Notes under the pieces: generated by a model | What the model saw: the letters and a program-made list of their open reading frames with translations, nothing else | The model's database searches: none | Told to the model about the DNA's origin: nothing | Program-made: the position numbers and the translations under genes | Shown: positions 1 through 64,000 of the stretch, piece by piece | How the letters are laid out: the number at the start of each line of letters is the position of its first letter | Position numbering within the stretch: position 1 is the first letter of the stretch | Assembly: GCA_030704615.1 (NCBI GenBank) | Contig: CM060731.1 | Coordinates: 66,402,001 to 66,466,000 of the forward strand | Source of the DNA: Takakia lepidozioides | Lineage: Eukaryota > Plantae > Bryophyta | Length of the DNA stretch: 64,000 nucleotides | Reading direction: 5' to 3'

Positions 1-10
1 AGGTCATTAC

Positions 11-1072
11 CAATGTTGGGCGGTTATTTGAGTGATAATTGGCGATTGCAGTTGCTTCACATTTTAGGAAACTTCTATTTGCAGTTATTAAAATTTTTGA
101 CTAGATATAACCTACGGTTCCAGTTAGTTGCAAAAACCTTAGATAATCTACGGTTTTCAGCAAATAATCGTGGGTATTGGGTGGTTCCTTAAGGGAAGAC
201 ACTAGACATAGGATGGGAGTTAAATGCGCCTGTGGGCCTACAGGCCGGGACGCCCTTGGTGGGGCTTGCAATCAAATCTCCACCTCACCTCAGCCTCGCC
301 CTTGTGCCAGTATTATTGAATAAACATTAAATTTTTGGTTATTGGCAAGAAAGTGGCTTGGTGTTAGGGGGCATTGATTCATATTGAAGGGGTTCCTTTG
401 TTCAAACTTCCCTTGTTTCCGCTCCCCTATTATTGCTTCTGCTCCCTTGTGTTCATGCTCCCACCTTACTGCTGTCCTGCTCTTTCCCTTGTTAGCGCTC
501 CCCAGTTACTACTCCCACACCCCTGTGTTATTGCTCCCACTTGCCCTTCCTCATAATTATTATAGGGGGCCAGTCTTTCTGACACAGCAGACACACAGGG
601 GCACATGTCTTTCTTGCATCCCCAGAAGCAGCAGTCCAAGAAAAGGGAGCGGGGGAGTTGTAACAAGGGAGTGGGGAACAAGGGAGCAGGAGAACGGAAA
701 TATGGGAATGACACAACGGGAGCAAAGGATGGGGAACATGGAGCAGGGGAACTGGGCGTGAAGTACGAAGGAGACGTGGTACAGGGGTAGGGATTTGACT
801 GCAAACCCCGAGGGGCCTCTCCAACTCGCTCTGATGATCGTACTGGCAAGGCTCGTCCACGCACATTCAACTCCCACCCAATGTCTAGTGCAAACGCGCA
901 AACCTTCTTTACAAGGTTCTTTGCCGGGTTATTTGCATGCCCAACCTCCACTAGTTCCTAAACTGACCGGTTACTTCATTTTTTCACCTCTGCCGGTCAT
1001 ATAGATATGTACACACACCTATAATCGGATAGGTAGCTCCGATTAGAGAGATAAAATAATCGCCCAACATTG
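11..1072. mobile_element. Non-autonomous hAT element/MITE
   Basis: TIR CAATGTTGGGCGGTTATT ... AATAATCGCCCAACATTG; perfect 8-bp TSD GTCATTAC at 3-10 and 1073-1080. Confidence 0.85.
200..890. mobile_element. Nested TIR element with CACTAG termini and an internal imperfect foldback
   Basis: CACTAGACATAGGATGGGAGTTAAATGCGC (200-229) matches the reverse complement of 861-890; pyrimidine-rich 390-550 mirrors purine-rich 600-760; no clear TSD. Confidence 0.55.
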
Positions 1073-1424
1073 GTCATTACGTACTTCAATCTCTAGATGA
1101 AAATGCCAACAGAAGTAAATTTAACTCATCCTTCTAGGTCTTGATTTGCAGCTAGCCCCTATGCAAGGAGGATATCTTCACAGAAGTATTATCCCAGCAA
1201 GTATCGAGATACATTTAAGGTAGTGCAGTCCCAATAAGTGCAGATGGTGAAAGTGTCAGGGTATCGCCGGTGTGGCTATAATGGGTGGTACAGAGTCCTG
1301 ACTCAAGAAACCAATCAGCTCACCCGTCCTCCAGAACATAATTCTCACCCTTCAGCGCATACCTGACACTCATAATTTGAACGACACAAGCAACTGCCAG
1401 AAAAAAAATGTTGCCACGTAAGGT

Positions 1425-4400
1425 TCACAAAAGATTGGGTACAAGGCCATCCCATAGATGCTGCCGACTTGGACATATGTCGTTTAGTAATCTCTGCATG
1501 CTGTCTGACACAGTTGCTGAGGTTCCATTCTTGTCAATTCCTTTCTCCGGTACATGATGCAGCCTCTGATTACATGCCAGCGATCAAGTCAATATTTTGT
1601 TCAAGAAATGGGTAGCAACTTGGAAGACACTACAACACTGAGTCAGGTTAGAGAGAGAGAGAGAGATCACAACTCACCAATGAGAAGATCCACAGCTTAT
1701 AGGCGGCTGCGAACTCACATTGACTGGTTGCGTCCCCGATAAGGTCAGAGTTGCATACGGTCATGCAGAAGTCTGCAAACTGAAGTTCCTTCCTTGCAAG
1801 TTCCATTGCTTCCTCAAGGTGCTCTTGCTCATAGGCTCTTTTGGTAACACTAGTTGGTCTAGAATCTGGCTGTAAAAGCTTGCAATGGCTCAAGCCACGG
1901 AGTAGAAAACGTCGATGAACCCACAATGCCTGTGACATCAACTGGCTTGTCAGCTCAATAATCATGAAAAACATACAGTAGTTGAAGGAAAAGGAAAATG
2001 TTAAGCTGAGGGGGCATGTGAAGGTTGGCACAACAGGACCAGGACTCCCATATTTTGGTTGTTACATTGCATTGAGTCTGCTCGTGAAGGATGACAACTT
2101 TAGAAAGGTGTTACCTCCCGCCCAATATAGCGCTTGATCAACTCCTCGTTCCAACACAGCTCCTCCTGCACTTCAAGACATGAATCAGTACAAGAGATGA
2201 TTAAGTGAAGGCACAGATGCCAGAATAGTTGGCTTACCATCCTGACAGGATGAAAGAAAACACAATAGTGCATATATTGGGAATTCATAATCATTCTCTG
2301 AATTGTCAAAAGTTGGCTACTTCTACTTATCATATGCAAAGATTACCTTCCATAACCTTGCCAAACTCTGCAGGTCTTCAGAGCCAGCAGAACACAAGCT
2401 CGCCGCTCCTTTCTCAAGTTCCCCAATTGGCACAGCCTTTGCTTGGAGTAAACGCAATAGCAAACACTGCAATGTTCCGCAGAACCACAGCCTCCCATTA
2501 GTTGAACTACAGACAGTAAAGCAGCACTAAAAGCTCCAGTGAAACATGCACAAGGAAATCAGGTCAACATCAATCCAGGTTGACAGGGGGTACTAAGCAC
2601 CTACTTTCCAAATATATAATTACACTGGAGCTACAAACCAGGTGTTGAGCCGCACATTACAGACACCCAAAGGTTTGAGCATTCCAGAGGAGAACAACAG
2701 AAAGAAGGTTCTCGATATTGGGTCAGATAGGCTTCAGCCTTCTACTCAGGGACAGGCATACACTGCAACGAAAAGGTGCAGCTCTGCCACTTCTATTGAC
2801 ATGAAATGTATGAGTCTCTGCACAGTGCCCAGACAACTCCCTTGCTTGTAGTCTCACCCTGCGGTAGTGAAAGCAGCAATTATCTGCTACATGGGATTCT
2901 GCCCACAGTTTTGACTTTTGCAACTCCGCTAAAACCTGCACAAACAGAAAAGTTGTGAGGTAATCGAGAGAATATTTTCCCTTCTAGAAAGAGTAACTGA
3001 ACGCAGAAACATTTTCTGAGAGGAAGAAAAGTCATTTCATGTGCTTCTGGGTGAGAGAGGCAGCCAAACAAGTCCACAGATGAAAAGGTCTGCATCGAAA
3101 CACATACCTGTGAGAGTGACATCCGTGAGAGGAGCCAGCAGCGATGCCGCCAAGCACGATAGTTCATGGTAGACCTCTGCCACACCAATCAAGCATTCGG
3201 CTGTGAGCCACTTCAGTGTCTGCACCAGCACAAGGAAGAAATGAGCAAAGAAGGCCCAGTCTAGAACTCCCTCTCTTCTACAAAGTAGCTAGGATGAGTA
3301 TACAGCTGAACTTCCAAGAACCACTGGTTTTGTACTGCTCATTGATACGCTCAACATTATGATAAACGTGCCCACTGTGCAAAGAATGACATTAGTTTAA
3401 GTGTCCACTTTCTCATCTGTGCATACTATGCTTCTGATGTACAGTGTATAGTAATATGTGAGAATACTAGGACACTTTTGTCTATCAATGTCACTAAAAT
3501 TGGAGGGAAAATTTTAATACAATTATATGCTCCCATTGAGGCCCTGTTCCTCATTCCTTGCCTTTCTGGTCTCCAGACTGGGTACCACACTTCAGTCATG
3601 AGGTTGCTACAAACACACTCGCAAGTGTAGTGCAGAGAGGACAAACAAATACAGGAACATGGGCACAACAAGTCGGAGAGGGAGAGAGAGAAAGGCTCTA
3701 CCCCTGCAATGAGCTCCACAAGCTTGGAATCGCCCTCCAGAATGCAGTCCAATGTCTTAAAATTAACGCCATCAGCGACCATTCGATTTATCACCCATCG
3801 TCTGCACACAACACTGCCTAGTGACTCCCCAGGCAAATCCAGTACTGCAAGAAAGAGATCCATGGATGTCTAATGCAAAGACTCTAATCAGACACAGACA
3901 CAAGTACATACATACAAATGGGAATGCAATGATAGATTTTCCACATGCCTATCTCATTGAAAAATGAAGCTGGCAGCTTCCACTAATCTGCCTTGGGATT
4001 TTGCCTTGTCCTAAGATATATGCGTGTCCACACATATTATATTTATTACGCATCCGTCTTTGCACAATGAAACATATAGGAAGCACCTACAGTTAAAAAG
4101 GTAGCACAAGCAGATAGTGGTAAAGGGAACATGGCCAACAAAGTGCAGGAAGCAAGTAAGCAATTAGGATTTGTTATTATCTTCACCACGTGTGAACCAA
4201 CTAAGAGCTTTCTAGGAGGAGAGACAAACCTGTGAGCCCATGTCTCTTCGCTCTTGGACCCATATGATAACACCATGCTGGCCAAGCGCAGCTCTGCAAT
4301 CAAAGAACTCTCACTGCTTGCCAAGCTTGAAAGAATGAGCTTTCTGCAACCCAAGAGTACGTCAGAGCAACAAGCCAGAGGTAACATGGTTGCTAACCCA

Positions 4401-5222
4401 AAACTTATCTCTTAGGCTGACATATCAGAAAGGACTATGTTGCACAACTGAGATTGCACTCAACGTTTTGAGCATTTGAGTAATAGTAATTTCCACCAGC
4501 CATTCTGATTTCAGGTTCTTGTCACCAGTCATTCTGGCATTGCAGCCAGAAGGACAGGAAAGCATCATTCTGACATAGAAAGGAGTGCATCTAACAACTA
4601 GAGAGAGAGAGGAGACAGAGGGAGACAGAACCTCAAATTCCAAGCAGTTGCAAAGTCGCAGTTCACAATTATCAAAGCTCTCGTGAATCTCATCAACTTC
4701 TCCTCTAAGGCAGCCTTCCTACCCTCCCATGTCTGCTCCATAGTTTGTCCATTCCTTTTCACCATTTCTAGGCCCACCGTGCCACCAGTCTGCTTTTCCT
4801 GGGAGAAAGACAGGCACTCTTTGGCTACACCTGTTTCCTTCAAGAAATCAGTATAATCTTTGCGGTGGACTACAAACGCTGCCTTTGCTGCTTTATAAAG
4901 AGGCATAAGGGTGGGCATTGCAATCGCAAGCTTATGATGGGCACACCAGAATGCTGATTTCTCATATGGTATTTCACTACTGCTAACTCCATTGCTGACA
5001 TCCCCGTCCCAGTTGTTTGCACCTGACTTGGCGTCCATTTCTTGACCTTCATTTCTTTGAGAGCAATCCTCCGATTGTTGCAACGGCTCTGCTACTGCCT
5101 CTTGACCCTTGGGTTTTCTCTTCATCTTTATAAAAAAGGGTTTACTACCATCCAATGAGATGGATTTTTCAAGAGAATGCAAGCTGGCAAGCTGAGATGG
5201 ATGAACAAAGCCCAGTTCATCA
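1425..5222 (-). CDS. PTAR1: Protein prenyltransferase alpha subunit repeat-containing protein (PTAR1-like); first exon not located
   Basis: GT-AG exons approx 4632-5222, 4230-4343, 3702-3801, 3108-3176, 2858-2935, 2347-2466, 2115-2165, 1678-1929, 1425-1565. Motifs DELGFVHPSQ, HKLAI, DFATAWNLRK, KSEETWAHRRW, NYRAWRHRCW, HVADNCCFHYR, WNEELIKRYIGREALWVHRRF. Confidence 0.88.
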
Positions 5223-5290
5223 CTGCAAACACAACATAAAACTTACATTAATACAAACGAAGAGGTTCGTTTCAAAGCACCGGAGAGAGA

Positions 5291-5362
5291 GAACGTACTC
5301 ATCAGACATTGTTTGCCGTAGCCTTGTGGCCATTGACCCCACGCCCAGTTTGAGCCGAACAC
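5291..5362 (-). mobile_element. 5'-truncated LINE 3' end embedded in (GA)n
   Basis: Matches the 25966-26427 repeat (GTTCGGCTCAAACTGGGCGTGGGGTCAATGGCCACAAGGCTACGGCAAAC...GAGTACGTTC); GA runs on both sides. Confidence 0.75.
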
Positions 5363-8300
5363 CAGAGAGAGAGAGAGATGGTTTGTTAGTTCTGCTGCAA
5401 GCAAGCTCGGAAGCAGCAGGCAAATAAGGTCATCACCACACAATGAACAAGTGATAGACTCGTCCTAGATGACTTGGCAGTAGAATGGTGGCTGGTCAGT
5501 ACATAGTTGAGGTTTCGTGTGTTTCTGTATGTGGTTCGTACAATATGGCGTAATTACAGGCTAGGAAAAAGTGTAGTTAGGATATTGGCAAACCCAGAGC
5601 CTTATTGCAACCTGGTAACTAACACAAGCAAACACTGAAACCTTCCAAGCTGATGCCATCACAAAAGGTGGCTTCATGTAAGCCTCATTGTTCACAGCAG
5701 GTTTACTCATAGAGAATGTACACAAAACATTTGTAAATGCTTGCTCGAACAAGCCTAAAACGGCGATGGGCTCTCTTGCTTTGGCAAAACATAAGAGGAG
5801 GAGAAGTAAGGGGCATGACTCAGCACAACACCAATCGGAGCCTTGACACGGTGTAAGGTCCTTTGACCACATTTTCTCCATTGACTTGAACATGTTGCAA
5901 AGTCTCTCTCTACAAGAGAGCCAACAAACTCTGTGACAAGGAAAGAATCTAGTTGATGTAGTGACCTTAACAAAAGAGCATCCTACTTGATTAGGATGGA
6001 ACACTCGGTCTCATTGTCATCCAGTTCTGAAAGCAAGCATTGTGTGGTAACTATGTACAAAAGTCCATAACCAACCAGCCTGGGCCAACTCATGACAACA
6101 ACCTGGTCAAAAGATCAACCAAGCTTTCATGTCAATGTCTGCCATTCATAAAAGCTGAGAATTAGGGTGGACAACTACCCTTATACTTCCCATCAACATT
6201 GTACCTTCCCCATTTGTGTATGCCATTCACTAACCATGGTTCAGGAGTACTCGACATACTAGACTTTTGTGTCCAATGAGCCTGGAATTGGCTGGGCTCA
6301 CTACTAAAGATCAAGTTTCAAGTGCACAACAATTATTCCAAAGCATTCTTCTGCTGCAGGATTGAACACCTCTCTGGCAAATAACCAACTTTCTCAGATC
6401 ACTTCTTCCATGTAGCAGAAGAGTAACGATGGAAAACAAACCAACCTCATGTCTTGGGGAAATTGATCAAATTTGAAGTCTTCTATGTTATCTGGATAAG
6501 GATCTGCTATCCCCTTGAATTATGGAATGCTTATCCAATAATATAGTAAGGAGATACAAAGAGGAGAAGAGAATATCATCTCATCACAAGGCCTCATTCA
6601 GTATTCTGGGAGTAGTCTCATACCCTCAGTCATCTTTTTAGTTTTGACCACAAACCAAGCCTGACAAGACGATTACAATATCCCTTAGAGATACCGGAGG
6701 AAGGGCTACTACGGAATCTGCTCACGCTCATGCACAGTGCTCGTGAACAGATGAGGAATTTGCATCCTTGTGGTACCCAAATTCCGAAGGGGGAAGAAAA
6801 CTGGAGACAATGTACTTGCTGTAGATGCAGCTCATCGTAGCATTGAGTGGATCTTCGAGGATAGAAATAATAAGAATCTGAATGAATGAGAATAATGAAA
6901 TTAACTTCGAATTTCAGGGAGGGAAAAACCAGCATATCGGGAGATGAGGAAAAGCAAGTAAAAACTACCCTCAATGTTTACACAGAAAACAGAACGTCAA
7001 TCAAAGTCACCAAAGAAGCATTACGGGAAGAGGGTTGGTGGCGTACATGAAAGGATCGGATTCCAGGATATAATCCAGCTGTGTGAGAAACCGCAGCCCC
7101 CATTGCGGATCATCTTCCTCATCGGCCATGGCTGCCCTGCTGATTGTATGGGGCTTGGTGAGAGGAAGATCTGCCCCTATTCGACCAGATCAGACAAGCA
7201 AATTAACAATGAGGCCAGAACAACCATGGCATATAGACGAGATCCTAAATCATCCCCTGCCAAGGCATGTGGGAACGCAAGAAGACAAAGACATAGATCA
7301 GATGTAGTACAACCCTGCAAAGGTGCAACAGCACTAGACAGATTAATAGAGAGACGGAGAGGAAGGGGAAGACGGGTGGCTGATATAGAGATGCTTCCAG
7401 CACTACTGGACCTGTAATCTTAGAGCTTAACGGAGTTTACTGTTAAATAGAGATACTCTTGAGTACGACGTCAGTGCAGAAGCGCGATATCACGCGACTT
7501 CGTTGATCAAAGGATGCAGATGTTGTGGAAATCCGCCTGGGACAAACCTCTCGTCCATTTCTTGACGTCAAGAACACAGAGTCGTCCCTTTGTCGGACGA
7601 CAATCGGGCGTTTGAAAAAAAAGAGAGCTCTCTGAGAGTGAGACACTAGTACAGCAGAAATCGAAAGTGACAGTGGCATCCTCTCGTCGCAGGCGACTTC
7701 TCTTGCTCAAACCCACGCTGCATCAATGTATCTAGAGCTCGTTAATGTCATGTCGGTTTCAATTGATCAGCTTCTCTCTTTCTCCTCCCGTGAGTGGCTC
7801 TCACAAGTTCAAATCCTCGGAATACTCCGTCTCCACAATACAATACATTGGCACTTCATAGGAGGTCCTTGACTTCTTTTGGCGAAGCCGACAGCTTACT
7901 GTGACGCCGCAGGCATGATGGAGCTTAGGTATCCGCGATCGAGCAATGGCAGTGCTATACAGGAACCTCTGGTCGGATTCTTGGCCTCTTTCCCAGTCCG
8001 CCATCATTCTGTGAGTTGAAGCCCTTGACGTTAACCCTAACACCAGATGGTTCATAATTCAGAGCTCTAGGTATTAGCATTTGTCGATTCTGTATATGAA
8101 CCTAAGCTTTCCATCGTTACCATCATGAGAGGTCTCAGTAAGTTGTTAGCTATGCTTGGTTGGAGATTCTTGGATTGTTCTATTTCTGGAGAAGTCTGGA
8201 TAGAGTTCAAGGCTGAATTTTCTGGATAGCATGGTTATAGGTTTTGACAGGACACTAAAATGTAAAGAAGATGCGATCTGAAATCAACACGACAGCTGCA

Positions 8301-8759
8301 TCGTTCCTGCTGCCTGAACTGGATGTTCTGAAGAGTATAGCTAGGAAATCATGTGTGATTGAGGGTATTTTATTGCTTTCAAGCTGTCAAATTTGTAGCA
8401 TGTCATGAATGGCTGTGTAGGTCTCATTTGCGAGTGCGCCTTGAAATAATCCAGATTTGACATTGATCAACCGTTGGGATGCATGGAGTCACAAGCATTG
8501 GCTTTGATTATCATACCGTTAGATGAGAACTGCAATGAGCCCACATTCCTTAGTTAAGGTTCATGAAGGGTATGCTTCTTGCACGAGCTCTGGCGGGTTT
8601 TGAATACTGATGTGTATTGGTGAACAAATGCTTATACCATTAGGCGTGTTGCCACCATCTTCATTGCAACCTGAGGAGACCTGTGCTGTAGCCAGGCATC
8701 AAGCTGCATCTTCTTGTGGAGAGCTTCATTCTTTTGTACATTTAGGTTTGAGTTTGTGA

Positions 8760-8855
8760 TTCTCTCTCTCTCTCTCCCTCTCTCTCTCTCAAGAGTACAT
8801 TCTCCCTCTCTCTGAGTGTTTCGCCCAAACTGGGCACAGGGTCTATGGTCAGAGG
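8760..8855 (+). repeat. (CT)n microsatellite with diverged fragments of the same LINE 3' end
   Basis: GAGTACATTCTC and GTGTTTCGCCCAAACTGGGCACAGGGTCTATGGTC follow a CT run. Confidence 0.5.
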
Positions 8856-10171
8856 GCAAGGAGTACAACCGTATCCGACAGATTTGAAGATGGTGTGAAT
8901 ACGCAAACTGCTGAAACTACCATGGACATTTTATGTGATCAGAAAGGTGTCTTACTCTGCAGGAACATTAGTTGTCTGGGATGGATGCAGCCAGTCTTCA
9001 GTTCACATGTATCTGGAATGGATTCAGCCATCTCAAGAGTAGGTGGGAGTAGTCTTCTGAACTCGCCTGCAACTATGTGGGCTTCAGTTAGCCCCACTCT
9101 TCTCATATTATACATTGCTGGGGTATGTTGGGCAGCTTTTTAATCTCCGAACTGAAATAGATGAAGATTTGGAAGAGGGAAGGCAGGAGACATCTAACTA
9201 GGGTGTGAAATTGCAAGGGACACCCTCTGTGTTTGGTCTTCCATGCTGTTGTCCTGTCAATTAAGGCCTCATGACATCAGTCTTAAGCCCCTTTCTCTCT
9301 CTCTCTGTCTACCCCTGCCTGTTTGCGCAAAACAGGGCAGACTGGAGCTTTAGACTGAAATCTTTGCTTGGAGATCTTCATTGAAATACAAGCTGCTTTG
9401 TGGTCTACATCATAGGTTTTCGCCTGCACAACAATTTGTGACTTGTAATTCTGGATCTGTCCTGGACAATCCATCAATAATGACATCAGCTGGAAGCCAT
9501 ACTCCAGCTACATTCACTTCCAAATCCAGCAAGCAGGGACAGTGGTGTTTGCAAATATTGCTTTTAAGCCCACCAAGTTTCTCCCACTTTCTTTTGCAAA
9601 GAATAACCACTTCATGGAGGGAGAGGCCTGATCCCTAAAACTGCTCAGATACGGACTTGAGCAATGCTGAAATAGACATTGTCTTTCGAGTATGTTCTTC
9701 TTGCCAGCCTACTCAAGGCCAAGAGAAGTTCAAATGCTGCCCTTGCCCAAGGAGAGTACAAATTCTTGGAGTAGCTGCAAACGCGTGCGATCAGAAGCTT
9801 AGGAAGTAGTTGCACGCAACAAGGTTGTTGTTATATCAAATTCACTCGGGGTATTGTAATTGACCCATCAGTTAGATTAGTTACATACTAATGATGAAGC
9901 ATGACCCCCACTAGGACAAACATCGAGGGAAAGACAATGAGGGCCTATTACCGTGGAAAAAAGGACTATGAGCATAAACAAATATAAAAAAAACCATGTA
10001 TATGCACATGTAGACCGCCTTTGCAATTTTTATCGGATCCCCTGATCTGGTCGTGGCCCTCAACATCAACTCATTTGTATCATAACCCTTCACTCCACAC
10101 CGTCCCATGAGAATATCGCGATATTTTCTCTGCTACGTGAGTGCTCGCACCATGTCGTCAATGGTAATAAC

Positions 10172-10664
10172 CAGTGTTTGGACTGGTATATAGGTGAAGG
10201 ACTTGTATATAATACTGGTATATGCACTAGTATTAGATACCAGACCAGTCTGGTATCATTTGGGAGAGTACTTGGTCATATACCAGACCAGGCTGGTATC
10301 AGTACTTTCATACCAGCCACAATACCAGTACTCCCCACCTTCTTCCTAATTTACTCTGGTATGTATACTGAAGTAATTTATGTGTACATCTGCCTATATA
10401 TTTGTATTTAAGTATATTTATTTTTTTATTTATATTTTATTTGTTTTCACTTGATACTTGCCATTTGACACATTTGTAACTCAAGATGCCAGAGTTGATA
10501 TCTCATACCAGCTGGTATTGTGGTCATGATACTCATATTCACACCAGTATGTGGAAAAAAATACATCCACCATTATACAGACCAGACTGGTATGAAAGTT
10601 TTGTGATACGTCTGATACCAGGACCAGTCTGGTATGTAAAAAACTTGATACCAGTCCAACATTG
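10172..10664. mobile_element. hAT MITE
   Basis: TIR CAGTGTTTGGACTGGTAT ... ATACCAGTCCAACATTG; 8-bp TSD GTAATAAC (10164-10171, 10665-10672); many subterminal TGGTAT/ATACCA motifs. Confidence 0.9.
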
Positions 10665-10849
10665 GTAATAACATACAAATTGCGACCAAATTTCTCAGAT
10701 TGTTGCAACCATGCATTGTTAACTGCTTCTGTCAAAATTTCATAATGACATGTCTGGGACGTCATCAAATGACATGTCCTGCAACACAAATGTGACACAA
10801 AGGTGATCATGACATTATTCCGTGTTGTAGACAACACCCCAATAGGGAA

Positions 10850-11300
10850 AATGTCATGAACGTTAACGATCCTGACATTTTCCTCCATCTCGAACCTATT
10901 ATTTGTTTTTTAGAATTTTTAGAACTTTTTTTCCCTGGTTCGATATGCGAATGTCATGATCTTTGATGATCATGACATTTCCCATGCCCATTGTACGTCT
11001 AGATTGCTATACTTGCTTATTGGATAGACATCATTTTATATAGACAACAATACAATACTATAAATAATATAACACCACACTATCATAGAGGGTAGGAAAA
11101 AAATTAACGATCGTGACATTTGTCTCCATCTCTCGAACATGTTAAAAAAAAAATTAAGATTTAAGATTTTATTATTATTATTATTATTTTTTTCCCCTTG
11201 GTTCGAGATGCGAATGTCATGATCATTGACGATCATGACTTTTCTCCATGCCCACTGCACGTCTAAATTGTTGCACTTGCTTATTGGATAGACATCATTT
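10850..11300. repeat. Imperfect tandem duplication (about 250-bp spacing) rich in TCATGA palindromes
   Basis: GGTTCGA.ATGCGAATGTCATGATC...CTTGCTTATTGGATAGACATCATTTT occurs at approx 10935-11036 and 11199-11300. Confidence 0.7.
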
Positions 11301-11619
11301 TAGCAAATAGTTCACCATGGTGATACATGTCTGTACCACAATTGGACAATCTTTGTCACCATTGTTTTATGTTGAAAACTTCTTTGAAATGTTGGCTAGT
11401 CAGCTATGGACAAAGTTCCTCATATCTAAGCTTAGGCTGATAGACCTTGAGTTCACGTCATCAACAAACTGCATTCAATTGCAATTATGACATAGATCGG
11501 TAATAGATCAATTTTCCCACAAAATAGGTCAGATTTCCCGGGTTATAGGTCTACTTCTTGCGGTCATAAGGCCTTTCCTGCTGGGCAAGCTAGGCTCATA
11601 GGCTCACGTAGCCAAGTTC

Positions 11620-12250
11620 ACGATCTAGCATTCCCCCACCGAGCCTCACCGCTGTTGAAGGAGATGTTTGTCAACAACATAAACTCACTACGTCTGTTGT
11701 TCAGGAGGAGATTGATCAATCTGAAGTTCGAAGAAAATACTGGATTAATGATCGAGTTCCTCACGAAGTTGAACGAGCTATTAAACGAGCTAGCATGCTC
11801 GGAGAAACTGTAAATGACTCCGAAATTGTGGAATATGTTTTGATGGCCTAGCCTGAGACCTTCAAAGATCTCGTCAATAGCATCATGTATCGCAACAATA
11901 TGCCCTCTGTAGCAGAACTGATGATTATTCTCATGTAGGATGACATAAGACGTGAAGTCAAGCACGGGAAACGTGGGGATGGAGAAGCATTGTTAGTCAA
12001 GGGACATTACAAGCGCAATCCGACCAGCCGCAAAACTGCTACGGGTGACAACATGAAGGGCGAGTGTCACTATTGCGGCAAGGCGGACCACTGGATGTTC
12101 AACTGTCCTGAGCTAGCTACCGAACTGGCCAAGCGCAAGGCAAACCGCAAGGAGAAATAAACCATGTTAACGTTGCTAGCCTTGTAGACAATTTTATAAG
12201 TGACGATGAAGATGAGGAATTCTTTGATACCACAGAACTAACAGCCAATA
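11620..12250 (+). mobile_element. Degenerate Ty1/copia gag fragment
   Basis: UBN2-like stretch and CCHC zinc knuckle CHYCGKADHWMFNC at about 12065-12106; stops and frameshifts present. Confidence 0.75.
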
Positions 12251-13590
12251 TGTCATGGTTTTAGTGATGGTTAACTAGAATTACCTACTTCTAGTTAACT
12301 ATGATATTTTGGATATTTATATTTGTATTTTGTGTATTGGCATTTCATTTGGTCACATATGCCAAGTGAGGTATCAAGCCTCATTTGGGACATGGGGATG
12401 GATTTTCCCCTTGTGAGGATTGAGGAGACTCATCTTCTTGTCGTTGAGCCTCCATGAGCCTTTTCCCACCTCTATAGCTCTAGGTATTGAGAGGGAGTGT
12501 GTTGAGGGCTTTGTAGGGTGGATTCATTTAGCAAAGGTGCCCTTAGCTTGACTTAGTTTATGTGATAGAGTGGATTTCACTTGGAATGACTATTGCTTGT
12601 GTGATTGCTTCATTGTCTTCCACTTCTCTCATTTCTCATCTCTTATCACTACAAGAAGATCTACTTATGTTTGTGAGTACGGAGTGTAATGATTAGTTTT
12701 GCACTTGTATGTTAAAGAAGTTGAGAGCTTGGAGAATTTAACTCTTATATCGCAAGGTTTGCAAGGGGTTGCAAAGAAAGATATTTGTGGTGTTACACCA
12801 AGGTGTTGGAGAGCTCAAGAAGAAGCTTGTTTGCCACAAGATTTGACAAAGGTTGCCAAAGAGGTGGTTGGTGGAAGCATGGAGTTCAAGGTTTGAAAAT
12901 GATCATTTCTACGCATTATGTCCAAGTCAATGGTGTATGCCGTGTACTGAATGATTGTTGGGGCTCATTTCACTAGCAATCTAGAATTAAACAAGCTTCC
13001 AACTTCAAGCTTCAAGAGAGCTAGAAGGTGAAGGGAGCAAGTTGATTCCCTTGTGTGGGAGGTGAAGCATGTGTGGAGCATGCTTTTGGCTTGAGCTTTG
13101 CAATTTCAAGCTTGAGAAGGGTGGCTCTTGAACTAGCAAGAGGTGAAGGCCTTAAGATCCATTTGTGTATGAAGTGCAGAGGTGTTGATTCATGTTATAA
13201 TGAAGGAGATCAACACATAGGCCAAGAGGTCATGGAAATATGCATTCAAATGACCAAGATGAGCACATGGATGATGGATTAGTGCAAGACCCCAAATGAG
13301 GCATTGGCATGAGAGTGGGCTCCAAGACGGATTGCTTGGGATCATTATTGTAAGTGATAAGCATTCCTCCTACACATTGAGATAATTTGTGTTGATTTGG
13401 AGCAACTGTCAAGTGATCCGAGCAAGTGATGATGAGACAAATGCATGATTGTCCGGCGGAGATATGATAGTTTGCAATCAAATCACAATGACTAGAAGGG
13501 GGATTGATTTGGTGGCCAATGGATTGCTAGTTGACTTGGAGATAAGCTTGGATAAGTTGGGAAAGATTTTATAGGGATTGCCACACCATC
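12251..13590. mobile_element. Probable LTR sequence interrupting the copia gag
   Basis: Abrupt start TGTCATGG after gag sequence and non-coding LTR-like composition; right end not defined. Confidence 0.35.
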
Positions 13591-14683
13591 TCAATTCGGC
13601 AAAAGTACCATAAGATCATATGTCTGCTTCATATTTTTACATTGTTCCTAATGGTTTTTTGTATAATATATATTTCCAGTAAAAAAAAAAAATGTTCTCA
13701 GAAGTTGTCAGTCTAGCAACGTGTAGCCTTCGGAAATAAACAAATCTATAGCACAAGAGCACGTGTGCCTCTATGGCTCGAAAGGGGGTTAACTCCCCCC
13801 TCAAAGGCCAACGGCTGTGGATTCGGTTTCCTTGGGAGACCCAAAAAATATTAACATAATTACGAATAAGGCCATAAGAAAGGACTATGTGTACCTTTGT
13901 AAAGAACTCGAGTCAATCACAAGGAGTATAAGTCAAGATTTTAAGAATAACCTTTTGAATTTTGGGTTGCTGGTGGTCCCACATGTTTTGGCAGGGCAAG
14001 ATGCCAGGCCCCTTTTGCTTGACAATGGTGGTTTAAGAGAACCTAGACAAATCAGGCCCATTAATTATGGCGAGAGGAAAAATGACCTCTTTCAAAGGAT
14101 AAAGTCGCCAAGTGAACCAAAGGGCACCGACCAAGGGAAGGGAGACAAAATTATACCACACCCGACAAGGGGAAAAAAAAGAAAAAAGGATGATGGTCTT
14201 CCGAAGGCAGACTCTGTCCCTAGCCCATGAGATTTGACCCCTCAAAACCCATCGGATTTCAGCTACCACACCACTCTATCCACCTAAGTTACTCACAGTT
14301 GTAATTGTGTAGATTCCATGGATTTATTAGCCTATAGCAAAGGAGTATTTGGGCTGCCAGGTCTTGACTCACCTTAATTACTGAACGAGACTAGAAAGGT
14401 GCTACAAACAAAACATCTCCTAAAATTTGTGGAAAGGCGGGTTATCTGGTGAAAAATGTGCTCCCCAAAAATAGCTGAAAACAACACTAGGAATTTTGCT
14501 AAGAAAGTCAGCACTCATATTCCCTTTGAAGAAAGTGCTGGGGTTTGTTCATTTTGACCTCCACTCAATAATAATTCTCTTAATATGTAGAGCAGATTCA
14601 TTGGGGCCCTGATTCTAGAGTGGTCCCGGAATTAGAGTGTGGCGCCTATGCAGGAAGGCCACGTGTATTAAGGAATGAGATAA

Positions 14684-15019
14684 GGGTCCCAAATTCTCGC
14701 AAGGGCTATCTTGAAGTTCGAAAAAATGGAGAGGATTGGAGCGGCCAATGGGGAGGGAGGTGCGTTGGTATTGGTGCAATGTGAGGCCACGTGTAGAGGC
14801 TAGCATAGAAATAGGAGGTTGGGTCCTGCTTCTAGTTCTAGAGCTTTCCAGAAGCTCTAGATGAGGCGGTGGGGATGAGGCGGTGGCCCCTTAGAAGACA
14901 TCCTTGAGACACTATATAAAAAGGGTAAGGGCTACATTCTACAGGGTTTCTTTGGCCTCCACCTCACTTTGGTAGGCTTTGCAAGCAGGGCTCATTAAAA
15001 AAAATGTAACTTTGGAACC
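14684..15019 (-). mobile_element. Tourist/PIF-Harbinger-like MITE
   Basis: TAA on both flanks; imperfect TIR GGGTCCCAAA/GGTTCCAAAG; reverse-complement homolog of 18928-19265 and 19340-19660. Confidence 0.65.
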
Positions 15020-15099
15020 TAAACCATCAATAAGGGAGGGACGGAGGGATGGGTGTAAAATGTGGACGGAGGATTTCTCCGAAAATTTTGGAGGTGGTA

Positions 15100-15295
15100 G
15101 GGGGCCATAGTTGGCTAACTTTCTAAACGTATGACGCCTCCCCCAGGAAGCGTAACTTATGGAGTCACTTCACCCCTGAAGGGCTATGCCTTCCGCTAGG
15201 AAGGTGGACACCTTCATGACACACCAGACCATGGTTTGAACCCACAACCACATCCAACCTGGTATGTGCCCCTTACCACTGGGCTACATGCTGGT
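15100..15295 (-). mobile_element. tRNA-derived SINE (Pol III A and B boxes)
   Basis: Minus strand A box TAGCCCAGTGG (15276-15286) and B box GGTTCAAACC (15233-15242) with tRNA-like spacing but no acceptor-stem closure; 3' end approximate. Confidence 0.6.
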
Positions 15296-17166
15296 TGTCG
15301 GCAATCTATCTATAATTACTGTCAGTTTCCATGGATATTAGGATTTTACTAGATTGGCCCAAGTATCCTGTGCTGGAGGTTCACTTTTTTCGCAGTTAAT
15401 TTACAATCTCCACCAATGTTACAGTGGTAAGGTGATGGTAACTTAACTTAGGGAGAGTTCCTGCAAATCTCAGGATTCTGAGGGTCCACCCAGAAGACTT
15501 CTGGGCCTCCTTTTCCCTATCGGTCCTCAAGGGGTGATTCATAAACTCACCGCATGCAGAGGAGAGCTCACAGCTCAGGTCTGACAGGACAGCCCAGTCC
15601 TCCATTAATTTGACTTGAAAGAATCCCTTGGGAAAAGCTTTCCTTGCGTGCAGTGCTGGACCTCCCAACGTCACAAGTCACAAGTCACAACCCTGGAGGG
15701 AAGGTCAGGATGGATGTCTGGGTGTTGGAACTTGGAGGATGGAAGCTTTCCGAAGAAGATGGTAGTACTGTTTGATGTGGAAGAACAGTGAAGTAGCTAG
15801 CTGTGCTGACTTAAGTTATTGCTGCGTGCCAGTGTTTTCCTGCAACTTGTTGGAAGGTGCCCACTCCCATCATCACGTCGTGACTAATGTTTGACTGAGG
15901 AGAGAGTGAAACCCAAGTCTGGATCGTACTATGTTAGGGCAAAGTCATGACTCATGATGAACATCTCAGCGCAGAGGGTGGAATAGAAGTGAGTCTGGAA
16001 GGGATGATGATGATGATTATGGGAGCGTGACAGGCGATTGGTGAAGTCTCTGACATGCTGGTGCGCACTCCCAACAATTGCGATCAGTATCATAATTTTG
16101 TATTACACTTGTGTACGATGGAGATGAATGTGTTCAGTGAATGTGCCGCGTGAGTATGCAAAAGAGTGTACAAGTTCTGACTGTCTGGCCCGTCTGCCGC
16201 TTGTTGGCAAAGAGTGATAATTGAGGCGGCGAGTGTCTCTCGCTTTGGGGACACTGTTTGTCCAAAATCTCTACTTGTTGGGTTCGGAGAGAAGTGAGGT
16301 AGGTAGGACATATAACGAAAGAGAAGAGCTGACATTTGAGGGCCCTATCAACTCCCACCCGTCTCTTGCGCCGGGTCGGGTGCTCAGTGTCACGAGACAT
16401 TCTTCGATCACCTGCGGAGCAAAGTGGCTGCATTGCTGCACAGACTGCGGATTAGAAGCTCTGAAAGTCTTGCATTAGTGGGCGTTTTGTAAAAGCAAAA
16501 CTCTTGTGAGGAACGGATTCTGTGGCGGAGATCTACTGTGTTCCTTCAAACAAGCTCGGGAAAGGGTCTTTGCTAGATTGAAGAAACCGGGAGCTGGCTG
16601 CCTGTACAGATCTGCAGATTGTCCTGCGTCGGAGGATTTACGCAAGTTATATTCGTGTTGCTGAATCAGGCCAGCTGGGAAACTAGGTGGAGAAATGAAG
16701 GTGTTTTGAGTGAAATCAGTACCCGTACCAATGACGTAGGATCCGGATGCTTGGTGAACTGTACTCGAACTTAAGCCTTGTATTAGTGGTGTCTTGTGGT
16801 CCATGGAAGGGAATACCTTTCCTACAGTTCGTGGGAGGAAAAACTCCCTTTGGAGGAAAGAGGGGGACTGATGCCTGTACAGATCACCTGCACATGTTTC
16901 AAGGTGCATTTGGAAGTAGGCAGTGGAGGAACTATGCTCTTTGAGTCAACAATGCTACTGCGATTGATCTCAATCAGAACTAGTTGAGCTCTGGTGGGGC
17001 TCTCTTCCCGTATCTTCGTATCTTGGGGCCTTAGATTACTTGTTGTGTCAGTGAAGTATGCGGGATCTTGTACAGCTGAAGACTTTATAGATTCAAATCC
17101 TCAGAGCCGAAGCACTATGCAACATCTTTGTGAATGCGCAAGATAAAAAATTTCACGTGCACCTGA

Positions 17167-18407
17167 ATGGCTTACAAGATTGTCAGTGAAGAAGAATCGT
17201 TAAAGAGATATGTCATGCATGCAAGTGAGAGGTGTGTTCAAGATTTACTTTCTGCGTCAAGACCAGAGCTGCAAGATGGGTGGAGATTTCTCAAGATTAG
17301 GCGCGGTGTAGAGATATCTCGGAAAAAGCAGGGCCTGGTGAAGATTGTACGAGGGCGCTGCTTCCTTGATATGTCTCTTTCTGAGTTTCAGGCACTTGTC
17401 AACGCGGTTGACACCGCCAAGGTTTGCGCTTTCCCACAAATCCCAAATACAGGGCTTAAACTATGAGGTAGAGGAGATCACGATTGTCTTTGTGATGGCG
17501 TCTAAAATACTGGCTTGCAATCAGCTGAATTCAAACTGTGAAATCCACGCAAATGTGTACATAGATGTATTCGAGTTTCGGTTTGGTAAAAGAGCAAGGC
17601 CTCACATGTTCCATGTGCAGAGGGGTGCAAAACGGTTTGTGTTCACGCTGAAGGCAGCATTCCTTACCACTGACCATGCTTCATCGATGTTCTGCAGCGA
17701 TGGGATCCGCACTTTGTTACAGGGCATTACCTAAGAACTGTCCAAGATAATCTGGACCTCTTTCGACTAGTGTTCAGTGGACGGGCAGGACCTCTATTCA
17801 GGAACCGAGAGTTCATCGTGTACGAAAGACGAGAAACCATGGACGACGGGACACAGGTTCGTATCATCAGGGCCTCTCCTCTCTTCGATTTTGATAAAGC
17901 TCCTCAGAAAACCTCCTGTGAACTCAGCCTGAATCCACAATATGGCCCTTGTGATTACTTAGGGGGGAAATGACAGATCAATCTTCTTTCAGCTCATTTC
18001 CGGTTATGGGTTTTCATGGCTCAGGTGGTTGCTGTGGCATCATTGCCCAAGGAGCTGGCATCAGGGATCTATCCTGAAGAAGGCAGGCTAGTCCGAGGAC
18101 TCATTGTGCAGTCAGGGTGGGTGATAGAGCAAGTTGACCAATCTGATTCTTGCTTGGTCACATACCTAGCACAGGTACTGCACTGCACACTGCTTTCTCT
18201 CAGAATGTCAGCTATATCAATGGACATTATTGTGTTCTTTTCTACTTTAACAATCTGACAATCTGAAAACCCTTGAAATGTGTGGTGCTGTTTGCCATGC
18301 AGGTTGATCCTGCTGGCTGGTTACCCAAGTGGTTGGTGAACATACTTAGTTCCAGGCTGGTCTTGGCGATTGATGACCTTTACAAGCTTGCTCAAAGTTT
18401 TCGATGA
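17167..18407 (+). CDS. Minimal START/SRPBCC lipid-binding domain protein (resembles Arabidopsis At5g49800 type)
   Basis: Exons 17167-17421, 17698-17856, 18025-18174, 18303-18407 (GT-AG). Motifs AVDTAK/RWD, PLFRNREFIVYERRETMDDGT, VVAVASLPKE, SGWVIE, VDPAGWLPKW. Confidence 0.9.
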
Positions 18408-18927
18408 TTGCTCCATCTCTTAGAGCTAAATTGGTCCTGCCACATTATGGTCTTGAACTCTGCATATGTATTTCCTAATTGTACATGCACATTGTAAACA
18501 TAGCTTTTGAAAAAATGTATACACCATACACATGTTATGGAGTCCCAGACTCTTGTTTGCAGATTTCAATTCTCAATTGCCAAACTCAACCCTCGTGCAC
18601 ACTGAAGAAACCACTGAATAGGCTGGCAGTTATATTTGATGAGAAAGATACAGGCTCCGTCCATATCAAATGTTCTTTCCAGCAGAAACAGCTTAAAATT
18701 TCCTCACACATTGCATGAGAAGTTCCTCCATCTAAGAGAGCATCTTCCTATATAGAAATATAAAACTTTCAGTGAAGACGAAACTTATGGAGATTCCTCT
18801 CCGTGCGGGCCTGATCTTTCTAAACATCATGATACAATTGTCTAAAATAATGGAGAACAAGGTATTCTCAGCGGAGAATGATAGCGCTGATTTTTCAGCT
18901 TATTGACGATTCTATGAAAGATGTTTT

Positions 18928-19660
18928 AGGCTCTAAATTTACATTTTTTAAGGGGGCCGTGCTTTCAGAGCCCACCAAAGGAAGGTGGAAGGGGAAGAGA
19001 CCCTCTAGCCCTCACCTTCTCTATATACTGTGGTGGTGGAGTCTTCTAGGAGCGCCCACCGCCTATGGAAAGCTCTAGAAGTAGAAGGAGGGCCCACCGG
19101 TCTCACATATCCTACTTCTATGCTGGCCTCTACACGGCCCCTCCCATATCACCATTCCCGCACCCCTTCCCTCCCCATTGGTCACCCCTTCCCTCCCCAT
19201 TGGTCAGTCCAATCCTCTCCTTTTTTTCGACCTTCAGGAATAGCCCCTGCCAGAATTTGGGACTCCTCCTTATTCATCCCAATCCCCAACAAGCTCCCCC
19301 TATCCCTATTGTCATTTCTATTCATTTGAAGATGGATTAGGTTCCAAATCTACATTTTCGAAGGGGGCCAAGCTTGTAAAGCCCACCAAATTGAGGTGGA
19401 GACAAAAAAAAACCCTGTAAAATGTAGCCCTTACCCTTTCTGAGGGCTTTGGGAAGCCTTCTAGAATGGGGCCATCCCCTCATCCCCATCCTCCTTTTGG
19501 AAAGCTCTAGAACTAGAAGGAGGGCCCACCTTCCTACTTCTATGCTAGCTTGTACTCCCGGCCTCAACACAGGTGCCCTCCCTCCCCATTGGCTGCTCCA
19601 ATCCTCTTTCTTTTTCTGACCTTTGGGAATAGCCCCTGCCAATGTCTGAAACAGGGCTCA
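18928..19660 (+). mobile_element. Two adjacent diverged copies of the Tourist-like MITE
   Basis: Shared blocks GG.TC.AAAT.TACATTTT..AAGGGGGCC, GAAAGCTCTAGAA.TAGAAGGAGGGCCCACC, GGAATAGCCCCTGCCA at about 18928-19265 and 19340-19660. Confidence 0.7.
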
Positions 19661-20599
19661 TTACAAAAGAAGGGTAGGAGGGTAAATAGAATATCCCAAA
19701 AGGCTTTTCCAACAATAAAATTAATCGAAAAAAATCTCACACAACTCAGATATATACCATCTATAGATAAAACTTAAGATATTTAATATTAAAATAATTT
19801 AATCTTATATATACAAGTGATAGTATATAAAATTTTCATCTTCATCCTCTCTGTTTTCTAGTTAAATAGTTTCATGCTAGGCTGTCTAAATTATGGTTCT
19901 GGCCTTCTTGTGGCATGGGTTCTTGCAAGGTTATTTTTTCCTTGCCTTTAATGAAATTTCTGTGTTAGACAAATAAATGATAATCTAAACGGGGACAGAG
20001 ACCATTAAAATGCATTAAAAGGCGTAAGGAAAGAATGACCTTGTTGGAGCCATTGAAGCTTACAAACGGGACTAAAGGAAATTAAGATTTTTCTCTGCAC
20101 AACAAACCAATAATGCATTGCATTTATCCACATAGATTTCATCATCTACTGGTCTATATTATACACCACAAACCCCCTTTGGTAAAGTTCCACTCTATTT
20201 AACTGCAAGAAGGGATATCATCCAATAGAGTAATCCAAGTTTAGTTTTAAAAAAACTTGTCTGCCAATGGGAAGATGGCATGATATAGTGAGGGGCCGGG
20301 TGTCAAGGGGGGGTGTCAAGGGGGGGTGGAGGTAGAGGGGAGGGGGAAGGGGGGGTTTCATGGGTGGACAGGTGGACCATAGGTGGAGGGATAGCTTGGA
20401 AAGAGGGAGAGGATAGTATTTAATTTAAAGAAGATGGAAATAACGTTGGAAGAGTCAATTGCGAACTCCCAATGCCCGACATCCGTCCTCGTCGTCTCTT
20501 TCTGGGGACTATGAAACCTTCAGAATGAGCACAAAAATAAAAATAAAAAAAATAAAATAAATTATCTACGTGAACAAGCACTTGTGGCGCGAATAACTC

Positions 20600-22830
20600 A
20601 CAACAGTTCACGCCAGCCTACTCCATCCATCCACATGCGTCTTCGTAGAAGTCTTATGCTAGGCCGGGCAAGAGAATATTCTCGAGCAGCCCGGGCTCTT
20701 GCTCTTCTTACCCCCGCACCGCCTTCGGCTGATGCCTTCACAGCTTTGGAGAGTCTCCACCCTGGCGCAAATGGCATCCTACCCCCCTTTGAGGAGGATT
20801 TTGAACCTGATGAGGACATTCAATTGGATCGCGATATTTTCATACATGCATTCACTCGTAGCCCTCCTCTTGCAGCAGCCGGCCCATCTGGATTGGTGTA
20901 TGAACATCTCCGTGACTTTCTCAATCCATATGACTCTGCTAGTGGCTTTTCCCAACTGTTCCAAGTTTGTTCTTCCATTGTGATTGGGCATATACCTACC
21001 GTGGTAGTAGCACGTTTGCTTGGAGCAGTGCCATGACTTTTAGCCATGTCCAAGAATACAAGTGGGATTTGTCCTATAATAGTGGGGGAGGTTTTGTATC
21101 GTTTGGTGAGCCGATCTATGTGCATCGAGTTTGGGCAGGTCTTTTCTTCTTATTTCTCTCCCCATTAGTTGGGGGGGCTATCCCAGGAGGTTGTAAAGCA
21201 GTGGTGCATGGGATTCGGGCTTCCCTTGACCTTCATCCAGACTGGATCGTCCTTCAGGTGGATGTAGCAAACGCCTTCAATACGGTTTCTAGAACAGCTA
21301 TAATTCAGGAATTGTGATCAGCCGGCGGCGCATGCCATCAACTCATCTCTTTTATGAAATTGTTTTATACTTCATCCACTCCTTTGTTTTATAGTCATCT
21401 GCCCATATTGGAGAGCTTACAGTAATTCAGTCAGAAGTAGGAACGGGTCAGGGTGATCCATTAGGGGGACTTATGTTTGCTTTTGCCCACTTCCGAGCCT
21501 TTCACTCTTCTGCGCAAGCCTTCCAATCCTGCATTTTTCCGTCTATTGCTGATGATACCCACATCACTGGCCCTCATTTTCCATCACTTTGCTACCCAAC
21601 TCCACTCTCTAGGGCTCACTATTTAACCCCGCAAATCCACCGTTTGGTCACCATCTTGCTCCCTCGTCCAACCCCCCCCTGCTGGAACTCCCGATCTCTT
21701 CTGGAGGAGTGGGCTTATTATCCACAGTTGTTACTGCCCCTACTGCCTTCTTGGTTAGCTGGCCTTAGTTGCTCCAGCCCTAGCATTTCAGTTTCCGTGT
21801 CAACAACGCCCTTTCCTCATGGATGTGGTTGCCCACATTGACGATGACTCTTTGCCCTTCCAGCAACATCTTCATTCAACGTGAGATTTCCTCCCAAGCA
21901 CGAGCTTGTCTGCCACATTCCGAACATTTGGTCACTCAAGGTCCGGAGCACTTACAGGATACCATCATGGAAAGCGTGCATCGACACTCCTTTGCCATCA
22001 TGCTTTCCGATGCTCCTTCAAATTCACATCGGGCCACATTTATGTCTTGCGCTGGGCCAGAGCAGGCGCGTGGCTCATGGTACGACCAACCATTGCACCC
22101 TTCCATATGTCATATGTTGTATTTACCACGTCCTTTCAAGTTAGACTTGGTCTTCCGTATCCCTCTGTATTATGACTGCAATGGTGTCGCCATCCTATCG
22201 ACTCACTCGGCGTACATCTTCTTCGTTGCCATTGTGGTAGAGAATGCACTACGACTCATGACGTCATCCGGGATGCAACAGCAGCGGTTGCCCGCGATGT
22301 TGTGGTTCATGTCCTTCGAGAGCAGATGCACATACTCCCATCCCATGATCACCATTCCACTCGACGGTAGATTGACATTGTCATCTTTCACAATGGGCTG
22401 CGTATATTGGTGGACGTTTCATCGTTGATCCTACTAGGTCAGATCTCCTCCCACATGCAGCCTCATCATAGGGAGTTGATGCTTTAGTAGCTGCACAGGG
22501 AAAGGAGCGCGACTATCGGGAACGTCATCCCACCGAGACATTCCTCCCTTTGGCAGTCGAGATCTTCGGTTGTTTGCATCATCATTTCCTCGACTTCTTT
22601 TGCACATGTGCCCATCGCGCAGCGGAAAACAATAGCGTTGGAAACCCAAACATCTATGTTCTTGTAGCTTTCTTTAGACAACAAGTTTCTATTGCTTTAC
22701 AAAACGCTCAAGTTCTATCTGTTATACGTTGGGTAGAGCTTGCCGGGGCGGCTTCGCCTCGCCTCGCCTCCCAACACTTTCTGACCATCCTCTTTCCTAG
22801 TGTCCGACCTTCTTCAGGCAGCAGGTGATA
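20600..22830 (+). mobile_element. Degenerate CRE/SLACS-like non-LTR retrotransposon (RT plus C-terminal restriction-like endonuclease)
   Basis: AAGPSG..YEHL, PI.VGEVLYRLVSR, LQVDVANAFNTVSR, QGDPLGG, SIADD, CQWC..HLLRC..THDVIRD, R.IDIV..VDV, LAVEIFGCL; multiple stops and frameshifts. Confidence 0.85.
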
Positions 22831-23948
22831 CTAGAGTAGTTTGATTTCTTCTTGTCAATATATCTAGCCCTATGAAATTATGTTTCTCCTCTAGGGGACA
22901 GTTTTACCCATTTGTACAGTCACCCAACTTGGGTCTTTTTATAAAGCTGTGCGGAAATTTCACCACTTCTAGAAGAAGGCTCCATTGAAGGTGAGAGGGT
23001 TCGGGCCTGCCACCTCCAAAGAGGCTATTCAAGGGGGCGCTCCTCCTTGCTACTTACTACACAGTAATAACTACTTTAGTTATTGGGCTCAGCTACATAA
23101 CTAAATTAATTAATAGAGAGAGAAAAAATGAGTGAATAGAGGGAGAACAGGAGTAGAGGTTTTGGGAGATTTTCCCAGCTAGTTTTGGGAGGGGAAGACT
23201 TAGGAGAGGAGGACCTTCTGCAGTCAACAGCTCCTTTCCACTCCACAGATTGGTGCCCAGGCAAAAGCTTGCTGTTACCATTCTTTGCAATCGGCTGGAC
23301 CACCCCAAATCGCTTGCTAGGAAGAGGTAGACTTGCGGTTTTATTAATGTGACATGCGAAGGCAATGGGCTGCAACTGCATGGGCAGAAGCAAGGCTCAT
23401 GCAATGACACATTTGAGCTTCTATGAGGTTATGAGCAGACTAGGCGTGATGGCAGGTACCTTGTGTGGTCTGCTTCTCCAGACTTGCAGGAGCACAAAAA
23501 TTCAAAACGGGCTGATGATCATCATGGAGAGAAAAGCGGCTCAATGGTGGCACTAAGAGAATTCCTACTTAAGGATCTGAAAGGAATGCTACCGAACTGA
23601 AGTGTAGTTGCCAGATGAAACATTTGTCACTCATGGAACAGGGTCACCTGTTCTGAAACACACGTACAACTGGCTTACATTCTCCAAAGAAGGTAGCAGC
23701 TTGAAAGCAGCAAGAGCCCCTTTCCGTGTTTTTCACACAGTAGAGACACCCAAGACAGGGATCTGAGCTGATTGTTTCGTTGTTTCCTGACACATTCAAG
23801 CAGAACATGGGAGGAAAGTGTAACAGGTCCCTCCACGTCTCAAACAGAGAAAAAGAAAAGATTTTGAGCCGTCCCAAAGGAATACGAGCCGTAAGATAAC
23901 CTCAGGTCAAAATTTGTTTCTTTCCAGCAATAATACAATCGAAGTTCA

Positions 23949-26900
23949 CTAAAGGCGAGTAAACTGGCGCTTATCACCAGCTGCACGCTTTCCGTAAGGA
24001 TTGCTGGCACTGAAGCTGTGGCCACTGCCCCGCCCCTCCCCCTGGCCTCGTTTGCCTGCTGCACCCTTCCTGAACTTGGCTGCATTGCTGTCTAGGTTCA
24101 AGTTAACTTTGGGTGGACAACTGAACCCAAATGAGGCTGCCACTGCCTGCATCCAAACAATTAACAGCAATGCCCCACACATCAATACTGGCTCTGCAAG
24201 AGGCCCACTTCCATGGCTACTTATCAACCCAGGGCTGACTGAGTGACTAGAAGACAACACACCAACACTAGTGCTAGTTACAGCTTCTTCACCACAGAAC
24301 ATAAACCAAGCTTCATTTGGACCAAACTCCAGCCGGCGTTCCTGGAGTTCTTTCGCAGCAACCTTCCATTGCACTTGCCTAAGAGAGGTTTAAGAACAAC
24401 CCAAAATGTTTGCACCATATTGACAGTGAGACCTCAGTTATGACCACAACAGAAATTGCTCTGTACTAAATGTACCTATGCCAGCTCTCATTGACCATGC
24501 CAGTGAATATTATATCATACCCTTTCGGCTGTGGTCTTCCCATCCACTTAAAACCTCCTGAAGCTGGTCCTGGGTTTATATGTTCACCCACCAGAGTATG
24601 TACACAAGAGATAGAGAGCAAGGGAGGGAGAGAGTCCAACATTTCCCACTTTGTCAGGTACTGAGGCATGCAGGGGAATATATGGTCTGCTTCCACGTAC
24701 AGGAAGATGTCAAGAAAGCCAGTTAAGTTCGACTTAATCAGATTGAAACTCTCTCATTCAACAGGAAATATGTTCAGGAAGCTGAAGTACAGCCCATCAT
24801 TGGGTGTGGAGAGCTATGACAGTTCCATACTGACTCAACACCTCGCATGCAGGGGCTTTATCATGGGGGTCAATGGCTGCAACACCACAGCATACCTGGA
24901 GATCAAGGCGATGGACGTTGAAGATATCTTTCATGGCATGAGAGTTGTAGGCCAGCAAATAGGAGCGGTAGGCATCACGTGCTGATTGATGCAGATAGAA
25001 GTTTTTTTCGACAAGTTTTACCTAAGAACCCAGATATACACATGTGAGCCATGATGTCTCCTCATCAATCAAGCAATGTCCACAGTTAAATGTTCCAAAC
25101 TGCAGTAGTGCAACAACTGCTACATTCCTCCATTTCTTGACTGCTAGACTGACAAGGCATTCTCTGCACCTCTCTCTTTCAATCCAAATCTGTGGCAGGT
25201 TGAGGAGCAGAAATGCTGGAATCAACCTTGTGTTTTCTAGCATGATATCTATAACAGCCATACATAAACACCGGAGTCCCTCTGATTTATTAGTTATATG
25301 CACAACCACCAACAAGTTTTGGCTTACTTCCCAATCCCTGGGTAGAAAGTACAGTTCTCCTGGAGGGTTACTATCCAAGCACTATGCTCTCAAAGCTACA
25401 CCATCGCCAACATTTGGCAGGGGTGGGCAATAAGTAGGATCTCTGAGTTCCCAGGACGAAGGAAAAGTTAGCAACGGACCAGTTGTGATTGGACATTAGC
25501 AATCTTGTTCGGTGGAAACTCATACTCATTGAGTGGAACTTTTGCAACCTGGACATGAATGCAAATCAAAATTATCAGTGTCTGCCATGGCTGGTAACCA
25601 TCAGCTTGGAACTGCCAGGAGTTGGAAAATGACAAGACTCCATTCCCAATCACAGGTGATAAGGTAAGCTGTACATCATAACAACTATGGAGTAAACAAC
25701 CAAATGTGCTGATCAATACAACATAAAGTCCACAATATGCGCAAGCACAAGTGGAGATAAAGAGAAGGTTAAAAACCTTCAAGTAGCGAAGGAAACCAAG
25801 CTCTTCAGGGATAAGAAACAGCAGTGCCCGTCCTTGGGCCCCTTCTCCTCTCGCTGTACGACCCACTCTATGAATATATTCCTACAAGACAAGACACATG
25901 CAATTGAGTTTTGATAATGATTGACAATTACAAGGTTCTAGATAAGGGATCCCTCAGCTAGCAAAGAATGTACTCATAAGATGTCATTGGCCGTAGCCTT
26001 GTGGCCATTGAACCCACGCCCAGTTTGAGCGGAACACAAAGGGACAGAAACTACGTCAGGGCTGACGCTGGTAGTATGACTTCCCTTGGAACAGAAACAT
26101 CAGCTAGCAAAGAATGTACTCATAAGACGTTGTTTGCCGTAGCCTTGCGGCCATTGACCCCGCGCCCAGTTTGAGCGGAATATAATGGGACAGAACCTAC
26201 CTCAGTCAGGGGCTGACGTCGGTAGTAAGACTTACCTTGATAAAGGACATTGATTCGGGTTTTCCAGATATCCTCTAGAAATCCCTTCACACAAGCATCA
26301 ATCTGCTGTGTGTGGTTTGCCCAGTAACTAGGCCCCAGAAGGGCCTGGGCTTTTGGCTCAGCCTCGAGACTTTCAAAGTTGGTAAACATCGGTACAGGCA
26401 CAATTCTCTTGATAGATTGGAGTAGAGCAGCTAGCAAACAGATCGTTCAAGAGGCAATACAGTAAGAAGTAATCAACAGTTTGAAGTGATGCACACCATA
26501 CCCTGGGGTCATCAGGAGGGTCATACTGAATGATCCAGTCCTGCAATGAGAAGTGCACATTAGATCAGTAAGAAGTAATCAACAGTTTGAAGTATTTTAC
26601 ACATACCCTGGGGTCATCAGGAGGGTCATACTGAATGACTGCAATGAGAAGTGCACATTAGATCATAACAATTAAAAGGCATGCTGGGAGAGGATTGAAT
26701 AATAGCTTGCATCCCCAGTCTAACTGCAGTCTCCCCTCCCTTTTATGGCAGAGCTTCCAACAGGTCACACTACCTAAGTCACCCCTGCCACGCCTCATTA
26801 CCAGTCAAATTGGGTCCCTGGAGACTTTCCAAGCATCTAGTGGTAGAATTCCCAGTTGCATTATAACTAGCTGTGAAAAACTCCATGTCCTAAGAGGAGG

Positions 26901-29900
26901 CAGTAGCTCTAGTGCATAGAGAAGATACTAAAAGGTAGCTGACCTGCCTTTCAATCAAGTTGTCTTCATTGCGGCGTACAGCCAGCTGTGCCATGCAGCA
27001 AAATAGGATGGCTTCACAGGATGGCTTCACAGGATGGCAAGATGAGTGCATTTTATTGTTCATGACTGGACTCACTTAAGAGAATGTACTAATAAGATGT
27101 TTGCCACAGCTCTGTGGCCAATGAGAGAGAGGAAGACGAGGGAGAGCAAAGCAGCAAGGTACCATAGGGTAGGAGCTTGACAAAGGTCAAAACAAGAGAG
27201 ATGGCCTACCACTGCTGGAATGTCAAGACCACGGGCAGCCACGTCGGTGCAAAGAAGGATGCCCTTTTCGGCATTGCAGAATTCAAAGTAGGTTGAGGTT
27301 CGCTTTTGCTGCTTCTGTTTCCCATGGATGTCGAGGCAGGGGATGTCAATGTAGTTGAGCATCTCACTGTGGAATTTGACTGAGTTACATGATGAAAAGA
27401 ACACCATTATCTGTTAACGATCCAGGCCAATATCCAATTAGTGGTATCTCTTACTACCAATTCACTTATATGACGTGACGCACATTCGGGCCATTAGTAG
27501 TACAATTCCACAGTGGAAGTAACTTTATACCATATTCATAGGGTATTGTCTGAAACCTCTCGACCTGCCCTACAAACTCAACTTGTGTTTGGGACCAAAT
27601 AGAGGGAAGCTAAATCTCACAAAAGGGCATCATTGTCTTCACTAGCCTTCAGGACATCCATCGCAGTTCCGAGTCAATTTGTCACCTTACTAGCCGGGAA
27701 GAGAAAGGCTCTAACGCCAAAATGCTCCAAAATGTTGCAGTATGAAACTGCCATACAGTAGTAGTCCATGGCAAGGTCAGTACGTTAGGCTTACACAACC
27801 CACCTTCTTCTTTAGGTTCTTTTTCAAGAAAGTGAACAGGAGGAGAAAGCGTTGTGTGCTCGACACCACACAATAGCCTTGCTCCAAGCCTTCCACTGTG
27901 GCCTGCCCTCCACAACAGACCCCAATGATAAATGTACAGAGAAAGATACCAAGCGAGAGAGCAAGAGCTATAGCCACCTACATGCCACCTTAATTGTACA
28001 ATTCATATGCTTTCTGGCATAACTCAATACCAGCCATTGAATTAGCTACCATGCAACCCTGTAGCCAGATTTTCATTGGATCACTTTCATAGCCTGGGGA
28101 GTCAAAAACCAGACATGCTACAGCAGGAGTAGTATGCTGCATAGTGTGCCCCTTAAAGGGGATGCCACAGTCAATTCCTGTGCAAAGAATGGAAGCCAAT
28201 GCAAAGTCTTATATCTTCTAACCTTCGCAAACGTAAAATGAGGTTAGTTCGATGACTGCAAAATTTAAGGCAATCTAACATTGCGAGAACTAGATTAGAT
28301 GCGACTTACTTTACATATATCAAGAGTAGGCAATAATACACTACCTTGGATCTGCCATCGTCAACACCAATGTATAAGGGTGCACTTTTGAAGGACACGC
28401 GTGCCAGATCCTCAACCTGCATCAATTCAATCGTATATCAATATTTATTGGACTCAACACGACTTGCACGTAGACCAGTCATGCTATTATTAAGGAAAGG
28501 ATCTGTTCCATCCTCGACAGACACATGGCTTTACAAATTGGTGATGGAGGCAAATTCCTATCGAGTCCTGCAAAATCTATAATTAAACTTCAAGAAAAGG
28601 ATGTCACCTCCCTGTTTCTCACACTGATTCAAGTAAAAAGATGTACCTTTGTGGTCTGTGTAGCAGAGAAAAGCACAGTTTGTCGCTCCTGCATTGTAGT
28701 CAAACTTGTCTCAGACCCTCTGTGTATGCTAAAGAAAGAATGTAAGTTCTCTTAGTGGTTAGGCCACTTAGTATCTTTGAGCTCAAGATCTGGAACCAAC
28801 CAGACAGATTAAACCAGCCATAAATTATCAGAAGTCTTGGCTTGCGGCCTATGCCGGAGGCTCTGTGACCCATCCTTGAGCAGAGGCATCGCCTAGTCAA
28901 AGAAAGTACCTGGGGACTATACAGCTTATAGGGGAAAGGAACTATTTAAATGCACTGCTTGGGTTCAGTGTCATCGTTCTTTTATTGATGTTACAGGAGT
29001 TTCTGAAAGCAGTGCTGTATCTCAAGCCATCATTTGATGAGACTCTGAACGAAATCCTGTCAAAGGTTACTGTGCTGGAGTAAGAACCACTGAAGGTATG
29101 AAGACATGTCTTCCAACACAAGGTCATCTCATAGTAAAAGTTGAGGCAAGGTCACAAATTGATTGCCTTTGGAAGAAGCTTGATAATCTGTTTCATTTCC
29201 TCCTCAAACCCTATCTCCAAAATGCGGTCCGCTTCATCAATGACCAGACACTGTCCAACCCTAGTCAAAGAAAGTACCTGGGGACTATACAGCTTATAGG
29301 GGAAAGGAACTATTTAAATGCACTGCTTGGGTTCAGTGTCATCGTTCTGTTATTGATGTTACAGGAGTTTCTGAAAGCAGTGCTGTATCTCAAGCCATCA
29401 TTTGATGAGACTCTGAACGAAATCCTGTCAAAGGTTACTGTGCTGGAGTAAAAACCACTGAAGGTATGAAGACATGTCTCCCAACACAAGGTCATCTCAT
29501 AGTAAAAGTTAAGGCAAGGTCACAAATTGATTGCCTTTGGAAGAAGCTTGATAATCTGTTTCATTTCCTCCTCAAACCCTATCTCCAAAATGCGGTCCGC
29601 TTCATCAATGACCAGACACTGTCCAACCCCGACATACAAGCAGAAATCTGTCAGTACACTTTGGGCCAACGGATGCAAACACTGCTGGAATGGACTGCAT
29701 AAGGTAATGGCCTAGCAGTTAAAGAGACTCTCTCTCTCTCTCTCTCTCTGGCCACAAGGCTGCCCAACGTCTTATGAGTACATTCTCTCTCCAGCATCTC
29801 TTCAGCTGTGCTGAAACTGGGCATGAAGCCTATGGCTACAGGCCTCTGCCAAGTACAATTAGATCCTGCTTCAAAGACATCACCACAACTACCTCCATGA

Positions 29901-31701
29901 TAATCTCTTCAAATCAGTTTCGTCTCTGCTCAACCACAGGCCTTCATTACTCACATATTAAAGCAAAGAAATGGCACTAAGACATTATTTGGCACCTGGC
30001 TGGACACCAACCATGAAGCGAACAGACAAACCTTCAGATTTTTGTAAAGAAAACCTTTGGTATTTTGAAGATGATCCAAGAGGCGACCAGGTGTGGCTAC
30101 CACAAGATTCACACCCTTGGCCAGCTTCTCAGCTTCTGTGCGCCTGTTGGCTCCGCCCATGACAATGCCATGAGTTTGCTTGTGGTATTTCAAAACATCC
30201 CTTGCAACCCCATATATCTGCACCATGATATCTTTCTTTTCTCAGTATCAAGATTTTTTTTTGTAAACTCCCATTTTATTTTCCATACTCTTCGAGCCTT
30301 GAAGATGCAGTCAAAAGCTCTTGGTCACTTCAGACTGTCTTCACAACTGGTCTGACTAAACAATGCTGATTGGCTAGTTCACTGGCACAAACATGGAGTC
30401 CAACCTGCATGGCAAGCTCACGAGTGGGGGAGATAATGATGACGCCAGTGCCATTGCGAGGCATGAAGTGTGCATGGTATAGCAGTTCTGCTGCTGGCAC
30501 CAAGAACGCGAGAGTCTTCCCAGACCCAGTGCGAGCTGCCCCCAGCACATCCCGTCCAGTAAGCAGCTGGGGGATGGACCGTGCCTGGATCTGCAAGAAC
30601 CCTACAGATCCGTCAGAAATAGTCCAAGTTTGGCATTGAGAGTGAGCCACATGCTCTGACCCGATGATTCACGAGGGGTGTGCGATATAACTGTCACGGC
30701 ATTTCTCACCTGCTTTCTTGGTTCAGTACAGCATGAGATAGTAGCTACTCCACTAGTGGACTTCACACGTTAACTGTATCCCACACCGCAACCAAGGTCA
30801 AATCTCCACCTTGGTTTTGACTGAATCATAGTAATAGATTCCTGGGAGCTCTGGCTGCAGTTCCTTAACAAGCCACATCTGTTCTCACCGAAAAAATTGG
30901 TTGAATTTGCAAAATTTGAGAGCAAAGTAATTCTGCTGTCTTTGTCTACATGCAACTGCAACCTCATCAACTAGCTAGTTTATTCTACATACTGCAGTCC
31001 TGTCAACAATCATGGGTTTCGTACCAACGTACTACAAACCAACTCAGAAGGACACATTCCAGCTTCGGACGCCTATTCTGATTGTAATGCAGTACCTCAG
31101 TCATATGAGTAAATCCAGTGTCGAGGATTGCATTCTTCGTCGGTTCTGAAACAGGCAAGTTCTCAAACGCGGTGCTACTCATGATCCCACCAACCTCAAC
31201 TGTGCCCCCATCCAGCATCTCCATCTCGAACTTCACCTTCTTTCGCTTCTTTCTGCTGTCAGTGGAACGCTGTTCTAAATCCTCTAACCCCTCCTCCTTA
31301 CCATCTGCATCTTCCATATCACCCAATCTTTGTTGCTGAGGCTCCGAGCTCTCGACCTCTTTGTCTCCGTTGCCTTCCTCTCCCTCTCCTCCAACAAGCT
31401 CATCGTCCCTCTCACTAACGTCCCCTTCCACATCCGAAACCCTAATTTCATCATCCTCTAATTGTGCTTCCGAAATAACAACCTCCGGCAATGCCGGCCT
31501 CTTCCTTGTCTTCTTTGTCACCTTCCCATTGGAAGAAGGGCTCAACCGAGAGACGCCATCCGAAATCCTTGGTTTGCCACTTACCTTGTCAATCGACCCC
31601 TTCTTTAGCTGTTTGGGAGACGCAGAGTGGGAATGGAAGGCAGCTAAGGTCTTCTTCTTGTGCGGGCTCGTGGAATTCTCGGCCTGCCGAAGAGCACCCA
31701 T
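23949..31701 (-). CDS. HAS1: DEAD-box ATP-dependent RNA helicase HAS1/DDX18 (plant RH27/RH51 type)
   Basis: Exons approx 31096-31701, 30405-30590, 30032-30217, 29535-29618 (duplicate 29167-29250), 28647-28688, 28345-28416, 27804-27902, 27210-27410, 26502-26540, 25777-25881, 25480-25548, 24896-25021, 23949-24146. Motifs [44 protein letters not shown], and a HAS1-like C-terminus ([20 protein letters not shown]). Confidence 0.95.
25966..26427 (-). mobile_element. Two 5'-truncated LINE 3' ends in tandem in a helicase intron
   Basis: Copies 25966-26100 and 26112-26427 both end ...CTTATGAGTACATTC; 11-bp repeat CAGCTAGCAAA at 25955, 26101 and 26428; longer copy encodes an ORF2-like C-terminus ([16 protein letters not shown]...[13 protein letters not shown]). 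Confidence 0.8.
26460..26664 (-). repeat. Tandem duplication (about 100 bp) of the helicase [13 protein letters not shown] exon
   Basis: Intact copy 26502-26540; second copy 26607-26638 lacks 7 nt but keeps AG and GT. Confidence 0.9.
27080..27121 (-). repeat. Short diverged LINE 3'-end fragment
   Basis: Minus strand TGGCCACAGAGCTGTGGCAAACATCTTATTAGTACATTCTC, next to a GA run. Confidence 0.6.
28892..29628 (-). repeat. Near-identical 368-bp tandem duplication containing the DEAD-motif exon
   Basis: CTAGTCAAAGAAAGTACC at 28893 and 29261; exon [28 protein letters not shown] present twice. Confidence 0.95.
29729..29790 (+). repeat. (CT)n plus LINE 3'-end fragment
   Basis: (CT)n followed by GGCCACAAGGCTGCCCAACGTCTTATGAGTACATTCTCTCT. 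Confidence 0.7.
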
Positions 31702-32012
31702 ACCTGTCTCTCTTCCCCAGCCACCTTGCCTGCATCACCAGAGTTCTCTCGTACAACAGAATTCCTACTCCTTTTGCCAGAAACCCTACAATGCCAGCGG
31801 ACGGATGTGGATGTGGATCGACGGACAGCTCGTTTCTCTGGACAGACTCCGTCGGGGCGCCACCCCTCGGCAGACACTAGAGGGATGCCCGGGCAAAAAC
31901 TGCCCGCCCTGCAACGTACTCCACGCCACGTTGGCGCACATCCCTCGCCCTCCTCCCTCCCCCTTGACTCCCTGCTTCTCAGCGCCACGCGGGCACAAGG
32001 CTGCCTGTGGAC

Positions 32013-32624
32013 CAGTGTTGGACTGGTATACCGATAAGAAACTGGTATCAAGACTGGTATGTATATTGATATGAAGTACCAAACCAATCTGGTATCACCT
32101 CAGGCCACTACCTAGCATATACCCATATTGGCCTGGTATGTGCTCCCTAGTACTGTGGACGATACCTACCAGTCTGGTAGGTGGTTGAAAATCTGGTACT
32201 TGATACCAGTACCAGGTCCATTTTACCTAGATATCAATATCGAGGGCGCAGTATGCACTATGCACGATATGGATGCAGCTTTCAATAAGCAAAATAAAAA
32301 TCAGGCCGGAAGATGAAATATGTGAAGCTGGATACTTTGAGGAATAATATCAGTGAGAAGCATGCTTGTACACATTTATATGAGAAGTGATAGTTTTTTT
32401 CTTATACCAGACCAGTATTGATATTACCCTGGTATCGATTTCTAAAAACTCTTGCTATTGATACCCGTAAAACACCACACTAATCATGTATTATTGATAC
32501 CACCATGGTATCAAAATCTTAGATTTTTGCCAATACCAGTACCTCCCTGGTATCACAATTGGCCGGAGGCCTATGTACATGTACCAGTCCGGTGTGCTCA
32601 AAATACGATACCAGTCCAACACTG
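32013..32624. mobile_element. hAT MITE (same family as 10172-10664) about 310 bp upstream of the helicase ATG
   Basis: TIR CAGTGTTGGACTGGTAT / ATACCAGTCCAACACTG; TSD CTGTGGAC / TTGTGGAC (1 mismatch). Confidence 0.88.
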
Positions 32625-32736
32625 TTGTGGACCCGCCTGCCCCAAGCCTTCCCTGCCCACACCTTGCCACGTCCTCACCTCCTTATCGGCCATGTCACCC
32701 TCCTGACAGCTTGCTGCACGACCAGCTCTCCTAAGT

Positions 32737-32820
32737 ATACACTTTTCCATACCCTGTCTAAAAGAATATGGCTAAACCAGATTGAGCCATATCTTGTAGA
32801 CAGGGTATGGAAAAGTATAG
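32737..32820. repeat. Short foldback hairpin (micro-MITE-like)
   Basis: ACTTTTCCATACCCTGTCTA...ATATGGCT loop AGCCATAT...TAGACAGGGTATGGAAAAGT. Confidence 0.75.
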
Positions 32821-32916
32821 AACACTATTCCTATATATCATTTTAGGAAAATATGGAAGTGTTTTCTCTGTTTTTATTTGGGGGACTGTATTTTTAGTAT
32901 AAGTGGATGGTTGCCA

Positions 32917-34461
32917 GGTTTAAGAGTATGGTGTCATACATTATTTGAAAAAATAATGACAAAACATATAAAAATTAAAACATGGATGTATTGCACTACA
33001 TTCATCCATTTTAAAATATCATCCATACATGTTATAGGCATGAACTTGCTACACATGTACCCTAACAATTGAGCATATGTATCCATGTGTGAATCGTAGT
33101 TGTAATACATTATTTATAGGCTTATATATATATTTATATTAGTACATACATAGTCATAACTCTATTGACGAATATTCATATTCATGAAGTACAAATAATA
33201 TGTCTAAGAATGTCGTTTAAAGTGGGTTCGTATTCTTGTGGATATCCAAATTTCATCTCATGTACTTACAAAAATCAATGATATATTTTGGTATATTAAG
33301 CTATGCACATATGCGAATAGTGGGTTTAGAAATTTCATTTAAGTGGACTAGTACTATAGGAGATCCCCATATTTACATCTCAAACATTAATCCATATCCA
33401 TATGCAAATATATGCAAAATATGATTGGGGAGTGTCATCTAAGTGGGCTAGTATTGTATTGCATGATGAATTTTGCCTTAGAAATGTCATTTAAGTAGGC
33501 CAGTATTACACTACATGTTGATATTTCATACATAATGTCAAAAGTGTACAACACATTTGCACACATTCAGCCATACACATATGTGGAAGTAGGCAAAAAT
33601 TGCCTTAGGAATCTCATCTAAGTGGGGTTAATGTTACATTGGATGTCAACATTCCATACATATAACAATATATGACATAGTTTAGTGGATGTTAAGTGTA
33701 CATCTATAAGTTCATAATGGATACACATTTGTGTAAGTGTATAGCTTATGTTGAATATACATTGTTGTAACAATGTGCAAGAATACATATATTACACAAT
33801 GTTTCATCACACAGTGTCTCCTCATAACTAAGTTAGAGATTATTTGAAAACAAAACAAAAGTGAATCTCGTAAAAAATGCATGAATATTTTATTTCATCG
33901 GCAAAGTATGGTCACAATTCCGATATGACACGATGATATCATCTTTTTCAACACGTGTATTTGTATAACACTCTATTTTGGTTTGACCGTGAGAGCATTA
34001 CATATGATGGGCGTTTAGCTTGCAGCCGAGCTTCGTGTCTATCACCATCTTCAGAGGGATTAATGAATGTCTCATTTGAAAAAATCGTCGTCATCCTCCA
34101 TATTCAGATCTTAAACCCTATACCCCTAAACCCCACATTCACCTACATGTATATTAAGCGGGACTCTATGATGTAAAGAACTTGTTAGTCCAAGTATGTT
34201 AAGTGAGAATGTAACTTTGAGATGATAATGTTTGACAAATGTGTCAAAGCAAATTGTGAATCGAAGTTCAAATGCATCAAGGTCAAGAAGAAGGCACAAA
34301 GACAAATGACGGTTCTCTTAGGGATGTATCAACTTCATGCCAATAATATGTATGAATGATATTTTAAAATAGATGAATGTAGTGCAATCCATCCATATTT
34401 TAATTTGTATATAATTTGTCATTATTTTTTCAAATAATATATGACACCACACTCTTAAACC
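32917..34461. mobile_element. AT-rich non-autonomous element with about 115-bp TIRs (MULE/foldback-like)
   Basis: 32917-33030 is an imperfect reverse complement of 34348-34461; TSD not resolved. Confidence 0.7.
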
Positions 34462-36057
34462 CAAACAACGTTTTTTTTTTTTCATTTAAAAATTTGAGCC
34501 ACGTTGGCACCTGCGTGGCTTACGAGGAAGACCAATTGGCAACTCCAAAGCATGTGATGTAGAATTAGTGGCTATTGTCAAGAATATTTGATCAGTTTTA
34601 TGCGAACTCCATTCAGGCAGTGTACTGTTTGTGGGAGCGACAAGGGATGAAATTTTCTCTACGTATTGGCAACACAGCATATTGCAAAGCATGCTCTTGA
34701 GCGAAAATGCCCTGTGCAACCTACCTATTCACCAATCTGAGAGGCCAGCGACAGTGTAGCCTAGCCACTACGTGACCACCCTTGAGAGTTTTGGGTTTCA
34801 AAATCCAAGAGCCAGCTTTAATCTCATGCTAGTTTTCCTTGTGAAGTAAATATACAGTCACAAGTATATTTGGGTAGGTATTGCTTCAAGATCAAGGGCA
34901 GAAGCATCCCGCTTTGTTTTGGAGGAAGGCCAGCCAGACAACCTTGGTGCCTTTTGTACAAGGCTGAAGACTTTCAGCGGGCTTGGCATTCCAGACGACT
35001 TCCGGCCAGAAGGACCATTGACAGTGGCGATTCGTGTGACTCCAGTGGTGTTTGGTTCCAATGAAGGTACCACAGCTCTTCTGGCAACAACAAGCGATTC
35101 ATTTGTGGGCTCATGGATTTTCCTGGAGGATCTATTGAACTTGTCTCCAGGGAAGGAGATAGAAGTACTATTGCTCAAATTTCAAAACATTTTCAACTAT
35201 CTCCTTCCACATGTTTCGCTCTCTCCTTCTACTCCCATATGAATCACTGGGGTTTGGGGGCTCGCTTGTCTCTATCTTCCAGCCCCCTGCTCGCACAACT
35301 TGCAAGAAGGATACTCCTCAGATATGTGGGTCCACCAGAAAACCTACTAGATTAACCTGTAATTGGTGGCATGATTGGAGAGATCATAATTGATTGATTT
35401 TGTGAATACCGTGTCTCAATTGTTCACTCTGCTGCATGTGAATAGTGAGTTTGAGTTTGCACTCTAGTTTGCAGATAAGTAGTCCAATACATCCGATAGT
35501 AGAAAGCCCTAAAGAGCACCACCGCCGACATCCGGCAGTACCCAATATACTCTGGCTGAATCTACCAGACTCTTCTCTCTCACACACGTACAAAGATCTT
35601 AGAAAAACAAATAGTGTGGACTGCAATGACATTTGCAAATCCTATCCGGACTGGTCCAAATGAATGCCAGACTCCAGAAGGTGACCATGACTATATATTG
35701 TTAATTACCCACACCAAAGTACACTTGCACTAATCCAATTTGGTCCAAGTTCAACAACTTGCTTGAAGCCTCATGTGCCCCAAAATCATACCATCAGCCA
35801 TAGAACTCCATAAGTCTGTCATGCACGGATAGTGTGTCACAGGCAAGTCTGTGGGAGCGGGGTTAGAATTTGTAGACCAAAGCAAAAGAGTGATAAATCA
35901 CAGCAAATGATCATGTACATGAAATCAACATAAACAAGAAATTCAAGAAGGAACATAACCCAGATCTGTCACTGAGTCATTTGTGGCAAGACATTAAGTC
36001 CCCTTACATCTGCAATTACACTTAAGCATATAATCCCTTGCGCACACGAGTTGCCCT

Positions 36058-36738
36058 CTAATGCTCAATGACAGTAGCAAAAGGGAAAGTGTCAAGTGAG
36101 TAAAATTGTTGAGAAAACATACGGATAACCAAATCTAAATGCGAAGTAAGCCTATTGCGAAGCTTGGATTTCATAAAACTCAGTGTACTAAAAGTGCGTT
36201 CATCCTCCACATATCCGATCACCTGCACAACAACAATTTCCGCAAGTTTGATATACTCTGGAATTCTGTGTACCACAATCTGGCAAGCTGTCAACGTCCT
36301 CCATAACTTGTTTAGGGGATTCATATTGTGGGGGGAGCCATGGCAGCTATAGCATTGTTCTGCATTGTCAAAATGAAGGTCAACCGTTGCATATCAAGAG
36401 CCCCGGACTCGAGGAGAGGGACAATCCACTGTTCCGCTGCTCCCATCCTCTTAGGGCCACAATAAGCAGCCTTGATGGTGTTCAAATGAGTTGTGAAAGT
36501 CGCCTCAGGGTCGCCATTCAGCCAGTATTGGGGATATACTATCCCAAGAGCATCCATAAAAGCTTGAGCAGAAAGCGAGCTTCAAGCTCCTCAATCAGCC
36601 ACTGTGTTGCAAGCTTTCCTTGTGCCTTCACAAGAACAATGGCTCTATCATAGACATCTTGAGTGACATAACGACTTTCTCCAGTAATCGGATCTTGATG
36701 TTTGGCCCAGATATGTTTCCCATTGAAGTCAAACCCTA
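36058..36738 (-). pseudogene. hAT (ZNF862-like) transposase, C-terminal part with dimerisation domain
   Basis: GFDFNGKHIWAKH, MDALGIVYPQYW, KLAEIVVVQVIG.VEDERTFSTLSFMKSKLRNRL; frameshifted. Confidence 0.85.
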
Positions 36739-37588
36739 GGGTACATGCACGCTAAGGTGGACCAAAAATGGCGGATGATGTCTCCATGGAAGTCCATCCA
36801 AGTTTGAAAAAATTGGGCCCCATCAGATGTGGCGCGGCGCCATTGGCCGTGATAATAAAAAATAAAATTCAAAATGAAGGCTGAAAATGGCGGGATCACC
36901 GGTTGGAAACCGCCGATCGGCGGTTTTAGCCAATCTTGTCGAAACGAGTGGCCCACATGACCGGAGCCACCGGCTTCCTCTCCTTCCGTTCTCCCGCCTA
37001 CTATGTGTGCGTTCTCCCGCCTCGAGCTCCTGTGCAGGGCTGTTCGTGCATCTGACTCGCACACTTCTAAGTGTACTGGCGTGCTCTGTGTGAAGGCAGG
37101 GTGATAGTAGGGATAGTAGTCAGTGTGCTTTTCCTTACTAGAGTACAGACGTGCAAGTTGCAGGATGTCATTGCCGCATCATGGTATACTTTATGTGAAG
37201 ATTACAAGGGAAAGTTTTGATAATGTCTACAACTTGCTCCATTTTGAGTGGTCTGTCTGGTGAGAAAGCAGTGAGGAAACGAGTAAAGGTAGAAGCGGGG
37301 ATTAAGGTGCAGTCGATTTATATTGCTCCCCCTGTGCACGGAACATCACCTGAGCTCATTTTTTATGGCAAGACTCTTGTCAATCGTGACATGTTTGCAA
37401 AGAAATACAATCTTTGCAATGAAGGTGTACCTCCCAGGGGTTTAAAGATAGATAGAGATTGCACAGAGGTTGAAGTTGCTGAGCTCTTTGGGCCTTTACT
37501 AAACAAAAACGGCTACAGTTACTTACACGATCCAGGAAACATTGAGCTCATAACTAGGGTGGAAGAAATATGGATGATAGCGCATCAA

Positions 37589-39459
37589 GAGCGTTGCCAC
37601 GGCGTGAGCCTAGCCGCGCCCAAGAGCTCGGCTCACGCTGGCTAAGCGTGAGCCCAGGGTTTAGAGGAGGGAGAAACAAGTCCTATAACCGAGGATAGGG
37701 TTTAGAGGGGGTCCTATTACCGTGGAAGCGTATATTTTGGAAGAAGAGGTTAACACGGCAAAACTTCCAAACACGGCAAACACGACATATTGAGTCCCCT
37801 TTAGAAGCACGACGATCGACCCAATTCCCCTCAGCCCTAGTTTGTACCTTCTCCAGTATTTCTGGGATTTGGTGGGCTGGTACTACCATCATTTTAAACT
37901 CCCATCCCAAGCACTTCACGCAGCTGGTCCCACCCTCCACCAGCCCCAAGCACTCCACCTTGAAGACAAGCCCCAAGCCGCGATCCCACCTGGCCCCACT
38001 CTCACCAAGCCCCAACCTTTTGTGGTCACTGTTCCTATAAGTATACTCCTGCAGCAGCCACACCCACTAGTGAGTTGCTTTTCAACCCACCGACAATAGT
38101 AGAACTATCTAGAAAGTAGAACTATCTAGAAAGTCATCAGTGAACTAGGGGAGATGGCTATACCAACTTTGGCCTGCGAGTAGCGGGTTTAACGGGTTCG
38201 GGACCTAGCTGGCGGGTCCAGGTCCGGTTTTAAAATGAACCTGGGTCAGGGTCCGAGTTTTTGGTGATGGCGCGGATCCGGATCCGGATAGCTAACTCGG
38301 ATCCTAACCATGGTTTTTTTAGGGATTTTGACAACGGGTAGGAGTGGCTATATATATTGGGTGTAGGGTAGTGGCCCACTCTAGGTAATTTTCCTCGAAT
38401 TGGGAGGCTACATGTATTTCCACCCTTGCCATATTTTGCGAATCAAATGGATGTTGATGAGCAATAGAAGGTGAAGTACAGAAATAGTTGAAAGCCGTAT
38501 AGTTCTCGCAAAACTGGCGACGAGCATCTCCTTGATAAACGGAGGAGGCCCCACAATCCTAAACCCACTCCTCATCTGGCCCGTCAGATCATCCTACATG
38601 AGGCCCACCATGGCTACATATGTACTGCTCCCGTGGGTCCACAGACGATGACCTTTTTGAGACCCCCAATTTTTGGCAAAAATTGCCTTATTTGGACCTC
38701 TTTTTCCCTATGTTTCATTCGCCAAGGGGAGGCGGGCAAATGGCGAAAAATCGCCAATAAAAAAAACACTGACCCTAACCCGTCGGATACCCGGGGTGAA
38801 AATCCGGACCCGCACAACACTGTCGTCGATGTCGTCAATAATCATCCTAAAATCATGATCATGACAAAATTGAGTGTGTTGACGCACTCAGTTCTCGGGG
38901 GGGTGGGGAAGTTTTTTTTTTCCCCCCCAAAACCCGTCGGGTTACCCGGGTGAAAATCAGGACCCGCACCTGTCGTCGATGATCATCCTGAAATCATGAT
39001 CATGAAGAAATTGAGTGCGTTGACGCACTCAGTTCTCCCCGGGGGGGGGGGGGATTAGAAAATTAAATAAAAAATCTCATCCGCCTAATGCCCGCTTAAT
39101 TCCCAGCCATGTTTCCTTCCACGAACATGGCAGTTCGCTAAGGGTTAGGGTTAGGGTTTGAGGTTCCGATTTGCAGTTTTTTTCCTAGTTTGCCGTGTTT
39201 GCCATGTTTTTGCGGTAATGACGTCAGCTTAATTCCTTCACAAACATGGAGTACGCTAAGGGTTAGGGTTAGGGTTTGCCGTGTTTGCCGATTTGCCGTT
39301 TTGTTGTGTTTGTCGTGTTTCCGCAGTAATGGGTGCTCATCCGTTGAATTACACCCTGCATCTTCCCCATTCTCGTGCCACGTGGACTGGCCTCACGTCA
39401 GGCCCTTGGGCTCACAGGCTCTTGGGCTCGCGTGGCTAGGCTCACACTCTAGCGTCCCC
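37589..39459. mobile_element. Non-autonomous Mutator-like element
   Basis: 9-bp TSD GCGCATCAA (37580-37588, 39460-39468); G...C termini; imperfect TIR GTGAGCCTAGCC...CCCAAGAGC; inverted AACACGGCAAA/TTTGCCGTGTT blocks; internal about 155-bp tandem repeat 38780-39040. Confidence 0.75.
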
Positions 39460-39789
39460 GCGCATCAAAAGCATGTCGTCCCTGCTTCTCACCTTGTGAT
39501 CAAAGCCATTGCTCGCGGGATTGTATGTGAGAGGAAGAAGAGAAAGGTTAACTGGGCAGTTTTTGCAGAGTTCACGAATAGAGAGGCACTTCGACGAATC
39601 CAAAGCCAGGACGTTGTAGGAGTTGGAGACCTTAAGCGAGGTTTGTCTTTGGTTGAATCCGAGGAGGAAACATACATAGAGGTGGAGCGCGAGTTTTTGC
39701 CGCAATCAGACCTCCCTATCGGAACAAAGGAAAAATCGAGAAGGTCAGCTGGCTCGCAATCGGACGTGCCTCCAAAAATGAATCTGTTT

Positions 39790-39960
39790 GTGAGAGCCAC
39801 CACGAACACCCGCGACTCCCGGTGATGAGTCGCGGTGAGTCTTGGCCCACCCACCACGGCCCCTATGGACCGTGAGGAGTCCCAAGACTCCCCACGACTC
39901 CCACCACGAGGTCTCCGCCCCAGGGTGAGTCCTATGCCACCCCCACTAAGTCCCGCTAGG
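39790..39960 (+). mobile_element. Truncated LTR 5' end
   Basis: Starts TGTGAG; reverse-complement match to 52893-53055. Confidence 0.75.
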
Positions 39961-42900
39961 GAGTCACTTGATGAAGTTGAAAAAAGAGAAGGCTGAACAA
40001 GATGTGTTCAGAGTGAACTCTCAAATGCAAGATCGCAGAGAGTTGCTTTTAAGTGCAAACGTCAAGCTAGACATGCTGCGAACGCAATATGACAACGAGA
40101 CTCTAAAGTTGAACGAGTATTTGTCTGTTGATAGCGAGCCGCAAGCAGAAGAGGTGAGCTCCTGTCGCGAGTTGTTGGAAACCCTGCATCGCAAGCTTGA
40201 TTCTCACCAGGGTATTGTGGACCACTTTAAAGATCTGATGGAGGAGAGGGAATCGGAGCATAAATCTACCTTGGAGAAGGCTAAGTTGGATGAAGAGGCA
40301 TGGTGTGTAGCCTCGGATCGGTATAAAGTCTGTCAGAGGCAGAAAGCTGCTATTGCTCAACAGCTTAATGCGATGGAACATGGCCACGATAGGCCATCAT
40401 TCAAACCTTCCCCAATGTGTAACCTTTCTGTTGAATCTCCTGAATTCAACTCCCTAGAATTTCTAACCATTTCACCATGTGCTTTCTGTGGTAAGGGGTT
40501 TAAGCCAACATGGGATTGTTTGGTGGTTTCATGCACTCATGCCTACCATTCTTGGTGTGCATTAGCACACTTTTCGTCCTCAACAACCTGTTTGCAGAGA
40601 CATTGCGGGCAAGAGATGCATGAGGACTGGTGGAGGAGTGTCGGCATCAAAAGGCCATCCTCTGATGCGGTGAAGGTTGTGGGAGATTGGCAAGGTGATC
40701 CTCCCAAGTCTCTTCCAGGTAATCACTGACCAGTCCATGGTATATCTTCGGCTCCATTTTATGCCACACTTATTCTTGATGCATTCCCTGTGTATCCTTA
40801 AAGACACCTTCACTCCATTGTGTTTCCTGGAATGCATCCTCATCTTCCATGTATTTGTTTCATTCTTCCTCCATAGACACTATGTTCCTTGTGGAGTCCT
40901 TGAAGCACCCTTAAATTCATTTTTTTTCCTGGACTGCACCTTCTTTATCCATGGTATTGTCTCATGCTTCCTCCATATTCACTGAGTCCATCTTAATCCA
41001 TGCCTAGGAAGTTTCACTTTTTTCCAAATAAGAGAGAAGCACCTAAAATCCAACACCAACTTTAACTTGCCCATGGGTCCCATTGAACTCAGAAAATTAT
41101 ATTGATGGGGAGGTGGATAGCCTGAACTAGCTGTCTATTTATGCGAGTTCTGAGTCTTCAATCCAGCAGCCCTGGTGTTCTTTGCTGCAGATACTCTTTC
41201 AGTCACAGGTACAATGTGTTTTCGCGATTTCTTTCTTGGGGAATGCCCATCATGGTTGTCATTTTCTCCACGTTTGGTAGCCTTTGTAATGACAGGTTGT
41301 GGGGACATGGCATCATCCTGAACTCGGGCATCCATTGTATCCACACCATGGTTGGGATCAGACTGGGAATACAGTTCAGTAGAGGTCAAATCATTGAAGG
41401 CTTCATCATTTTCCAGGATCAAGTGTTTCTTGGCCATCTTATGTTGGGGTTTACGAGGGGATTGAATGGGACGAACATGTGGTTTTGAAACTGTCTCAAT
41501 TCCTGCAGAATGTCAATTTTGCTGATGTGGCACAGCTTCCAGTTCATGTTCCAAAGCCTGGTAACTCAGTAGCTTGCAATTTGGAGATGTCACCTCATCC
41601 CCCCACAATCAGTAGATTTCTTCGCTGTGGCTACCATCCCAATGCTTGCAATAGATGGGCTGAGTATGGAGGCCGATCTTGGAGCTCCAATGCGGGGGCG
41701 TATCTGAGTAATATCCCGATTACCAGAAAATGAAACTGAAGTGCGTGTTGGGTCTGCTCCCAACCCACAGTAAAACTAGCAACGGTGTCAATAATGGGAC
41801 TGTACAAGACATGTTAGTGAACATCCGTGGAGTGGGAATGATGTACCCTAGAGGTCCATGGACTGCATTGTATGGTGTCATTGGCGGCTGAAGGGATCCA
41901 AGATAACCCTGAAAAGGCCCACCTAGACCATGAAAAATGCTTGCACAACACAAGCAAGCAACAAAGGGTCACAATACATCCTACCAGTCATTAATGGGAG
42001 TCGACTCTGCCACTTGAGCTCAAGCCTCTTTTGTTCTTTTTGTGATCTGCTCTTGGAGGACCGGAGCAGACTTGTGGTGTAGATTTTAGAGCTTCTTGTC
42101 CTTGTCTGTATGTGTGCAATGGCTGGGGTTTCATTAGTGTTTAGTTTCTGCAGTTCTAGTATGTTGTATCATGCCCTAGTATCAATTGGTTTATTTTAGT
42201 TCATGTAAGCTTGTCCAGATGTTGGACTCTGTACTTACATTAATACTCTATCGCTGGCTCGTTCAGCCTCCCACATACATAAGGATTCTTCTCCCCACGT
42301 CTTAGACAAATCCGATGCATTTTATTTTTTTCAAAGAAAGAGGGAGCTTAGCTTTTTGATACAATTTCTCTGAGCAACATTTGGAGTCTTGTGCTGTATT
42401 CTGATTGTTACCCTACTTTGTCCCATGTTCCTTAGGGGCACCAGTGCACATTAGACATAGATTCCTTTGATGTGATGCTGATTTGTTGATCTGGGTTGCT
42501 GTATGTGTTGAAGAGGCTCTTTTGCACATTGCTGATTACCAGTTGAGAAAGAACTTGCTTTGCTTCACAATTTTAAGATCGATATTTATCCAAGCCTTTT
42601 CAGGCCTCCACTTTCTTGATTCCAGGTCCTTGTATACGGTGAAGTTAGTGAAAGATGATTATCTGCTATGGAGAGTGCATTTGGAAATGATGTCTTGTCA
42701 AGTAACCTTTTAGTCCATGTTAGGTAGTGAGCAATGAGACATGGATGTAAATTTCTATCTTGGCACACCATATCCTGGTCCTTTTGACATATAGTACAAC
42801 ATTACTCATTGGGTTCCTCCTTTGTTTGTGGCTGAACAGTCTGGCTGAGGTTTAAATAGTCTTGCACACTTCCTGGAACCTAGTCTTAATCCATCTCAGC

Positions 42901-42986
42901 TTACAGCAACTCTGAAACTTTCTAGAGGTTTGAATGGGTGTAGAGGAAGAGCCTCTTGACCAAATATACACTCAATGTCAACGTAC

Positions 42987-43668
42987 CTTAGCTTCTGAAG
43001 TTTGGTCCATCTTCATAAAGTGCAGAAGAAACTGGGTGGTGGGGCCATTAATGATAAGTGTCAAAAAAGCTACATCCCCTGTGAAAAACACACACTAATG
43101 CATTTGGTCCAAGCAACAGCTTTAGAAGGAAAATCTTAGAGCCTCCCCCAATAATTACCACATTCTGAAACTTGATACCTATTACAACTTGTCGTTTAGT
43201 CATGTCTGGCCAACAGCACCAACCATGTGGTAAATGGTAGTGGGCACCGAAGAATGATACACCTTAAAAAAATGAGACAACAGAGTGACCACAAGTGATG
43301 TACCCGGGCTTCAGTGAGCTTTGAGATGTGAGTGTATTCAAGGGAATCTCTCACCCCAACTTGCTGCCAATGTCCCCATAATAATCAGCTTTCTAGTTCT
43401 AACCTTTCTCAACAAACAAAAGCTGATAATGCAGGACTCAATATGTATGAAGGCTATGAAGCCGCAATCAAACACTATGGAGTGTTACACAAATCACAGC
43501 CACTGTCAAAATGTGGTCACGAAGTCCATAGACTACTTACACCATCAGATAAGGAAAGAGAGAGCAACAGCTCCTCGCAGGCCAGCCCATATCAGCATAG
43601 CAGCCTCTTTCCATGTGAGGCCATAGCCAAAGAACTGCAAACCTTCATAGAGAACTCCCACCAAGTGC
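42987..43668 (-). pseudogene. SOS1: Captured three-exon genomic fragment of a SOS1/NHX7-type Na+/H+ antiporter
   Basis: 43541-43668 LVGVLYEGLQFFGYGLTWKEAAMLIWAGLRGAVALSLSLS; 43304-43363 QVGVRDSLEYTHISKLTEAR; 42987-43094 CVFFTGDVAFLTLIINGPTTQFLLHFMKMDQTSEAK; GT-AG introns retained. Confidence 0.88.
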
Positions 43669-44780
43669 AAGCCAAAGGGCTAGTTAAATTGAGAAGCTCC
43701 ATGGTTGGCCAAAAGTGTATGAGGGATGACTTTCTGGAGGATGCTGATATCTGCAAAGCAAAGAAGATCCATGTTGTGTATGAGAAAGGGGAGCACCCAC
43801 GCCAATCTCTTCTCCAACCAGACTTAGGTGACTGCTCCTCAAATTCAATTCTGGATTTGTCTGAAATCAGATCTGTATCCTGCCTCAAAGTCCCCTTGGT
43901 TTCTTGCTTTCCAGATAAGATTTTGCCAAACACACAACCTCAGGCTCAGTTTAGTTCATTGCATTCGTGCCATTGAATCTGGTGAGTACTACTGACCAGT
44001 TGAAACAGATGGGTACAACAATAGAGCCATGACCATACAATTCCAATTCTACTTCCAGGGCCAACTCTCACAATTGCATTTGAGGGAGCAGACTGAAAAA
44101 GCAGGGTGGAGGCAGCTTTTTAGTCTCCTGAAACCCCTTCCCCATAGGTGGGCACCGTGATGTATCATTTCCTAGTCCCCTGCACTAGTATTTGGAACCC
44201 CAGACCCCCGTGCTACTGCCCCCCAGCCCTGTTATGCCCACCTGTCATCATCACCCAGATCCATTTTAATACAGATATCTTGTGAGGAATGTTCCATCTG
44301 AAAATGGTAACCAGATTAAACCAACCTTGAGCAGAAACCAAATGTTAACAAACATCATTAACTGAAAGGGGGGGCCAGCTGCACATACAGATGGTCCAGC
44401 AAATCTGCCTCAAATATCAAATTTCATCACGGGTCCCCACGTTCTTGCTGCCTTTGAAAGATAAATGTTCCTATTTCAGCCTCCTCTCCCCAATATCTTG
44501 TCCCTCTTGCCTTGCAGTAAAGCCAAAAACTACAGCAACCAAATTCCATAGAGCAGAAACTTGCCTCCTTCAAGAAAGTGAAACACAGCTGCATGCCATG
44601 CAAGAAAACACATCTAGGCAAGTGGGGCTGACCCAAGTGGGGCTTGAACCCACTATCATGCCCAACCACTTCTGGCATGCATGTGGGTAATGTGCAGGGC
44701 AAACTGCAAGTTTCATGGCCTACTGCTCACATAGGCCATGGAACTTGCCCCCCCTTTTTGGTTCAAGGTTAGGTGGTCAC

Positions 44781-47700
44781 CTACTCCTCGCCACAATCTA
44801 GGGCAGCAATTGCTGCCCTGATTCCATCTTCAGCATAATGTGGCAGATTGTAGACTGGATCATTCCCAGCTACCCGATAAGTAGTTGGTAGCATGGGGAA
44901 CTTGATCGCACGCACAGATTCTGCATGTAAAACGACCACACGGGATTTGCGGAGGAGAATGTAGGTGTTGTCTCCTGTCCCCCACTTTTGATAGTACTTC
45001 CCAGTAACTACCATGTCACTTTCAATGAACCTTGTGCCCCATGTGTCAGTAAATCCCTTCGTCACTGTGTGAAGAGGTCGGACACAACAGATGATGTAGA
45101 AGTCTACGTCTTCGTCGTTGTCTTCCTCTGCATTAACAGCAAAATTATCACCGATCTCAATGCATCCGGCAAGGTAATCACCATTGACTCCAAAGTCATC
45201 CCATTCCTCATTTGCTGCTTCTTCCATGGCCTTCCGTACATATCGTGTGTTCTTAGGGTTCAGGAATTCCAGCTCCCAGTCACCAGTCCATGAAATGTTC
45301 ACACAATCCATTGTGAGTCAATGCAGAAGCAGCAAAAGCATGCCATCATCTTTTTCATCAATTTGTTAGCATCCCCACTACTTACAGATCTGACCGAATG
45401 CAATTGTTGTGTGCCCTTTACAGGGTCGCAGTCGTACTGCGCATGACGCTTTATATCACCAACTTTCACCTCCCAAAATACCCGCTTCACCTCTTGTTTC
45501 TGCCTTGTGTAAGAAGTCTCTGGCCTTGAAGACAGACGCTCTCTCAAGAATTTCACCACATCCTCTGCTGTTTGCAGCTTGGCACCTGAGACATCCAATT
45601 GCGCACTACCGAGAAACCTCTTAATGACCGCACCTGCACCATCATGAGGGCCCTTCCCGTGCCCTGTACCAAAGAATGACCAAAGTAGAACGCATCCTCC
45701 TGTCAGATAAGGGTATCTACTTACAAAGTACCAAGGGACTTTGCTCTTAAATTGGGCAGAGCACCCATCACTCCAAATCTAGTGTTGTCTTGGTCAAAAC
45801 AAAGTAGCGGTCACGTGCTGCCAATGGAGCTGGAGACAGTGCTGAACAAAATAACTGTCATGTGTTTTATCATCTGAAATGAAGAAATGATATTCCATCA
45901 AGGTTTCTGAGCCAGGATCATGCAGGTCTGGGTTAGGGTTTTGACGCCATGTGATGAGGACCATTATCGTGATTTGATAAGAATACCAATGCATGCTCTG
46001 CACCTCATTCTGCACTTCAAAACTGTAGTTTTCAGCGAAGTCCACCACTGAAACTAACACATCGGCAGGGAAATTCATGAGGCACTCTTTAAATTGTTTG
46101 TCCTCCCAGCGTGCTACGAAATTATGACGGACAAAGTATTTGAGTTTAGGCTTCGAATACCGAATCAACTCATGAGGTGGTGTCCTCTTATAGAGAAGAG
46201 ACAACTTCTTTCTCTCCTGACCTGTTTTTGTTGTGATAGTTTGCATTGAAAAATGCTTCCACTCCACGAGAAGGTCTGTAGATTCATCCTCCTCAACAGG
46301 GCAAATGGCAAGGTTATCCACACCACAGTTCTCACATTCACCATACATGCAATCTCGCTTGTGCCATAGTGAATATTGATCCTTTGGGCACACCACTCTT
46401 TCCCACATATCAGTAACACGGCTACAGGTTGCTAGAGCACCCACACATGCATCTACCTCATCTGGACGGCATATGTCTTCGCATTCACAATCACAACCAG
46501 CAGTAGAATGGATACATGCCTTTGTCCGCATGTTATTGAACCCACTCTAAGTTCTTCCATCTCCACGTGGTAAATACAAGCACACACATTACGCTCTTTC
46601 ATCCTCTTCACATAGAACGGTTTTAGACGGTCAAAAGCTCGCTTCCCAATGATGTTGTTAGGATGCGCTCTCTGGAATCTGAGGAAAAAGTCCATCTACA
46701 CAGCCACTTCACTTATGAGAACATTGAGGGAAATTTACTACAATCAGTATGTACTTCACAAGAATCCCCATCAATTGCCTTAGTCTATGCATGTCCAGAA
46801 ACATCCATGCTGGATAGCCATAAGTACTTGTAGTATCTGATTGTTTCCATGACAAATCCAGTGACCTCCACATATACTCCTTCAACTCCACATACATCCC
46901 TAACAACTCCATAGAAGGTGCCCTCAAGTGGAGTCATGGACAACTAGTCCAGTAATAGTCCATATTGTTCAGTAGTATCTTACAGTGAAGTCCATAGAGT
47001 CCCCATGGCCTCCACTACATTCCAAAAAACATCCATGAGTCCACATTGATAAGTAGTAACTTGTAATGAAGTCCAAAGTTCCTCATGGACTTCACTGTAC
47101 AATCCAGAATACATCATTGACACCAAGGAACTTCATAGAGGCTGCCACAGACATCCAAAGCAAGGGGCATGGTCCACAAGTCTATTCATGGCAAGGAAAC
47201 CTGCTCCATTCCACAAAACTCAAAGAATCCTAGTTATGAAATTACCAAAAGAAAATTAAGGGAGTAGATACATACCTGAGGCTCCATCAAGTAGTGGGTA
47301 GGCTTCACATCATAAACAAATGCTTCCAACCGCTTCCTCGTGACATCCTTTCTATTGGGACTGATCCGAGTTTGAGTCGCCCACCAGGAAAGCACCAAAT
47401 CTTTTGTGGCATCTGAAATATTATTGTCAGTCCTCCTCTTTCTTAAAGACAAAGTCCATAGAATTTGGCCAGTGGAATCCATAAGCTTACGGCGCTCCAT
47501 TGCCAGACTAACATTCCGATGATGGATACCCAAAACCTGAGCCTTAGATCGAAATGAAGTTCTACCACCCCCACTTACCACTGCATTTAGAAGTGCATGC
47601 TTGCTGGCCAAATTAGATGCTGAATTTGCCAGTTTCATCTCAGACAGAGACTTTATCAACCCATCAATGACCTCTTGTTGTGCCTCAACAATCTTAGGAT

Positions 47701-48106
47701 CCTGAACATAATCTGGCAACATATGAGAGATTAAAGGGTGTGAAAGGACCTTCTCCAAGACAAGTTTCTTACTAGCAGGTCCAGGGAAGATTGTCAAAGT
47801 TTTGGAAATGCACTCGGCAATGTCTCGGGCAGCCCTTCTAACCTCCCTTTCGAGCACAACTTCCTCCACATTATGATCACCACCGGCCAAGTCACTGCGA
47901 TTAGGGTTAGTCTCAACTGTCAGCTGTGATTGTTTGCGGGCCTTGTAGTTAGCTTGATTGCGCCGCTTCCTGTCACTGAAGGAGCGTAATCTCTCCAATT
48001 GCAGTGCATGTTCTTTGGCCCTGCCTTTGGGCCCACGTCTGTAAACCCTAGTTGGCTGCAATGTTGCTCGACATTGGGGAGCCATAAGCAACCCAAAATC
48101 GCTGAA
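44781..48106 (-). pseudogene. Sola(2)-type DDD transposase, spliced and degenerate
   Basis: Exons about 47276-48106 and 44781-46696. Cys-rich CACIYH and CMYGECENC; VVDFAENY, HDSYFVQH, WSDGCSAQFKS, FFGTGHGKGPHDGAGA; C-terminal CFCCFC; in-frame TAG near 45780 and frameshifts. Confidence 0.8.
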
Positions 48107-48513
48107 CCTGCACGTGAAGCACATACACAACATTAGGGCAATTCATCGTAAAAGAGGAAAGAACGCACGAATACGCAGAACCTATACAATACTAGTCTCC
48201 CAAATCCCAACTCCTAATGCTCGGTCTGGGCCTTATGCTCGTCTCTGGAATATCGGGCCAGTAGCCGCACTGGCCACAACATGTGAGTGCTTCCGTCAAC
48301 CATGTGTGGAAATATCCATGTTGTTCTCTTGACTAAAAAGCCTGCAATCAAACAACTTCATCACATTAGAAGAGGTTTGAACTCATCGTGGCATGAGAAA
48401 CAAGAAGATTTCTATGATAGAATCCAAGCCAAAAAAACAAGTCGACAGCACCTGCACTCCATGAAGAGGACCCTCTTGGAGAATCCACCAGCCACCTAGG
48501 TGTAAGTACGTTC

Positions 48514-48830
48514 TTAGGTCTCTCCTTCACCCCTCCTCACACACAATGTCCAATCGTCAAATGTGGAGGACATCATCTCTATAAAGAAAGGCAAAATTTT
48601 CATTCCCCATGGATGTATGGCTTCTGGAACCTTGTACAAAAGCAAATCGCCATCTTGGGGCCCATCAATGCAGAACCATGGAAGGGGCTCTACTACAAAC
48701 TGTGGCTTTGGCCGGAAAGGCGCATTTGAAGCATTCCCACACATACTCAAGTCTGACAACTCAAAGCATATCACTTCAAGCTCTATGTCATCGGCACTGA
48801 AATAGTCGTCATGGCTTTCGTGAATCAACA
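48514..48830 (-). other. Unidentified coding-like exon upstream of the transposase inside the Sola element
   Basis: Protein-like ORF (DDIELEVICFEL...WFCIDGPQDGDLLLYKVPEAIHPWG) with splice-like boundaries; family not recognised. Confidence 0.4.
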
Positions 48831-49578
48831 TAACGCAGAAACTCACCCAAACTATCTTTCCTTGTATACGATTCACACTGGAAGCTAGACGATGCAAGCA
48901 CGAGGTGAGAGAGACAGCATGTGAGAGACAACAGCACGACGATGTGCGTTTCATCTCCCGCTCAAAAACTAGGAATATTTCTGAAAATTAATTAAAATTA
49001 TTGAATTTGAAGAAACCGACACGTCACCTGATATGGGAGTATGGACCAATCGGATTTTTGACTCGGATTTGTCCATTTCTTAACGAGCCATTGTAGAGAA
49101 TTGTTTCTTACACCCTTTTAGTAAAGAAAAGCACCCCAAAACATTAAAATAGAATACACTATGGACTTTTCAAAAAATCGCTCTTTTTGGGACATATATT
49201 AGTCCATATGGCACAAATGACAACTGATATTGTTATTCTAAATTGAAATCTAGAATGTTCTCTAAATTGGCCCCCTTACCTTAGAATTTCAAAGCAATAC
49301 ACCAAAGGCACATGCCCATATGCCGAGTCCACGTATTTCCATTTGCAGCGGTAACAGTCCATAGTGGTCGTGTTCAAAAGTCCATAGCTCTTCGAAATTT
49401 TATTGGATTGACAATTGGACAGCTGATATAGGTAGATATTGAAGTTAGGAATCTAGCATGGAAACGTTTTATCAACATTATTGAGTGCACTCAAAGCAAT
49501 TCATGATATCATGCATGACAGTCACTAAAAATTGTGCCGGTAACGCAGTTTTTGGTCCACCTTAGCGTGCATCTACCC

Positions 49579-50390
49579 CCTAAGTGATCGATTACAATAT
49601 TCAAGTCAGTCATCCACTTGAGAACAATAACATTATCTCGAGTTTCAAGCAATGTGTTAAACTGGGTGAAAATATCACCAGTGAATGCGGTTGTTGCATC
49701 CACATACATCCTATGCACATCAGCCTTACATATCTTCACGGCAGCCACGAAATCGCAGACGAACACTTCTGTGAGTTGTGCGAACTTGACCAGAGAATGT
49801 ACACACTCCAGCAATGGCACAAAGCAGCAAAGGGACAACATAACCTCAACATCACATAGCAGCTCAAGGTTTTTAAAAGCAACTACCTCGTTGCGTGAAT
49901 CATCATACATCTTCATAAGCGGAGGCCTGTACTCGGCCAGCACCCTCTTTGCTGGGCTAAGCATTGAAATCCATCGAGTTTTGACGTTGCGTAGAATTTT
50001 GTTACCTTTTGTTTCCATGATCTCAACTAATTTGCAGAGTTTAACATGTCTCTTTGGGGATTTGCAAAATTATCCATACAAACCTTGCAAGAGCATCTCT
50101 AGCCTGTGCACGGCAACTATATCTGACAAGGCCTGAACTGCAAGATTTGTGCGATGCAAGATTTGAAGACTTTTGGATCTGCACTGTCATTCCGTTTTAC
50201 ATGCCCTGAAATGTAGCAACCCCGTCAGCTCCAAATGATACAAGTCTGGTAGGGCTATCAGCACTGCTCACACCACCCCCGATGTGTAGAGCGTTCATAA
50301 CAACATGAGTTAGGTTGCCTGCATTGCTGCCATCAACAACACGCTCCACTCTTACGCCTACGCATGAGAAAGAAATGAGGCGGTGGTGCA
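49579..50390 (-). pseudogene. hAT transposase, central catalytic part (continues into 36738)
   Basis: RLVSFGADGVATFQG, HRTNLAVQAL, KILRNVKTRWISMLSPAKRV, LKWMTDLN.VIDHL. Confidence 0.85.
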
Positions 50391-50409
50391 TTGCCTTGAG
50401 CTTTGGCGC

Positions 50410-53400
50410 CACTATGTTGGTGACGTATTTTGCCACGCAACCTAAGTTGTCGCCAAAACAACTTAGGTGACAAGACATTTTGGTAGTGTTCGACGTGGAT
50501 ATCTAATACAAACCGGGACGGGACAATGTGGTGGCCGATGCTTTAAGTAAAAAGCAGCAGCTCATGTTGGTGTACAGGGGCGAGACGACGCTCCAAAGGA
50601 ACATCCGGAAGGCTTATCGAAAGGATGAGATGGCGAAGTCCGTGATGCAGGACTTGAGAATGGGGGTTAAATCGCAGTTCCACTTGCACAATTGGCTGCT
50701 CAGGTACAAACAAAAGTGCCTCTACGTGCCGAAGGGAGGGATCAAGGATAGTCTCTTGAGAGAATGCAATGATGGCCCGTTTGCGGGCCACGGCGGAGCC
50801 AAACACACCGCGACACTCTTGAAAAAAGAGTATTTCAGGCCCAAACTGAGGGAGGAGGCCGATGAGTATGTCAAGACATGCACCTCATGCCAACAAAACC
50901 GGAGCGAGTACAAAAAGCAAGCGGGGCTGTTACAACCCTTGTCGATTCCAGAAGGGTCTTGGGAAAGTGTCTCGATGGATTTCATGATTGCTATGCCGCT
51001 GTCAAAAGGATTCGATGCAATCATGGTGGTGGTGGATAGGTTCAGTAAAATGGGTCATTTCATCCCCACCAAGGAGACGGCAATGGCGTAGGAGATGGGG
51101 CGACTTTATTTCGCCCATGTCTTCAAGAATCATGGACTCCCGAAGGATATTGTCTCGGACCACGATCCAAAGTTTACAAGTAAATTTTGGAGGGCGCTTT
51201 GGAAGAAATGGGGACGAGGCTCAAGATGAGCACCGCCTTCTGACCTACGACGGACGGCCAAATGGAAAGAGTGAATTCCGTGGTGAAGCAGATCTTGCGG
51301 AATTATGTGTCGGCAGACCAATCAGACTGGGTGGAGCACTTGGATGCGACAGAGTTCTGTTATAATAACACAAAACACTCCGCAACGGGAGTTTCCCCTT
51401 TCGTATTGGTCTATGGAAAAGCACCTTTGGTGCCGACAAGTTGGGCCGCCCAGGACGTTGAGGAACCGACAGCAGCAACGGCGCTGAAAGAACGCGAGCG
51501 TTTGTTGAAGCTTGCAAAGTACAACATTGCCAAAGCTAGGAAACGGTATGAACGGCAGACAAATCAGAAGCGGAGGGAAGTTAAGTTTGAGGCAGGCACG
51601 GAGGTCTGGTTGAACATTAAGAATTTTCAAAGATGAAGCGCGTTCGAATCGGCATCAAGTGTTGCGTCCGCCACCTGTGCTGTTGGATCATGAAAATGAA
51701 CCTGCGTACGAGGTGGAGGCAGTGCTTAAGTCGAGGAGGTTCAAAAATCGAGAAACGGAGTATCTCGTGAAATGGAAGGGCTATCATCAAGTGGAGGCAA
51801 CTTGGGTGCGTGCCTCAAAAATGGGAAACGCATCCGAGGCTGTTGCAGCTCTCGAAGGGCAACCTCAAAAGCGGAAGAAGCATTGATGGGGACATCAACC
51901 CTGGATCGTGGGGGAGGAAATGCATGCTTAGCCCGGCTTAGCTAGCTCAGGAATTCGATTGCAAAAACTTGTGTTGTACAAATTTTGTTATAAATGAAAT
52001 GGTTTCCAAATGTTGTGCATCCTATTTTGTTTGGAATGGTGATGCATGGTATGGTTGGCTAGTGTGTAGAATGCATGCTAGCTTACAAAAGTGGGAGAGG
52101 TAAATTGGATTAATCGTGTGTTTGCGTAGTGCCGAAATCGGGTGACTCCCATCCAAGGGGCAAGGAAACTTGGGCCTTCTTTGGGAGTTCACGTGCTAGT
52201 GCGCACCTGGTGCGTGCGCGTACTATAACTGCGCTACCGAGGGGGTTGTCTTGTAGTGCGGATTAACGCGGAAGCTACGTGATTCCGTTCACGTACAATT
52301 GTAGTGATTGGGACGCACGGTTGGTTCAAGGTTATCTTCCTAGTCAAAAAAAGGTTCAAGGTGATGCCAAAAGCGACATCATGAGCGATCGCAAGCAATG
52401 TTGTTGCAGTAAGGCGATTCGATCCTCAGGGAGGATCGTCCCTTGGCCTTGAAGTGGACCAAGAAGAGTGCACTGGGTGGAGCTTGAGAGGCTCCACCCT
52501 TAGCCGAGACTTGGAGGAAGTCGGCCGAACTAGGTGGAGAGTAGAGTCAAGTGGGGGTTTGGTTCTCTGCCATGGGACGCCATGGTATGGAAACAAACTC
52601 CTTGATGTGGGACGCCACAACTTGGATGTTAGTTTCTACAAAATGGACAAGTCGATGAGGACATCGATTCCCTGTTGGTAGGGGTGTGTGTCGAGGCCCT
52701 TTGCCTTGAGGGCAGGGGGGTCGGGACACAAGAGAGGCTGCCCCTATGGTGGGGGCAATGGCAACAATAGGTACGGGGGCTGAAGCACCCTTGAGTGCCC
52801 AAGGCACTCAAGGAGGTGGAGGCGCTCACTAGGTAGAGCCCCGCACACCGGGTTGCGGTGGGGGTGGTTCCACGAGGGGTGGTGGTAGCTTAGTGGGACT
52901 TAGTGGGGGTGGCATAGGACTCACCATGGGGCAGAGACCTTGTGGTAGGAGTCGTGGGGAGTCTTGGGACTCATCACGGTCCAATGGGGCCGTGGTGGGT
53001 GGGCCAAGACTCACCGCGACTCATCACCGGGAGTCGAGGGTCTTCGTGGCGGTTCGTCATAAAATGGCAGGGTTGTTTGTGAAACCCCCGCGGACAGTCA
53101 CAGAAGTATATATAGGGAGTAGTAACCCCGAGAACGGTGCAAGCCCGTTGGTGACCAAAAACTAGTGAGTGAGCGAGCGAGCCGGAAAGCGACCAAGGAG
53201 TGGGGAGCTATTCCAGACTGCCATCCACCAAAGGGAATTTCTACTAGGCCCAAATTGGTGGAGGGTCTTTTGGAGGAGCAAAGGGGGACCGTTATGCCCC
53301 GGTGAGCAGCCGAAGCTCCGAGTTGGCCCGGCGGCCAATTTGGGAGTTAGGCGCGTGCATCAAAGCGAGTAACTATGACTTGAAGGGGAGCTTACCGAAG

Positions 53401-53415
53401 TGAGGTGCGCGACAC
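50410..53415 (+). mobile_element. Ty3/gypsy chromovirus 3' part: RNase H end, integrase, chromodomain, PPT and 3' LTR
   Basis: YKPGRDNVVADALS, GPFAGHGG..CTSCQ, WESVSMDF, VVVDRFSK, IVSD, YEVEAVL..YLVKWKGY; PPT GGGGGAGGAAA before TG at 51921; LTR end approximate. Confidence 0.88.
52402..53061 (-). mobile_element. Solo LTR nested in the gypsy LTR (family of 39790-39960)
   Basis: Minus strand ends ...CTGCAACA; homologous to the LTR fragment at 39790; flanks share AATG (imperfect TSD). Confidence 0.6.
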
Positions 53416-53449
53416 AACGAGCACGAACTTTGAAAATCCTTCAAGCTGC

Positions 53450-54350
53450 AGATCTCTTATCCATTCCAATCCACCCTAATCGATTCCAAGCGTGTTTCTG
53501 CTGCATCTTGTCTCTCGATTTGAGCTTCATTTCGGCTTCTCTGCATGCTAGTTCGAGTAAATGAGCTGACTAATAGGTACTTTGCTTCCCCAAGCTCTGT
53601 CATTTGAAACTCAGAAGACAAAATCTTGTTGATTTCATTGACATTGTCCGGAGTTTTGCAAAGCAAAATTAGGTCATCGACATATACTGCTAAGATCAAA
53701 TGCTCTCTCCATTTCCTAGAACATAGACACTATGATCAGAATCACATCGCATGAATCCATGTTTTGCGAGGAAACTATCAAACCTCTAGTACCAAGCTCT
53801 TGGTGCCTGCTTCAACCCATAGAGTGTCTTGAGAAACATGCAAACAACTCGCAAACAAGTGTTTGCTCATTCTCCTTCACTTGCAACCCCTCTGGAAGTT
53901 GCATGTAAGTTGCATATAAATTTCTTCTTTGAGCTCACCATTGAGAAAGACAGTCTTTACGTCCATTTAATGTATTTCCAAATCATGGATTGCTCCAAGA
54001 GCCAACAACGTGCGAATGGAGACAAACTTAGCCACATGAGCAAACGTTTCATTAAAATCAATGCCTTGTGTTTGAGCATACCCCTTAGCCACTAATATAT
54101 GGCTTTGTACCTCAGATCCAGTACTTCTCCTCTAGCATTTCGCTTGATCATGCGGAAGACCCACTTACAACCAATGGTTTGTCTTCCAAGTGGTAAGGTA
54201 GCCGATCTCCAAGTCTTGTTCTCCTTCAGGGACTTTAGCTCCTCCCTCATAGATGCTTCCCACTCTTTGGCTTGGTCTCCCATTCTTGCTGTTGGTGAGC
54301 TTGCATTGCAGCAAATTGAGTGGCTACAAACTCACTAAGACTGCCTACTG
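53450..54350 (-). mobile_element. Ty1/copia reverse transcriptase remnant
   Basis: EWEASMREELKSLKENKTW, IGCKWVF, YKA.LVAKGY, YGLKQAPRAWY, ILAVYVDDL. Confidence 0.9.
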
Positions 54351-55239
54351 TGTTGGCCAACTCTTGAAGGGTGAAGTCATCTGTTTTGCAATGCATAGCA
54401 GGAGGAACATAAGGTGCAGATAGGCATACAACATTCCTTCTCAGCTCTCCTTTTAAGAGTCTATTCCCCAGCTAATTCATCATACTCGAAATGTTATTGA
54501 ATGACCTAAAACATATAGTTTATCCACCTACACTTACTTAACCATCTCCTTTGTTGTACTCTTAACTTAGCAATTTCAAAACCAGGCACTCTCTCACATT
54601 CTATCAAGGGCCAGGTATGATGACAGCTCGAAGCTCCCATCTGTAAAGTTGCCCTTTGTTATCAATTCTTTTGAATACACCCGTGGATAAATGAGCAAAC
54701 CTACCCCCCAATGTCCTGCTGTACTCAAGCAAAATGCAGGAATGCTATACTACTCCCCACCATTTTACAGACTTCACGGATATTGGTCGATCTCCCCCCA
54801 TATTCCTAAAGCCTAATATCCTAAATCTACAGTCATCATTTTCATTCTCTCAACTAACAATCACAATGATTGTTATGCCTTACCCTCTTTATCATTTCAC
54901 TGCACCTGTATCGTCACCAACATCTCTCCTTTACTCATCTGCCCTCAATCAACATCCCAAGGGACAATTGCATAGAGGATTTGACTGACCATGAACCCAA
55001 GAGGACTTCTCGTGTGTGCTGCTTGTGTATGTAGTCAGGTAATATCAGATGTGAGAACCACCACGGTGCAGCTGAGCGGGCAGAGATTGAAACACGGCTT
55101 GCTAAGACCAAGCTGACTCTCCCAAGAACCTTGTAAACATCAGGAAGAATACCAAATCATGGTACTAACAGGAGCCAAGAGCCCACATTTGCAGGATGGA
55201 CAAACTTCTTCACATCGTACATTAAGAAAAAGCCACACC

Positions 55240-55835
55240 TTGCGATCGCGGTTGTCCCACCATCGTGAAGGATCTGTAAAAAACTCATGCCAGTCTGCTC
55301 TGCCGAGCAATTCAGGGCCGAGTCTGATGAGAGGGAAAAACAGGCTGAAACAGGTCGAAGAAGAGTCAGGCTCGCACAGGCATTGCATCTACAAACGTGA
55401 CCAAGTCTGCCTTTACCCCTTCCCGCATCATTCGCTCATAGGTCTCCAATGCCTCCATCCCGCATCTATGCTGGGGCATAACTCCGCGATCATCACACTC
55501 TAGGACACGACATTTTGTTCAGCCATATTCTCAAACACTCCCTTTGTATCCTCAATACTGCCAAATCTGTCTCTGTTACCTGTTTGTGGATACCCTAAAT
55601 TTGACAATGTCACCATGGACTTTTACCCTTTTCTAGGACTGCCAGGCTCGCACACGCATTGCATACACAAACGACCGGTCCTGCTTCACCCCTTCCTGCA
55701 TTATTTGCTCATACGTCTCCGAAGCCTCTATACCACGCCCCCGCTGTGCATATCCTCGCCCTTCCTGCATCATTTGCTCAAGAATACCATCCCACGCCCC
55801 TGCACATCCTGCGATCATCACGTTCCATGCTCTAG
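55240..55835 (-). pseudogene. Degenerate PLS-class PPR repeats followed by a WWDNR (OSB PDF-like) motif exon
   Basis: WNVMIAG..EQMMQEGVKQDR; GSIEDTKGVFENMAEQNVVS; EGVKADLVTFV; DWHEFFTDPSRWWDNRDRK followed by GT. Confidence 0.7.
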
Positions 55836-55999
55836 GCTTGTGGATACTAAGAAAACATATGGTGTGGCGAGAGACAAAAAAGGAGGCCAAGTCCCAGCCC
55901 TATCATGTTCACGGCTACCCTAATTGGCAACCCTATAAGCAACTTTTTGAAAAAAATTAACCTTTTATACTTTGATCATTGATGAATGAACTTACCCAA

Positions 56000-56346
56000 T
56001 GGATGAATACATTTGTGTATGTGCCTTCAAAATGACATGTGTAGTGATGCAATCGTATAATTAGAGCTGTGAAACCATATTCAGTCATGAAGTCATATGA
56101 TTCTAGGAAAATTCATCCACGTGTAGTCCTCCATAGGACGCGAGTCATACAAACCATCCCTCTCATCGTGGTCAACAATGTTTGACCAATGCTCCCTACC
56201 TTTCCGGAGTCATGTAGTGATATCCATTACTACAAAGTGAAAAACTATGACTGCAACGCATTTCAACGTTCTGTGGTCGTGTACCTAGTGCCGTTTTTAT
56301 GACTCCGCAAAAGCCGTAGTCCTAAAAACGCTCATCTCTTGTAGTG
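56000..56346. mobile_element. CACTA element terminus
   Basis: Ends CATCTCTTGTAGTG (reverse complement CACTACAAGAGATG) with subterminal GTAGT/GTCAT repeats; partner end not found. Confidence 0.6.
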
Positions 56347-56349
56347 ATG

Positions 56350-58613
56350 TCAAGGCAGACTGTGGTTTATGTGCCCAAGAAGAACAGATGCATGAGCAGC
56401 ACAGCAGGGAACAATGGCCTGAGTAGGAACAGGAGTAACAACAGATGCAGTACTTTGATTAACCCCACTAAGGGCTGGTCCCATACTAGAGGATGACAAA
56501 CTTGCATGTGGTGCACGCATGCCCATGGGAAATGTATGTGACACCACATTTGACTGAGCAGCTGGGTAAACCGACTGTAGGTGGGGCTGTGGCACACCAC
56601 TCATGGGAGTAGTGGATGTCACTCCCACCATATGAGCTGTTCTAGAGCTTAAATGGCTAGCATGAACAGGGACTGTATTGACATTGCTAGCGTGTGTACC
56701 TATAGCTTGATTAGCTGCGGTCTGTGGTAATCTCCCTATCTGTTGAATAGGAGGTGTTCCCACATGACGTGCATGACCAACAGACGAGGTGGAGGGCACT
56801 AATGCTACTGTCCTCCCACCCGCAGCAAGACTGGAGACATTCAACAAAGGGACAGCACTCGGATGCAAACTTGAATTCAAAGAACTAGTCCCTCCCCCGA
56901 GAGTGGGATTAGGGAGGCTAATCACAGGCACATGCATCATACTCGTCACTGTGGCCGGCATACCGCTCATAGTAGCCCAAGCATCCGAACCAAACCTGTC
57001 TACCCCCTGAAAATGAACAGGATGGGAGGGCAAACCGTTCAATTCTCGAGCGAGCGTAGGCTCGGTTTGTCCAGCCACCATGGCTTCATCACCTTGAACA
57101 TAAACAGAGAGACCCTTGGGGTTGGCTATCCTAGAACCCTCATCTACCAATGCAATACCAGTTGGGGACTCTACAACCGCTCCCAACGTACCATCATTCA
57201 AAAATTCATCATCACTGGCCACGAAATTACCTCCTTGCAGGTTGTCCGATCCCTCGTTCATTTCTACTACACCTTCGGCCAACGGCTCCCCTGAACTATT
57301 CATGGACCTCTGTCTTCCTGATCTTAGCCAAATAGTTCTAGAATCACCTAGCATGCAAGAAACGAAAGTAGATTGGATGTTTAACCTTTAAGCAGCAGGG
57401 ATATGGAGAGTGGGCCGAGCGCTCGGCGAGCTGACCTCTGGAACCCAAGTGGAACAATATACCACCTTCAGCACCTTGTGTGACAGTAGCTCGTAGACTC
57501 CCAACGCCAGCCACTCCCAACCGTCAGCTTCCTTAAGCCAAAAACCTATGCGGGTTGTGCCACCCTCTCTCCACGTGCGCGAAAGCACAGCCGAGTTCGA
57601 ATAGTCACTCAATCTCTCAAACGCACTCAGGCAAACCACTCGCTGTGAAGCAAAGGTAGTACCCATACCCAAGACTACTAGATCAGACGACTGCACTATC
57701 AAGGCCCCACCCCTCAAACCATCAACCAATTGTATAAGTAGGCGCCAAGGCGCAGGGTCGGAGCTGAAACCGTAATGCCCTCAAGATCAAAGCCCCCGTG
57801 CCTTGTAACATTAACGACAACCAACTTCGCCCTACCATACCAGGGCCATGATGAAGCTCCACACTTCGAACACCAGAGAGAGGTAAATACAAGCCTACTT
57901 CTAACCAGGTCAATTCGTGATGATGCAGAAAACGCGATTTAATCGTTCTGGACAGCAAACGTTCTTCGTTGCGTAACTCGAATTCTCTCCCAGCAAGCTG
58001 TCTGGCTCTGGACACCACCGCACCAGGCTCAAGCAAAGGTCTTGTGAACAGGGCCTCATGATGACTGGTTAACGCAGTAAGGTCACCCACAACAGCCCTT
58101 TCTATATGCTCAAACCAAAGCTGATCCTCATCACATATTTCACACAACAGATCATCTACTTCCTGCGACAACTCGATATCCCTCTCTAACTCTGCTGCCT
58201 ACTCTCGAAATATTCAGGTCCAGGATCAACAAAGTTGTCAAAATTATAGTATTCCGGATCACAACTATCTAGAGAGCTGTCAGATTTCCAAACCTTGGCG
58301 ACCACGCCTCTGCCTCATCTAAATTGTCATAATCACTACCACCAGGAGAACCCAATGAAACAATAAGGGCTGGAATACAAGCAATTGGTTCAGGGAGAGG
58401 CGACGCTGGCAAGGCAATATTGCCAGGCCGCGCGCCGTTGGCTGCGTTAGCAACAGCAAGAACGTCGGCAGAGTGAGAAACGACAGGGTTGGTTTCAACA
58501 ACAGGAGGAGCAACAGGAACGACACCAGCAGACCAAGGAGTGATAGCAGGGTTAGTCTCCACACTAGGATTAGTTTCAACAATGACTTCCTTAACATTCC
58601 TCCATTTCCAAAA
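56350..58613 (-). mobile_element. Run of unidentified TE-like ORFs (possibly 5' internal region of an LTR element)
   Basis: Four abutting minus-strand ORFs incl. a 334-aa S/T/P/V-rich ORF beginning ...WLRSGR; truncated at the CACTA end. Confidence 0.4.
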
Positions 58614-59062
58614 TGTTGGCCGCTTCATCCTCAACAAAGCTTCCAAAGTCGATCTTTGTGGGTTTTCTAATTCGCTCAGCTCTTCTTGGCTGCAACTCTG
58701 CCACAGAGGTTGAATGGATGGTAAGGGCTCCACTTTAGTTGCCCATTGCTCCACTTCTCTCTTGCGCTTCCAAAGGATTCCAAATCTCTAATGGCAGCTC
58801 CTCCTCAAAGCTTGTTTCCGGAACTTGTTCATCAGTCTCTGGTACTTCTGTAGCTTTCTCCAATATCACTACGTCCCGGCTTCTTTCTCTTCTCATGATC
58901 CCATAATTTGTAGTGTTTGCCATCCCCTGAGTACCCAACAAAAACACATCTTGCATTTTTCAGCTCAAGCTTGGACCTAGTTTCTTTTAGGCTTGTGCAC
59001 ATAAGCTACACTTCCAAAGACTCGCAGATGCTTAATTGACGGTTTTCTTCAAGACCATGCCA
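58614..59062 (-). mobile_element. Ty1/copia post-integrase region (same element as 53450-54350)
   Basis: KPSIKHLRVFGSVAYVH, SRDVVILE, PQRS...RMKRPT. Confidence 0.8.
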
Positions 59063-59503
59063 TGTAGAAAGTAGAATTTTCTCTCATAGACATTATTTAT
59101 TTATTATTTATGTCTCTTGTTATTATCCCTTTACTAGGTTTTCTATAGTACTTCAACCCCTAACAATACCCTCCAATGGATGTGACTCTCTATATCTCAT
59201 GCCAATCTAATGCGATATGTATAAACTTTCATGGGACAGTATTGTATGTTGTAGATACATTGTAATGCTGGCACTTTGTCACGTATGCAAGTCTTAGTGT
59301 GCTTGTAATTATCTGTAGATTTGATTTAGTACTCGCCATCCTCAAGTTCAAATTTATCTCACATATTTTGTCCAATGTAATTGAAAATGTGAATCTAATT
59401 TAATAGATGTAAGGCGTAAAGTTTAAAAGTTAGTGACCTCAAATTACATATTGCAAGAATGAAGCGTGGTGCCATTGCACACACACATTCTCATTTGGTA
59501 TCA
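59063..59503 (+). mobile_element. Probable LTR remnant with tRNA-iMet-type PBS
   Basis: TGTAG at the copia breakpoint; ...CTCA-TT-TGGTATCA at 59490-59503. Confidence 0.45.
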
Positions 59504-60847
59504 AGATCACCACGATTGAATGATGAGGTATTGGTGTTCACCCATATGATTTTACTTCATTTGGGTGATTGTTTGAATTGGTAGGTTGAAAGTGAACAAG
59601 CCCGGCTCCGCCACAAGATGCTCTGTCCTTGCTCTTTCCTTCGGTGATTTTGGGGTTGTTGTTTTATACTTTTTCCACGGCTTCATGAATCATGCCCATC
59701 AACCCTCCATAGACTAGGCTTAATGGATAAGCCTAGTTCTCCCCCTAAGCAAGATGTCTCCACTGCCTCTATAACTTTTGGGATAGAGCCAATATATTCT
59801 ATGATATAATAGTTAATGAATGTATTTTAAAACTCCATAAGGTTGGCTTGGGCAAATTACTAATACCAAAAATCTATAATAAACTAGTTGACAAAACCTT
59901 TTTCTCTAATAGTTCCAAATATAGAGTACACAGGAGGACCTCTTTCAAAATACATTACTACAAAATCTACTAAAAATGATATATTGGAGAATGGTAGACA
60001 AATGAACAAACATATTTTCTAATGCCTAAATGGATGCAATAAAGTTTACAATATATTTTCATATTTTGTGTACCATCAAATAGTGACAGTTGGACATTCT
60101 AGAAACAACACTATTTTACTTATTGTGTGTATGATTAAGATTATATATATTATTCAGATTTAAAACATAAATAAACTTAATAGTACCAACCTTCTACTTA
60201 GCTTTGAAAATGAGATCGTTGCAAGCAAATTAGCCAACATATTGAGATTCTATCGTTTCAAGCTCAACTTAAGTATGAAAATTACAAATAAGTTCATAAT
60301 GAAATCCAATCCAATGCTAATATCAATTTTATGTTACATTAATTTGAATACTTATTATAAAAAAAATCAAGAGAAGAAGTGTTTTATTCCAAAGGTCAAC
60401 CTAAAACTAGAAGAGAAATAATGTTTTTCTGCGTGGGATTTTGATTTTTTCTCCTCTTTCTTTTTGCATTCTAGTTAAAAGTAAAACAAAATACAAAGAA
60501 TGTATAGATGAAGATAGATTAATGTCAATTGATCTCAAAGCTTGCTAGAAATAAATTGTACACAATTTACATGGTGGTTAATGTATTTTGGATCTCTAAG
60601 TATATACTAAAATCATTTACAAGCTGTTTATTTGTTAATCTCTAACAAAGCTTAAAGAAAATATGGTAATATGTACCTCATTTAATCTTGGCAAGACTTT
60701 ATATTAATCTAAGACTTTTGAGTTACTAAGATGGGTATGTTATGCATATAATTAGATGACAAACAATTATATTGACATTGGTGCACTCTTTTTGTGAACC
60801 AGCAGCTTGATGAGTTGTTGGTGTCCAGCTTTGAACATGATAACCCT

Positions 60848-63593
60848 ATGCCTTGGCGTAGGGCACGAGCTGTGAAATTTATTAGTTTCTTGATAATTAT
60901 TTCAGTTGTGACCTTCTTGTGGCTTAAAAATCTTTTGTATTTGGGTAACTATAACCCAAGGGATGATCAACGTTCATCAATTCTTCTCAAATTATATCTT
61001 AGAAAAAAATGTAATCTTTCAATGACTAGGATCGCCCAACAATATCATGGCAGAATCATGCAGTCGCATGACCCTTTCTGGACACTTCATGGTGGGGATG
61101 ACCCTTCCTGGACACTTCATGATGGGGTTTGGAGGAGCGTCCCAGAAAATCAGAGAAGGTATATATATATATCCCCGCTAAGCTCCATCTACTTTGGCCA
61201 AAAATTTAGACTCAAATATATTCGCTATAACTAGAAAATTGTTCACAATCGTTAGATATATCCGTCCTCTGATTGTTTGTGTAATGTTCCACATTAATTA
61301 AGATGATGTATATACTATACAGATATAGTCCTCAATATACTAAAAAATATACTTCAAATAATTGTTTTTATACACATCATATTTTTTGAATTAGGAATGA
61401 TGGTTCTCAGTTGCACAGGATACTATGTGAAATTAATGATTGGTCGTCCTCCTAAAATATACCATTTGGATGTCGATACTGGTAGCGGCATAACTTGGGT
61501 TGGTTGTAACTGGGGCGGCCAAGCACCGAGGAAGGTAGCTTTTGTCCCATATCATACTGGAGCAATGTTCAGAATGTAAAATGGTGATATTTGATAGAAA
61601 TAAGATATTGTAATGATAAGATATTTCAATACTATTATTGGACTAAATGATCCAGTGACATTCAATTACTATTTTAATCGAACTATTAAATTAATAGATT
61701 AATCCTTAATTTCCCAAGCCACCTGAATCGGGTCACTCTGAATTTTCAGTTCTACCTAATTTCTGCAGATCTAATCTGATGGGGCCCACTCCTGAAGCTT
61801 TAATGACAAGGGATTTGTCTTGAGTATGATGCAAAGAAAAAAAAAAAAAAAAAAAAAACAAAACCTACGACCTACAAAAAATATCTTAGATCACTCATTT
61901 ACGTTTTGGGCCTGAAAAGGGCTTGTTGACCGCTGATGTGGAGGTAAACAAGCCCAAAACAGATTGCACTCCAAAGGCTATTTTTGGCAGAAATTAGCAA
62001 TTTTGTAAAAAGCACTTTACCTTGTGGTGTGTGAGCATTAAATACACACATCCACCGTTGGTTTTTAAAAAATTTGTAGAAAAAAAAAGTACTTCATTTG
62101 AATCTCTTGTCAATTTTGAGATTTCCACCCCTATGTAATTGCATACAAAGCAACCATAGGTGAAAAAATCAGTTGGACCTGCAATTTAGTGGGGTCATAG
62201 CCACTCCACTATTGATGTGGAAATGATGGGTCTTGGGGCAAGCAAAATTGGATAAAACTAGGTTTTGATTTGGTCAAAACCTATTTCTTTCTCACTCTTT
62301 CTTTGGGACCTGATATTTGAGGTCTGGGGCAACGTTATAATCTCACAATTTCCACGGTGGACTTGGCTCATTTTTTGGTATGTCATGCATAAATGAGCTG
62401 GGCCCACCGCTATAAGGCTGGAGTCTGTGGATGATTTTTGGTAGGTTTCTAGGGGGAATTTACTGCAGCTGGGTACCCAAAATTGTTCAAAAGTCCAAAA
62501 AAGGCTTGAGAAATTAAGGGTTAAAATATATAAGTATGCCTCATCTTGACATTTGCTTTATAGGGACCAAATGAATTGTACATACCCACGGCATCAGAAG
62601 TATTGCATTGCGAACACAAACGACATTTGTGCCAACCGTTTCAAAGAAGAAATTTAGAACGAAATTGTTGGCACACAGATTCTTTTCTATGTCCATTTCA
62701 TATCATGTATGCTGATTATACAGTCTCAGAAGGTATTGTTGTGGAGGATTTTATCACATTCAATGTAAACCGTGGAGAGCCGATTGAGGACAAATTAGCA
62801 TTTGGGTTTGTATTTTTGTATCAACTTCATGTATTGTTACAAATATAAGACGATATATATTATAGTAGTTTAGATATACTTATAGACTGTGAGCATGACA
62901 CTTAAGATATAACAAGCATAATGGCTCTTCCTTTTTTGAATAGAAAGACTCTCTAAATTCGTCATAATTAAGTGAAACACTGATAAAAATATATACTGGG
63001 TATATACAGCTTCTACCACATTCTAGAATTTCATTGACTTCCATGGTCACTTTCTCATCCATTGTTTTTTATATCACTAATAGTGCAACAAGGATGGGGG
63101 AGGTAGAACACGATCAAACTGATATTGGCATTTATTTGTAGTCTCGACTCACTCTCGAGGAGCCAATAATTAAAAATGATGCACTAGAACATATCATATT
63201 TTCAGTATCTTATCACAAGTTATTTTTTCCCTCTACAACTTTGAACAACGCAAATTTCATTTGACTTCAGCTAGTCCACAAATATAAATGTTGTGACAAT
63301 TTTGAATGGTTTGGCAGATGTAGTAATAAGCAAATGAACGTGGACCACTATAAAGACTTAGGTGAAAACGACAGTAAAGAGTCAGACGGATTATTAGGGA
63401 TAAACAGGGATTCGTCAACGTTGCAGTGGCAAATGAAAACAAAAGGTTTAATAACCAATAACATTATAGGAGTTTGTCTAAGCGCAAATTTGGAAGACGA
63501 CTATGATGCAGCATCGGGCTATCTTTTCTTTGGAGATCATGAAGTAATTTGGGAAAATGAACTAACATGGACGAGGATGGTCAACGTAGATGG
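60848..63593 (+). CDS. Nucellin/Asp1-like A1 aspartic protease (N-terminal TM anchor); 3' part continues toward or beyond the window end
   Basis: Exons approx 60848-61158, 61411-61534, 62564-62805, 63318-63593. YYVKLMIGRPPKIYHLDVDTGSGITWVGC, YAD..SEG, LAFGC, DGLLG, IIGVCL, GYLFFGD. Confidence 0.85.
61703..62520. mobile_element. TTAA-flanked MITE with piggyBac-like CCCTT termini in a protease intron
   Basis: TTAA|TCCTTAATTTCCCAAGCC ... GGCTTGAGAAATTAAGGG|TTAA. Confidence 0.75.
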
Positions 63594-64000
63594 GTTCGTA
63601 AACTTATGCTTCAATAAAATCTTACTGAAAATTTCAAATTCCCACGTTTTAGTTTAACAGTTTCTCATCATTTTCTATTATTATTATTTCACTTACGAAC
63701 GCGATCACTTATGAAAGTCTCATGTAAGTTATGGGTTCAAGATATATATTTACAGTACTAATTCTATACTCTATATACTTATGACGATTATAATATATCT
63801 AATATCATAATTATATTAGTTTAACTATAAGGACACCATGTTACTCCAGTACATTATCAAACTCGAATATACACAAATATATGAATCTGATTTGGTGCAG
63901 CCACCGTGATGCTTGCCTTGCAAAATTTGTCGCCCTTAAATATGGGCACAACCAAACAATAGATTCAACACTGTTAAGCAATCAAGATGACTGGCCAATA

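Follow-up and report, generated by a model that had tools for sequence, protein, structure and literature searches.

Structure of the inserted element

Within the 64-kb window of assembly GCA_030704615.1 (the whole stretch of DNA analysed here), a 12.8-kb element (36739-49578) is inserted into a hAT transposase gene (10.8 kb without its nested inserts; Table 1). As described in the first-pass annotation, its 30-bp terminal inverted repeats (TIRs) differ at one position (29/30 identical) and a 4-bp target-site duplication (TSD), CCTA, flanks it on both sides. This TSD is fixed because removal of the element restores the hAT frame: excision in silico leaves a single open frame across the empty site, IDHLGFDFNGKHIW, of at least 70 codons, with hAT signatures in both flanks, as had been claimed. 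Sola TIRs begin with GRG, and in a scan of the window for G(A/G)G TIRs paired with 4-bp TSDs these ends ranked first. Comparison with read contigs covered 36500-42499. The left junction was spanned at single-copy depth with 0 differences, by a run that possibly derives from the very sample that was assembled. A second hAT copy stops exactly at 36738. Read depth near 36782 suggests about 10 relatives of the left end.

Table 1 Features of the element and its flanks (window coordinates).
Feature	Position	Strand	Evidence or remark
hAT transposase (target), 3' part	36058..36738	-	frame runs across empty site; Dimer_Tnp_hAT E 0.006 (weak)
Left TSD, CCTA	36735..36738	.	
Left TIR, 30 bp, begins GGG	36739..36768	+	sequence match to right TIR
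Accessory gene piece 1: N-domain first half, start codon uncertain	37217..37588	+	single copy in reads
MULE-like non-autonomous nested element, degenerate TIRs	37589..39459	.	9-bp TSD at 37580-88 and 39460-68
Stretch under contigs of two RNA-like runs	39417..42364	+ (putative)	begins in MULE end
Accessory gene piece 2: VNWAxFA half of N-domain and linker	39469..39797	+	
Piece of very high-copy repeat, no TSD	39798..39958	.	92% like 52891-53063
Accessory gene piece 3: coiled coil and RING-H2-like finger	39959..40729	+	zf-RING_2 E 0.017; family profile E 1e-14
Captured SOS1/NHX7 fragment, decayed	42987..43664	-	exons ~43664-43541, 43363-43304, 43094-42987; GT-AG introns
Sola2 transposase, catalytic exon	44781..46695	-	D 46042 (DFAENY), D 45769 (SDGC), D 45643 (HGKGPHDG)
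Putative transposase intron, tandem repeats and GTCCAY cluster	46696..47275	-	related locus L002 breaks at same place
Sola2 transposase, N-terminal exon	47276..48107	-	tblastn to L001, L002, E 1e-15 to 1e-17
146-codon ORF 5' of transposase	48514..48954	-	may be 5' exon or chance
Right subterminal region	48961..49548	.	GTCCAY 12.9 per kb vs 1.0 per kb outside element
Right TIR	49549..49578	-	sequence match to left TIR
Right TSD, CCTA	49579..49582	.	
hAT transposase (target), 5' part	49583..50478	-	TRW motif in right flank

A decayed transposase of the Sola2 type

The catalytic triad proposed for the transposase (DFAEN / SDGC / HGKGPHDG) could be located codon by codon. The gene is broken by stops at 45796 and 45781 and by frameshifts near 46545 and 45310; its pseudogene state had gone unmentioned in the first-pass annotation. 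This 12.8-kb copy is dead, yet could be moved in trans. Homologue searches with the 146-codon ORF upstream gave none.

Compared by eye, the transposase motifs (DFAENY, SD..HDSYFV.HC, WSDG..QFKS and HGKG..D, with spacing of 91 and 42) agree with those of Sola2_DFa-2 and Sola2_PPa-1 (DFKEN, NHCS, WSDGAKHFKS or WCDN, and HGKS..D; PMC3627910 suppl. 3). The 4-bp TSD and GGG ends fit as well, the Sola2_DFa-2 terminus beginning with GAG (PMC3627910 suppl. 3). A Pfam scan of the element found no transposase domain, as expected for Sola (PMC5751038). In a tree built only from homologues retrieved by search, the element's transposase falls within a 100/99 clade of plant-type loci and one Klebsormidium protein. 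By its motifs, the original assignment to Sola2 is supported.

The heptamer AGTCCAT occurs 16 times vs 2.3 expected, with a maximum of 7 in shuffled sequence. GTCCAY is also found in the TIRs and clusters in the right subterminal region and the transposase intron. Its presence in the TIRs points to the transposase as binder, for which GTCCAY is a reasonably likely candidate site. Sola DDD transposases cut at the TIRs and insert with a 4-bp stagger. The element's own enzyme would have cut at its TIRs to give a 4-bp staggered insertion, and may have bound GTCCAY in the TIRs, subterminal region and intron.

An interrupted accessory gene encodes a coiled-coil/RING protein

The convergent coiled-coil-RING gene noted earlier is present and faces the transposase tail-to-tail. 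It is one interrupted gene, comprising an unassigned N-domain, a coiled coil and a RING-H2 finger. Two later insertions, amounting to ~2.0 kb as first estimated, split it: a nested element, MULE-like as inferred from TSD length and with a summed contig depth ~60-100x single copy, and a 161-bp repeat piece, at whose site other copies hold ~68-86 different bases. An intron was ruled out as the nature of the latter, as RNA-like contigs have 68 other bases there. A 486-codon stop-free read-through of the gene was likewise discarded; it depended on an arbitrary cut at the 161-bp repeat and does not represent ancestral sequence. The RNA status of the two runs is a guess, supported by the near-absence of high-copy repeats; their contig breaks are compatible with a GT-AG intron at 41209-41295 (splice and strand inferred). 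Searches of Rfam and of phage records gave no match.

When joined across the nested insert, the N-domain scored 32.3 bits against the family profile, the top of 2000 shuffles being 8.9. In the alignment, the finger follows the pattern C-x2-C, C-x-H-x2-H-x2-C, C-x4-C, with all eight zinc ligands in C3H2C3 order. Its Pfam scores stay under the curated cut-off, and the ligands are kept among homologues at an overall identity of 21-24%. A word-indexed search with the element's RING piece as query returned zero matches; the L002 homologue led to the family. The accessory protein is probably an E3 ligase.

The N-domain has a confident predicted fold that continues into a basic helix, and matched nothing in Pfam or PDB. 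Searches of the ESM Atlas gave no usable match for the domain and coiled-coil noise only for the whole protein. A PMD/DUF1985-like identity was also considered and rejected, with no Pfam support and no fold match from PDB.

We consider it likely that the protein acts as a ubiquitin ligase of the coiled-coil RING-H2 type, in which the N-domain would choose the target. Such a ligase would most likely counter host silencing or control the transposase level, and a role in anti-silencing is possible, at slightly under even probability. Alternatively, the protein may be a DNA-binding anti-silencer that recognises GTCCAY arrays and uses the RING as a scaffold, by analogy with VANC of VANDAL elements, which likewise combine an element-encoded accessory gene with short motif arrays in non-coding repeats (PMC5735166). 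The motif clusters in non-coding tandem repeats indeed resemble VANC targets (PMC5735166), and the basic helix following the N-domain would suit DNA binding. However, the motif core recurs in the TIRs, where it implicates the transposase, and PDB fold comparison of the N-domain detected no DNA-binding fold above noise (Z at most 3.8). VANDALs belong to the MULE superfamily, and the likeness to VANC is an analogy only, not a demonstrated kinship in sequence or fold. This alternative is improbable.

The gene pair is shared by related elements

An accessory homologue lies tail-to-tail with a Sola2 transposase in 5 other elements (2 from Ceratodon and 3 on metagenome contigs), in line with the multi-gene Sola lineage initially proposed. 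When loci were fetched by the accessory gene alone, a convergent Sola2 transposase was present 3-7 kb downstream in 4/5 testable cases (L011, L014-18, and Ceratodon L019 and L020); the seed of this search was itself linked to a Sola, and the positives belong to ~3 related groups rather than to six independent cases. L002, fetched by transposase, has the accessory gene, and L005 retains a weak convergent coiled-coil/RING remnant; in L022 the transposase is present and the accessory gene absent within 9.5 kb. Pairwise identities of the two genes are correlated with a rho of 0.975, a value that none of 720 label permutations exceeded; this co-divergence can in part reflect host phylogeny. Because of this pairing and co-divergence, the RING gene is a long-inherited accessory gene and not recent cargo. 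Moss members have an additional second RING (E 5e-7), and two of them a weak F-box-like ORF. No TIR and TSD pair was found by scanning any of the related loci, the best of the weak candidates being an A-rich pair of 22 bp in L011 that has no TSD.

The accessory gene could instead travel with transposons of seed-free plants in general, hAT and other superfamilies included, rather than being tied to Sola2. A second, divergent copy in L002, a copy without transposase in L012/13 and, in L001, a remnant of coiled-coil/RING type lying 9 kb upstream are in keeping with this, and Fanzor1 behaves likewise (PMC3627910). Against it, no non-Sola2 transposase was found beside the gene among the called genes of the fetched loci, which show only a weak DDE_3 match outside the L011 unit. 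We regard a general passenger as rather unlikely.

A host-gene fragment between the two genes

The variable DNA between the 3' ends of the transposase and accessory genes holds a piece of the host salt-transporter gene SOS1/NHX7, observed in this copy alone, with three exons and two introns and collinear with solved SOS1 chains (phmmer E 5e-10 and 1e-8). It is a real host-gene capture, whether by Sola or by another agent. The host-gene fragments listed previously hold for this one, whereas for 20 other frames, almost all of them located in the middle, Pfam returned no convincing match. The middle 4 kb has nothing in common with the middles of relatives, and its CpG o/e is 0.10-0.24 vs 0.63-0.74 at the gene and ends.

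The intron-bearing fragment, this dissimilar, CpG-poor middle and a piece with weak RsfS/Iojap likeness in the Ceratodon locus L020 (E 0.019) would also be expected if all passengers, including the RING gene, were recent host captures by a gene-shuffling Sola of Pack type. Yet the position, orientation and co-divergence of the RING gene with the transposase are constant across distant elements, no named host gene was among its homologues found, and the element has a transposase gene. The Pack-type reading is largely refuted for the RING gene, and as a whole it is very improbable.

For the SOS1 piece, two routes are considered. Repair of excision gaps may have brought host DNA into the unconstrained space between the two genes, where it would then be carried along. 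Alternatively, a Helitron, a nested element or break repair may have put the piece into a dead element, so that it would never have moved with Sola. The piece is known from one copy (with reads covered up to 42499), and the element had already received two other insertions. However, a convincing TIR/TSD pair was not found around it, and the adjoining 39460-42499 exists in ~2-3 near-identical copies; the middle has therefore been copied not long ago, by one route or another. Insertion after death is a sizeable possibility, though under even. The evidence for a lineage that habitually mobilises host DNA consists of one firm fragment in one copy and the weak Ceratodon piece.

Relation to known elements and significance

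Like other Sola2 elements, this one combines DDD motifs, a 4-bp TSD and short TIRs (summarised in PMC10741241) with G(A/G)G ends. It differs in its fixed convergent second gene, in its size (10.8 kb without nested inserts, 2-9 kb being usual) and in a TSD richer in GC than the AWWT of amoebozoan Sola2. Sola has already been reported from Physcomitrella (PMC10741241). Extra genes and large size have been published for Sola before: Sola2-Fanzor1 elements (DFa-1/2/3, PPa-1/4/5) measure 10-15 kb (PMC3627910) and Sola1-1_Ec32 of Ectocarpus 21.5 kb with an accessory gene (PMC12477816); a giant Sola is therefore not new. The former share Sola2 identity, a second gene, size range and a 4-bp TSD with our element, but are from amoebae and their passenger is a TnpB-like nuclease, in contrast to the unknown-domain/coiled-coil/RING protein of a plant. 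Sola1-1_Ec32 is also large with its accessory gene on the opposite strand, for which an effect on the element's own epigenetic state was proposed, but it is a brown-algal Sola1 with a ParB-methyltransferase accessory.

An intron-bearing host fragment between TIRs is shared with Pack-MULE, Pack-CACTA and other Pack-TYPE elements (PMC8903248). These are non-autonomous, being defined as without transposase (PMC8903248), and Sola is not among them, whereas our element has a full though broken transposase gene and one firm fragment. Since its main passenger is moreover an old co-inherited accessory gene, the 'Pack' label does not suit it. Sola was not mentioned in the gene-capture papers examined, and we found no report of a plant Sola capturing host genes or of a Sola2 transposase paired with this accessory gene.

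Taken together, the element is probably a two-gene cut-and-paste transposon of the Sola2 type, present here as a decayed copy and belonging to seed-free plants, and looks like an undescribed two-gene branch within the known Sola2 family. The wider proposal, that an old streptophyte Sola2 encodes its own silencing-disarming ligase with a new targeting domain and routinely spreads intron-bearing host pieces, is unlikely. With this element, Sola2 gains a conserved two-gene design, and a protein family is defined whose Ceratodon members are at present annotated as hypothetical genes of the host (e.g. KC19_1G149000). The SOS1 fragment suggests that, in seed-free plants, pieces of host genes can reside within Sola elements, a point of importance when these genomes are annotated. 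If true, a transposon-encoded E3 ligase would represent a testable counter-silencing route distinct from VANC, for which Ceratodon and Physcomitrium are tractable hosts.

Boundaries of the element and its target site

The element is bounded by terminal inverted repeats (TIRs) that agree at 29 of 30 positions and by CCTA target-site duplications (TSDs) on both flanks, and its removal reconstructs an empty site at which the hAT reading frame is open and continuous. When the window was scanned for inverted-repeat pairs that have G(A/G)G termini and are flanked by a 4-bp TSD, this pair ranked first. The first-pass annotation had proposed 30-bp TIRs with one mismatch, the CCTA duplication, exact hAT rejoining on excision and about 2 kb of nested insertion, all of which were borne out: the element spans 12,840 bp, or ~10.8 kb minus nested inserts. 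In a short-read contig comparison covering 6 kb including the left junction, from a public run that is possibly the source sample, this junction was crossed by one contig at single-copy depth with 0 differences, and a second hAT copy, 7% different, stopped exactly at 36738. The left end was common to ~ten sequences among the short-read contigs, while 36900-37588 is single copy by contig depth.

Features of the window and of related loci fetched for comparison (L019 and L020, Ceratodon purpureus)
Feature	Position	Strand	Remarks
Left and right TIR	36739-36768, 49549-49578		
Transposase N-terminal exon	~48107-47276	minus	
Transposase catalytic exon	46695-44781	minus	DFAENY, SDGC, HGKGPHDG
Accessory gene ORF pieces	starts 37217, 39469, 39959	plus	one gene, interrupted
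Repeat in accessory gene	39798-39958		summed contig depth 300,000-560,000 versus ~40 for single copy; extremely abundant in the genome
Ty3-type retrotransposon remnant	50528-51886		integrase zinc finger, chromodomain; adjoins 5' part of hAT gene
Repeat	52891-53063		matches 161-bp insert in accessory gene; just past Ty3-type remnant
1.5-kb element	32924-34454		GAG ends, TTAA TSD, 137-bp TIRs; features fit a non-autonomous Sola3-like element
~4.9-kb unit	14709-19641		long degenerate inverted repeats, internal direct repeats; probably another TIR element
Tandem duplication	28892-29731		368 bp, 99% identical
Second, divergent accessory-family copy	L002:4300-5640		upstream of transposase
15-16-bp inverted motif	L002:7961-7976, 18255-18270		close to both gene starts
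477-aa ORF	L014:2820-4253		upstream of accessory gene; no clear Pfam family
RsfS/Iojap-like piece	L020:13329-13670		weak (E 0.019); possible captured fragment
F-box-like ORF, common to both	L019:15964-16497, L020:14500-14970	transposase strand	weak (Pfam E 0.049, L020 only)

A Sola2-type transposase paired with a RING gene

The spliced DDD transposase described earlier carries its triad at spacings of 91 and 42 and comprises two exons, between which we infer an intron. The gene is dead, with stops at 45796 and 45781 and frameshifts near 46545 and 45310. Searches returned 2330 relatives at E <= 0.001, the named ones from Ceratodon, Calypogeia and Klebsormidium, and the tree united the window transposase with a Calypogeia locus, two Ceratodon loci, a Klebsormidium protein and metagenome loci in a 100/99 clade, which makes a seed-free land plant the probable host. 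The tree covered homologues returned by these searches; the proposed Sola2 affinity is supported by TSD, termini and motifs, the last agreeing by eye with the Sola2 transposases of PMC3627910 (supplement 3).

Tail-to-tail with the transposase lies the convergent coiled-coil-RING gene of the first-pass annotation, whose three pieces form one gene, here termed accessory. Its first interruption is a 1871-bp MULE-like element (9-bp TSD, ~60-100 copies by contig depth); at the second, ~68-86 bases present in other copies have given way to a 161-bp stretch of a repeat with very high copy number. The related locus L002, fetched by a 40%-identical transposase, holds a homologue in the matching tail-to-tail position, and a search with this homologue yielded a ~20-protein family of common design, in which a ~110-residue domain (FGPK..GWKY, VNWA.F) is followed by a long coiled coil and then by a C3H2C3 finger; moss members have a second RING. 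Database searches used single gene pieces, which were joined, with X at stops, for frame, alignment, profile score and tree. The window gene is a member of this family, its C-part matching the family profile at E 1e-14 and its N-part at 32 bits (shuffle maximum, 8.9). For the N-domain, which has a predicted fold (pLDDT 88), PDB (best Z 3.8), Pfam and the ESM Atlas gave no match, a blank that is not proof of a new fold.

Among loci fetched through the accessory gene alone, L011, L014-18, L019 and L020 carry a convergent Sola2 transposase and L012/13 carries none; L006-10 and L021, likewise fetched through this gene, are too short to judge. Fetched through the transposase, L002 is accessory-positive, L005 weakly positive and L022 negative, L001 has a distant divergent remnant only, and L003/4 is too short. 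Across six elements, the identities of one gene track those of the other (rho 0.975, the highest among 720 permutations), a correlation to which host phylogeny can contribute, the paired elements forming ~3 related groups. The two Ceratodon elements diverge more from each other than one of them does from a metagenome element. We read this pattern of sequence identities as long co-inheritance of transposase and accessory gene.

A captured SOS1 fragment and a putative transcript

No part of the gap between the genes is common to the gaps of relatives. Three exons of the host salt-transporter gene SOS1/NHX7 lie in this gap, separated by two GT-AG introns. They align collinearly with SOS1 chains of known structure (E 5e-10, 1e-8), and the exon-intron structure indicates capture at the DNA level. 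Of the host-gene fragments announced earlier this one stands; no further fragment was identified in the frames searched, and no convincing inner TIR/TSD surrounds the piece. CpG depletion is far stronger in the gap than at the accessory gene and the ends, with low values occurring elsewhere in the window too.

Region 39460-42499 exists in ~2-3 near-identical copies sharing the MULE right end, versus the single-copy 5' part of the element. Two runs of other studies, presumed to be RNA, cover 39417-42364; they hardly show high-copy repeats, and their contigs break where a plus-strand intron (41209-41295) would fit. The simplest reading is a putative accessory transcript that is truncated at its 5' side and would begin within the MULE end; its start, strand and level cannot be proved from contigs.

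Relation to known elements and proposed mechanism

Sola elements are known from moss and may exceed 15 kb (PMC10741241). Second genes have already been published for Sola2 (PMC3627910) and for a giant Sola1 (PMC12477816); two papers on gene capture (PMC8903248, PMC13317346) leave Sola unmentioned. The literature searched, chiefly open-access papers, contained no description of the transposase/accessory pair; such families may be filed in Repbase.

From Sola biology, the DDD enzyme would cut and paste the element with a 4-bp stagger. AGTCCAT is 7-fold enriched (16 observed versus 2.3 expected; shuffle maximum 7). The density of GTCCAY rises to 11-13 per kb in the transposase intron and right subterminal region, versus 1 per kb outside, and its core is present in both TIRs; the motifs most likely mark sites for the transposase. 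On the simplest view, the accessory protein is a predicted E3 ligase whose coiled coil would dimerise and whose N-domain would select the target, and the second RING of moss members fits this view. By analogy with VANC, the anti-silencing system of VANDAL elements (PMC5735166), and with the Ectocarpus Sola1 accessory gene (PMC12477816), our leading, still tentative, guess is that it may act in anti-silencing.
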